Shown here piece after piece: positions 1-64,000 of a stretch of 64,000 nt of DNA (position 1 is its first letter; each line of letters begins with the position of its first letter). The DNA is from Malacoraja senta. Taxonomy: Eukaryota. The DNA lies in contig JAXLNO010000592.1 of NCBI GenBank assembly GCA_038087875.1, forward strand, positions 1 through 64,000, written 5' to 3'. Under the pieces are notes generated by a model, which saw nothing but the letters and a program-made list of their open reading frames with translations, did not search any database and had not been told where the DNA came from. The position numbers and the translations under genes are program-made.

Positions 1-1190
1 TGCGGAATATATCATAGCTCTCCATCACTTCGATTCAGTTGGTTTGTTGGTACCAGTTCGGCATAATCTTTGTCAATCATATCCTTTTGGAAAGATGTAT
101 ATTCCTCATGAAATTTTGTATTCTGGCCAAACTTGCGTTTCAAATTTAGGATGCGTTGCTCTGCCATATGACGATTATTTGGCAGACTAACACTTTCTTG
201 TTTGAAAGGAAAGTCCAAACAATAGTGTCCGTCCATTATCTTTACTGAGTAGTTCATAATATCCAAGAACTTTAACTCTTCCCTGGACATTTCTTCAGAT
301 TCCTTACTAGTTCTTTCATTGAAGTCATGATTGTATTGCTTGATCAATAGCTTTTCTAATTTACCAGTAGATATTTGATTAACAGCAGCGGCAGGATAGT
401 TCTTCTGGTTTCCGCTTTCATTGTTCCTTCTCAAGGAGCCATAGATAACCCATCCTAGTAGGGTTTTCACAGCAAACGGTCCATCACCTTGGCTCCTCAC
501 AATCTGTATCGGTTCCAATGCCTTCAATGCATTCGTTCCGATAAGTAGGTCAATATCAGAATCTATTTTAGATATTTTGACATCCTTCAAGTAAGGCCAT
601 TGTCTCAAGTCCTCATGTCTGGGTATATTTTGATGACCAATAGGCATGGTTTCATGTGTAAACACTTCAGATATTGGAATAAAATTATCTTCATCCAGAC
701 TAGATATTTCCCTACTTGTAATGTAATGATTAACGGACTCCTTCTCTTCATTCATGGTATGCAATCGAATCTTAATCTCCTCTCCTGTGATGTCCAGCCT
801 TCTCATCATGCCTTCTATGCAGAAGGTAGCCGAACTTCCGTGATCTACAAATGGATATGTTTGCAACACTGTATTCGTCTTGCTATTCCTTACCTGTACT
901 GGTAAGACAGAGAAGATACAGGCTTCTAACCCGGCCCCAATATGAGCAGTTACTTGAGGTGAGGTGACAGCATCACTAGTAGCTGGCTTCTCCTTCTGTT
1001 CTATTTGCTCCGGTTACCATTATTCGGCCTGCTTTATCTCACCACTTTTCTCTCAGTCGTCTGGGCAGTTTTAGAATGATGGCTCTAGTATTACTAACAA
1101 GATTCATCTCCCCCATGTGGTTGAGATTTTTCATCGAGCTACATCAACCTCTAAGAAATTTTGCAAAATCAATGCCTCCACATCTTCTGG
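1..1190 (-). mobile_element. BEL/Pao LTR retrotransposon remnant (gag C-terminus, aspartic protease, start of RT)
   Basis: ORF 12..869 and upstream in-frame sequence give LKLPRRLREKW (gag end), TYPFVDHGSSATFC (protease-like), WPYL..IDSDIDLLIG..ALEP..GDGPFAVKTLLGW and HYCLDFPFK..LPNNRHMAEQR..LKRK, all typical of BEL/Pao polyproteins. Degenerate, with stops. Confidence 0.85.
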
Positions 1191-1244
1191 CTTGATATCT
1201 TTCCAAGCGTAGGCCTTCTCCATGTATACGTTAGGAATCCTCTG

Positions 1245-1843
1245 TTCAAAGTAACATTAGCAAATTTGCAGATGACACAAAGCTGGATGGCAGTGTGAAC
1301 TGTAAGGAGGATGCTATAAGAATGCAGGATGATTTGGACAGGTTGGGGGAGTGGACAGATGCATGGCAGATGAAGTTTAATGTGGATAAATGTGAGGTTA
1401 TCCACCTTGGTATCAAAAACAGGAAGGCAGATAACTATATAAATGGCGTCAAGTTGGGAAAAGGGGAAGTACAATGGGATCTAGGGGTCCTTGTTTATCA
1501 GTCTATGAAAGTAAGCATGCAGGTACAGCAGGCAGTGAAGAAAGCGAATGGCATGTTGTCCTTTATAACAAGAAGAGTCAAATATAGGAGCAAAGAGGTC
1601 CATCTGCAGTTGTACAGAGCCCTAGTGATACCACACCTGGAGTATTGTGTGCAGTTTTGGTCCCCTAATGTGAGGAAGGGCTTTCTTGCTATTGAGGGAA
1701 TGCAACGTAGGTTTACAAGGATGGCGGGACTGTCATATGCTGAGAGAATGGAGCGGCTGGGCTTGTATACTCTGGAGTTTAGAAGAATGAGAGGGGATCT
1801 TATTGAAACATATAAGATTGTTAACGGTTTGGACATGCTAGAG
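1245..1843 (+). mobile_element. CR1 (HER1-like) LINE RT C-terminal fragment
   Basis: ISKFADDTK, WQMKFNVDKCEVIH, RALVIPHLEYCVQFWSP, RRMRGDLIETYK. Cut by the hAT terminus at 1844. Confidence 0.9.
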
Positions 1844-4560
1844 CAGTGGTCCCCAACCTTTTTTTGGCCATGCCCGACCTAATCACCTCTAAAATCCTGA
1901 TGCCCCCCACCCCTCATGTGGTGATATATAATTCTTATCATTTCAATACCTTGGTTTAAACAAGCTTCAAAAGAACATGGCATCCATGAAAAAGAAAAAT
2001 GAAATAAACAAAAGACAGTTAAAGTTCTGAGCAAAAAATTACTAAAAAATTGTTAAAAAAAAGAAAAAAACATTAGGTGGTATTAAAATAATAATAATGA
2101 TAAATATGATAATAAAAGAGTATTCACAGGTAATAAAGAGAGAGAAAATTTCTATATTAGAATATTGAAATATTTGTGGATTGTCTCATACCAAAACAGC
2201 AAATAAAGTTTCAAAACATATAATAGAGAACTGAAATGTTATACAACACAAACTAATTTGAATGGAAGCTTTTTCTGTAATACATCGATCATTTTAATTA
2301 CTGTACAATAAAGTAAAGGTACCTATCAAATGCAAAATACCATTTGAGCTCACCTCAAGATAATTAGAATAAAGTTAGTGAGACCCTTGTGCTTCATGCC
2401 TGCTGCAAAGAGATTTTATATTAGGCACTAATTTAGTCAGCTTCAGTCTCAAATCTCCTCGTTTAGTGATATCCAGTCGATTTCTTTTCTCCAGTAGCAA
2501 ATCATTTACAGCACTAAAGCCACATTCAGCTAAATATGTAGATGGGAATGGTAACAACCGTTTTCTTGCAAAGCTGGTTGAATTTGGGTATCTAGTTTCT
2601 GTCTCATCACAAAGCCATGCCATCACTCCTTTTATGTTGAATAAAGTTTTAACTGACTCATCATTTTGTATTTCCGAGAGTTCTTCTTGGTACTGCATTG
2701 AAACATCAGATAGATCCACTAGCACTGGCTGCATCACCCATGTTGGAAAATCAATCTGTTTTAAATCAGAAAATCTTTCTTTCAAATCAGAGGCCAATAT
2801 TTTCAGATGATCCACAATGACAAGTACAGCAGCATCAGTCGGCTCACATTTCTTTAGCCAATGAAACTGGTCAAAATTTTTGTCAGAAATATGTTTTTGG
2901 CATAACTCGATAAATGAAATAAAGCCAAATATCTTCGCCTTTGCATCAACAAGAGTTTTATTTGTTCCTTGAAGTTGTTTATTCAACACATTCAGTTTTT
3001 CAAAAATATCTGCTAAATAACTCACAAACGCTTTTCCATCAACGGTTAGCAGGTGCTTCATTTCAGGCTTGTCACTTAAAAAGTCACAAAGCTCATCAAA
3101 TAGTTCCATGAATCTTTTCAAACAATTCCCCTTCGAAAGCTACCGCACCTCAGTGTGAAGTAAAAGTCACACATGGTCTGCATTGTTATCTTCACAAAAT
3201 TGCTGAAAAGACGCCCACATTTGGCATTAGCTTTGATAGCATTGATAGATTTTATAACTGATTTCAGTACCTCATTAAGTACAGGAGAAATATTTTTCGA
3301 CACTAAGTTCTCTCTATGAATAACACAGTGCACAAGAAGCATTTCCGGATTCTCATCTTTCATCAATTTTAAGCAACCATTTTTCTTGCCCATCATAACA
3401 GGAGCACCATCAGCTGCACAAGATGTTATGTTTTCCATTGGTATATTATTGACATCTAAGTAGTGTTTTAGTTTATTATATATATCAGTGGCGGTAGTGG
3501 TGGTCTCTAACGATTTGCAGAATAACATTTCTTCAGCAAATTCACCTTTATCAATATATCTTACATAGGTTAGCAATAAGGCCTCACTGTCTCTCACAGT
3601 TGATTCATCCATTTGTACTGAGAATTTTCTTGATTTCAGCTTTTCAACAAGTTGCGTTTCAATATCTTCACTCATTTCATCTGTTCTTCTCCTAACAGTG
3701 TTGTTACTGAGTGGCATGGCTTTAACATCTTTGTCATCTTTTTCCAGAACTGTTTTAAGAAATGCTGATAATGATGGTTTAATTAAATCCTCCCCTATAG
3801 TATGATTTTTTCCAGATTTAGCAATGAGTAAAGAAATTTCATAACTAGCCTCAAGAGTACGACTGACAGTAACAGTTTGTGCAGTGAACAGAGACTTTAT
3901 TGTTGATCTTTTTTCAAACTTATCCTTTAAAGATTTGAAGTAATTCAAATCTGAATTTACATACGCACTATGTTTCGCCTTCAAATGCGCCTCAAGACGA
4001 CCTGGTTTAATTGATTCGTTGGTCAAGCATTGTTGGCATAAGAGGCAGAAAGGTGACCGTTCACCATGGACAGCGGGTATGAAACCAAGTTTTAAATATT
4101 ACTCTGAATACTGACGAACTTTCTTCTTGCTTGCACTACTCATTTTAGCACGAGCAGTCAAAGAAATAATTCTCAGAAAATGGATTGCTTTCCCTTGAGA
4201 GAAAACGGAGGAAATAGATATTATAAGGGTAATTTAGCAAAAGCTCTTTGAATCGCATTTCTAAATCCAATTCAATAAATAAGGTTCTCCCATGACCTCG
4301 CGCGCTTCGTGCGACGTGCATGAAGAGCGATGGCGCGGTGATTATGTAATAACTACACAATAAAGACCTTTTTTACCCCAAAAAAATTATTTACTCAAAA
4401 TAACATCTGAAACATAAACTACATATGTTTACCTGATGGAAAATCCAAAAAAATAAAAATTGAAAATTTGGACCCAGACCTCCTCAGTCGCGCTCAATTG
4501 CCCCCCTTAAAAATCAAATTGCCCCCCTGTGGAGCGTACGCCCCACGTTGGGAACCACTG
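1844..4560 (-). mobile_element. hAT (Buster/Charlie-like) DNA transposon, TIR to TIR
   Basis: Left end cagtggtccccaacct (1844). Right end reverse complement cagtggttcccaacgt (ends 4560), 14/16 identical. Encloses a transposase pseudogene. Confidence 0.85.
2375..4143 (-). pseudogene. Buster-type hAT transposase (ZBED5/ZBED8/SCAND3-like) pseudogene
   Basis: ATG at 4143 (MSSASKKKVRQYSE*YLKLGF) with in-frame TAA at 4099-4101. BED finger CLLC..HLKAKH, MDEST, AADGAPVM, HCVIHRE. Frameshift near 3150-3200. C-terminal LLPFPSTYLAECGFS dimerisation motif. Confidence 0.9.
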
Positions 4561-4639
4561 ATGTAAACGGTGGCATGCACATATGTGTAGTGGAGATTAT
4601 AAATGGCATGGATCAATAAGGGTTAATCTACAAACCTCA

Positions 4640-5040
4640 CTTTTCATTATCTACATCATCGATTTGGCAACCACCAACTTTGTGGCTAGTTCCAGGTGTG
4701 CTTTTCGTTACCTTATCTCTTCTTCTTGTCGCCTCATCTCTTCTCTCAGCTGTTCTTCTTGTCGCTCAATCTCATGTTTCTTCTCCAAGGTATTTGATTC
4801 TATTGAGAGTGCAGCTAGATCAACTTCAACTTCCATTCGAGCAAAGGCCCTTGATGCTTTACTGGCTATAGAACCAGATTTATGTCCTGATCTTTGTGTA
4901 GATACATTTGAAATATTATCTTGAGGTGTAATCACATCTTCCATTCCAGCACCTTGTTGCGTGGCTTGTTTCCTGTTTTCCAGGCTGGCAAGCGAACAAG
5001 CTTCTTGGCTTCTTTCCAAACTTTAGCAGAACTAAATTTC
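4640..5040 (-). mobile_element. BEL/Pao gag N-terminal fragment (Ser-rich region plus coiled coil)
   Basis: ITPQDNISNVST..SGSIASKASRAFARMEVEVDLAAL..LEKKHEIERQEEQLR is typical of the fish BEL gag N-terminus. Same strand as the 1-1190 remnant. Confidence 0.65.
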
Positions 5041-5119
5041 TCCAGACTCTTCAGAAGCTGTTTGAAGTAAACATTCCAGCTTCTGAATTCAACATAGTAG
5101 AATAGTTGTTCTACACAAG

Positions 5120-5310
5120 ATTCTGGGCAGTGGGCAGGTGCTATAGACCTGCACGGGAAGGTAGACGCTCCCGTCCCCACGAGTCTCGGGCAGATGGGGC
5201 TCGTCAGCCTGGGAAGGCAGTCCATCTAGGAGAGGGAAAACTCTGATTTAAAACCTCCACTGCCTTGTGGCTATATCCAGTCATGGAAAAGGCTCCAGGA
5301 GTAAACCTGG
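5120..5310 (+). mobile_element. Structured segment resembling the 5' UTR of an RTE-clade LINE
   Basis: Motif ggctcgtcagcctgggaaggcagtccatctaggagagggaaaactctgatttaaaacc recalled from RTE-type 5' ends. Several hairpins visible. No ORF attached. Confidence 0.35.
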
Positions 5311-5440
5311 CTGGTTGAGATCTATTTTCTTCAGTTCCTCTTCCAAGGAACCAGTCTTCAGTTCCTCCTGGTACTAATTTTTGGGCGAATCTCTCTCCAG
5401 AGATCCAGGCCAATCTGTCCCACTTCTACCACCTCCTGAC

Positions 5441-5930
5441 TGTAAGGTAGCTTTCGACTCGATATAATGGCAGATTATTATATTGTTCAAGGATTTTCTC
5501 CCTCTAGCCACTAGGAGAAGACACGGGGTGAGGAGATAGCGTCGTTTTACGAATGGGAACTCTCCACGAGACATTCAAAGCCGTAGAAAGATAAATCATC
5601 AAAACAAACTCTCTTGATTAATAGTTTCTTTATTGTCAAAGTAAAACAGTCAGATATTCATCTAAACCTCTTCTTGATAAGTACATTTTAATCTTCGTCA
5701 AACTCCAGCATGTGGCTCCGAAATATTAGAAAACGTCTTTGGTGTTGGAAAGCTCTGACCATTGGTCGAAAGCTATACTGTCCCACCATGCTTCCTCCGA
5801 ACTAAATAAAAACCTACAAGTTTCTTCCAAGAATCCCAGCAGCAAACACGCCTCTGACTACATAATATATCCCACCCACATAATTACAGGCAGACAACAT
5901 TTAAAGGCAAATTCCATAATTTATGACACA
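5441..5930 (-). mobile_element. Possible 5' LTR of the BEL/Pao element
   Basis: On minus it begins tgt and ends aca, has an internal AATAAA, and is followed by gtcaggaggtggtagaagtggga (partly similar to a tRNA-Leu PBS). Lies upstream of the gag fragment. No partner LTR in the window. Confidence 0.3.
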
Positions 5931-5952
5931 AAAAATTAAGCCAAACGGCCAC

Positions 5953-6145
5953 TACACTCACTCTCTCACTCACACTCTCACTCACTCATCTACTCACACT
6001 CACTCACTCACTCACTCACACTCTCATTCACTCACTCACTCTCAGTCACTCACATTCACTAACACACTCACTCACACTCACTCTCTCACTGTCACACTCA
6101 CTTACTCACTGTCACTCTCTCTTTCTCTGTCTCTCTCTTTCTCTT

Positions 6146-6189
<44 letters not shown>

Positions 6190-6190
6190 G
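5953..6190. repeat. (ACTC)n/(CT)n compound microsatellite
   Basis: Directly visible low-complexity tract. Confidence 0.95.
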
Positions 6191-7136
6191 GTAACCATGT
6201 GCCTATGATCTCCAGTGAGCAAGTGTTCGAAGAAGCTCACAAACAAAGATCTGGAGTTCCTACTCTTTTTTCCCCTCTCTTCCTTCATCCGGTCCACCTT
6301 AGCTGAAACACCAGTAACTAATATGTTCATCAGACACGGACTGCCCCGAACCTACATGAAAGTTTCAAAATCTCGGCGCTTTCTCTCAGCATTGAGTGCA
6401 CTAATGTAAAAAGAAAATGTATCTACGGTATTGGACACAGATGTTAAACACAAATTGCCTGCGGTATCAGTGAAACCTTCTGTATATATACTTTTGTAAA
6501 TAGTTTTGAATATTCCCTGTTTTTAATTAGTTTTTAAGAAAATAGCTATTATTAATGAATTTCAGTGCATCAATTTGTTTTTTGAAATAAAATTTTGAGA
6601 TATTTAACGCATTAGGCTTTGGCGGCTGTTATTTTTCTGCTCTGACCTTAACCGCTGCTCTCTGCATGTTGTTTATTTGTTGTTCTGAGTTTGGTTCCAT
6701 GGTATGGATTAGGTATTGGGAATACAGCCATCTCTTACACATCACAGATCCAAGCACAAGTCTAATTTCCCAATAAGCTGTTCACGTACTATTTATGGTA
6801 ACTCCCTTCAATAACATTATCGAGATAGACACAAAGTGCTGGAGTTACTCAATGGGCCGGGCAACATATCTGGAGAAAAACGATGGGTAATTTTTTTGTT
6901 TTGTTTAGAGATACAGCACGGAAACTGGCCCCTTCAGCCCACGGAGTCCATGCCGATCAGCGATCCCCGCACACTAACGCTATCCTACACACACTTACTT
7001 ACTTAGACTTAGTTCCTCCCACACTGTTGAGTGCGTTGGGCAGCAAGCTTTGGCCATTCTGTTCGGTTATGTGCAACGTCTTCCACCCTCGATAGGTTAG
7101 TGTCCCGGGCTTCCAAATCCTACCAGAATGTTCACC

Positions 7137-7540
7137 TCATGTGAGTTTTGGTCGGCCTCTTTTCCTTCTTCCGTCAGCTTGCCATGTCATTGCTATCTTA
7201 GGTGCACGTTCTGCTGACATTCTGAGTACATGTCCTGCAGATTTCATCCTGTGTCCCTCCATGTCCTGGATGAGAGGCTTTGTTGCAATTTCCCGGTAGA
7301 TCTCCTCATTTGTGATGTGGTCTCTGTAGCTAGTCTTCAGGATCCTCCTCAAGCAACGTTGTTGGGATGCATCCAATTTATTTTTCATCTTCACATTGAT
7401 TTTCCATGTATCAGTGGCACAGAGGGCTGTAGGGAAGACTACGGACTGGAAGAGTTTGACTTTTAGCATCTTGGATATCCCACCACTAGACCATATTGGC
7501 TGCATTTGTCTGAAGATTGATGCAGCTTTACCAATTCCGG
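7137..7540 (-). mobile_element. RTE/RTE-X LINE ORF 3' fragment
   Basis: QQRCLRRILKTSYRDHITNEEI..AGHVLRM..PKIAMTW..GRRKRGRPKLT is the RTE C-terminal signature. Confidence 0.85.
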
Positions 7541-7544
7541 GTAT

Positions 7545-7718
7545 TTTATAATTTTTACCGAAGCAAATTAAAAACCCTAGCGTCTTTGGCATTTTGGAGG
7601 AAACCGGAGCACCTGGAGAAATCCCACAAAGGTCACGGGGAGAACGTAAAACTCCATACAGACAGCACTCATAGTGTGGATCGAACCTGGGTCTCTGGCG
7701 CTGTAAGGCAGCAGCTCT
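7545..7718 (-). mobile_element. HE1-type V-SINE, partial
   Basis: Reverse complement of the family head and body (ccttacagcgccagagacccaggttcga..ggtttcctcc). Confidence 0.75.
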
Positions 7719-8159
7719 AACGTGGGTGACGTTTCGGGTCGGGACTCTCCTTCAGACTGAAAATAGAGGGGAGGGAATTGGAGGTAAGAATAGAATAGAA
7801 ACATAGAAAATAGGTGCAGGAGTAGGCCATTCGACCCTTTGAGCCAGCACCGCCATTTAATATGATCATGGCTGATCATCCAGAATCAGTACCCTGTTCC
7901 TGATTTCTCCCCATATCCCTTGATTCCATTAGCCCTAAGAGCTAAATCTAACTCTTTTAAACACACGGACCAATATAGAACAAATCAGGGCCAGCAACAG
8001 GTGAACAGCAACAGCAAGGAAGGGTGGAGCCCATAATAGCCCATTGTTGGCTGGGGAAGAGGTTATAACGAAGGGATACAATTAACATTATTACCGACCC
8101 AAAACATTGCCTATCCATGTTCTCCAGAGATACTGTCCCACTCAGATATTTTGTGTAGA

Positions 8160-8438
8160 CCAGCATCTGCAATGGAGCAGTCTGAAGAAGGGTCTCGACC
8201 CGAAACGTCACCCATTCCTTCTATCCAGAGATGCTGTCTGACCTGTTGAGTTACTCCAGCATTTTATGTCCAGCATCAGCAGTTCTTTGTTTTCATATTC
8301 TCCCTTCTACCCATTCCTCCCCCACTCCCAATTCTTCCGTCTACACCGCATCTGCACCCAGGATGAGGTGTTCCAGACCAGGGCATCGGAGAAGTCCTCA
8401 TTCTTTAGGGAACGGGGGTTCCCCTCTTCGATTATAGA
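8160..8438 (+). mobile_element. Penelope-like element (PLE): pseudo-LTR followed by RT C-terminal fragment, left part
   Basis: pLTR with hammerhead core, then FRLHRICTQDEVFQTRASEKSSFFRERGFPSSIID. The frame continues at 13183 after the L1. Confidence 0.85.
8182..8209 (+). ncRNA. Minimal hammerhead ribozyme core in a PLE pseudo-LTR
   Basis: CTGAAGA-a-gggt(ctcg)accc-GAAAC-GTC: CUGANGA box, stem II, GAAA, palindromic ACGT short stem III, GUC triplet. Stem I is weak in cis. Activity untested. Confidence 0.7.
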
Positions 8439-11400
8439 CAGCAGTTATCACCTATGTTTGCAGCTCGTGGAGAGGAGAGGAGATCAGGCACCTGGCACAA
8501 TTCCAGGAACCTGACTCCGGTTAATCCACTCAGTAAACCGCTCACTTTAACAATACTAAATTCATTTTAAAATAGTTAAGAGATAAAGAGTGAGTAGGAT
8601 ATGGAATCGAATACATTTGACATATATATAAATTGTAACTGGGTGAAATAGAACTGAATTGGAAACGGTAATGACCCCATAGATTTTGGGTAATAAATAC
8701 AGCGGGGCTAACTTTATACCAACTACGCCGGAAGCGTTATGGATGTCGTACCCCACAGACGAGTGGGCCACTCACTACGGTGTTGAAATTTTAGACACCG
8801 TAAATTTATTTGATTTATATATATTTTTTTTAATCACAATATGTCACATCTGTGTGTTTTTTCTTCAAGGACAATCGCGCAGGAGAACTACCAAGGAAGT
8901 CTATAATAGAAATACTCCCAAAATAACCAGAGTCCGGAGGTATGAACGCACCACAATAATTAAGGTCATTAAAATTGGTAAAAATGCATGACGACAATCA
9001 AAAGAAAATAGGAGGAATCACATTATGTAGTTGGAATATAAGGGGGATTAATGAACCTATTAAAAGGGGCAAGATACTAGCTCAGTTGAAATCATACAAC
9101 ACGGACATAGCGTTTCTACAGGAAACACATCTTAAACAGCAAGATCAGACAAGACTGAGGGCGAACTGGATAGGCCAAACATTTCACTCTTCATTTACCT
9201 CCAAATCTAGAGGTACTGCAATTATTATTCGTAAAGGAATTCCATTTAAATCAAAGAACACTATTTTAGATAAGGAAGGGAGATATCTTATAGTAGCAGG
9301 GGAGATCAATAATATGCCAATTACGCTGGTAAACATATATGCGCCCAACTTTGATAACCCTCAATTTTTTAATAAAATTCTGAATATAATTGCAGAATCT
9401 AATTATCAAAATGTTATAATCGGAGGAGATTTTAATTGTGTTTTAGATCCTTATTTAGATAAATCGATGCAAAAACAAAAAGGTCAGACGAAATCTAAAA
9501 CCAGTGAACTCTTACACACATATATGGAAAACACAAATATAACAGATGTATGGAGGATTGCAAACCCGACGGGAAGGGATTACTCGTTTTATTCAATGGT
9601 GCATAAAACATATTCACGGATAGACTATTTTCTTGTGGATACAAAATTAATTTCGCAATCTCTGAATCCTAAATATCATATTAATGCGATCTCAGATCAT
9701 TCTCCGTTAACTTTTGTTCTAAAACTAGAAGGAATGTCTATGAATAAACCGTTCTGGAGGTTTAACTCACAAATTTTAAAAGACCCTCAAGGGAGTATCT
9801 ATCTAAAAAAACAGATGGATCTATTTTTTGAGTTAAATGATACACCAGAGATATCCCCCACGTTATTATGGGAATCCTTCAAAGCATTTATAAGAGGAGT
9901 CATTATTTCATTTCAAGCTTATCAAAATAAAAAGAATAAGAATGAACAAAGACACTTAGAAGATCAAATAAAACAGTTAGATATAGATAATGCTAAAGAC
10001 CCAACTATGGATAAACATAATAAAATACTACTACTGAAATTTCAGTTAAATAAATTACTGTCAGAGAAAGTTATAACATTATTTCAAATCACAAAACAAG
10101 AACACTTCGAATTCGGGGACAAACCCCACAAACTTCTAGCACGACAACTTAAAAAACGGGAAAAAGAGAATGCAATATTAAAGATTAAATCAGATAGAGG
10201 GGAAGTATTAACACTACCCAAGGATATTAATAAAAGATTTGCTCAATTTTACCAGAATCTATACACATCTAAAACGTCAATAGACAATAATAAAATCTCA
10301 GAATTTTTAGATAATTGTAATCTACCACAATTAGAACGCAGGGAACAAGAGGAACTGGGAGCACAAATTACTTCTAAGGAGATAGAAGACACAATAAAAA
10401 CACTAAAAAATGGAAAAACACCAGGACCAGACGGATTCAGTAATGAATTTTATAAATCTTTTTATGATATAGTTACTCCACGATTACAAAAAATGTATAC
10501 ATATGCTTATAAAGAGCAAAACCTACCTGAAACACTAGCGGAATCAACGATCATATTAATACTTAAAAAAGATAAAAATATAGAAGAACCAGGATCATAT
10601 AGAGCTATTGCTTTGTTAAATACGGATCAGAAAATAATAGCAAAAACATTAGCCAATAGATTAAGCAAGTATGTTAGTAGACTAATACATGAGGATCAAA
10701 CAGGATTTATACCTAAGAGACACTCATTTAATAATTTGAGACGTTTGCTTAACATAATGCATTCACATAAATCTTATGACCAAGAGTTAGCTATCATCTC
10801 ACTGGACGCAGAAAAAGCGTTTGATCAAGTAGAATGGGACTATATGATCAAAGTATTGCAAAAATTCCAATTGGGAGAAAACTTTATTGCATGGATAAAA
10901 CTACTATATAACAAACCTACGGCTAGAATACTAACTAATAATATATTATCTTCAAAATTCGAATTATCTAGGGGCAACAGACAAGGATGTTCACTATCAC
11001 CGCTGTTATTTGCTTTGGTAATTGAACCCCTTGCTGAAAAAATAAGAACACACTCGAATATTCACGGTTATAACACAAAATATTCAAACAACAAACTATC
11101 CCTATATGCTGATGATGTACTACTGTACATCACAAAACCACAAATTAGTATACCAAATATATTAAACTTAATTGAGGACTTTGGATCCTTTTCAGGATAT
11201 AGAATAAATTGGAACAAAAGTGAAATTATGTCGATTAAACCAAAAGACTCAACACATCTCAGGAAATTCCCTTTTAAAATAGCTATGGAAAAATTCAAAT
11301 ATTTAGGAATTGAGATTACTAGAAATTACCATGATATGTTTAAAGCTAATTATAATCCCCTACTTAAGAAATTAAATAATCTGATTAAATTTTGGAAAAC

Positions 11401-13182
11401 ACTTCCGATGTCCTTAATAGGTAGGATAAATGCTATAAAAATGATTTTCTTACCACAAATCCTTTACCTATTTCAATCAATACCTATATATCTCCCAAAA
11501 AAGTTTTTCAAAAAACTGGACTCAGACATTACAAATTTTATATGGGATTACAAATCCCACAGAATACAAAGAACACACCTTAACAAACGAAAAGAGTTGG
11601 GGGGTCTAGCGCTCCCTAACTTTATGTATTATAACTGGGCAGTAAATATTAAAAATATGATTCACCTGCTGGACAATTCTGCCCAGCAGGTGGACTGGAT
11701 TATAATGGAAAAAGGGGATTGCTCCCCGAATAATATAGGAGCGATTATTCTCTCTCCAATAAATTTGAATAATAAAAATTATAATAAAAATCCAATTATA
11801 TATAGCACTATTAGAACATGGAAGCAAATAAAACAGAATCTAAAATTAAGAAACCTATCTCTCTTAATACCAATAGTCAATAACCCATCGTTTAAACCTT
11901 CAATCATAGATAAAGCATTTATACAATGGGAAAGAATGGGAATTAAAACGCTCGAAGATCTGTATGAATTAGAAAAATTACTATCATTCCAACAACTACA
12001 ACTGAAATATAATTTGAAAAATAATCAATATTTTAAATATCTACAAATCTGTGACTATTTGAAAACACACACAAAAGATTATTATAATATGCCTTCCGAC
12101 TTACTAGATGAAGCAATGAAGACAAAGGCGGAATCAGTTAATTTAATATCATACTTATATAATATCATCTTAAATATAGAAATACCCACAACAGATGGAA
12201 TTAGAAGAGATTGGGAACAAGATCTAGGTATAAAAATTTCAAAAGAGAGTTGGGATAATCATTTATTACAGGTGCATAAATGCTCGATCAACGTACGACA
12301 TACGCTTATCCAATTTAAAACATTACATAGATTATATTATTCAAAAACCAAACTAAATAAAATCTTTCCTAACGTCTCACCAATCTGTGATAAATGTATA
12401 TGTCAAGAAGCTACCATAGCACATTCTTTTGTTTTTTGTACAAAAATCCAAAAATTCTGGTTTGAAATATTTGATATTTTTTCAAAATTAATCAAAATAA
12501 AACTGGTACCAAAACCAGAATGGATTATTTTTGGAATATCGGAAGGTATTCCTGAATTAAACGTGTATCAGAAGAATTTACTCAATTATGGGCTAATAAT
12601 GGGAAAAAAGCTTATACTTAAATTCTGGAAAAATGCGCCCACACCAACAATAAAAATGTGGACATCAAATATGTTGGAAACATTACATCTGGAAGAGATG
12701 AGATTCCTCCTAGTAGGCAAAGTAGATCAATTTCAAAAGACGTGGTCTACGTTTTTGGACCTATTACAAGCATGAGGTGCAATAGTAATTTAGAAAAACA
12801 AATAAATAAATAAAAGGTATCTGGACCTGGTAATGGGAGGTAAAATAAAAACAGACTTGGTTGGTAGTTCCTTCTCTATGAAGTATGGTATAAGAGTTAT
12901 AATAGAGCGATTGTTCCTTCTTTCTTTCTCTTTTTTTTTTCTAGGGTCTATTTTCTAACTTTACTTCCTTCTCTAACTTCTTTTCTAAGGGGCTTTCTTT
13001 TCCCAACACTCTTTTGCACTTCACAACCTTTGCGCACTTTCTTCACTTTTCTTACTTCTTTCTTTTTCTTTCTTAAAGTTTAAAAAAGTGAAGCGGTACA
13101 AAAAATGTATTAATATATACGTGTTGTACATTACTGTAATCTACCGTACTTCTAAAAAATAAAAAAAATAAAAAAAATAAAA
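8439..13182 (+). mobile_element. L1-clade LINE, 5'-truncated (no complete ORF1), with intact ORF2, 3' UTR and A-rich tail
   Basis: A-rich tail at about 13154-13183. 5-bp duplication ataga at 8434-8438 and 13183-13187. The interrupted Penelope frame rejoins across it. Confidence 0.9.
8984..12775 (+). CDS. L1 ORF2p (APE endonuclease, reverse transcriptase, CCHC domain), 1263 aa from first ATG
   Basis: SWNIRG, LQETH, GGDFN, SRIDYF, SDHSP (EN). PGPDGF, SLDAEKAFD, RQGCSLSPLLF, LYADD (RT). CDKC..H..C (C-terminal). No stops. Confidence 0.95.
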   Translation: MHDDNQKKIGGITLCSWNIRGINEPIKRGKILAQLKSYNTDIAFLQETHLKQQDQTRLRANWIGQTFHSSFTSKSRGTAIIIRKGIPFKSKNTILDKEGRYLIVAGEINNMPITLVNIYAPNFDNPQFFNKILNIIAESNYQNVIIGGDFNCVLDPYLDKSMQKQKGQTKSKTSELLHTYMENTNITDVWRIANPTGRDYSFYSMVHKTYSRIDYFLVDTKLISQSLNPKYHINAISDHSPLTFVLKLEGMSMNKPFWRFNSQILKDPQGSIYLKKQMDLFFELNDTPEISPTLLWESFKAFIRGVIISFQAYQNKKNKNEQRHLEDQIKQLDIDNAKDPTMDKHNKILLLKFQLNKLLSEKVITLFQITKQEHFEFGDKPHKLLARQLKKREKENAILKIKSDRGEVLTLPKDINKRFAQFYQNLYTSKTSIDNNKISEFLDNCNLPQLERREQEELGAQITSKEIEDTIKTLKNGKTPGPDGFSNEFYKSFYDIVTPRLQKMYTYAYKEQNLPETLAESTIILILKKDKNIEEPGSYRAIALLNTDQKIIAKTLANRLSKYVSRLIHEDQTGFIPKRHSFNNLRRLLNIMHSHKSYDQELAIISLDAEKAFDQVEWDYMIKVLQKFQLGENFIAWIKLLYNKPTARILTNNILSSKFELSRGNRQGCSLSPLLFALVIEPLAEKIRTHSNIHGYNTKYSNNKLSLYADDVLLYITKPQISIPNILNLIEDFGSFSGYRINWNKSEIMSIKPKDSTHLRKFPFKIAMEKFKYLGIEITRNYHDMFKANYNPLLKKLNNLIKFWKTLPMSLIGRINAIKMIFLPQILYLFQSIPIYLPKKFFKKLDSDITNFIWDYKSHRIQRTHLNKRKELGGLALPNFMYYNWAVNIKNMIHLLDNSAQQVDWIIMEKGDCSPNNIGAIILSPINLNNKNYNKNPIIYSTIRTWKQIKQNLKLRNLSLLIPIVNNPSFKPSIIDKAFIQWERMGIKTLEDLYELEKLLSFQQLQLKYNLKNNQYFKYLQICDYLKTHTKDYYNMPSDLLDEAMKTKAESVNLISYLYNIILNIEIPTTDGIRRDWEQDLGIKISKESWDNHLLQVHKCSINVRHTLIQFKTLHRLYYSKTKLNKIFPNVSPICDKCICQEATIAHSFVFCTKIQKFWFEIFDIFSKLIKIKLVPKPEWIIFGISEGIPELNVYQKNLLNYGLIMGKKLILKFWKNAPTPTIKMWTSNMLETLHLEEMRFLLVGKVDQFQKTWSTFLDLLQA

Positions 13183-13310
13183 ATAGATGAGGCTCTCACC
13201 AGGGTCTCCTCTATATCCCGCAGCTCTGCTCTCACTCCCCATCACCCTACTCGTAACAAGGACAGAGTCCCCCTTGTCCTCACCTTCCACCCTACCAGCC
13301 GTCGCATTTG
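13183..13310 (+). mobile_element. Penelope-like fragment, right part
   Basis: IDEALTRVSSISRSSALTPHHPTRNKDRVPLVLTFHPTSRRI continues the frame broken at 8438. Confidence 0.85.
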
Positions 13311-13792
13311 CTTTCACCTCCTTTCCCCATTTTGTACCAACATTTGATACAGTAACATTTAAACGACGTAGGAAGGAACTACAGATGCTGGTTTACACTG
13401 AAGATAGACACAAAAAACAGCGGGTTAGACAACATCTCTGGAGAAAAAGAATATGTGACATTTTGGTTTCAGACTCTTCTTCGGACTCAAGTCTGTTGCC
13501 ATCTGTAAAACATCTGTCATGTTTCAATGGTAGACTTCCAAAATATATTGGACATTTGGGCACAATTTCAGAAAGTGTGGTGCGTAGGTCCCGAAATGAA
13601 AGCGAGGAGCCAGGTATTTCGGGAGGCACCTTTATTTATGTCCTTCTAGATTGTAGGGAAGTCCACGAGAGAAAGATGGCACCCAAACCCTTGCCTTTAA
13701 ACCTCTGGTTAAGGGCCGCCTCTGGACTGAACCATTCCCGTGCCGAGGGGTTTGACAGTTAGGATGGTCCGACCCTTGGGAGCCGCCACAAA

Positions 13793-14092
13793 AGTTTAGA
13801 TTAGAGATACAGTGTAGAAACAGGCCCTTCAGCCCACTGAGTCCGTGCCGACCAGTGATTACCCGCACACTAATACTATCCCACACACTAGGGACAATTT
13901 ACTATTTTATCAAAGCCAATTAAGCTACAAACTTGTACATCTTTGGACAGTGGGATGAAACCAGAGCCCCCCGGAGAAAACCCACTCAGTCACGGGCCGA
14001 ACGTACAAAATCCGTACCAACAGGACCCGTATTCAGAATCGAACCTGGGTCTCTAGCGCTGTGAGGTAGCAACTGTACCGCTGTGCCGCCCC
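13793..14092 (-). mobile_element. HE1-type V-SINE, near full length
   Basis: tRNA-like head, V-domain-like body and (taaac)-type tail on minus. Confidence 0.85.
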
Positions 14093-14589
14093 TGAATGTA
14101 TCCAACTGTAAATCCTTGGTGTTGCACCTGTTACATAGTTCTCTTGAATGAGCTTTCCAATTACACAAAGTGGCGTTCTCTGTTACAGGATTCTCAGTAG
14201 GATTTGCATTAGAGTGCAAGGATTTCTGGCTGCCCATTGCTATGAATCCAGCTGTTTTCCTTGCTGGTTCTGGTTAGACAGATGTTTCCCATAAATAGTC
14301 TAATGATCCAAATGAATTGGAGAAGTGAGATTCACAACAATCCAGAAATCAGTTTAGCATTTTGATTAATATGTTCTTTTAAACAAGATTAGTCATGGAA
14401 TGTGCAACTTCTCATGTATGGTCTGTAAACTCTTCCTATATTGTGATCTAATTATGCTTCTAAACTGATAGCCAAACATCAACATCAACATTCCCTGTGT
14501 TCCCATTCTATTTTCACTTGGTTCTCAGAATAAAAATTTTAAACTTTGGAGATTACTCCACCTTATTTTCTCTTACATCTTCAAGCTTT

Positions 14590-15595
14590 GCAAAACCATA
14601 TAACCATATAACCATATAACCATAACAGCACGGAAACAGGCCATCTCGTCCCTTCAAGTCCGTGCCGAACATTTTTTTTAAATTATTATTATTTTTTTTA
14701 ATTAAAAATAAATACTTCCCCCTAGTCCCATCTACCTGCACTCAGACCATAACCCTCCATTTCTTTCCCGTCCATATACCCATCCAATCTATTTTTAAAG
14801 GATAACATCGAACCTGCCTCCACCACTTCCACTGGAAGCTCATTCCACACAGCTACCACTCTCTGAGTAAAGAAGTTCCCCCTAATGTTCCCCCTAAACT
14901 TCTGTCCCTTAATTCTCAAGTCATGTCCCCTTGTTTGAATCTTCCCTACTCTCAATGGGAAAAGCTTATCCACGTCCACTCTGTCTAACCCGCTCATAAT
15001 TTTAAAGACCTCTATCAAGTCCCCTCTTAACCTTCTGCGCTCCAAAAAATAAAGACCTAACTTGTTAAACCTTTCTCTGTAACTTAGTTGCTGAAACCCA
15101 GGCAACATTCTAGTAAATCTCCTCTGTACTCTCTCTATTTTGTTGACATCCTTCCTATAATTAGGCGACCAAAATTGTACTCCATACTCCAGAATTGGCC
15201 TCACCAATGCCTTGTACAATTTTAACATTACATCCCAACTTCTATATTCAATGCTCTGATTTATAAAGGCCAGCACACCAAAAGCTTTCTTTACCACCCT
15301 ATCTACATGAGATTCCACCTTCAGGGAACTATGCACAGTTATTCCTAGATCCCTCTGTTCAACTGCATTCCTCAATTCGCTACCATTTACCGTGTACGTC
15401 CTATTTTGATTTGTCCTGCCGAGATGTAGCACCTCACATTTGTCAGCATTAAACTCCATCTGCCATCTTTCAGCCCACTCTTCCAAATGGCCTAAATCTC
15501 TCTGTAGACTTTGAAAATCTACTTCATTATCCACAACACCACCTATCTTAGTATCATCTGCATACTTACTAATCCAATTTTCCACACCAAATAAC
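14590..15595 (-). mobile_element. CR1 LINE 3' part with intact RT C-terminus and tail
   Basis: ORF 14722..15627: ISKYADDTK, RPILEYGVQFWSP, RLRGDLIEVFK. AT-rich tract followed by a (ggttatat)-like tail. Confidence 0.92.
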
Positions 15596-15600
15596 CAAAT

Positions 15601-15838
15601 AATTAGTTTAGTTGAGTGATACAGCATGGAAACAGGTCCTTGGGCCCACCGGGTCCGCTCCAGCCAATGATCATCCTACACACTAGGGACAATGTACAGA
15701 AGCCAATTAACCTACAAACCTCCATGTCTTTGGGATGTGGGAGGAAACCGGAGCACTCGGAGAAAACCCACGCAGTCACGGGGAGAACATACGAACTCCG
15801 TAGAGACAGCACCCGTAGTCAGGATCGAACCAGGGTCT
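15601..15838 (-). mobile_element. HE1-type V-SINE
   Basis: Matches the other copies in the window. Confidence 0.85.
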
Positions 15839-15866
15839 GTCGCACCAAAGGTTCTTAATGATAGAC

Positions 15867-16220
15867 ACAAAGTGCTGGAGTAACTCAGCAGGTGAGCCAG
15901 CATCTCTGGAGAAAATGGATAGGTGACGTTTCACAGAGTGTTGGAGTAACTCAGTGGGTCAGGCAGCATCTCTGGAGAAAATGGATAGGTGACGTTTCAC
16001 AGAGTGTTGGAGTAACTCAGCGGGACAGGCAGCATCTCTGGAGAACATGGATAGGTGACGTTTCACAGAGTGCTCGAGTAACGCAGCGGGTCAGGCAGCA
16101 TCTCTGAAGAAAATGAATAGGTGACGTTTCACAGAGTGCTCGAGTAACTCAGTGGGTCAGGCAGCATCTCTGGAGAACATGGATAGGTGTCGTTTCGGAT
16201 CAGGACCCTTCTTCGGACTG
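15867..16220 (-). repeat. Tandem array of five 66-bp PLE pLTR-derived units ending in a degenerate hammerhead core
   Basis: Unit starts at 15867, 15933, 15999, 16065 and 16131 (aca[a/g]agtg..ggtgacgtttc). Confidence 0.9.
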
Positions 16221-17069
16221 ATTGTGGGTGGGAGGGGGTGGATTGGAAGCAAGAAAGGACCAGGACAAATCAGGACCGGCAACAGATTACCTCAGGCAAG
16301 GACAGTACAGAAACATAGAAAATATGTGCAGGAGTAGGCCATATGGCCCTTTGAGCCAGCATCGCCATTCAATATGATCATGGCTGATCATCCAGAATCA
16401 GTACCCCGTTCCTGCTTTCTCCCCATATCCCTTCATTCTGTTAGCTCTTAGAGCTATATCTAACTGAAAGGCTGATTATCTGCTAGGGATGGTGTGAATC
16501 TGAGGAATATATTGTGAACTGTGGAACTAATTAACTGACTTTTAGTGCAAGAAGGGGGTGGGAGGGTGGAGGGGGGGGGAAGGAGAGGAGGAAGGGGAGC
16601 ATATGTAGAAGTTACCTTAACTCAGAGAATCCAATGTTTACATTACTGGGTAGTGAGTTGTTCCTCCATGTTGTGTACAGCCTCAATCTGGCAAAGGAGG
16701 AGGCCCGGGACACATTTCTTAAAGTCACACACATGCCGTAGGTAGAACAATGGAAGATAGACTATATTCCTCACCAATGTGAGGTGAAGTACTTGGTGAG
16801 GGCTATTCACGGTGGGAATGCGTAGGGAATGGTGGATTCCTACGGAGTATTGAGGAATGGGGACTTTGGAGTTCGAGGATCCTTGAAATTGGCAACATTT
16901 AAGGTGGTAAAGAAGGCATACAGGATATTTACCTTCAATATCTGTTATCTCTACTACTGATTTTCCAGCATCCTTGGTTCCAGAGCCTTTCTGGATTATC
17001 TGTTTTGCCGGACCAACAGTGAAGTGGTTTTTTGGTGTGGGCTATCCAGTCAGTGGAAAGGCTATACAT

Positions 17070-17380
17070 GAATCCCAGAATACATACATCTTAGAATAAA
17101 GGGGAGGCCATTTGAGACTGAGGTGAGAAAAGACTTTTTCACCCAGAGAGTTGTGAATTTGTGGAATTCCCTGCCACAGAGGGCAGTGGAGGCCAAATCA
17201 CTGGATGGATTTAAGAGAGAGTTAGATAGGGCTCTAGGGGCCAGTGGAGTCAAGGGATATGGGGAGAAGGCAGGCACGGGTTATTGATAGGGGACGATTA
17301 GCAATGATCACAATGAATGGCAGTGCAGGTTCGAAGGGCCGACTGGCCTCCTCCTGCACCTATTGTCTATGTTTCTATGA
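17070..17380 (+). mobile_element. CR1 LINE 3' fragment with tail
   Basis: ttcacccagagagttgtgaatttgtggaattccctgcc..ctatgtttctatg, shared with 26798-27105. Confidence 0.85.
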
Positions 17381-17418
17381 TAACAACCAAACCCCTCCTC
17401 TAGTAGGGAAACAAAAAT

Positions 17419-17580
17419 GCAGCATCTATGGAGCGGAGGAAATAGGCAACGTTTCAGTCTGAAGAAGGGTTTGGGCCCGAAACGTTGCCTATTTCCTTCG
17501 CTCCATAGATGCTGCTGCACCCGCTGAGTTTCTCCAGCATTTGTTTACCTTCCATTTTCCAGCATCTGCAGCAAAGATAC
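17419..17580 (+). mobile_element. PLE pLTR variant (GUU triplet) with 37-bp inverted duplication
   Basis: Core CTGAAGAagggtttgggcccGAAACGTT at 17459-17486. Arms 17419-17455 and 17479-17515 are reverse complements with 1 mismatch. Confidence 0.75.
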
Positions 17581-17742
17581 TAGAGGATCCGCGATATAAT
17601 CTTTGATCTGCAGTTCCTTCTTCAACACTTTGTCCTCGAGTATCTTTGTTGTCCACAAAGGCGCTTCCGGCGGGAGGGGGGACGGGACAGTTTAGGAGTG
17701 GGTTTTTGTTGTTGTTTGGTGTATTGAGGGTGGGATGGAGAG

Positions 17743-17893
17743 NNNNNNNNNNNNNNNNNNNNNNNNNNNNNNNNNNNNNNNNNNNNNNNNNNNNNNNNNN
17801 NNNNNNNNNNNNNNNNNNNNNNNNNNNNNNNNNNNNNNNNNNNNNNNNNNNNNNNNNNNNNNNNNNNNNNNNNNNNNNNNNNNNNNNNNNNNN
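17743..17893. other. Assembly gap (151 N)
   Basis: Run of n. Confidence 1.
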
Positions 17894-18130
17894 GAGAGTG
17901 GGTTTGTAGGTTAATTGGTTTCTGGTAAAGATTGTAAATTGTCCCCCTGTGTGTGTGTAGGATAGTGTTAGTGTGCGGGGATCGCTAGTCTGCACAGACT
18001 CGGTGGGCCGAAGGGCCTGCTTCCGCGCTGTATCTCTAAACTAAACTAGTGTGTGAACGGACGATCGCTGGTCAGCACAGACTCGGTGGGGCCGAAGGGC
18101 CTGTTTCCGTGCTGTATCTCTAAACTAAAC
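17894..18130 (+). mobile_element. HE1-type SINE 3' half with duplicated tail
   Basis: Two successive gggccgaagggcctg..tgtatctctaaactaaact ends. Confidence 0.8.
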
Positions 18131-18621
18131 TGGTCTAAACTGGTTGAAGAACATAATTCAAACATCAAGTTGTCTACCTTGGATTTTTCCAGCATCTGCA
18201 GTTCTTTCTTAAACATGTACTTGTTCCTTGTACTTTTCCTGAGTGTATGATGGGGGTAATATGGAGTGAGCTTTACCCAAAATCAAATGCGAGGTAAGAG
18301 TTGTTTAATTGTCTTATGTATCAACAATAGAACAACAAAATTCTGACTTGCTGCAGCTTCACCTGCATGTAACTGCAATAACACAGAGATAATATAAAAC
18401 AACCAATAAAACAATAAATTAATAACTGTAATAGTGGACTATCATAATAGTGCAAAAAACTAAATTCATATTACATTCAAAGACAGTCCGTAGATGATCA
18501 TAGATGCTGAAGTTAGTTTTGTGTGGTGTTGAAGAGCCTGATGTTTGCTGAGAAGAGACTATTCTTGAATCTGGTTGTCACGGTTTTCAGGCTGCTGTAT
18601 CTTTCCCTATATCTATACTTA

Positions 18622-18929
18622 GGGGCGGCAGGGTGGCACAGCGGTAGAGTTGCTGCCTTATAGCACCAGACACCAGGGTTCGACCCTGACTATGGATGCG
18701 GTCTGCACGGTGTTTGTATGTTGGGTGAACGCATGGGTTTTCTCCGGGTGCTCCAGTTTCCTCCCACACTCCAAAGACGTACAGGTTTGTAGGTTAATTG
18801 GTTTGTAAATTGTAATTTGTACCTAGTGTGTGTAGGATAGTGCCAATGTAAAGGGATCATTGGTCTTCGCAAACTTGGTAGGCCGAAAGGCCTGTTTCCA
18901 CGCTGTATCTCTAAACTAAACTAAACTAA
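18622..18929 (+). mobile_element. HE1-type V-SINE, full length
   Basis: Box A tggcacagcggt, box B ggttcgaccc, (taaac)n tail. Confidence 0.88.
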
Positions 18930-18974
18930 TTCTGCCCTGAGAGTGTGTGCATGGACAACGCAGACACAGCTTAA

Positions 18975-19287
18975 AGGCCCTGTCCCACTGTACGAGCTAA
19001 TTCAAGAGTTCTCCCGAGTTTCCCCCGATTCGAACTCGGAGAATTACGGTAATAGCCGCTCGTAGGTACTTGGGGCTCTCGTGGACTTTTTTCAACATGT
19101 TGAAAAATCTTCACGAGTCTTCACGAGCTTACCGCGTTTCCCGAGTACCTGCCGTTAGCGTTACGAGCCGCTAGGAGACTTCCCGAGCTCCGACGTACCC
19201 GCTACGTACATTCTACGTGCTTACCACGAGTTTAATTTTTTTAACTCGGGAGAGCTCTTGAATTACCTCGTACAGTGGGACAGGCTT
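18975..19287. mobile_element. MITE with about 20-bp TIRs (PIF/Harbinger- or Kolobok-like), copy 1
   Basis: cctgtcccactgtacgag..ctcgtacagtgggacagg. Second copy at 31897-32201 in the opposite orientation. Confidence 0.75.
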
Positions 19288-19529
19288 TGAATTTTCTTTT
19301 TAAAAGGCAGTATATTGAGGCAACTGGCAGAATTGGTGCCCCTCTGCTACAGCAACTTGGATTCAATCCTGATCTCGGGTACAACGTGTATCATTTTCTT
19401 GTTCTCCCTATGACACGAGGATCTCCACCAAATGCTCCGTTCCTCCTATATCTCAAAGACATGCGAGTTGGTTGGTTAATTGAATTTTGTAAATTGCCCA
19501 GTGCGTGATTGGATGACAGATGTTGTCTA

Positions 19530-19800
19530 TGTTTAGTTTAGTTTAGAGATACAGTGAGGAAGACCCTACAGCCCACCGTGTCTGCACCGACCAGCGATCC
19601 CCGCATTTTAACGCTACCCTACACACACTAGGGGTAATTTTACCTTTTATACCAAGCCAATTAACGTACAAACCTGTACATCTTTGGAGTGTGGGAGGAA
19701 ACCGAAGATCTTGGAAAAAACCTACGCAGGTCAAGGGGAGAACGTACAAACTCCATATAGAAAAGCACTTGTAGTCAGGATTGAACCCAGATCTCTGGCA
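19530..19800 (-). mobile_element. HE1-type V-SINE
   Basis: (gttta)n tail and family body on minus. Confidence 0.85.
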
Positions 19801-21049
19801 CCATGCCATCCTTCAGCAAGGTCCCACATGGGTGGCTGGTCCATTAGGTTGGAAAACATGGGATCCAGGGTGAGCTAGTCAATTGGACACAAAGTTGGCT
19901 TGGTGGTAGGAGTCAGAGAATGGTAGTGCAGGGTTGTTTTTTTACATAGGAAGCCTGTGACCAGTGGTATGCCTCAGGGACTGATGCTCTGATGTCATTC
20001 AGTCACACACAGTGCTCTCAGACTGATTAATGATTTCAATTTGCAGAAATGAAAGAGATGAAGGAAAGAGAGATAGAGCTGAGGGATGAGAGATGGAGAG
20101 ATAAATAGATGGAGAGAGGTAGGGAGATAGAGAGAGATATATATAGTGAGATGGAGAGAGATGATAGATAGAGAGAGGGATAATGTGATTGATACTTGTT
20201 GAGAGCAGAGCTGAAAATAGGTGAGGTGCCCTTGGGAAACAGTGTGGAAACAGGATGTCTGGGGATGGCCAGTTTATAAATGGACTACACTATGAAGGAA
20301 AATAGATCAATGTTAAGAGTTCTCAAGCCAGATAAGCAAAACAAAGATGTGTTTTGTTATTCAGTCCATGGATGAGTGGCAACTTGAATTTCTTGATTTT
20401 CTTTTCAGAGTTCAGACCTTGGATTAGAGTCTATTGTGCAACAAATCAGCTGAGCCCCTGGACAGATTAATGGTTGCCTGTTCAACATTCTGTACAACTG
20501 TAACATGACACCCCAACCCTAGTCCTCAGTACCATGGCTGAGGAAACAAGGCACAACATATACTCTGCGTAGGAATGAACAGCAGATGCTAATTTAAACC
20601 GAAGATAGACACAAAAAGCTAGAGAGACTCAGCGGCAATATTTCTGGAGAGAAGGAATGGGTGACGTTTTGGGTCGAGGCAATTCTTCAGACATATATTC
20701 CCTTCACTTCCCTATCAAACTATGATGCCATTTTCAGGGAATTATGTAATTGTACACCAAGGTACAGCTCCATTTACAATCCTGCAATAGATTTGGCCAG
20801 TCATGATTTGACTTCCCAAAATGCATCAAATCACACTTATTTGAGTTAGTTTTCAACTGGCATTCCTTCCCTCCCTCACCTCCCATCCCCTCACCTCCAT
20901 ACCTTTCCGGTTGATCAACATTATTTTGTAATCTTAGACAACAATTATCATTACCTAATATACTTATCAATTTTGTTGTCAACTCTGGCAAAGAAGAATC
21001 CAAAGATACTTTATGTACATTCAAGAGTCAATATTGTTTTATTGTCATA

Positions 21050-21583
21050 CCAGACCAAGTGCAGATCGGGTCTGCTCCCCCAACGAAATATTCCAGCACT
21101 CATCCGTTCCCCCAACGCAACCCGTTTGGCTTAAAAAAACACTTTAATCATGAATAACCCGGTGGGGGGAGGGGGCAGGGGGTGTGGCACTCGGCAGCTT
21201 GAGAGCCCATCGTGATTGGTGCACTGGAGGGGGGTGGGGAGGGGGGAGGGAGGGTTGGAGCACTGGAGTGCCCGTCCCTCCTGGAGTGGCCCTGTCCTGC
21301 CTTGCGAGTGCATTGTGAAGTCACTCGGATTTTGTTTCCAAAATGGAAGAGTTTGAAGAAATGAGACTGTTTAAATTTTTTTTACGATTAATAACTTCGG
21401 AAATATAGGTGGAAATATGACGGGAAGATGTTTATCGCCACCACGGGAAAAATGTGAGTACGACGTGTGAAAATGAGAAAGCTGTGGCCTAGCATTAGGA
21501 AGAAGATAGCAATTAACCAGATTGACACACACAGAGACACATCGTGGGCACAAACAAGCCAAAGACTTTTAGTTATATAGAGA
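21050..21583 (-). mobile_element. Non-autonomous Helitron-like element (534 bp)
   Basis: On minus: A|TC start at 21583, CTGG|T end at 21050, gcaga/tctgc hairpin 7 nt before the CTGG, no TSD. The host repeat rejoins seamlessly. Confidence 0.7.
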
Positions 21584-22050
21584 TGTCCTAGATAGAACAA
21601 TGACATTCTTACTTGCAGCAGCACAACAGAATATGTAAACATAGAACACTGTAAACAATATAAGAAACAAGAAATAAAAATATCTGGGTGTGTATATATA
21701 CACATACTCACAAATACACATATATAGAGACCATATTCGTATATATATATACACACACACACACTCATATGTACACACAAAAAACAAACAATAATGGTGC
21801 AACAATAACAATAATAGTCTATGTAGTTAAGAGCTTGTTTAAGGCTGTAGTGTTTAATAGCCTAAAGGCTGTAGGGTAGAAGTTATTCCTGAACCTGACG
21901 TTACAGTTTTAAGGCTCCTGTACCTTCTACCCTATGGCAGGGGTGGTGTGGGTCTCTGATGATGCTTGCTGCCTTTTTGAGCTTCCTTCGATGGTAGGAA
22001 GGTCAGAACCCGTGATGGACTGGGCAGTGTTCACAAGTTTTTACAGTCTT
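21584..22050 (-). mobile_element. Rex1/Babar-like LINE 3' region with microsatellite
   Basis: Antisense of the family tail (cttacttgcagcagcacaacagaatatg) and body, also seen at about 18300, 41620 and 42020. Confidence 0.55.
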
Positions 22051-22139
22051 CTTCACTCCTATATTAAATGAATGAGGGTAACTTGATAAAGAATAAATCC
22101 ACTCAGAAAATAAAAGCTGTCATCACTGTGAGAAGCTGC

Positions 22140-23050
22140 ATGAGATGAGCAAGATCTTCAATGAGTATTTCTCCCCTGTTTTTACTGTGGAGAAAGATTT
22201 GAAGATGAGGGAGCTTGCAACAGGAAATGGAGATGTCTGGAGGACAGTCCGTGTTATGGCCGATGATGTGCTGGACATCCTAAGACATATGAAAGTAGAT
22301 AATTCACCCAGACCTGATCACATATATCTGAGGACAATGTGGGGAGCTAGAGAAGAAATTGCAAGCGCCCTGACTGAGAGATATGAATCATTGTTAGACA
22401 TGGGTGAGGTGCCGGATAACTGGAGGTTGGCAAATGTTGTGCATCTATTTAAGAATGACTACAGGGCAAAACCTAGAAACTATAAATCAGTGGGCCTACA
22501 ATCTGCGGTAGGTAAGTTACTGGACAGGATTCTGAGAGATGGGGTAAATATGCATTTGTAGAGACAAGGGCTGGTCAGCGTAGTTTCGGACGTGGGAGAT
22601 CATGCATCGCCAATCTGGTAGTTTTTGGAAAAAGTAACCAAGAAGGTTGATGATGATAAGGTCATAGACATTGTACATATGGTCTTCAGCAAGGCCTTTG
22701 ATAAGTTTCTGCATGGTAGGCTGCCCTTGATGATTAGAGCTCATGGCATTCAGGGAGAACTAGCTGCCTAACCAATGAATTAGGTTCATGGAAGGAAGCA
22801 TAGGGTGATAGTGGAAGTGATTTTCACACAGGAGGCCTGTGACTAGAGGTGTCCCTCAGGGATCTGTGCTGGGCCCATTGCTGATTGTGGTTTATATGAG
22901 CAACTTAGATGAAAATGTGCAGCATGATTAGAAACTTTGCAGATGACATTGACATAGTTGGTATCATAAACAGTGAACATAGTTATCAAAAATTACAGCT
23001 GGATCTTGATCAGTGAGACAAGTGGGCTGAAGAATGGTTAATGGAGCTTC
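22140..23050 (+). mobile_element. Degraded CR1 RT fragment
   Basis: SKIFNEYFSPVFT, SPRPDHIY, WRLANVVHLFK, FSKAFDK-like, with frameshifts. Confidence 0.85.
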
Positions 23051-23294
23051 CAGGCCTGACCTACTGACACTGTTGATCATGCCACCATCAGCCCACAAAG
23101 CTTCCAGGCCATGTTTGCCTCCAACCTTCACCTGTACTCTAGTCCCTCGTGGGCCCATTGACTCCGCCGATCCTCACCTCGTCACCGGCCACCAGCCGGC
23201 CAAAGACATCAACTCACATGGTTTGCAGTCCCAGTTTTCGGCCATTGGCTGTTGGCCCCTACAATGTATGGTAGAGCTGTCTGGGATCCTTCCC

Positions 23295-23575
23295 CCCCCT
23301 GCGACTTACTTCTGATACAGACCAGTCAGTCTTGAACAGAGGCCTTACCTTTGTACCCCTACACCCCCCACTTCAACGAGTTCAGGGCTTACCATGATGT
23401 AGAGCTCTTCTTCAGTTGCCTCCGCTTCCGAGCCTTTTTCTACGGGAAGGAGTCCTCACCTCCTGGTGAAAACACCGTCCTCCATATCCAACATTCCCCC
23501 TCCTCTTTGACCCCCTGTGCCGGCCTTCTACCCTCTCCCGACCTGTTTATTTCGAACTGCCGGCATGACATATCT
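23295..23575 (+). mobile_element. Penelope-like N-terminal ORF fragment
   Basis: SVLNRGLTFVPLHPHFNEFRAYHDVELFFSCLRFRAFF resembles the PLE N-terminal (LSKGLSF.P..FFRRLRL) region. Confidence 0.65.
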
Positions 23576-23994
23576 CTAAACCAAACTCAATTATGAACAA
23601 ATGGTGATTCAATTCTAAGTCAGGATGGATCCCAGGTCAGGTTCTCACACATCTGCTGACCTTGTTGTTCTTGTGCTTGAGATGTTGAGTTTGGAATGTT
23701 CTGATGGGCTAGACGACACGTATCTGCAGTGTGTTTTGTCGCTGGTTAAAGCTTGTGGTGCAGTGAATAAACGAGGAAATGAAATTGAGCATTGTGCAAT
23801 CAACAACAGACAATCACTTTTGACTTTATAATGGAAGGAAGGTCACTAAAGTCCCAGATCTTGATTACTGAGTACTCTACATTTTCCAGGCACCTAACAT
23901 TGATTTACCTTGATTGGGTTACTTGGATCTGCATAAGGAATGGGAACAGCTTCAAACAATCTACTTGATTGTCGTTAATTAATTTTATTAATAA

Positions 23995-24318
23995 TATCAT
24001 AGAGTCATAGAGTGATACAGTTTGGAAACAGGTCCTTCGGCCCAACTCGCCCACACCGGCCAACAATGTCCCAGCTACACTGGTCCCACTTGCCTGCGAT
24101 TGGTCCATATCCACCCAAACCTGTCCTATCCATGTACCTGTCCAACTGTTTCTTAAACAATAGCATAGTCCCAGCCTCAACTCCCTCCTCTGGCAGCTTG
24201 TTCCATAAACCCACCACCCTTTGTGTGAAAAAGTTACCCCTCGGATACCTATTAAATCTTTTCGCCTTCACCGTGAACCTATGTCCTCTGGTCCTCGATT
24301 CCCCTACTCTGGGCAAAG
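23995..24318 (-). mobile_element. CR1 3' end with tail
   Basis: ESRTRGHRF..GNFFTQRVVGLWNKLP. Confidence 0.88.
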
Positions 24319-25099
24319 TAATCTATGCATCGAATAACAGTTGATTGCGTTATCATTTCAATGTGTGCTGATCTTTCAGGAAACGTTCCAAGTCAATCCA
24401 TGTTCATCACACTCATAGTCACTTTGAGGTAACATTGGCTGGGCAGGTTGTCGCTTCTAGTAATCTTGATAAGGAATGTCTGGCCAAGTGTACAATGCTC
24501 AATTATTTCATAAAGTCAGATTCAAGTTAGGGCCGTGGACCAGTGTCTGTTCCATGCAAGATTAATCCTGATATTGTGAACTTTACACTAATACCAAATA
24601 ATGTGGGCTAAACCCTGCAGCTCCAAACCAGTGCCGCCACCAAAGCAATAGGTTATAAGGTCAAGTTAAATCCCTACATTGTTTACAACTTTGGAGTTTT
24701 GATTTATGCAAAATGTTAGTGGAAATGTGGTAACTCTTGTATTGTCTCAATGTAATCTATATTTCCTGTAGTCTTGTACTAAAGTATGATTGTCCTTGTG
24801 TATTGTAAATGTTTGACAGAACTGTAGGCAAAAAGTAATTTCACTGAACCCAGGTATATGTGACAATAAAGTACCATTGAACCATTGAATCAATGCACCC
24901 ACTGTCACTTGAATACATAAGCAGGTTATAGACAAGAATTATTTTAAAATTCATTTGCCCAGGTTTATGCACAGGTATGACGTATTAATAGTCTCAGTTC
25001 AGTTTAGTTTATTGTGAAATAGTGAAAGCTGTTTACAGTGAAAAGCTTTTGTTGTGTGCTAACCAGTCAGCAGAAAGTCAATACATGATTGTAATCGAT

Positions 25100-25295
25100 C
25101 TGAAGATAGACACAAAAAGCTGGAGTAACTCAGCAGGACAGGCAGCATCTCTGGAGAGAAGGAATGGGTGACGTTTCGGGTTGAGACCCTTCTTCAATTC
25201 TTCTCTCCAGAGATGCTGCCTGCCCCGCTGAGTTACTCCAGCTTTTTTATGTCTACCTTCAGTTTAAATCAGTATCTGCAGTTCCTTCGTACACA
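25100..25295. mobile_element. Inverted dimer of PLE pLTR fragments
   Basis: 25100-25165 and 25197-25262 are near reverse complements flanking a truncated hammerhead core. Confidence 0.75.
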
Positions 25296-25379
25296 TTACA
25301 ATCGATCCATTTACAATGTATCACAGCACCTGGAGAACGAATCTCATCCTTTAATCCCATTTTTTCCCCTCAGTCCAAC

Positions 25380-26790
25380 ACACTGAACACAATGGAAATT
25401 AGCTGACTGACCGGAGATGTGTTCTCCATGACTTTGCACAACTGGAGCTGTGGAAGCTCTACAGAGCTGTAGATGTTGTGTACATGGAATTCAGAAAGGT
25501 ATTTGAAAAGGTAGCATGGTAGGCTGCTCTGGAAGATTTGATCACATGAGATCCAAGGAGAGATAGCTGAATGGATAGCAAATGGCTCCATGGAAGGAAG
25601 CAGAGGATGATGGTGGAAGGTTGCTTCACTGATTGGAGGCATGTGACTAGTGGTGTGACTCAGGGTTCGGTGCTGGGCCCGTTACTGTTTGTCATCTACA
25701 TAATTGATTTGGATTATATAATTATCCAAGATTAGCGAGTTTGCTGATGATACACAAGTGAGTGGTTTTGCAGATAGTGAAGATGGTTGTGAACAATTGC
25801 AGGTAGACGATGGTTGTGAACGATTGCAGCAGGATCTGGATCGATTGGCCAGTGGGCCGAGGAATGGTTGATGGAATTTAATACAGAGAAGTGTGAGGTG
25901 TTGCTCTTTGGGACGTCTAACACAGTAAATGGTCTGTCTCTGGGGAGTGTTGAGAGGAGAGGGATCTAGGAGTACAAGTGCAAGGTTGTACTTAAATATA
26001 AATAAATAAATAAAAATTTTAAAAAACTTTTTTTTTTTAATGTTCGGCACGGACTTGAAGGGCCGAGATGGCCTGTTTCCGTGCTGTTATGGTTATATGG
26101 TTATGTGGTTCCTTAAATGTCGAGTCACATGTAGATAAGGTGGTCAAAAAGGCTTTTGGCACATTGTCCTTCATCAGTCAGAATAATGAGTACAGAAGTT
26201 GGGAGGTCATGTTGCAGTCGTATAAGACATTGGTGAGACCGCATTTAGAATATTGTGTTCAGTTCTGGGCACCATGTTATAGGAAATATGTTGTCAAGCT
26301 TGAAACTGGTCAGAAAATATTTACAAGGATGTTGCCAGGACTAGAGGGTGTGAGTTATAGGGAGAGGTTGAGTAGGCTGGGTCTCTATTCCTTGGAGCGC
26401 AGGAGGATGAGGGGTGATCTTGTAAGAGGTATACAAAACCATGAGAGGAATAGTTCGGGTAGATGCACAGAGTCTTTTGCCCAGAGTAGGGGAATCGAGG
26501 ACCAAATGACATAGTTTCAAGGTCAATGGGAAAAGATTTAATAGGAATCCGAAGGGTAACTTTTTCACACAAAGTGTGGTGGGTGTATGGAACAAGCTCC
26601 CAGAGGAGGTAATTGAGGCTGGGACTATCCCCTCGTTTAAGAAACAGTTAGACATGTACATTAATATGACAGGTTTGGAGGGATATGGACCAAAGGCAGG
26701 CAGGTGGGACTAGTGTAGCTGGGACATGTTGGCCGCTGTGGACATGTTGGGCCGAAGGGTCTGTTCCCAAACTGTATCACTCTATGACTC
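25380..26790 (+). mobile_element. CR1 LINE RT-to-tail fragment, degraded, with a short nested CR1 tail at about 25990-26105
   Basis: [28 protein letters not shown], family tail. Confidence 0.85.
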
Positions 26791-26797
26791 CATAACT

Positions 26798-27105
26798 AAA
26801 CCAGGGGCCACAGTCTTAGAATAAAGGGGAGGTCATTTAAGACTCGGGTGAGAAAAATCTTTTTCACCCAGAGAGTTGTGAATTTATGGAATTCCCTGCC
26901 ACAGAGGGCAGTGGAGGCCAAATCACTGGATGGATTTAACAGAGAGTTAGATAGAGCTCTAGGGGCTAGTGGAGTCAAGGGATATGGGGAGAAGGCAGGC
27001 ATGGGTTATTGATAGGGGATGATCAGCCATGATCATAATGAATGGTGGTGCTGGCTCGAAGGGCCGAATGGCCTCCTCCTGCACCTATTTTCTATGTTTC
27101 TATGT
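26798..27105 (+). mobile_element. CR1 3' fragment
   Basis: Highly similar to 17070-17380. Confidence 0.85.
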
Positions 27106-29254
27106 CTCTATGTTTAAAAGTCATGGAAGGAAGGAGATAATTTTCATTGGAGATGGGTTGTATGATGTGAAAGTGTTCATCGAATGTAAAATTTCTGTTT
27201 GCATTCGACTAGGTCAGTTTATCTTGGCATTACGTTTGGCATATACATTGTGGGCCAAAGGGTGAGTTCCTGACCTGTAATATTCTGTATCTGATAGTCT
27301 ACAAAGCACACATTCACCCTGCCTCTGTTCCTGTACCTCTTCTGACTGATCTGTTGGGCTGAGACTCCAGCCCCAACCTCTTACACAATGTGAGATTTGT
27401 GGAATGACAAATACATTTCCATCACTTAGTGACTGGAGCACCTCAGGCACTGGGCCAAGTGTTTGCTGATAAACTGTCCACTATTGCCTGGGGTCTTGAG
27501 TGAACAAGGCACTCTTTCAATACCTTCTCAACTATCTAAAAGATCAATAACAGGGTGGAACGTAATTAATTCAATTTGAAGTTCATATTTATGTTATAAA
27601 ATTAGATATGATAAATATAGATTAATTGCATAAATGTAGGTGTCATTGATAAACTTGATTTGTTCACACCATTTTGAATCACATGCCCCGTTCCAAAATT
27701 CCTCCATTCACACCATGGTGAATCACATACCCCATTCAAAAATGTATCCACCAACACCATTCTGAAGAACATCCCCATTCAAAAAAATTATCCATTCACA
27801 CAATACTGATTCACATACCAAATGTGCAGGAAAGAACTGCAGATGCCAGTTTACACGGAAGACAGACACAAAATGCTGGAGTAACTCACAGGCAGCATCT
27901 CTAGAGAGAAGGAATGGGTAACATTGTGGGTCGAGACCCTACTTCAGACCAAGATGTATTCAGATCCAATAGACTACTTTTAAATTTTATAAGTTCACAT
28001 TTCCATCCAAATCCCACTGACTTTCATTTCACAGTCAACATCTCCATTCTGATTGACATGCGATTTACACATAGGCCAGGAGGATTTCCCCCCCCCCCCC
28101 CCAATGGATCTCAACCCAAAACATCACCCATTCCTTCTATCCAGAGATGCTGCCTGTGCCTGTGAGTTACTACAACATTTTGTGTCTATCTTCGGCTTAA
28201 ACCAGCATCTGCAGTTCCTTTGTTTACATTAAGAATGTTTTGGACTTGTTTAGCATGGTTTGAACTCATTGTTTGAAAGCAGAATTCATTAACATTGTCC
28301 AATAGGGAGAGTGAGTATTTCTTTAATAAATGCCACAATTTGTTTGCTTTTCCTCGTGAAAGGCTGTGCTTGGTATTGGGTTTCCTGAATTCAACTGTAA
28401 TCAATATCAGACTGACAGACAAAAAGCCTTGATCTCACCATTAACTATGGAGTAGCATGCAGTCTAGTTCAGGCTAGGCTGTGATGTCTCCCGGTAAATG
28501 AAAATAGCTATCAAACATACCATGTGAGAACTGATCTTCAAAGTTCGGTCATGTGAGAAAGTTACTGTAGAGTGTGTCTACTTACAGCTAAAGCAGAACA
28601 AGAGGTCAGTGCACTTTTATCAGAGAAATTGATTAAAACATTTTTTAATAACCTATGCCTTTCCAGAGAATGCCATCTTGTAACAAAAGGCCTGTTATCA
28701 ATAGATTATGAGAGGTGGCTGTTGATTGAATTGAATACTTTGAAGGCTCAGTGACATTCTTTGCTTGCACACACAAGGTATGGAAATAGTTGCCCATAAA
28801 GGGCGCTTACAAAGTTACAAATTTCCGTTCCCCCACGCCAGGTCCTCCTTTGCTCCTTCCCTCGGCAGCGGCGTCCTCAATTCCACGTCTCCATCCTCGT
28901 CCATCGGTAGGCGCCATCATCGACCGCCACACCGGCCTCTTCACTAACACTGCCGGGTCCTCTCCGGACACCTTCGTGGCACTGACCCAAGCCCCCGCTG
29001 CGGGCTCCATCCACCCAGGCAAGAAGTAACTGAGTTGTGTGCAAAACATTTTTTTCATTGGGTGTCAGCCACAGCATATCTCCATTCTCAGTCAGAGAGC
29101 CACGGGTCAATATCCCACCAAAGAAACATCAGTGGAATCTAGTGCTATACAGGGTGTTCTGCAGAGTTTGTGATGCAATTTTACTACCACATGTTAAACC
29201 AAAATACTACCAGGCCGACACTATGGCACAACTGGCAGAGCTGCTCCCTCAGTG

Positions 29255-29800
29255 CTAGAGAATATTGTGAGCAATTCTGGGCACTATATCTGAGGAAGGA
29301 TGTGCTGGCTCTGGAGAGTGACCAGAGGAGGTTTACAACAATGATCCCAGAAATGAGTAGGTTAACCTATCATGAACATTTGTTAGCACTTGGCCTGTAC
29401 TCTCTGGAGTTTAGAAGAATGAGGGGGGACCTCATTAAAACCTACAGAATAGTGAATGGTTTGGATAGAGTGGATGTGGAGACGATGTATCCACTAGTGA
29501 GAGAGTCTAGGACTGGAGGCCATAGCCTCAGATTTAAAGGACGTTCTTTTAGGAAGATGAGGAGAAATTTCTTAAGGCAGAGGGTGGCAAATCCATGGAA
29601 TTTGCTGCCACAGAAGGCTGTGGAGGCCGTCTGGATATTTTTAAGTCGAAGATAGATAGATTCTTGATTGGTACAAGTGTCCGAGGTTATGGGGAGAAGG
29701 CAGGAGAATTGGGGTGAGGATGGAGAGATAGATCAGTAATGATTGAATGGTGGAGTGAACTAGATGGGCCGAATGGCCTAATTCTACACCCATTCCTTAT
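29255..29800 (+). mobile_element. CR1 3' fragment
   Basis: EYCEQFWALYLRKDVLALE..EFRRMRGDLIKTY. Confidence 0.88.
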
Positions 29801-31896
29801 GACCTGGCCTTGATCCTGCCCTCAAGTACTGTCCGTGTGGAGTTTGCACCTTCCCCCTGTGACTGCGCTGGCTACCTCCAGGTGCTCCAGCTTCCTCGTA
29901 CACCACATGCTGACTTGTTGCTTAATTGGCCTCCGTGAAGTCAAGATGTGATGCATAAATGTGATAACACTGAACTGGTGTGAACAGATGGTCAATGACT
30001 GGTGTGGATTCGGTGGGCTGAATGGCCTGATATATATTTCAGCCCTCTAAAAAATAATCCCAAAACGTTATTTAAGGAATACAGGTTAATCCCAGAATCC
30101 TCATTGATATTTATCTTGCAGTTGATACCACCGAAGAACACAGATCATCTGTCGCTCGTCACATTTCCCTTTGAATGAAAATTGGAAGCAGTGTTTGAGA
30201 GTGTCAGCTGTGAGGACAGGTTGGACAAACTTAGATCATTTGCTCCTGTGGAGTTGGAATATGAGGAGGGTGGGGGACACCTGATGGAAGTATATATAAT
30301 TATGAGAGACACAGAGTAGAGAGGAGTAAATCTTAAATGATTTTTTACACAGTGGTGGGTGCTTGGAGCATGCTGTCAGAGGAAGTAGTGGAAACAGATA
30401 TGATAGCAATGTTTAAAGGCATTTAAACAGGCATATATGTGGTACTGCTCTATGTTTTATGTTAACTAATAAATTGATTTTGACTGTCGTGCCACACAGT
30501 GGCTCTTATTTTTTTTTAAATTATTATCTTTTTTTATCAATTTATACTCTGTTTATGGGCCTGTTAGACTGCTGCATGTAATAATGTAGTTGTTCTGTTG
30601 TTGGAACATTTAATTAGACATTTCATTAAAGAAGCTTTCTCTTGTCTCTCTTGGGTCCTGACATGTGAACAGAGAGGAAATGAAGGGGTGTGTGGAAAGG
30701 AACAGCAGATCCTGGTTTAAACCAAAGGTAGACACAAAAATCTTGAGTAACTCAGCGGGAAAGGCAGCATCTCAGGAGAGAAGGACTGGTGATGTTTTGG
30801 GTCGAGACCCTTCTTCAGTCTGGATAGACCATGTGCAGGAAGATGGGATTAGTTTGTAATGGCAACATAGCCAGCACAGACGTTGTGATGCTAGGGCTTA
30901 TCCCTGTGTCATCCTGCTCAATGTTCTTTGTTTATTCATTCAATAGTGTTTACATTTCAAGAAATACTCAGTGGTTCTAAATGTTTTTAAAATGTTGTGA
31001 AAGGTTTTGCAAGAATGAATCTATATATTTTACTTTTTTCTCAGTTTTTCATATTCTGATTTACATTGTAAAGAATCTCATTGCGTATGCACACAGAAAC
31101 CAACCAAACAGTATCATACTTCAAGGCCAGAGTTTATGTTGCACTTGAACCTGCAAACACCCTTGTTGGTATAACTTTATCAGTGTAACCGTCTGTTGGC
31201 TTGTTACCTATTTGTTTATCGAAGCAGCTTGCTGTTAAATAAAGGTGTTATATTTACCCCAGCTTCTCACTGTGTAGCAGATCCCCCCTTGTCAATCTTT
31301 TCTGAGAGTTTCCCTTCTTTATCTCTGTTTCCTTTGTTGCTACATTTTCCTTGATCTCCATTCCCTTTGTCCTGTTTTCACATCTCACACATCCTTATCT
31401 ATACACTTCCTTAGCTATCGACCTCCCATTCCCCTGACATCAGTCTGAAGAAGGATCTCGACCCAAAATGTCACCCATTCCTTCTCTTCAGAGATGCTGC
31501 CTGTCCCGACGATTTACTCCAGCATTTTGTGTCTATGTTCTGATTGGACTCTTGTTGTTTCCTTGCATTCTTATTTTGATTCAGTTAATAATTAATTAAT
31601 TATAGTTTAAAAAAATCGTAACAAAAAGACAATTACCCCTGCAGCAAATACGACTAAAGTGCAAAACTGTGGCCGGAGCGGAATTGCTCACCGACCCCGC
31701 TGATGCTTTGCTTTCCTCCAGCCAGTCCGCCGCTGGGCTCCCGAGGAAACCGCTCCATCACCACCTTGTCGAAGCCGCTCTCATCCCGCTGCAGTTTCAC
31801 ACAAGCCGCAGCACCGAGGTGGGGGGGCGCTTTCACTTTGGGTGGTCGGGAGGATGGAAGAGGGGGTGGAAGGGTAGGGACGGAGAGAGAGATTTA

Positions 31897-32201
31897 AGGG
31901 CCTGTCCCACTGTACGAGGTAATTCAAGAGCTCTCCCAAGATTTTAAAAAATCAAACTCGTGGTAAGTACGTAGCGGGTACGTCGGAGCTCGGGATGTCT
32001 CTTAGCAGCTCGTAACGCTAACGGCAGGTACTCGGGAAACGCGGTAAGCTCGTGAAGACTCATGAAGGTTTTTAAACATGTTGAAAAATGTCCACGAGAG
32101 CCCCGAGTATCTACGAGCGGCTATTACCGTTATTCTCTGAGTTCGAATCAGGGGAAACTCGGGAGAACTCTTGAATTAGCTCGTACAGTGGGACAGGCCC
32201 T
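31897..32201. mobile_element. MITE copy 2 (same family as 18975-19287)
   Basis: gggcctgtcccactgtacgag..ctcgtacagtgggacaggccc, flanked by ttaa / ttga. Confidence 0.8.
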
Positions 32202-32969
32202 TGAGTCGACAGGTGTTGTGATATGGAATTGGCTGTGTGTGTGTGTGTGTGTGTGAGAACTACTCTCGGATAAGTGTTGTGTGTGTTTTGTGTTACGCCT
32301 GCGGGTCGGATGATTTCGGCTTACAGCCCGGATCCGTGGGCCGTAGGTTGCCAACCCCTGATTTAACACAAACTGTTAAAACACAAAGAAGGAAGGGAAA
32401 GACAGACTGTTGGCGAGGCAGCCATTGCTGGCGCCACCCAGTGGTTGGGTTGGTTAGTTAGTTTGCAGGCGCCACCAACATTGATGGAGTTGCGAACAGT
32501 GAAGAAGGCTGTAGTGTACAATGGGAAATACATCAGATACAGAAATGGGCCGAAAAATTGCAAATGGAGTTCATTTTGAGCAAGTATGTTACACTTTGAG
32601 TGGTCGAATGTAAAGGAAAAGTATACAGTTATTGTCAAGACCCTTAACAGCATTAATCTACAGAGAGATCTTGGGGTTGAATCTTGGGTTTCTAGAGACA
32701 GGAAGTCATAATACAGTTTTATAGGGCTTTGGGTAGTCCACATTTGGAGTATTATGTGCAGTTTTTGTTGACCCATTACATAAAGGATGTAGAGGCATTG
32801 GAAAGGGTGCAGAGGTTTACAAGAATGATGCCTTGACTAGGGTGTGTTGGCTACATGAAACAGATGGACAGACATGGATTGCTTCCGCTAGAATGCCGGA
32901 GTTTGATGGGACACCTGATAGAAGTACATAAAACTATGAGAAGTATAGATAGGATAGATAGTCAGAACA

Positions 32970-33297
32970 GGGGCAGTCACTGTGGCGCAGCGGTAGAGTT
33001 GCTGCTTTACAGCGCTTGCAGCGTGGGAGACCCAGGTTCCATCCCGACCACGGGTGCTGTCTGTAAGGAGTTTGTACGTTCTCTCCGTGACAGCATGGGT
33101 TTTCTCCAAGATCTTCGGTTTCCTCCCACACTCCAAAGATGTACAGGTATGTAGATTAATTGGCTTGGTGTATGTGTAAATCATCCCTAGTGTGTGTAGG
33201 GTAGTGCTAATTCCCAGGGATCACTAGTCGGTGCGGACTCGGTGGGACGAAGGGCCTGTTTCCGCGCTGTATCTCTAAACTAAAATAAACTAAACTT
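32970..33297 (+). mobile_element. HE1-type V-SINE, full length
   Basis: Box A tggcgcagcggt, box B ggttccatcc, (taaac) tail. Confidence 0.88.
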
Positions 33298-34833
33298 AAC
33301 ATGGATGGAAACATTGAATACAAGAGGGCATAGCTTTAAGATGAGAGTTTAAAGGAAATGTGCAGGGCATGTTTTTTCACAGACAGTGATGAATGCCTTG
33401 ATGACACTGTCTGAGGTGTGTTTGAGGCTGCTTGTAAATATATTGTCTTGCCTTCGGAGGTGTTGGGTCAAAATCTTGCAAACCCCTCCAAAAAGTCTGT
33501 AACAGTCAAGTTTCTGCCTCATCTCAGTCCTTGCGAGGAATCTCACACCTAAGCAATAAATTCAGGGTCACCCAGATTGCAAACACTGATGGAAACAAGC
33601 CAATTGCCATTTGGTGTAACATTAAACTCACAGTTAAATATTAACAGCAAATAAATATATCATTACCTCAAGAAAGTTGATGCTTCACGCTGAATGGGGT
33701 GTGGGAATTAGATGACTCGGGAATGGAATTTAGTTTTGTCTGAATATTTAATGTACCTAGTAAATACACTTGAGATATCAGCAATCAAGTAATTATTATG
33801 TGTTTTCACAATCACCACAATAGATCAGTATAGCACAGGAACAGGCCCTTTGGCCCACAATGTCTGTGTTGAACATGATGCCAAGACCAACTCCTATCTG
33901 CCGGCACATAATATACCTCCATTCCCTGCACATCCTACAACAATAAGGACAGCATGGTGATGCAGCACTGGAGTTGCTGCCTTAAGTGCCACACAGCCGG
34001 GTTTGATCTTGACTATGGGTATGTAGGTTAATTGGGTTGGTATAAATGTAAACCTGTTCCAAGTGTGTGTAGGATAGTGTTAGTGTGCGGGAATTGGTGC
34101 GGACCCTGTTTCCGCCCTGTATCTCTAAACTAAATAAACTAAATGTGCTAACCAGTCAGTGGAAAGACAATACATGATTACAATCGAGCCATCCATAGTG
34201 TACAGATATATGATAAAGGGAATAACGTGAATAACGTTTAGTGCAAGATAAAGGCAGTAAAGTCCGATCAAAGATTGTCCGATGATCTCCAATGCAGGAG
34301 ACAGTAGTTCAAGACTGCACCCTGGTTGTTGGTAGGATGGTTTCAGTTACCTGATAACAATTGGGAAGAGACTGTCCCTGAATGTGGAGGTGTGAATTTT
34401 CACAATTGGTTATATGAAGAGTAAAGTTGTTGTTATTCTGTTCTGATGAGCGTTTGACGGCACTAGGCCTCTACTCGCTGGAGTTTAGAAGGATGAGGGA
34501 GATCTCATTGAAACTTACTGTAAAGATGTTAAGTCTGACTCACTTGTAGCTTTACTTAACGTTTAATGATAACACAGGTTAAACACTTTCCAGCACTTAC
34601 TGCACCCAGTCTGTCATCATGATGGAACCAGGGAGGAGCAAGAGGGAGAGAGAGTTCTTATACTTGATAACTAAGGCGTGGTTAGTAGTACTGAGGTAGC
34701 TATATTATTGGTTGCATGCATAAACCATCTACATCCTTCCCCTTAGAAATCAAATACACATGGAGGCAATTGGGACAGTGTCATTACAATAAACATGCGA
34801 GTTTAGACAAAGTCGCCGTAGCGGACAGGCGGC

Positions 34834-36245
34834 TTAACAATGCGACCCAAACGCGTACGTACAGCACCTCCCCCCCCCATCGGAAAGAAGAGAAGGCGTA
34901 GCGGAGGCAGGCAAGAATGTTAAGGGAGGGGGAGATGCAGTCGGAGCGGGAGAGACAGGAGGGGGAGGACGTGCAGGAGGTGAAACCGCCCGGCCAAAAC
35001 CAGGAGGCAACGGAGAAGGAGACCGCAATAAGCGAGGGGACTGGGGCATGCATGGAGCAGCAGGGCGATCAGCAGCAGCAGGTAGGAACCGCAACGGAGG
35101 AGCATAAGGAGCCGCAGGAAGAAGCTTCGGCTCGTTCACAGCCAACAGGTGTTGACGGCTCCGTCGATAGGCAGTCCCCTCGTAATCCACCAGGTAGGAT
35201 CTTGGAGAGTCGTCCACACCAATCACAGTCGCGAGGCGGGAATAGCCGGTGGTGGTCCGCATCCGAACGACCTGCCAGGGTAGTAGAGGCAGTAGAGGGC
35301 GGCAGGACCTGTCGTGGGACCGTCGTTGAACTTCATGTTTCTGATCGATCCGTTGTTGGACAGTGGCAGGATTGAGCACTTTCGGTAGCAGGGACTGCTG
35401 GACGATTGGCATAGGTGGTCTTGTAACCCTTGACATCAGACGCTGGGCAGGGGAACCCATAGCCGGGTCCCGTGAGACGTTACGTAGGTTTAGTAAGCCC
35501 AGGTAGAAATCGCAGTTAGACAGGCGGGACTGCTCCATCAGGCCCTTAGCACTCCGCACGGCCCGTTCGGCCAGGCCGTTACTCTGAGGGTACTCAGGGC
35601 TACTGGTGTAGTGATGGAAGTTCCACCTCGCAGCGAAAGCTTTGAATTCGGCACTTGTGAATTGCCGTCCATTGTCGGTCTGCAAACGGACAGGGACACC
35701 GTGGGCGGCGAAATGCTCCCGCATTTTGGCGATGACCATCCCGGAGGTGACGGACGGAAGGAGGTCCACCTCGAACCAGTTGGAGTATGAGTCCACCAGG
35801 ATGAGAAACTGCTTCCCCTGCCATTCGAATATATCGGCAGCCAGCGATGTCCAGGGCATGGCCGGCGCCGGCTGCTGCAAAAGAGGCTGGCGCTGCTGGT
35901 GTGGGGTAAGGTTGTTGCAGGAGGCACAAGAGGACACACGGTTCCTGATGTATTTGGCCATGCTAGGCCAGTAGAATTGTCCCTGGGCATGAGAAACAGT
36001 GGCCTCGACCCCAGGATGACTGTTGTGGGCTGCGTTGTAGTATAGATCATACAGAGAGGCTGGGACCACGACCTTGTGGCCTTTGATGATAACCCCATCC
36101 TGGATCACCAGCTCATCGCGGACAAGGAAGAACGGTTGGGCACCCGATGGCAAATTGGTGCGTCTGTCGGGCCACCCATGCTTGATGATGGCTGCCAGCT
36201 GCTGCAAAGCAGGGTCAGCGGCGGTGTGCTCGACCAGGCACTGCA
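34834..36245 (-). CDS. Gypsy integrase region (HHCC, DDE, Pro-rich tail), open frame with no natural start
   Basis: HNSHPG..CASC, AADIF, QTDNG, SNGLAERAV. The apparent N-terminus above 36243 is an inverted duplication. Confidence 0.85.
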
Positions 36246-36289
36246 GCTGGCAGCCATCATCAAGCATGGGTGGCCCGACAGACGGCAAC

Positions 36290-36964
36290 CCGTCCTCCGG
36301 GGACGTAGCCTGCCCGCAGCACGGGTCTAGAGTTGTCTATTTTAGGACGCGGTCTGTTGAGACCAGTTAAGTTGACCGATCGACCAACAGCGTCCCTTTG
36401 TCCGAACAACGGGTCAACGACTTCAGCCAACCTGCATGCATGCATTGCGTCGGTCAGAGTAAGATCCGGCCTTCTCAATAGCTCCGATCGCAATTTCTGA
36501 TCCAGCATACCTGTCACTAGAATGTCCCTGGTAAGCTGGTCAGTCATGTTTTCAAATCGACACCTCTGGGCGAGATAGCGCAGATCCGCAATAATGCATT
36601 CAACAGGTTCATCAGGCTGTTGCTTTCTCGTAAAAAAATTGGCTCGCTCTAAAATGCGATTAGAGAGCAAGTCGCAAATTTCTGCAAACTTTCGCAATAG
36701 ACATACCGGATCGTTGGCAGACTCCACAGGTACTTGAACCCGATCGTTTTCATCCCGGACCGCGGGATCATAGGCGAAGGCTCGTGCTCTCCTCATGGCA
36801 TCGGGACTAGCAAGGTTCAGTAGGAGAGAAGCTTTAACAATGTCAGGATCGTTACGATGAACGATATTAATGTAATGTGTGAAGTCCATTTCAAAAGTCG
36901 CCCAGCGTTAAGCTATGTCAGCATCAAAGACTAGGGGCAAGGGTTTGCGGCACGAGGATGCCAT
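36290..36964 (-). pseudogene. Gypsy gag, truncated
   Basis: ATG at 36964 (MASSCRKPLPLVFDADIA*), TAA at 36908-36910, ERANFFTRKQQPDE..RCRFEN..RDILVTGM. Ends at the deletion junction. Confidence 0.8.
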
Positions 36965-39773
36965 GGCAAAAGGTACAAAACTCCGATAAAGCAACACTTT
37001 CAAAGAAATAAAAAAACGATAAGCAGGAGGCGCGCGTTTTAACTTGCTGACACCATGTAAAGATGTTAAGTCTGACTCACTTGTAGCTTTACTTAACGTT
37101 TAATGATAACACAGGTTAAACACTTTCCAGCACTGACTGCACCCAGTCTGTCATCATGCTTGAACCAGGGAGGAGCAAGAGGGACAGAGAGTTCTTATAC
37201 TTGATAACTAAGGCGTGGTTAGTAGTACTGAGGTAGCTATATTATTGGTTGCATGCATAAACCATCTACAGTTACCAAATAGTGAAAGGCCTGGATAGAG
37301 TGGATGTTGAGAGGATGTTTCCACTAGTGGGAGCATCTCAGCAGAGGGCAAAGCCTCACAATTAAAGTACACTCCTTTAGAAAGGAGATGAGGAGGAATT
37401 TCTTTATTCAGAGGGTGGTGAATCTGTGGAATTCTGCCACTGAAGGCTGTGGAGGCTGTCAATGGAAATTTTTTTAAGGCAGAGAAAGATAGATTCTTCA
37501 ATAGTACGGGTGTCAGGGGTTATGGGGAGAAGGCAAGAAAATGGGGTTTGGAGGATAGGATAGATCAGCCATGATAGATGGGACGAATGACCTAATTCTG
37601 TTCCTATCACTTATGATCTTATGAACTTATGATTGAGTAAATAGCTGTCTGTAGTATTAACAATGACAAAACAAGTATATAGCATGCTAACGTCTTGGTA
37701 AAACTCATTCAAAATTATTTTATTAAATGCTCATAATTCAGAAATGACACTGGTGGATATACAATGAAATTCTCGGTCTGTTGCACATAAAACACTTCCA
37801 CAGCTATTACACCACAGCTTTGATAATGAGTATTGTTCCCAGTGCTCTGTAGGGTTAAGAAAACACAGCCCCCATACGTTACCGTGTTCCATAAATATTC
37901 ACAGGACATGGTACTGGGATGTTGTCTATGTGGAGTTTGCATGTTCTCCCTGTGAGCACGTGGGATTTCTCCCGGTGCTTCGGTTTCCTCGCACATCTCA
38001 ATGATGTGCAGGTTTGTAGCTGAGTTGGCCTTTGTAAAATTGCCCTAGTGTATCGAAAGAGGATGTGAAAGAGGGATAACATAGAACTGGTGTGCAAGAT
38101 GGATGGTATCAACTCGATGAGCTGAAGGCTCTGCATCCATGCTCTATAACTCAACTAAACTAAGCAATATTATGTAAGCTGTGGTGTAGAGCATGGTTCG
38201 TATTGAAAACAAAGATCCTTGTTGACTGGCCCATCAAATACTTGAAGCACTGAGTGAAGCATTAAATGCAAAGGCAATTACTTCTCCACTACACCATCAG
38301 GTATGTGAACACGGAATGCAGGTTACAGTATGTGACAAAGAGAAGTGGCAAAATAACTAGGAAGAAACTGCAGATGCAGGTTTAAACCGAAGATAGGCTC
38401 AAAAAGCTGGAGTAACTCAGCGGGTCAAACAGCATTTCTGGAGTCTGAACAAGGGTCTCATCCCGAAATGTCACCTATGTCTTGTATCCAGAGATGCTGT
38501 CTGATCCGGTGAGTTTCTACAGCTTTTTGTGTCTATCTCTGGCCAGATAAGTATATGATGTTTGAGAGTTAGATTGACAATCTGATCTGCAGGAAATAGA
38601 GGGATATGGATCATGTTGCAGTTGAATGGGATCAGTTTAGCATCTCATCATGTTCACCACAGTCATTGTGGGCCAAAGGACCTCTTCCTGAGATGAACAT
38701 TTTTATGTTTTATATAAAATAAGATTAGTAATCAGCTGTAAGCCCCCTTGAAAAGACTGCATCATTCAATAACATTATGTCCAATCTGATTTCGATCAGT
38801 TTACCGCATTATTCCTGCTCTCTTTGATTCATTTCTGATCTAAAACTCTCTATATCTCAACCTGGAAAATATTCATTCACCTTGTCTTCACAGCTGGAAT
38901 AGAAAGTTCAGGCAAATCATACACCTCCTGGAAAATAAATCTTCTTCGTAACTATTTTAAAGAGGGACCCAACATGGAGGGGCTGCCAGAACAAAGAGGG
39001 ACCATTGGGAACTGTAATGATTACTTTGTAACTGCGTCGACACCCTATATATGGTGACTCTTTGTATGTCATGCAAAACAAAGAATTTCACTGTGACATG
39101 ACACATATGGAAATAAAGTATCAATCAATCAAATAGGCGACCTTTTATTCCAAAATGTGGCGCAATGTATGACTTTGGAATCACAGGGTAACTGCAGTGA
39201 AGACAGCACTTGAAAAATTAATGGCTGAATGTAAAGTCATCAGTCAGCATTGATACAATAAAGAGCATAGAACATAGAACAGTACAGCACAATAACAGGC
39301 CCTTTGACCCACAATGTTTGTGCCGAACATGATGCCAAGACCAATTGTTATCTGCTTGCACATAATCCATATCCATCCATTCCCTGCATATACAAGTGCC
39401 TATCTAAAAGTCTCTTAAATGCCACTATCATATCTGTTTCCACCACCACCCCCGGCAGCACATTCCAGTCACTCGCCACCCTTGGCGTAAAACACTTGTC
39501 CTGCACATCTTTTTTAAACTTTGCCACTCATTGTAAAGCTGTACCTGCTCTTATTTGATATTTCCTTCCTGGGTAAAAAGTCGGATGGTCTACCCTATCT
39601 CTACTCCTCCCAGTTTGATATATTACTGTCAGGTCTCCCCTCAATCCCCGACATTCCAGAGAAAACAATCCAACTGTCCAGTCTGTCCAACTTTTCCCTG
39701 TGGCTAATACCCCACTAATCCAAGCATCATTCCGGTAGACCTCCTCTGCATCCCAAAGGAAGCTGATTGTACT

Positions 39774-39946
39774 TCATGGTCCTCTCCTGGTCTCTGCTGT
39801 TGTCAGCTGGCACTGTTCATTGAAAGGTTTTATCTTTTTCCTCTTCTTCCAGCAACCAATTCCAAGGATGATCCCCAGGAGAATGAGAGGAACGATTACA
39901 GCTCCAGTCACGATCCTAATCTTTATATCTTCTTTCACTGCCCTCT
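39774..39946 (-). CDS. MHC-I-like exon 5, connecting peptide, TM and cytoplasmic tail
   Basis: caacag| phase-1 acceptor. IVTGAVIVPLILLGIILGIGC followed by WKKRKK stop-transfer, then TGA. Confidence 0.75.
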
Positions 39947-40935
39947 CTGTTGGCATATATAGTGCATTTTAAACATTTATTGATCAATAACAACTTTGTA
40001 ATGATTTTATTATCTAAATTATACTAGCACTGTTCATATCTAATTAAAAAGTAATAAAGTTTTAGATTTATGTATTTATATAGAGGATGGATGTGCTTAA
40101 AATGATCAATGAAAAATCATTAAGCTCATATTAGTATTATGGTATTGAGATTTTATCTGCAGCATTTAATTAAGAATTTAAAGAATCAAGTAAGTCAGAA
40201 ATAGATGACTATTTGCAGTGTAGAGGTCAACAAGGCCATTTTCTTATGTTGATGATTGTTATTATAGCAAATAAGTGAACCCATTTATAGTTGATAAAAC
40301 TTCAAAGGTTTTAAACTTTGCTGATATTTCAATGATAACTGAGAATTTAATTTTCTCTCTCTCGCTCTCGCTCTCTTGCAACAGGTGTAGCTACTTCAGA
40401 CTGATAATGGGGTTGGATGTGGCACCACTATTGGTCTTTTGTGTAACTAACTACTATCAGAAAATTAACTAGATGCCCAAGGAAGAAGATAAGAGACCTT
40501 GTCCAGGATCAGCCTATCTTGCTTCCATTGTTCCTACATTTGGATGAGTGAGTTAAGGGTGACATAAGAATAATTTTGACCATAAGATATTGGAGCAGAA
40601 TTATGCCTTTCAAGTCCATTGAGTCTACTCCACCATTCAGTCATGGCAGATCGATTTTTACTGCTAAATCCCATTCTCCTTCCTTCTCCCTGTAACCTTT
40701 GTGACCCGTACTCATCAAGAACCTATCAATCTCTGCTTGAAAAATATGCAATGACTTGACCCACACAGCTGTTTGTATCAATGAATTCCACAGATTCACC
40801 ACCCTGTGACTAAAGAGATTCCTCCTCATCTCCATATTGAAGGTAGGTATTTTTATTGTGAGGCTGTGCTAGACTCTCCCATTACTGAAAACTTCCTTTC
40901 CCATCAACTAACCAGGCATTTCATTATCTGGTAGG

Positions 40936-42728
40936 CAGGGCCGGATTTACATATAAGATGGACAAGCTTCAGTTTAGGGCCTGGAGATCTAGGAGGGGCT
41001 CGCAGAGCCGGATTTACCACTAGGCTTCATAGGCTGAAGCCTGGGGCCCTGAAATATAGGGGGCCTCCGGCCAAGGCAGGACACCAGCCGTTCAACTCTG
41101 GGCGGGGCGGCCCCCCTCTCTATCTCTATCTCCGTCTGTCACTCTCCGTGTCCGGGTCTCCACTCTCCGCTCGCTCCTCATCCGCCAGCACGGCCGGCCG
41201 CCTTGCACATGCACACTGCTACGGCCAGCACATCCTCCCCTGCACATGCGCACAACCACAGCCCGCACGTCATCGGCCGCCCTGCGCATGCGCACTGCCA
41301 CGGCAACTGGTCGGCGCTGGGCACTTTCTCCCTCGCTTTGAATTGTGGGAGATTTGGCCGCCATTGCTGCCTCGCCGCAACCGCTGAAAACTAACACAGA
41401 ATCACTCCCTGACCCTGGATCAGGAGTATCTCCCTGGAGTAACTCTCGCTTCTGGTTTCCTGATCCTCCATAAATATTCTAAAAGGAATTTAAACTGGAG
41501 GTGGTAGAGGGCTGAACAATAACAGCCTATTGCATTTTATCTGTTTATTTATTGTGTATATATATGGTCTATGGTATATAAACACACTGAACTTTTATCT
41601 CCTGTTCTGTATTATGTTCACATATTATGTTGTGCTGCAGCAAGCAAGAATTTCATTGTCCTATCTGGGACACATGACAATAAAACTCTCTTGACTCTTG
41701 ACTTGGACTTAAGCAAAAAAGGGTTCTTGGGGAAAAAAGAGGTACCTTAAATTTAGTTGCGTCTGGTTGGGTAACTATGGTAGGGTGAAGACTATTCCAT
41801 GCTTTAATTGTGCGGGGGAACTCCATGGAGCAGCCAGCAACTCAGGATAGAAGAAATTGGGTGACGTTTCGGGTAGAAACACTTCTTTAGACTCCCTCTG
41901 GTTTTAGTGTCTTTAGCTTAATTTGAAGATACAGCGTGGAAACAGGCCCTTCAGCCCTCCGAGTCCACGCCGACTATTGATCACCCGTACACTAGTTCTT
42001 TCCCACACATTAACGAAGTAAGTCAAGAGTCAAGAGTTTATTCTCTCACGTCCCAGTTAGAACAATGAAATCCTTACTTGCAGCAGCACAACAGAATATG
42101 TAAACATAGTACTCTGTAAACAATGTTATAAACGAGAAAACAAAACGGTGTATATTTATAGCTGTGGTGGAGACAATCGCTGCTGCTACCCGACCCCCGG
42201 AGATTCGGAGGCTACAACCGCGGGTCTGGCGGATGGCAACACCGGAAGCCCGTGGGTCCCCTGGTGGGACACCGCTTTTCGGGGCATCCGCAGCGGCGAC
42301 TTCTCCCGCCCGAGTTGCGGGGTTGAAGAGCACCTGGAGGGGGGCTTTACATCACCGCCCCGCGCGGCTTGGAATGGCCGCCGGACTTTGCGAGCGCGCG
42401 CCGGGGCTCTAACACCAAGACGCGGTGCGCGACCCTGCATTAACCGGCGTGGCTTTAATGGCCGCGGGATAATCACCATCGCCCGCCGGGGGCTTTGACT
42501 TTGACTCTGACATCGGGGGGGTGGGGGGGGGGGAGTGCAGTGGAGAGATACGTTTTTTTGCCTTCCATCACAGCGCTGTGATGGATGTATGTGTAAATTG
42601 TGTTGTGTCTCGGGTCTTCTTCGTTTTGTAATGTATGGCTGCAGAAACGACATTTCGTTTGGACCTCAACGGGGTCCAAATGACAAATTTGTCCAAAAGA
42701 CAAATAAAATTGTATTGTAATTGTATTG

Positions 42729-42760
<32 letters not shown>

Positions 42761-44456
42761 CATAGTATATATACCCACACGCACACACACACAATTTCCC
42801 TCCTGGGATTAATAAAGTTCTATCGTATAGTATCGTGTGTGTAGGAAGGAACTGCAGATGCTGGTTTAAACTGAAGATAGACACACAAAGCTGGAGTAAC
42901 TCAACAGGTCAGACAGAATCTCTGGACAAAAGGGAAATATTACGTTTAGGGTTGGTTCTGAAATAGGTTCCTGCACACCTTTGGAATGTGGAAGGAAACA
43001 AGAGCACCCGAAGAAAACCCATGCGATCAAAGTGAAAAGGAGCAAACTCCAAACAGACAACACCTATATTCAGGATCAATTCCAGGTCTCTGGCACTTTT
43101 AGGCAGCAACCTTATGGCCAATGTACAGCCCCATTGTCTTGAACTTAATTAAAACGCCAAGTGTAGCATTTCCTGCAGTTGCAATGGAAAGTGCCAGGAG
43201 AGGGGGTGGTTTGGGTGGGAAGGGACGAATTGACCAGGGAGTTACGGAGGGAGCGGTCTCTATGGAAAGCCAACAGGGGAGGAGATGGGAAGATGTGGCC
43301 AGTTGTGGGATCCCATTGGTAGACAAAAAAGCTGTAGAAAATCAGCGGGTGAGGCAGCACCTGTGGAGCGAAGGAATAGACGATGTTTCGGGTCGAGACC
43401 CTTCTTCAGATTGATGTCGGGGGGGGGGGGGAATGACATGAAAAATAAAGGAAGAGACGGAGACAGTAGGCTGTGGGAGAGCTGGGAATGGGAGGGGAAG
43501 GAGGGAGAAAGCAAGGACTACCTGAAATTAGAGAAGCCTATGTGCATAGCGCTGGGGTGTAAACTACCCAAGCAAATATGAGGTGCTGCCCCTCCAATAT
43601 GCGGTGGGCCTCACTCTGGCCATGGAGGAGGCCCAGGACAGAAAGGTCAGATTCGGAATGGGAGGGGGAGTTGAAGTGCTGAGCCACCGGGAGATCAGGT
43701 TGGTTATTGCGAACTGAGTGGAGGTGTTGTGCGAAGCAATCGCCAAGCCTGCACTTGGTCTCACCGAGGTTGATCATACGCTGAATAATCCAACCACATT
43801 TTTTTTTGGAAGTGGAAAGAAATAATAGAAATTGCATTCATTGCAACGTGTAAAAAGAGTTAAGATACAGTATTATAATTGTGCTGCATGTCATTGTGGT
43901 ATATATCATGTCCTGATTGGTGAATATGTTTAGTTTGTGGCTTTATTTGAAGCAGAAATAATATGTGAATGCTTCATTGAGCATAATTCTGACTGGTCGT
44001 CCGAGCACATTATCGCACGTGTCATGCAAGCCATCTTAAATAACCACCTAAACTGTCATTTGGCAACTTAAAAAGCTACCAAGGTTGCCCGGCTGACAAC
44101 AGAGAAAAAAAATTAAGTGAGAGCCCTGCAAGGTGTATAATATTTTTGACACTGTCATAGGCCTTTCTTACATATGCTGTCACAACGCACTGTAGTCTCT
44201 AAACAACACTTCAGTAATTTTCCTTGCCCTCCATTTCAGAATAATAGTGTTTTAAGCCAATAACTCGACACTAGCAGTGGCAATAAATAAATAAATAAAG
44301 CCCAGCTTTCCAGCCCCTTATCTCATTGGCCACGCTCGGCTGCAAATCGGTGTCAATCTGGTGGACCATCTTCCTCTGGTCGTGGGGGTGGGGGATTGGG
44401 GGGGGGCCTCACAAGTGGAACAGCTTAGGGCCTCTCTTCATCTAAATCCGGCCCTG
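40936..44456. mobile_element. Non-autonomous hAT element (3521 bp) in MHC intron 4, filled with nested repeats
   Basis: Perfect 14-bp TIR cagggccggattta. Perfect 8-bp TSD ctggtagg (40928-40935 and 44457-44464). Splits an antisense CR1 fragment. No transposase recognised. Confidence 0.9.
43150..43780 (-). mobile_element. Penelope-like element 3' part: GIY-YIG C-terminus, pLTR with hammerhead core, partial tandem copy
   Basis: ETKCRLGDCFAQHLHSV..PVAQHFNSPSHS..LSVLGL..EGQHLIF. Core at 43382-43409. Then DPTTGHIFPSPPLLAFHRDRSLRNSLV..CNCRKC. Confidence 0.85.
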
Positions 44457-44914
44457 CTGGTAGGTTTCAATGAGATTCCCACCTCATCCTTCTAAATCCC
44501 ATGAGCACAGGCACAGAGACTTCAAACACTCCTCATACGTTAAATCAATCATCCCCAGGACATACATCCTCTCGACCCTCTCCAAAGCCAGCACATCCTT
44601 TCTAATATGGAGCCCAAAACTGCTCACAATATTCCAAATGTGTCTTCACCAGTGCCCGATAAATCCTCAGCATTATATTATTGTTTTTATATTCTACGCC
44701 CCCCGAAATGAATGCTGGCATTGCATTTGCCTTACTTACCACTGACTCAATCTGCAAATGAACTATTTGGGAATCCTGCACTAGTACTCCCACTTTGTAG
44801 CTCAGGTTTCTCAATTCTCTCCCCATTTAGAAAATAGTCTATGTCTTTATTCTGACTGCCAAAATGTAAAACCAGACACTTGCTACACTGTTTTCCATTT
44901 GGCTCTGCTTTGCC

Positions 44915-45203
44915 CACTCGGTGGAACTGCTGCCTTACAGCGCCAGAGACCCGGTTCAATTCTGACTACGGGTCCCGTCTGTACAGAGTTTTGTACCTTC
45001 TCCCCGGGACTTGCGTGGGTTTTGCCTGGATCTCCGGTTTCCTCACTCAGTCCAAAGACATACAGGTTTGTAGGTTAATTGGCTTGGTATAATTGTAAAT
45101 TGTCCCCTAATAAGTAAGATAATGTAAGTGTGCAGGGATCGCTGGTTGACGCAGACTCGGTGGGCTGAAGGGCCGGTTTCTGCGCTGTATCTCTTAAACT
45201 AAA
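44915..45203 (+). mobile_element. HE1-type V-SINE
   Basis: Family head, body and tail. Confidence 0.85.
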
Positions 45204-45261
45204 ACCACATTCCATTGACTATCAATAATTATGAGCAATTAGATAACCACAAATTAATAAT

Positions 45262-45550
45262 GGGTGGCACAGTGGCGTAGCGGTAGAGCTGCTGCCTTAC
45301 TGCACCAGAGACCTGGGTTTGATCCTGACTACAGGTGCTGTCTGCAAGGACATTGTATGTTCTCCCTGTGACTGCGTGGGTTTCCTCCCACACTACAAAG
45401 ACATACAGGTTTGTAGGTTACTTGGCTTAGGTAAAATTGTAAATTGTCCGTACTGTGTAGGTTAGTGTAAATGTATGGGTTGATCACTATTCAGCGAGGA
45501 CTCAGTGAGCTGAGGGGCCTGTATCTGCAGCATATCTCTAAAGCCTAAAG
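45262..45550 (+). mobile_element. HE1-type V-SINE
   Basis: gggtggcacagtggcgtagcggtagagctg head, degenerate tail. Confidence 0.82.
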
Positions 45551-45650
45551 TCTAAATCCACAGCTTAGTTAAGAGTGTGAGTTGAGACTGTTATCTCAGT
45601 CCAGGAGGTTTATGGTCTCAAGTGATCAGCCTCATTGACTTGCCACTTAC

Positions 45651-45923
45651 CCTGTGGAACATTGACTCCCTGCAGCAGAGTTGCATGTTCGATGTAACAG
45701 GAGAATTTTGCCACATCTTCTCTATTCAGTTGAATTGTATTCTTCAGCTGGTAAGTCCCATCCCAATTGGGCAACAGATCACTGGATTCAGACTCATGGA
45801 CCCCCTCACCATCTCTCAGCCACGTTACATCGATGGCCCGTGGCTAGAAGCCTGTGACAAGGCAGGAGAGTCTCAGTGATTGCGACCCATCACGTTTAAT
45901 CCCAATAAACACCTCAGGGGTTT
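45651..45923 (-). CDS. MHC-I-like exon 4, alpha3 Ig-C1 domain (premature stop)
   Basis: TPEVF..LSCLVTGF*PRAIDVTWLRDG..LLPNWDGTYQL..FSCYIEHATL. TAG at 45844-45846. 273 bp. Not in the supplied ORF track. Confidence 0.92.
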
Positions 45924-46735
45924 CTGCAAGTGTAAGAAGAGTCAGAATCAGTGAAGACATGAACAAAAGCCTTCAATTGTAAGATCACTGCAACTCACCA
46001 CTTTCCCAATCAGAGTTTTTTCTCTGGCTGAACTAAGTTTTCAGCCTAGACCCAAAATGCTGGAATAACTCAGCAGGTCAGGCAGCATTCTGGAGAGAAG
46101 GAATGCCCAGAGATGCTATCTGACCCACTGAGTTACACCAACATCTTCTATCTTCAGTGTAAACCATCATCTGCAGTTCTATCTTGCACAAAGTTTACAG
46201 CCTTTTCTCTTTTCATTTTGCATTTCTGGCAAAACAACAAAACATTTAGCTTTAATATCACTGACATGCTCCTTATCTTAGCTCCAGACTTTAACTGACA
46301 GCACAGATGAAAGGGGAATGCAGGCCCAATGGAGGAGTATAACTCACCATTGGGATTGATACTGTAGACATGATTGCTTCTACCTGTTCATGAATCTCTG
46401 CTGAATAATAACACTAAATATTCCAAGAGGGAATGGGAGGAAGAAGTTCTTCAAATAGAGAACTGTTGGAAATTGAATGTCACCATCCCAAGGAGTAATA
46501 GAGGCAAATAGAGAATCTGATTGGGTTTCTGATCAGTTCAGCAACAGACCCTTCAGGCCACAAGGTCGGTGCTAAACATAAGACCAAGATACATATTCCT
46601 CCATTTCCTGAATATCTATATGACTGTGGATAAAGGACACTGGTACAATATTTATCTTTCACTTGCACTTCCTACCCACTGGTTCCATCTAAGAGGCACG
46701 TTGCCAGACAATTTACTGATACCCACGTTGTAGAA

Positions 46736-47029
46736 CAGGGTGGCGAAGCGATCGAGCTACTGCCTTACAGCGCCAGAGACCTGGGTTTGTTACTAACTAC
46801 GGGTGCTTGTCTTTACAGAGTTTGTACGTTCTCCCTGTGACCTGCGTGGGTTTTATCCGAGATCTTCGGTTTCCCCTCACACTCGAAAGACGTACAAATT
46901 TGTAGGTTAATTGGATTGGTATAAATGCAAATTGTCCCTAGTGTGTGTAGGATAGTGTTAGTGTGCGGGCATGGCTGCTCGGTGCGGTCTCGGTGGGTTT
47001 CCGCGCTGTATCTCTAAACTAAACTAAAT
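46736..47029 (+). mobile_element. HE1-type V-SINE
   Basis: Family head, body and (taaac)n tail. Confidence 0.85.
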
Positions 47030-47127
47030 AATTACTCAAGTGACAGCCTGAAGTGCATGATATTTCCCACCTGATCTATCCAGAGGATATCCTCTGGCCC
47101 ATCAGTCAGAGTGCCTACGTCGTGTAC

Positions 47128-47402
47128 CTCTCCTCTGTAGTGCTTCTTGTCCACACTCCAGATATATCCGCAGCCACTTCACACAGTCCTTCTCCAGGAG
47201 ATCTTTAAAATACTTGTCATGAAGGTGTTGACGTTCCACCGATCTGCTAGCATCTGGAAATCTGGACGTAGTGCAATCCAGTGCATTCTGTCCTTGTCAA
47301 AAGCACAGGCATCCTCCCCATCATAACCCAGTCTGACAAACCCATCAGTGGAATTGTCACTGTCCACTTCACAGCCGCAGAAACCCTGCACAAAGCAAAC
47401 AG
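47128..47402 (-). CDS. MHC-I-like exon 3, alpha2 domain (frameshifted)
   Basis: VCFVQGFCGCE..GYDGED..RW, then in a shifted frame DKYFKDLLEKDCVKWLRIYLECGQEALQRR. 275 bp instead of 276. Confidence 0.9.
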
Positions 47403-48479
47403 CTGGGGCTGAGGTAGGGGTGGAGGATTTGTGTTGGGGAGAGTGGATGGAAGGGAGAGGCAATTTACAAATCAGTTCTCAGCATGGTACAAACAGGCAT
47501 AACAGAACACAACATGGAGCTGTACAGCACAGGAGCAGGTTTAGCTCAGAGATACAGCGCGGAAACAGGCCCTTCGGCCCACCGAGTCCGCACCGACCAG
47601 TGGTCCCCGCATATTAACACTATCCTACACAGACTACTTTTCTTTTCCAGCTTTCTCCACTCTACCCCATCACTCTAAATGGTCCTGGTCTCATATGTTT
47701 TCTGTCCATTTTTCCACAGCATGCTGCCTGACTCGTTGAGTTCCTCCTGTTTGTTTTAAATTCAGATTGGCAGCATCTGCAGTTTGCTGTGACTCCATCT
47801 TAGCACAATGGATGATCAATGTGGATTCAGTGAGCAGAAGGGCCGGTTTCCATGATGTGTGACTCAATGACCCATGGTCTATATACTGAGGGCATGGACT
47901 AACCTCAAGTGTTATGGGGGGGGAGCTTTACTGTTGCGGATGTAACACTAAAGGAGTTCTGCTGTGTCAGAAGGGTGGAACTCAGATTCTGCACTGTCGT
48001 ACATAAAGAACAGAGGAAGAAGTGCATTGTCAGATGGGCAATGCTACAGAGCCAACAGGTCAGTCTGAAGGTTAAGGCAATGCAGATGGGAAGTACATCA
48101 AGGCTGTTGCACTGTGTGGGATTGCTACACCCTCTGAGGATTGTTGCCAATATTGAGGGGATGCTGGATTAACACAATATTATTACTGAGGGAATACCTC
48201 ATAGTCACCATCAACCAGCTTAAATCAAGATCCCATCTCTAGATGATCAGGCTATAAATAAACTAATGGTTTCTCCCTCATTCCAGCCCAACAAAACAGA
48301 TGATCCAATCCTTCCACTTATTACTGGTGTTGAATATCAAATGCTTAACCCATAAAGAGACTATCACCAGCCAACTGTTATGACTGTGTGTTCAGCAGTT
48401 AGGACACATTAAATATAGACGATGGGCCGTGTCTCTATCAAAATGTGATGGAGTAAATGTCTGAAACAGCATCAATGGT

Positions 48480-49095
48480 GCTGAAGTGAAAAAGGTTGAG
48501 AGTTTCTGGTTCCCCTACTGCCTCAGGAGACTAAGGAAATGCGGCATCTCCAATGACTCTTACAAACTTCTACAAATGTGCCATAGAAAGCATACTGACA
48601 GGTTGCATCACAACTTAGTTTGGAAAGAGTTCTGCCCAAGACCGCTGGAAATTGCAGAGAGGTGGAGATGTAGCACAGTCGATCACACAAACATGATTCC
48701 CCACCAGTGAATCCATCTGTATTTCAACTGGTTCAGGAAAGCAGACAACATAATCAAAGATTTGTCCCGTTCTGGTCACTCCTTCTTCTTCCTGCAGAAG
48801 GTACGTAAGCATTAAAGCGTGCACCACCAGACTCAGTAACTGTTTCCTCCCCTATGTTATCAGGTTTCTGAACAGTCCTCCCTTATGCTAGGGTTCACCT
48901 CAACCCCATTGTAGACACTGGACTTTGTCTCTGGCACTGGTACATTACAATGCTGAGAACTACATTCTGCACTCTTTGCTCTACCTATTGTACGAGTTTG
49001 GTTTGATTGTATTTATGAATAGTTTTCTTTGATGTGATTGACTAACGCAAAAAAAGTGTATCAGAGAATCATGTGTCAACAATAAAACTAAAACA
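48480..49095 (+). mobile_element. Rex1/Babar-like LINE 3' fragment
   Basis: YCLRRLRKCGI..TLTNFYKCAIESILTGCIT across a frameshift, with an AATAAA tail. Confidence 0.75.
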
Positions 49096-49150
49096 AAATC
49101 CATCTGTGTCATCACTGGGTGTCTACCCCAGGTCCGCTCACGACACTTAC

Positions 49151-49411
49151 TCGAGATACCATGTTGCTGTTGGTAGACTATCTCAGCATTTCCTCTGACA
49201 ATCCCATGAAAACCTGCAACTGTGATGGCCATTGAATCCCAGTGATCCTGCGGGAAAGACTGGGCCATCCATCGCTGTCTGGCAACAGCCCGCTCTAGTG
49301 TGCTGTCAAAATATGCTATCTGGACGTCATCCAGCATTGCTACCATACTGTACTCAGGCAGCTCATTCAATCCATGGTTCAACAGGTAGTAAAATGCAAG
49401 ATGGTGTAAAT
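49151..49411 (-). CDS. MHC-I-like exon 2, alpha1 domain
   Basis: tgcag| acceptor. (D)LHHLAFYYLLNHGLNELPEYSMVAMLDDVQIAYFDS..QRWM..DHWD..HGIS. |gtaagt donor. 261 bp. Confidence 0.92.
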
Positions 49412-49601
49412 CTGCAATGCATAAACAAAAATAAGTATGATTGTATCATTCACTGAAAATAACTAAGTTATTAATGCTAAAACTGATAACAATACAATAA
49501 CTTTGAATAAGGGAGTCACAAGGACCTGCAGATGCAAGTGCTGGATGAACTCAGTGGGGCAGGCAGCATCAATGATTAGGTGACAATTTGGGTCAGGAGC
49601 C

Positions 49602-49905
49602 TTTAGTTTAGTTTTTAGCTTAGAGATACAGCATGGAAACAGGCCCTTCGTGCGAGTCCACACTGACCAGCAACCCCCACACAATAACACTATCCTACAC
49701 ACACTAGGGACAATTTACATTCTGGACCAAGCCAATTAACCTACAAACCTGTACGTCTTTGGAATGTGGGAAGAATCCGAACATCTCGGGAAAAACCCAC
49801 ACGGTAATGGGGAGAATGGACAAACTCCGTACAGACAGCATCCGTAATCAGGATCCAACCTGGGTCTATGGTGCTGTAATCGAGTAAGTCTACCGCTGCA
49901 CCACT
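49602..49905 (-). mobile_element. HE1-type V-SINE
   Basis: Family match on minus. Confidence 0.85.
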
Positions 49906-52900
49906 GAGCCTTCTTCAAGAGTTGGCATGATGGGCTCTGATACCTACTCCACCAATTATGGTCGAGGTATTGAATGATCCTACTGGATTGTTTCCCATCT
50001 TCAAAGATCTATTATTGTCTATCATGTCGATAGGTTCTACTAGTTACAATATTCCAAAATTTGAAGAATATTTTATTATATTAAGAAACTGGACAATGTC
50101 AAGGAGACTTTATAGAATCATAGAGAGGTAAAGTCAAAGAGTCATACAGCAGGGAATCAGGGCCTATGGCTCAACTTGCCACACCAACCAACATGCCTCA
50201 TCTACACTGCCTGTATTTCATCAGTACATAAGTTCTAGGAGAATAATTAGGCCATTCAGCCCATCGGCCATTCAATCATGGCTGAGCTATCTCTCCCTAT
50301 CAACCACATTCTCCTGCCTGCACCCCATAACCCTTGAAACCCATACTGATCAAGAATCTGTTAATCTCCACCTGAGAAATATCCATTGATGTGGGCTCTA
50401 CAGCTGACTGAGGCCCATATCCTTATAAGCCTATCCTATCCATGTACCTGATTAAATGATTCTTAAATGTCGTGATAGTACGCGCCTGAACTACCTTCTC
50501 CGGCAGTTCATTCAGTACACCCACCACCCTTTGTGTAACAATGCTATGCCTCAGGTTCCTATTAAATCATTCCCCCCTCATCTTAAACTTATGTCCACTG
50601 GGTACAGCACATAAAAGGCCCTTTAGCCCACCAAGTTCGTGGTGACCATCAAACACCTATTTATACCTGTGGTACGCTAACCCTTTTAATATTTGCCAAT
50701 CTCCCATTAACACCTCCCTCATCCCCTCCACCAATTCTAATACATATGCATGACCAATTCACACTGGCCAATTTACCTTTCAGCCCGGCATTTTGGGGAC
50801 TGGAATAACCATAGCAAACACACGTTTGCAGGGGGAAAAAAAAGCCAGGTTGTAAGAGATCAGGATTGAGTCCAGGTCCTCATAGGCAGCTGCAACACAG
50901 CTCATAGAGATGGGGGGGGGGGGGGTGGTGGAGACTGAGATAAACAGGGCCTAAATTGAAACTCGACACAAAATACTGGAGTAACTCAGTGGGTCAGGCA
51001 GCATCTCCGGAGAAAAGGAAAAGGTGACGTTTCGTGTCGAGACCCTTCTTCAGAATGAGAGTCAGGGGACAGAGAACCGAGAGATATGACAAAGTACAAT
51101 GAAATATATGCACCCCCGACTCTGTCTGATGCAGTGTCTTGACCTGAAACTCCACCTATTCCTTTTCTCCAGCGATGCTGCCTGACTTGCTGAGTTACTC
51201 CAGCCTTTTGTATCTATCTTCGGTGTAAACCAGCATCTGCATCAGCAGTCAGAAGAAGGGTCTCGACCCGAAACGTCACCCATACCTTCTCTCTAGGGAT
51301 GCTGCCTGTGCCGCTGAGTTACTCCAGCTTTATTGTCTATCTTCGGTTTAAATCAGCTTCTGCAGTTCCTTCTTACACATCTGCACTTCCTTCCTACACT
51401 TGTGTCAACTGAAACATCACCTAACCATGTTCTCCAGACATACTGCCTGACCTGCTGAATTACTCCAGTATTTTATGTGTATTAACCAGCATGTGCAGTT
51501 TCTTGTTTCCACATGCATAAGCAGTATTTGTTCTGTGATAAAGATTACATGCAGCACACCAGACAGTGTCAAAGTTCATGTGTTTAAGTGAAGTGAGAAG
51601 GGGCCCCGAGGGCAGAGTTAGAAGTGTCTGTTTCAGTGTTACCAGGAGAAACATAAGACGGCTAAGAGTGGAATACAGTAACGATAAAATCCATGTGGCT
51701 TCCCAAAACACTCCACAGCCGAGGATTTTTGTTTTATATGTTATTATTTCAACATGGCCATCACCATTATATGGTTTCGGCCCGAAACGTTGCCTATTTC
51801 CTTCGCTCCATAGATGCTGCTGCACCCGCTGAGTTTCTCCAGCATTTTTGTGTACCTTCGATTTTCCAGCATCTGCAGTTCCTTCTTTAACACCATTATA
51901 TTTACTTTCATTTGATAACAATGGGATGAAACTTTCAGGACGAGTAGGTTTGTAATCTCCAAGCCTTGATGAATGTCAGAATAGTTAGAAAGGTACCATT
52001 GTGTGGGAAGAAATTGCTCATCAGATTCCCATTCAATCTTTCCCCCCTCAATTTAAACCTATGTCCTCTGGTTCTCGATTCTGTAATCTGTTGAATATGT
52101 TGCCCACTTGAAAATTTCCAGATTGAGATTGATAGATTTTTGTTCATTAAGGGTGTAATGGGCTGGAGTTCGGCCACAATGTCTGTGCCGAACATGATGT
52201 CAAGTTCACCTAAACTCTTCATGCTTGTAGATGATTCATATCCCTCAATTCCCTGCATATCCACGTGCCTATCCTCAAGCTTCTTAAATCTCATTATCGT
52301 CTTCTGGGGAAGTGGTGATGGGGTAATGGATAGGGTCTGCAGGACAGGAAGCATGCAACAAACAACAAGATGGCAACAACATTAACACAACATTGATTGG
52401 TCATTTAATGCAGGCTGAATTTTACCATCATGTGGGTGTCTAACACCAGCTGAGGAAATCTTGGAGAGGTGGAACACCTACTAATGCAGAAGTCACTTCT
52501 TTATTGAAAGTGCACATCACCTGAATTCTGTCTGAGGCTTTAGTGCAAGGACAGATTGGACAAACATGGATTGTTTTCTCTTGTATACTGGAGGTTGAAG
52601 GGAGACCTGATGAAAGTGCACAACATGGTGAGAGGCACAGACAGAGTGGACAGCCAGAACCTTTTTCCCAGGGTGGAAATGTTGAAGACCAGAGAACATC
52701 ACTTTAAGGTTGGAGAAGCAATGTTCAAAGGAGATGAGCGGAGCAAGTTGTTTTATGTGGAGGGTGGTGGACATCTGTAACGCGCTGCCAGTGGTGGTTG
52801 TGGTGATGGTGGCAGATATAACAGTTACATTTCAGAGGCTTTTAGATAGGTACATAGATAGGCAGGGAATGGCCGGATACAGATCACATACAGGTAGAGG

Positions 52901-53002
52901 AGATTAGTTTAGTTTGTTCGGCACAGACATTGTGGGCCGAAGGTAGACAAAATGCTGAGGTAACAGCGGGTCAGGCAGCATCTCTGGAGAAAAGGAACGG
53001 GT

Positions 53003-53030
53003 GACGTTTCGGGTCGAGACCCTTCTTCAG
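53003..53030 (-). ncRNA. Minimal hammerhead ribozyme core (consensus-perfect copy) in MHC intron 1, sense to the gene
   Basis: Reverse complement reads CTGAAGAagggtctcgacccGAAACGTC. Confidence 0.7.
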
Positions 53031-53333
53031 ACTGAAGGACTGAAGGACCTGCTCCTGTGCTGTATTGTACTATGTTCTATGTTCATTATTTACATGTATT
53101 CAGTTCTTCTGTTCAATGGATTGCCAAGGTAACCATAGTATATATAACTTCCCACAGGAGCCTTTACAACTAAGGAAAGACCGTTACCCAAAATTATTAA
53201 TACATTCAATTCAATCATTCAATTAATACATCCAAGACAATGAACCCAGGGCAAACACAGGCACTGTGCAACAGTAAATATAATCAGTTTTGTTGTTTCC
53301 TCAAAGTTCACAGGTTGAAGCAGTATTGCTTAC

Positions 53334-53385
53334 CAGAGGAGACAGTGGCCACACCGTAAGTGTTCAGTAAGGTAAAAAGAAGCAT
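53334..53385 (-). CDS. MHC-I-like exon 1, signal peptide MLLFTLLNTYGVATVSS
   Basis: ATG at 53385, 52 bp, g|gtaagc phase-1 donor, class I-like promoter motifs upstream. Confidence 0.75.
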
Positions 53386-53488
53386 GTTTAACAGCCGCCC
53401 ACAGCACTATTTAACCAGCAGAGTAAATGCAGCAACAGTAACATAATCTCTTGTACGTTTTTAACAGAACTCTGGTGTGAAGGTAATT

Positions 53489-53556
53489 ATTGGTCCATGT
53501 ATACACAAACCTGATAACCAGATCCAATGGGAATGAGACCACTTGTTCTCGTCACT
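53489..53556 (-). promoter_or_regulatory. Class I-type promoter: X2/site-alpha-like GTGACG, Y box ATTGG, CCAAT
   Basis: On minus: GTGACG (53555-53550), 21 nt, ATTGG (53528-53524), then CCAAT (53493-53489). TATA-like ttaaata and a GC box lie closer to the ATG. Confidence 0.6.
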
Positions 53557-55177
53557 AATTACCAGTGAATACAGTTTACGGATTGGGTTTTATGGTAGGG
53601 ATTATATTGGTGTTTTAAGGACAACAATTACAAAATCATATTTCACATAGCATCTTACAGCCGAATAGATGTTTCTCAAAGTATAATGATTTTACAATTC
53701 AGAATGCAGTCAATTCCACAAACTGCAGTGTTAGATAAACCAGATAGTCTACTTTACTGTGTAGGAAGGAACTGCAGATGCTTGTTTTACTGTAGGCAGA
53801 TGCAAAAAGCTGGAGTAACTCAGCGGGTCAGGCAGCATTTCTGGGGGAAAGGAATAGGTGACATTTCGGGAAGGGTCTCAACACAAATCGTCACCTTTTC
53901 CTTTTTCCCAGAAGTGCTGCCTGACCTGCTGAGTTACTCCATCTTTTTATAAGCATAGAAAATAGGTGCATGAGGAGGCCCTTCGGCCCTTCGAGCCAGC
54001 ACTGCCATTCATGGTGATCATGGCTGATCGTCCCCAATCAATGCCTGCCTTCTCCCCGTATCCCTTGATTCCACCAGCCTCTAGAGCTCTATCTAACATT
54101 TTTGTGTCTGTCTTTAGTCCACTTTACTGTTATTGCTTAAGTAATAAAAATTGGACAATGCATGTGTAATAATTTCCCAGCCCTTATTTGAGGTAATAGC
54201 ATGCGTCTTTTTTTTCAGCTGGGAGGAGAGACATGAGCTCAGTTTAAAGTTGTGTCTAGGTGTAAATGTGCAGCTCAGTCTCAACATCAGTGCAGAAATC
54301 TCTCATTGAGCCTTCTGTTAATACATGGCCCTTTACACCATGTCCCACTCACCTGAAAACTATGCTCTCCATTACTTTATATTTACACCCTGTGGAAAAG
54401 ATTCTGACTCTCTATCCCATCTATGCCTCTCATAGTTTTATATACTTTTATCAACCTCCAGCATTCTAGCGATTACAATCTAAGTCTGTCCAACCTCTCC
54501 TTCCAGCTAATATCTAATCTGTGCATCATTCTGGCAAACCACCTCTGCACAAATTCCATGCTTCCAAATTCATCCTGCATTGGGGCAACCAGAAATGCCG
54601 ATAATATTCTAAAAGTGGCCTATCTGAAGTTCTATTCTCCGACCAGTCTGACTGTCCCCCTGATTAAAAATTATCTATGTATGCTTCGTTCACACCTACT
54701 CCTGGCTAATAATGATCTATTCTACCTTTTCCTTGAACTACATCTCATTTGATGTCATTCTTTCATACCTTACACTTCCTTATCTCCATGTCTCCCTTTC
54801 CTCTTCAGCCTGAAGGGACTCAACCAGAAATGTCAGCCATTCCTTCTATCCAGAGATGCTGCCTGTCCCACTGAGTTACTCCAGCATTTTGTGTCTATCT
54901 TTGAAGTTCCATAAAGCAGCATATGACTTCCTGACTCTTATACTCAATGCTATGAATAGTGTCTTTACCACTCTGGCTTTCAATTGATTGAAGGCGGAAA
55001 GGAGCCAAAGAATTATATAGCAAAAAATCTCTGTGGTGGGACTGGAACAGAATGTTTTTTTTTAAAGCAAAAAAATCAAGGATATTGTTCAATAAAAAAG
55101 TAAAATATTTATTTTCCCGGTATGGCGGGACTAACATATGATGAAAGAATGGACTGACTGGGCTTATATTCACTGGA

Positions 55178-55575
55178 ATTTAGGATGAGATGGGATCTTA
55201 TAGACGCATATAAAATTCTTAAGGGATTGGACAGTTAGATGCAGGAAAAATGTTCCCGATATTGGGGGGAGTCCAGAAACAGGAGTCACAGTTTACGAGT
55301 AAAGGGTAGGCCATTTAGGAATGAGATGAAGAAAAACGCTTTCACCCAGATAGTTGTGAATCTGTGGAATTCTCTGCCACAGAAGGCAGTGGAGGCCAAT
55401 TCACTCGATGTCTTCAAGAGAGAGTTAGATCTTAGGGCTACAGAATCAAGGGATATGGGGAGAAAGCAGGAACAGGGTATTGATTCTGGATGCTCAGCCA
55501 TGATCATATTGAATGACGGTGCTGGCTTGAAGGCCATAATTTTCTACTCCTGCACCTGCTTTCTCTGTTTCTATA
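55178..55575 (+). mobile_element. CR1 3' fragment
   Basis: GESRNRSHSL..FTQIVVNLWNSLPQKAVEA. Confidence 0.85.
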
Positions 55576-56393
55576 TTGCTGCAGATGGATTGTTAAACGT
55601 CCATTCTTTTAAAAGTTCTGCCCCAGTGACTAAAATGCAACAGGTTGTTCATGCCGAGGAATTTTAAGTTCTTCACCATTCCCACTTCAGCACTCGCACT
55701 TCTACAGTATTGATTCTGACTTCAATGTTTCAATGATTCTTTATTGTCACTTATGCACTGCACAGTGAAATTCTTGCTCCCGTCGCCGTAATTTGGCAGT
55801 ATTTACAAAAGAAAAAGAAAAAGTCCAATGTCCGGTCCGTATGTTGGATTTACTGGAGCGCCCCCGATCCACGTAAGCTCAGTTAAACCCCAGGCTATTG
55901 CCAGGGGGGCCTCCTCCGTCACCCTCGACCAGCTCGGCCAGCCAACAGACGTCCCTCTCCTCGCCCAACTGGCTCTGTGTCCCGGGAGGCAACTCCTCTC
56001 CTGGAGGTAATACCTCAGTCCCTCTCTTAGCGGCCCATTCCTTGCGTCCGTCGGCGGCAGCGGCTCCCTCCTCCACGACTCTCCGGGTTTCGGGGCCAAG
56101 CTCAGCAGCTTCCACCGGGTTGCTCTTCACACCGGCGAACCAAACCTGCCGCCACATATGGCTGCAGGCGACCGGCCGAGTACATCTTCGTTCTCGGCGG
56201 CCGCCTGGTCGATTCGTGTTGGGTTCCGTGGGGCGATCCGTGGTCATTTGCTTCTGCCGCTGCGGTGCATCCCAGAAGCTTATGGCTTGTACACCATCTT
56301 CCTTCCAGCAGTCGATAACTAGCTCCTTCAAATTCACCTTGCTGACATTGAGGGAGAGATTGGAGATTCTGCAATAGAATAGTGAACATATTT

Positions 56394-56705
56394 AGGGGTG
56401 GCACAATGGCGCAGCGGTGGAGCTGCTGTCTTACAGCGCCAGAGACCCGGGTTCGATCCTGACAACGGGTGCTGTCAGTAAGGTGTTTGTACGTTCTCCC
56501 CGTGATCACATGGGATTTCTCCGGGAGCTCTGATTTCCTCCCACACTCCAAAGACATACAGGTTTGTAAGTTATTGTCCTTCGGTAAAAACAATGGTAAA
56601 TTGTCTCACCTGTGTCGGATGGTGCTGGTTTATGGGGCTCGCTGGTCGGCGCGGACTCAGTAGGATGAAGGGACTATTTCAGCGCTGTATCTCTAAAACT
56701 AAACA
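56394..56705 (+). mobile_element. HE1-type V-SINE, full length
   Basis: Box A tggcgcagcggt, box B ggttcgatcc, tail tctctaaaactaaac. Confidence 0.88.
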
Positions 56706-57469
56706 AAATGGTCTGATTTTCTTTTTTGTGTTTTTGGAAGGAATTCTGTCCCTGATTTGTGTATTGGCCTTTATAACTTATTTTTTTAATTCTGATTATA
56801 TGTTAACCATAAATCTCTGTAAGGTGTCCTTGAGACCTCGGTATAAGGCGCCCATAAATAAAATTCATTATTATTCCCCGCACTTCCATGTGCCTATCTG
56901 AAAGTCTCTTAAATCCTACTATCATATCTGCACTACCACCACCCATACAGTGCGTTCCAGCCCCCCCCCCCCGCCCGCCCACTGTATAAAGAAACATGCC
57001 CTCTACTTCTCCATTAAACCTTCCCCTTTTCACTTTCTAGCTCTGGCCTCTAAAGTTGAGCATTTCCAAACTGGTGAAATGGTTCTGACTGTCTACGCCT
57101 CTCATAATCTGGAGCAACAAACAAACTGCTGGAGCCTAGGGGAACTCAGCGGTCGAGCAGCATCTGTGGGGAGGGAGGAAATTATTGACATTCCGGGATG
57201 AGACTCAGCATCAATTTTGTTGTTCCAAATTTGTAATAAAATATCTGTGGACAGCAACCGCCAGATTACTGTCACTTTGACCACAAGAGGGCACCAGATG
57301 CTACAGGGGCAGTGACAACATTGTTATGCACCTCCAGAACAAAGGAGATATTTTACAAAAAGTTTTGCTTCCTGTCAGTTACGCATCAATTGTCGACATT
57401 GTTTAATCCCACTGCAGCATTCACATAATATTTATTAACCACCCTTTTGCAAGCTATAGCTTACACTGA

Positions 57470-57980
57470 AGATAGACACAAAAAGCTGGAGTAACTCACC
57501 TGGTCAGATAGCATCTCTGGAGTAAAGGTGACATTTCGGTTTGAGACCCTTCTTCAGACTGCGGAAAGGGAAGGGAGATATAGACGGTGATGTAGAGAGC
57601 TATAGATCAAATCAATGAAAGATTTGCACAAAAGTAATGATGATAAAGAAAACAGGTCATTGTTAGCTGTTTGTTAGGTGAGAAGGGACTTTGAAGCTGG
57701 TACGACTTGGGTGGGGGAGGGATGGAGAGAGAGGGAATGCAGGGATTACGAAGTCAGAGAACTCAATATTCATACCACTGGTTGTAAGCTGCCCAAGTGA
57801 AATATGAGATGCTGTTCCTCTAATTTGCGTTTGGCCTCACTCTGACAAAAGAGGAGGCCCAGGACTGAAAGGTCAGTGTGGGAATGGGAAGGGGAAGTAA
57901 AGTGTTTGGGAACCGGGAGATCAGGTAGGTCCAGGCGGAATGAGTGAAGGTGTTCAGTGAAACAATCGGCCAGGCTTATA
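57470..57980 (-). mobile_element. Penelope-like 3' end (GIY-YIG C-terminus plus pLTR with degenerate hammerhead)
   Basis: LADCFTEHLHSFRLDLPDLPVPKHFTSPSHSHTDLSVLGLL..KLEEQHLIF. Core at about 57529-57558. Confidence 0.8.
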
Positions 57981-58923
57981 TCAAGGGCTTATTCAAGTTT
58001 TCGTTTTTGGACGGCAGCTTTCTTTTCCAGCTTTCTTCCCCCATACTACAATCAGTGTGAAGAATAGTCCCAACTAAAAATGTTGTCTGTCCATTCCCTC
58101 CACAGATGCTGCCTGACCTCTTGAGTTTCTCCAGCATTCTCTGTTATGCAGTGATAGATCTGTCCCTATCAGTACACACTGCTGTGCCAGGACTAAACTG
58201 TACTCATCAGTACCATCTCCCAGTGCTACACAGTGGCTGATGACCTGTAAAGCACCAACATGCCTTCCTAACTCAGTCCCGTACGAAGCTTTTCAAAAAG
58301 GGGGGTGGCATGACAGGATCACAAAAAGATTGTAATGTGAAATAATGTGCGCGCTGTGCATGATTGTAATGTGAAATAATGTGCGCGCTGTGCACATCAC
58401 GAGCGTGAAGTGTGAAGTCCCTCGATGCCAGGGTCCAGGGGTTTTAGATGCTCTCTGATGCATTCTGAGCCTTATTTTGGAGCATTTTTGCATCAAATTC
58501 ATGACCAATATTTCAGAAATTAACAGGAATCTGAGAGGTAGCTTTTTCACACAAAGGGTGGTGGGTATATGGAACAAGCTGCCAGAGGAGGTAGTTAAGG
58601 CTGGGACTATCCTAATGTTTAAGAGACATTTGGACACGTACATGGATAGGAGAGGTTTACATGGATATGGGCCAGACGCGTGTGAGTGGGACTAGTTTAG
58701 ATGGGACATGTTGGTCGGTGTGGGCAAGTTGGGCTGAAGGGCCTGTTTCCACACTGCATCATTCTATGACTAAAAAGTTAAGAAGAAAAATGCATGTAGA
58801 TAAGTAGAGCAGATTTGAAAGAGGAGTGAAATGTAAAGGTAGAGATAGGTTTATGGGTGGAAAGGAACATAGGAAAGGAGAGGGGAGAGTGGGCTTGGGC
58901 ACATGGCTGAAGGGAAAATAGAC

Positions 58924-59207
58924 ACAAAGTGCTGGAGTAACTCAGCGGGTCAGGCAGCAACTGTGGAGAACATGGATAGGTGACATGTCACAGAGTGCTG
59001 GAGTAACTCAGTGGGTCAGGCAGCATCTCTGGAGAACATGGATAGGTGACATGTCACAGAGCGCTGGAGTAACTCAGTGAGTCAGGCAGCATCTGCGGAG
59101 AACATGGATTGGTGACATTTCACAGAGTGCTGGAGCAAATCACTGGGTCAGGCAGCATCTCTGGAGAAAAGGTATAGATTATATTTCGGGTCAAGACCCT
59201 TCTTCAG
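58924..59207 (-). repeat. Second tandem array of four 66-bp PLE pLTR-derived units
   Basis: Unit starts at 58924, 58990, 59056 and 59122. Same phase as the 15867 array. Confidence 0.88.
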
Positions 59208-59384
59208 TTATATTCATGATGTGACATGCATAGACATTCCTGAATGTTACCCAAACCATCGTGAGCTACTTTGTGACGGTGCTTGCCCTCTCCTATAACG
59301 TCTCTGCTGCCTGGGTGAAGCAGGACAGGACACAAGCTTTGGGACACGGTGTGAAGCTGTTGCCGTCTGTCCCAGCCTGGTAAA

Positions 59385-60240
59385 AACATGGATGGAGTGG
59401 ATGTGGAGAGGATGTTTCCACTAGTGGGAGAGTCTAGGACCAGTGGCCACAGCCTCAGAATTAAAATACATTCCTTTAGGAAGAAGATGAGCAGGAATTT
59501 CTTAAGTCAGAAGGTGGTGAACTGTGGAATTCATTGCCACAGACAGCTGTGGAGGTCAAGTCAATGGACACTTTTCAGGAGGAGATTGATAGATTCTGGA
59601 TTGATACAGGTGTCAGAGGTAATGGGGAGAAGGCAGGAGAATGGGTTTGAGAGGGAAAGATAGATAGTCATAGAGAGATACAGTGTGGAAACAGGCCCTT
59701 CGGCCCAGCATGTCCCATCTACACTAGTCCCTCCTGTCCACATTTGATCCATATCTCTCCGAACATGTCCTATCCATATACCTGTTTAAGTGTTTCTTAA
59801 ATTTTGCGATAGTCCCTGTCTGTACCTCCTCTGGCAGCTTGTTCCATACACCTACCACCCTTTGTGTGAAAAATATACCTGTCAGATTCCTATTAAAGCT
59901 TTAGCCCTTCACCTTGAACTTATGTCCTCTGCTCCCCGATTCACCTACTCTGCGCAAAAGACTCAACCATATCTATTCAAATCATGATTTTATACACCTC
60001 TATTAGATCATCCCTCATCCTCCTGTGCTCCATGAAATAGAGTCCCAGCCTACTCAACCTCTCCCTATAGCTTGGCCCTCTAGTCCTGAGGCAACAACCT
60101 CGTAAATCTTCACTGTACCCTTTCCAGTTTAATGACATCTTTCCTATTACATGGTGCCCAGAACTGAATACAATACTCTAAATGCGGCCTCATCAACTTC
60201 TTATACAACTGCAACATGACCTCCCAACTTCTGTACTCAG
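59385..60240. mobile_element. Two CR1 3' fragments, tail to tail
   Basis: Plus copy at about 59385-59660 (MFPLVGESRTSGH) and minus copy at about 59665-60240. Confidence 0.8.
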
Positions 60241-60529
60241 CCTGACCTCGCAATATTACTCCAGCACTCAGTTACTCCAGCATTCTGTGAAACGTCACAG
60301 AACAGGGCAAGATTAGCAAGTTTGCTGATGATACAGAAGTGAGTGGATTTGCAAATAGTGAAAATGGTTGTGAAAGATTGCAGCAGGATCTCGATCAATT
60401 AGCCAGGTGGGCAGAGGAATGGTTGATGGTTGCATGGTTCCTTGAAGGTTGAGTCGCTGGTATATTAGGTGGTCAAAAAATATTTTGGCACTTTGTCCTT
60501 CATCAGTCAGAGTATTGAGTAAAGAAGCT

Positions 60530-61357
60530 TAAAGATGTTAAGGGAAAAAGAGTAGCAAAGTCAAATGTGGGTCCCTTGAAGGCAGACACGGGTGAAATTA
60601 TTATGGGCAACAAGGAAATGGCAGAAGAGTTGAATAGGTACTTCGGATCTGTCTTCACTAAGGAAGACACAAACAATCTCCCAGCTGTACTGGAGGACAG
60701 AGGATCTAAGGGGGTAGAGGAACTGAAAGAAATTTTCATTAGGCGAGAAATAGTATTGGGTAGGCTAATGGGACTGAAGGATGATAAATCCCCTGGACCT
60801 GATGGTCTGCATCCCAGGGTCCTCAGGGAGGTGGCTCTAGAAATAGTGGATGCATTGGTGATCATTTTCCAATGTTCAATAGATTCAGGATCAGTTCCTG
60901 TGGATTGGAGGATAGCTAATGTTATCCCACTTTTCAAGAAAGGAGCGAGAGAGAAAACAGGGAATTACAGACCAGTTAGCCTGACTTCGGTGGTGGGAAA
61001 GATGCTGGAGTCAATTATTAAAGAGGTAATAATGGGGCATTTGGATAGCAGTAAAAGGATTAGTCCGTCAACATGGATTTATGAAAGGGAAATCATGCTT
61101 GACTAATCTTCTGGAATTTTTTGAGGATGTGACAAGTAAAATGGATGAAGGGGTGCCAGTGGATGTAGTGTACCTGGACTTTCAGAAAGCATTTGATAAG
61201 GTCCCGCACGGGACACTGGTGACTAAAATTAGAGCTCATGGTATTGGGGGTAAGGTGTTGACATGGATAGAAAATTGGTTGGCAGACCGGAAGCAAAGAG
61301 TAGGAGTGAACGGGTCCTTTTCAGAATGGCAGTAAGTGGCGAGTGGAGTGCCGCAAG
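60530..61357 (+). mobile_element. CR1 RT N-terminal fragment
   Basis: SPGPDGLHPRVLRE, NYRPVSLTSVVGKMLE, frameshift near 61075, LDFQKAFDKVPH. Cut by the hAT end at 61358. Confidence 0.92.
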
Positions 61358-63196
61358 CAGTGGCGGACTGGGTCTAAAAATATTGGTTGCCAGGAGACAA
61401 AGGGGGCCCACCCACAACTACAATGCTATCATTTAATTTTCATAACGAATAAATAATATTTTCAAAAAATACATATGGAAAAAAGGGTACAATTTAAAAT
61501 TTTTGTGAAAAAAATGGTTCTTAGTAATTACAGTGTACATGTACTGTACATATTACTGGCAGTAGATACCGAATGTAAATACAGAATGTTATAATTTTTT
61601 TTTTTTTAAATTTTAAGTAATTGGTTGATATTTTAAAATAATTTACTGCACAATTTACACATTAACAGATAGTTGAAAAGCACAATAGAGCATTGCATGC
61701 AGTCCACTATATTAAGAGCAATCGTTTGTGTTCGCTAGATGATTGTGCGAATCTGCCAATAATTGCTTCTGCATCCAATTCATCTAACAATTCCTTTTCA
61801 ATGGTTAGCAACATGTATGATTCCAAATTCTCCTCAGACAGCGAATTTCTTAACCTTGTCTTTATGATCTTTAGCTTTGAAAATGTCCTCTCACATTGGA
61901 CTTGAGTAACTGATAGTGTGCAGATGACTTTATAAAGTTGATAAAGGTTATCATATGCCTTGTCATGAAGTCTGTTGGATGCCAGAATGTTTAGTACACT
62001 CGATGGGCAAGTGCTGCACATTTTACAATTGTTGCAACTGGAATCCATATTCTCACCATCATTAAGCAACTTTAATACATCAAAGTTTGAAGCAAAAGAA
62101 AACAATTCCAATATTACTTGATCTTTGCTGATTTGTGGAAACAGCTTAATAATACCTTCCAATGCTTCATCTTCAAGGCCCTTCTCTGCAATAGTTTTAA
62201 ACTTTGCTGGGTCCAAGCAGGACAAATCTTTATACAACTGTTTGTGTTGTACAAAGCGTGATTCTAGTGACTGGACAATGCGATCCATTATTGGGTTAAA
62301 CACATTTACTCAAAAATCAGCTAGAGAATCTGAGGAATTTCTTTTATCATCAATAAGCTCATCTGCCATTCTTTTCTTCTTCCTCTGCCTCTTAACTGGC
62401 AATGCTGTTTCCAACGCAATAATTTCCAATGTTTGATTTTCATCCATATTCATCTGTGAAATCCTGTCATTACATTTCTTTACAAATTCCAAAGCCTTGC
62501 TGTGAACGTTATTAAATGTTCTTGTCTGTTCCTTCAACTTTGTTGTAGCTGAATCTACCAAACTCCATGCAGTAAACATATCTAACCCACTTGTCTGTAG
62601 ATAACTTGATAACGGGGTTGTAGTTTCAAATATATACAAGTAAAGAAATGCTGTCAATATGGTTTCAAACTTTAGAAGACTTTGAAGTAAAACATTTGCT
62701 TCATGTTTTGTTTTTGCATCAAACTTTTCTGAATCTTGTATCATTGATAATCATGTCAATAGATTTACGAAAGTACTGGCAGCGGCATCATCAAAACTTC
62801 CAAATATAGTTGTTGCTGCATTGGATTTTCCTGACCATCTGGTCTCACCAATTAGCTTTAATCGTTTCATTTTTTTCTTATCCTAGATGTTTTCCAACAA
62901 CTTCTATCCATACAGCCATTCTCTTGTATGATGCTTTCACAAAAGTTGCTCTATTCTGGAGCAAATTGAAAAAAGAAACTGCAGGCTCACAACATTTGTT
63001 GTTTCAGTTATCACCAAATTCAAGACATGGGCATAGCACCATTTCACTTGCACTTTATGTGCAATGTGACGAATAAAACCGTATTGTATTGTATTGTATA
63101 TGAACATGTTGATCAGCCACATCAGCAATTTTACTTTGTAAACCATTATACTGGCCATAGTAGCTTGCAGCGCCATCTGTGCTATCAGATAAACAT
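61358..63196 (-). pseudogene. hAT (Tip100/ZMYM1-like) transposase pseudogene with one terminus
   Basis: Terminus cagtggcggactgg at 61358. DGAASYYGQYNGLQ..WCYAHVLNL, LLKFETILTAF, CTLSVTQVQCERTFSKLKIIKTRLRNSL. Multiple frameshifts. Confidence 0.85.
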
Positions 63197-64000
63197 TTTT
63201 TTTTTGTGATATAAATTTTTATTAGAAGCAAACATATTACAATGTAGAGTAACATATTATAATAGAAGAAAAAACTTTTCATATACATCAATCACTCATA
63301 TATTATTAAATTTGTCAATTGTCAGTTATTTCTGCTTCTAGTGTTTTTTTTTTATATAGATAGAAAAAGAAAAATAGAGAGAAAGAAGAAAGAAAAGAGA
63401 GAAAGAAGAATTACAATATCAAAAAAGAAAAAGAGGTGGAATGAATAACTTATAATACGTCATAGGAGATAAGTTCGTAGGTTATGAAATATAATTACAT
63501 CTAATCCTGAGTTCAAGCTTCAGTCGGGCTTTCGCGCTGGGCCACTCTATCCCTTCAAATAGGCAATGAATGGAGCCCATATTTTAACAAAAAGTTCTTG
63601 CTTGTCCATTAAGACAAGTCTAATTCTTTCTAGATGTAGGGTCTCCGACATTTCCACAATCCACATTTTAATTGTGGGGGTTGTAGGGCCTTTCCAGAAT
63701 TTTAATATTAATTTTTTCCCAGTTATTATACTGTAGTCAAGGAAGTTTCTTTGGCTTGTTGTGAGTGTTAAACTTTGTTCTGATATCCCAAGTATTATTA
63801 ATTTTGAGTCTGGAGCCAATTTGGTATTAACAACTTCAGAGATTATTTGAAAAATATCAGTCCAGTAATTTTTAATTTTTATACAATTTGCAAAGGTATG
63901 TGTTAAATTGGCCTCTAGATGCAGGCATTTATCACATATAGGAGAAATATGTGGGAAAATTCTATTTAGTTTTATTTTGGAATAATGTAATCTGTGTAAG
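63197..64000 (-). mobile_element. L1-clade LINE 3' end (ORF2 C-terminus, 3' UTR, poly-A), running off the window
   Basis: GKKLILKFWKGPTTPTIKMW..LHLE is similar to the ORF2 C-terminus at 8984-12775. Poly-T at 63197-63206. Confidence 0.88.

Follow-up and report, generated by a model that had tools for sequence, protein, structure and literature searches.

Two nonclassical MHC class I lineages of sharks, UFA and UGA, are described in a review as CD1-like lipid binders (PMC12562908), and UFA has been called CD1-like, non-classical and MHC-linked elsewhere (PMC10751288). Structures of both are available in the PDB, as 8GM8 for nurse shark UFA (released 2024-11-27) and as 9CH4, titled 'shark nonclassical MHC class I, UGA' (released 2026-03-18), and the lineage names used here were taken from the titles of these entries. 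A full-text search for a primary paper on 9CH4, 8GM8, UFA/UGA or nurse shark CD1 returned only the secondary mentions in PMC10751288 and PMC12562908, and the supplement of PMC10751288 labels its genes just as 'MHC-Ib', with no mapping of accessions to lineages. The lineage examined in this study can be set beside these two and, more broadly, beside MR1, CD1 and chicken YF1*7.1, all monomorphic class I-like molecules whose grooves are remodelled for non-peptide ligands. The analysis described below indicates that the window (the whole 64-kb stretch of DNA that was analyzed) very likely carries a complete five-exon pseudogene, probably a recent duplicate, of a conserved elasmobranch non-classical class I lineage that is sister to UGA.

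An MHC class I-like gene had originally been predicted at 45651-49411. Translation placed the alpha1, alpha2 and alpha3 exons on the minus strand at exactly these limits, with Pfam matches to MHC_I on alpha1 and on both halves of alpha2, and to C1-set on alpha3 (E 7e-9). The predicted span was therefore exact for three exons but too short for the gene, as a leader exon and a connecting peptide/transmembrane/cytoplasmic tail exon were also identified, giving a gene of five exons that runs from 53385 to 39727 and in which every splice site is intact (Table 1). The features expected of the MHC class I superfamily are all present, namely the MHC_I platform, the C1-set alpha3 domain, a transmembrane segment and a layout of one exon per domain with phase-1 junctions. 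A search of the window by tblastn with its own exon pieces revealed no second class I gene. A LINE ORF is also present in the window.

Table 1. Exons and disabling lesions of the class I gene in the window. L001, little skate paralogue; L002, decayed little skate copy; L003, sevengill shark Heptranchias; L004, sawfish. A slash marks the exon-intron boundary.
Feature	Position	Strand	Details
Leader (signal peptide) exon	53334..53385	-	ATG at 53385; 17 codons (MLLFTLLNTYGVATVSS) plus 1 nt; donor G/GTAAGC
Alpha1 exon	49151..49411	-	261 nt; phase 1 at both ends; acceptor TTGCAG/AT; donor TCGA/GTAAGT
Alpha2 exon	47128..47402	-	275 nt; acceptor CCCCAG/CT; donor AGAG/GTACAC
Lesion 1, 1-nt deletion in alpha2	47216..47218	-	directly after Met codon 47220..47218; from exon alignments
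Premature TGA in shifted frame	47179..47181	-	12 codons past the deletion (reading ends in TSILKISWRRTV, then stop); from ORF list and translations
Alpha3 (Ig C1-set) exon	45651..45923	-	273 nt; acceptor CTTGCAG/AA; donor CAGG/GTAAGT
Lesion 2, TAC>TAG nonsense in alpha3	45844..45846	-	Tyr of the conserved GFYP motif; TAC in L001, L002, L003 and L004
Connecting peptide/transmembrane/cytoplasmic tail exon	39727..39946	-	acceptor CCAACAG/AG; ancestral stop TGA 39729..39727
Lesion 3, 1-nt deletion in tail	39810..39811	-	CAGTG-CCAGC vs CAGGGACCAGC in L001

Four loci were aligned to the window gene, two from little skate and one each from the sevengill shark Heptranchias and sawfish. The leader exon, located by a scan for ORFs and donor sites, is 96% identical to positions 100-151 of the paralogue locus L001 and 92% identical to positions 12581-12632 of the sawfish locus, and its homologue in the Heptranchias orthologue is annotated as the start exon (L003, 10001-10052). 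The alpha1 exon matches 9CH4_A at E 3e-21 by phmmer and is 96.9% identical to the corresponding exon of L001. The top PDB match of alpha3 is 9CH4. The alpha2 exon has an alternative in-frame acceptor 6 nt upstream, which is the site used in the NCBI model of the paralogue. The tail exon was found by tblastn with P0001, followed by translation and alignment to L001; in its present sequence the frame closes early, at the TGA at 39776..39774.

The closest relative of the window gene is the little skate protein XP_055486430.1 ('MHC class I-related gene protein-like, partial'), encoded on scaffold JAMYXN010000384.1 of assembly GCA_028641065.1. This intact-looking paralogue, of the kind that the original prediction suggested might exist, is 91% identical to the window protein over alpha1-alpha3, shares its five exons and splice sites, and has the same residue at all 38 groove positions compared. 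The two loci are collinear: introns and flanks are 87-91% identical at the nucleotide level, and the alpha exons 94.5-96.9%. The paralogue is open through all exons with canonical splicing, whereas the window copy is interrupted by a frameshift, a stop codon and a second frameshift in the tail, and also carries private changes.

The first lesion in the window copy is a single-nucleotide deletion in alpha2 (ATG-ACAAG, against ATGAACAAG in the other aligned loci and ATAAACAAG in L002), affecting the codon that follows Met149 in the gene's own count and that lies between W147 and C164 in HLA numbering. The deletion leaves the exon 1 nt shorter than its counterparts in L001, L002, L003 and L004 (276 nt in each), and the resulting TGA falls within exon 3, a long way 5' of the final exon junction. 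Slightly downstream of the third lesion, the tail exon also carries a 9-nt in-frame deletion. The alpha2 and alpha3 lesions are derived in comparison with the four other loci, and the tail deletion in comparison with L001; the reading frame is thus not open through all exons. Translation of such a transcript would stop 12 codons beyond the alpha2 frameshift, giving a fragment made of alpha1 and two-thirds of alpha2, with neither alpha3 nor a membrane anchor, and the position of the stop suggests that the message would probably be cleared by nonsense-mediated decay. Any reading beyond this point would meet the TAG in alpha3 and the second frameshift in the tail.

The main alternative to a pseudogene is that the gene is functional and that the breaks are assembly errors, or represent one null allele of a working locus. 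The intact exons and splice sites, the identity of the examined groove positions with those of the intact-looking paralogue and the higher conservation of exons than of introns would all agree with a working gene. However, the three lesions are independent and of two kinds (two 1-nt deletions outside long homopolymers and one C>G substitution), and three separate assembly errors are unlikely. The substitution pattern on the window branch is also relaxed. Between the window gene and the paralogue, dS is 0.066 and dN/dS is 0.57, and the 11 non-synonymous and 5 synonymous changes assigned to the window branch fit neutrality (P 0.25) and are unlikely under the lineage-wide ratio of 0.22 (P 0.04). 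Amongst these private changes are F2L, P44A in the near-invariant VPRQ motif, and F>C at position 93. The branch of the paralogue, despite its intact appearance, looks relaxed too, with 10 non-synonymous and 5 synonymous changes. Lastly, a second decayed copy is known in little skate (L002), in which Cys164 is replaced by TGA, the donor is lost and alpha1 is missing, so that decay of duplicates is normal in this gene family. On balance, we regard a functional gene as improbable. In skates the lineage has undergone duplication, giving three or more diverged copies, of which two or more are dead, and the window copy is probably an ordinary young pseudogene of a real and probably non-peptide-presenting lineage of an already known kind.

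The lineage to which this pseudogene belongs is represented in 11 other species of sharks and rays by a single 'MR1-like' model apiece, 54-74% identical, after which the next matches fall to approximately 35%. In a careful maximum-likelihood tree these sequences form a clade with support of 100/100, in which the window gene is sister to XP_055486430.1. The clade is sister to UGA at 99/90 and the pair joins UFA at 99/85, with all of them apart from UAA, whose clade was anchored by P0219, a sequence matching the nurse shark 6LUP structure at E 2e-94. UFA forms a separate 100/100 clade, marked for nurse shark by P0269, which corresponds to 8GM8. The window gene accordingly falls in none of the UAA, UGA and UFA clades, and it carries the signature of the UGA-sister lineage (F7, H59, C99, A123, L143, R146 and L159). 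Nesting inside classical UAA, which would have spoken against a nonclassical gene, was not seen. As the lineage and UGA are separate 100/100 clades, each including sharks and rays, their split predates the shark-ray divergence. The lineage lies approximately 42 kb from UGA on the same strand in skate and sawfish; this adjacency was seen for the paralogue and for sawfish, and the expected position of UGA next to the window gene lies beyond the edge of the window. The suggestion that the gene might represent a new lineage did not hold, since an NCBI model of one such 'MR1-like' gene already exists for each of 12 elasmobranch species and the lineage is part of the known UFA/UGA group, although no name or description for it was found in the searchable literature. 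The automatic 'MR1-like' name reflects the ranking of sequence matches, in which MR1 chains come directly after UGA; their resemblance, at 30-32% identity, is a general class I similarity.

Residues were numbered according to HLA by means of conserved motifs and a phmmer alignment to carp class I. Those in the anchor regions are F7, Y9, M24, H59, Q84, A123, L143, R146, W147, L159, W167 and Y171; those on the groove floor are G97, C99, V114 and L116; and positions 63, 67, 70, 73, 74, 80 and 81 of the alpha1 helix are M, V, F, I, V, I and V. Each of the residues listed in the original prediction, including the retained W147, W167 and Y171 and the lost N86 sequon, was verified, with the qualification that the reading is correct only when two breaks are bridged, namely the deletion in alpha2 and the TAG in alpha3. 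The N-x-S/T sequon is missing at the end of alpha1 (YQQQHGIS), and a conserved N-S-T sequon is found instead in an alpha2 loop. Three of the eight peptide-terminus anchors are kept (F7, H59, Q84, L143, R146, W147, L159 and Y171, compared with Y7, Y59, Y/R84, T143, K146, W147, Y159 and Y171), and the other five are replaced by the same substitutions across sharks and rays. Together with the placement outside the UAA clade, this bears out the nonclassical assignment.

The prediction of a hydrophobic groove was likewise borne out. Over 33 inward-facing positions, the mean Kyte-Doolittle hydropathy is 1.33 in the lineage, 0.82 in UGA, 0.81 in UFA and -0.35 in classical-like sequences, and the groove of the lineage is the most hydrophobic and the most conserved among the groups compared. 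Pairwise identity within the lineage is 83% for the groove, 77% for the helix top and 71% for the rest of alpha1-alpha2. The four cysteines predicted in alpha2 in addition to the canonical 101-164 pair are present at 93, 99, 124 and 174, but the description of the groove as cysteine-rich was overstated. Cys93 occurs in the window copy only (F in every relative), Cys124 is restricted to skates and rays, and Cys174 is found in most but not all lineage members. This leaves Cys99 as the sole extra cysteine that is invariant across the lineage, and the only lineage-wide cysteine on the groove floor. From beta-strand alternation, the side chain of residue 124 should face away from the groove, and residues 99, 124 and 174 should not be neighbours.

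A further explanation is that the gene is UGA proper, or a true CD1 orthologue. UGA does provide the best match both in sequence (P0001, E 3e-60) and in structure, adjoins the lineage in the genome, has a hydrophobic groove with several peptide anchors lost, and shares motifs such as NxYFKxLLEKDCV. However, the lineage and UGA share no more than 37-41% identity. UGA retains the Y of positions 7 and 59 and has F at 99, the corresponding residues of the lineage being F, H and an invariant C, and the groove of UGA is less hydrophobic and less conserved; the two separate clades, each with sharks and rays, argue in the same direction. UFA resembles the lineage in its hydrophobic groove and in belonging to the same wider clade, but is approximately 30% identical to it, has a groove that varies between species (36% pairwise identity, as opposed to 83%) and comprises shorter proteins (305-321 residues in full-length models).

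With regard to CD1, the tree contained a single sequence, which sits apart from the lineage on a long branch that is not reliable, and the tails of the lineage contain no Tyr-x-x-hydrophobic sorting motif. An AlphaFold2 model of the paralogue (pLDDT 90.8) has a class I fold, with Z scores of 25-27 to class I chains, and comes closest in structure to 9CH4 (Z 27.2, rmsd 2.5 Å over 267 residues). The 50 best structural matches include no CD1 chain. Chicken YF1*7.1, which binds lipids, ranks near the top of the matches to the model, but the comparisons gave no evidence of orthology between the lineage and MR1, CD1 or YF1*7.1. Because ordinary class I molecules follow UGA in the list of structural matches, the backbone alone is no proof of lipid binding. 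The earlier description of the groove as possibly CD1-like is supported in that the nearest characterised relative, UGA, is regarded in the review as a CD1-like lipid binder (PMC12562908), and is not supported in that neither the tree, with its single CD1 sequence, nor the 50 best structural matches link the lineage to CD1 itself. Altogether, we consider it very improbable that the gene is UGA or an orthologue of CD1.

That the gene is a degenerate derivative of a classical peptide-presenting lineage of UAA or UBA type is hardly credible: the end of alpha2 (CVKWLRIYLECGQEALQR) does find its highest-scoring PDB matches in classical class I chains, but the gene lies outside both the UAA clade and the large multicopy shark clade, and its anchor replacements are identical in sharks and rays. 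A mosaic origin, with alpha2 taken from a classical gene, was considered when alpha2 pieces did not rank 9CH4 first, and was rejected because all three domains go with the UGA-sister lineage in the whole-protein match, in the tree and by the motifs shared in alpha2, and because the alpha2 exon is 96% identical to that of the paralogue. UDA, which is reported to keep eight of nine anchors, and UEA, a multicopy shark family, were also tentatively rejected, being set apart by their general descriptions and by the tree, in which no sequences were labelled UDA or UEA.

With its three disabling lesions, the window gene can present nothing, contrary to the proposal that it presents hydrophobic ligands; this proposal may, however, apply to intact members of the lineage. 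These are probably type I membrane glycoproteins with a class I fold, which may pair with beta2m, and their groove would have no residues to clamp the ends of a peptide and a lining of almost entirely conserved hydrophobic side chains. Most likely, their role would be to show an invariant receptor a single conserved ligand that is hydrophobic and lipid-like, as reported for UGA and UFA. The class of ligand is suggested here by residue chemistry and by the second-hand statement on UFA/UGA in the review.

In MR1, Lys43 binds the ligand covalently. A more specific proposal, which we put forward only tentatively and consider rather unlikely in its entirety, is that the lineage is a third, unnamed 'CD1-like' member in sharks and rays, distinct from UFA and UGA and with a single conserved non-peptide ligand of its own. 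The invariant, unpaired Cys99 on the groove floor might bind this ligand covalently, the equally conserved helix-top face could be read by an invariant receptor, and duplication would have begun in skates, leaving decayed copies such as the window gene.

As one more decayed duplicate, the window gene is itself of minor importance, and its value is as a pointer to the lineage. Skate duplicates of this kind matter when functional MHC-Ib genes are counted in skate assemblies. For the family, the observations indicate that the UGA/UFA group has a third, highly conserved branch, of which most of the sampled species have a single copy. If intact members do bind a defined lipid or small hydrophobic ligand, this would support the view that non-peptide presentation is as old as jawed vertebrates.

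The class I-like gene is encoded on the minus strand in five exons, with canonical acceptor and donor sites throughout, as listed in the table together with other features of the window. Translation and Pfam searches confirmed that the span originally predicted, 45651-49411, comprises the alpha1, alpha2 and alpha3 exons with exact limits; it does not delimit the whole gene, whose leader and transmembrane/tail exons lie outside. In the region preceding the leader exon (53386-53600, minus strand), CCAAT and inverted ATTGG boxes that may be promoter Y-boxes occur no more than about 150 bp from it. Additionally, intron 4 (40262-44457, minus strand) is about 3 kb longer than that of the little skate paralogue (20532-21641 of its locus), presumably through transposon insertion. 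The gene is surrounded by transposon-rich DNA, including a LINE that may be young and active, and a SINE-type tRNA-like repeat matching many places both in the window and in the little skate locus.

Exons of the class I-like gene and other features of the window
Feature	Position	Strand	Remarks
Leader exon	53385..53334	-	MLLFTLLNTYGVATVSS, donor GTAAGC; homologous to the annotated first exon in sevengill shark and to a sawfish exon
Alpha1 exon	49411..49151	-	Translated piece, Pfam MHC_I
Alpha2 exon	47402..47128	-	275 nt; translated pieces, Pfam MHC_I
Alpha3 exon	45923..45651	-	Translated piece, Pfam C1-set
Transmembrane and tail exon	39946..39727	-	
LINE ORF2	8975-12772	+	1266 codons uninterrupted; endonuclease and reverse-transcriptase domains
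Run of 151 N	17743-17893		Assembly gap or masked stretch
Retroelement integrase ORF	34837-36288	-	Zinc-binding and core domain
tRNA-like dispersed repeat (SINE-type) copies	about 45240-45480, 46740-47030, 49560-49900		Gene introns and flanks
hAT transposase dimerisation domain	61710-62303	-	

Relative to the other loci compared, the coding sequence carries three breaks. The alpha2 exon is one nucleotide short (275 versus 276 nt): an A is lacking behind Met codon 47220..47218, and translation in the resulting frame meets a stop at 47181..47179. In alpha3, TAG (45846..45844) replaces the Tyr codon within GFYP, and the cytoplasmic tail has lost one base (39811/39810). The little skate paralogue and the sawfish and sevengill shark genes (3/3) are open over 271 codons with canonical splicing. 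Because the first break ends the protein inside alpha2, the window copy itself cannot be the ligand presenter that had been considered. By the established rule, a premature stop upstream of the last exon junction triggers nonsense-mediated decay, and because the stop here lies in such a position, the transcript should be degraded.

An intact-looking paralogue, as had been anticipated, emerged when alpha1 was searched against 1.8 billion representative proteins: little skate XP_055486430.1, the one protein matching at 94% identity. From ~53.5 kb to 30.9 kb, the window aligns collinearly with the locus of this protein; nucleotide identity is 94.5-96.9% across the alpha exons and 87-91% across introns and flanks. 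The model is labelled 'partial' by NCBI, but some 10 kb upstream of it, at 100-151 of the locus, there is a good leader exon. A further, decayed little skate copy (scaffold JAMYXN010000412.1, 11723-14218), annotated as the 263-residue protein P0176, has TGA at the Cys164 codon, GC in place of GT at the alpha2 donor and three nucleotides deleted from alpha3; upstream of it, no alpha1 exon was found. The three copies are about equally distant from one another, which identifies the window copy as a paralogue.

When the little skate protein served as the query, 11 more shark and ray species each yielded a single 'MR1-like' model at 54-74% identity, all other matches being at 35% identity or less. 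A careful maximum-likelihood tree was built from 78 sequences; in it, the window gene pairs with XP_055486430.1 inside a 100/100 clade of these models, whose ray and shark halves follow the species phylogeny. The sister group of this clade (99/90) consists of proteins like PDB entry 9CH4, themselves a 100/100 clade, and the pair joins (99/85) a 100/100 clade holding nurse shark P0269, which is 100% identical to 8GM8; by their entry titles, 9CH4 is shark UGA and 8GM8 shark UFA. Classical UAA, anchored by a protein matching the nurse shark 6LUP structure (E 2e-94), forms a separate clade, and the window gene does not nest inside it. In little skate and sawfish the UGA-sister gene lies ~42 kb from UGA on the same strand, and in several sharks the same large contigs carry UGA-sister models together with UGA and with multicopy class I genes. 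The suggestion of a new lineage did not hold, as NCBI already models the UGA-sister lineage in 12 species, under an automatic 'MR1-like' name that is misleading. The kind is also already known, UFA and UGA having been named in the literature and their structures solved; a literature search found no published name for the UGA-sister lineage.

Between the window copy and its intact-looking little skate paralogue, dS was 0.066 and dN/dS 0.57; elsewhere in the lineage, dN/dS was 0.22 for skate versus sawfish and 0.18 for sawfish versus sevengill shark. The 11 non-synonymous and 5 synonymous changes on the window branch are consistent with neutral evolution; a ratio of 0.22 would be unlikely to produce them (P 0.04).

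With HLA numbering anchored on conserved motifs and a phmmer alignment to carp class I, all predicted residues were recovered (F7, Y9, M24, H59, Q84, G97, C99, V114, L116, A123, C124, L143, R146, W147, L159, W167, Y171 and C174), as were M, V, F, I, V, I and V at alpha1 helix positions 63, 67, 70, 73, 74, 80 and 81. The N86 sequon is indeed lost, and a conserved N-S-T sequon in an alpha2 loop stands in its place. The four extra cysteines are all present in the window copy, but only Cys99 is invariant throughout the lineage: Cys124 occurs solely in skates and rays, Cys174 is common but not universal, and Cys93 replaces F in the dead copy alone (F>C). The predicted hydrophobicity of the groove was corroborated by mean Kyte-Doolittle hydropathy over 33 inward-facing positions, which was 1.33 (sd 0.09) for the UGA-sister lineage, above UGA (0.82), UFA (0.81) and sequences keeping the classical anchors (-0.35). 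Pairwise identity within the lineage falls from 83% at the 33 groove positions to 77% on the helix-top face, 71% across the remainder of alpha1-alpha2 and 64% within alpha3, a gradient of sequence conservation that suggests a single conserved ligand and a receptor that is conserved as well. Ala68, Gly69, Gly72 and Gly76 form an invariant small-residue top face of the alpha1 helix, which is unusual for class I and may shape receptor docking.

For the ectodomain of the little skate paralogue, AlphaFold2 predicted a class I fold with confidence (pLDDT 90.8). Its best structural match was UGA (Z 27.2), followed by chicken class I, including the lipid-binding YF1*7.1, and also shark UAA and MR1; the best 50 matches included no CD1 chain. 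The sole poorly predicted stretch (pLDDT below 50) comprises 12 residues of the NCBI model, GTRPRHSDWWNG (residues 180-191, locus region 12984-13019), which are a read-through of the canonical alpha2 donor and fall in a gap in the alignment to 9CH4.

The window copy is an ordinary pseudogene of young age, and its family, though interesting, has already been recognised. UFA and UGA bind CD1d-type lipids according to a review citing personal communication (PMC12562908; also PMC10751288). By analogy with these relatives, intact UGA-sister members would most likely present a hydrophobic non-peptide ligand, acting as beta2m-associated, monomorphic presenters.
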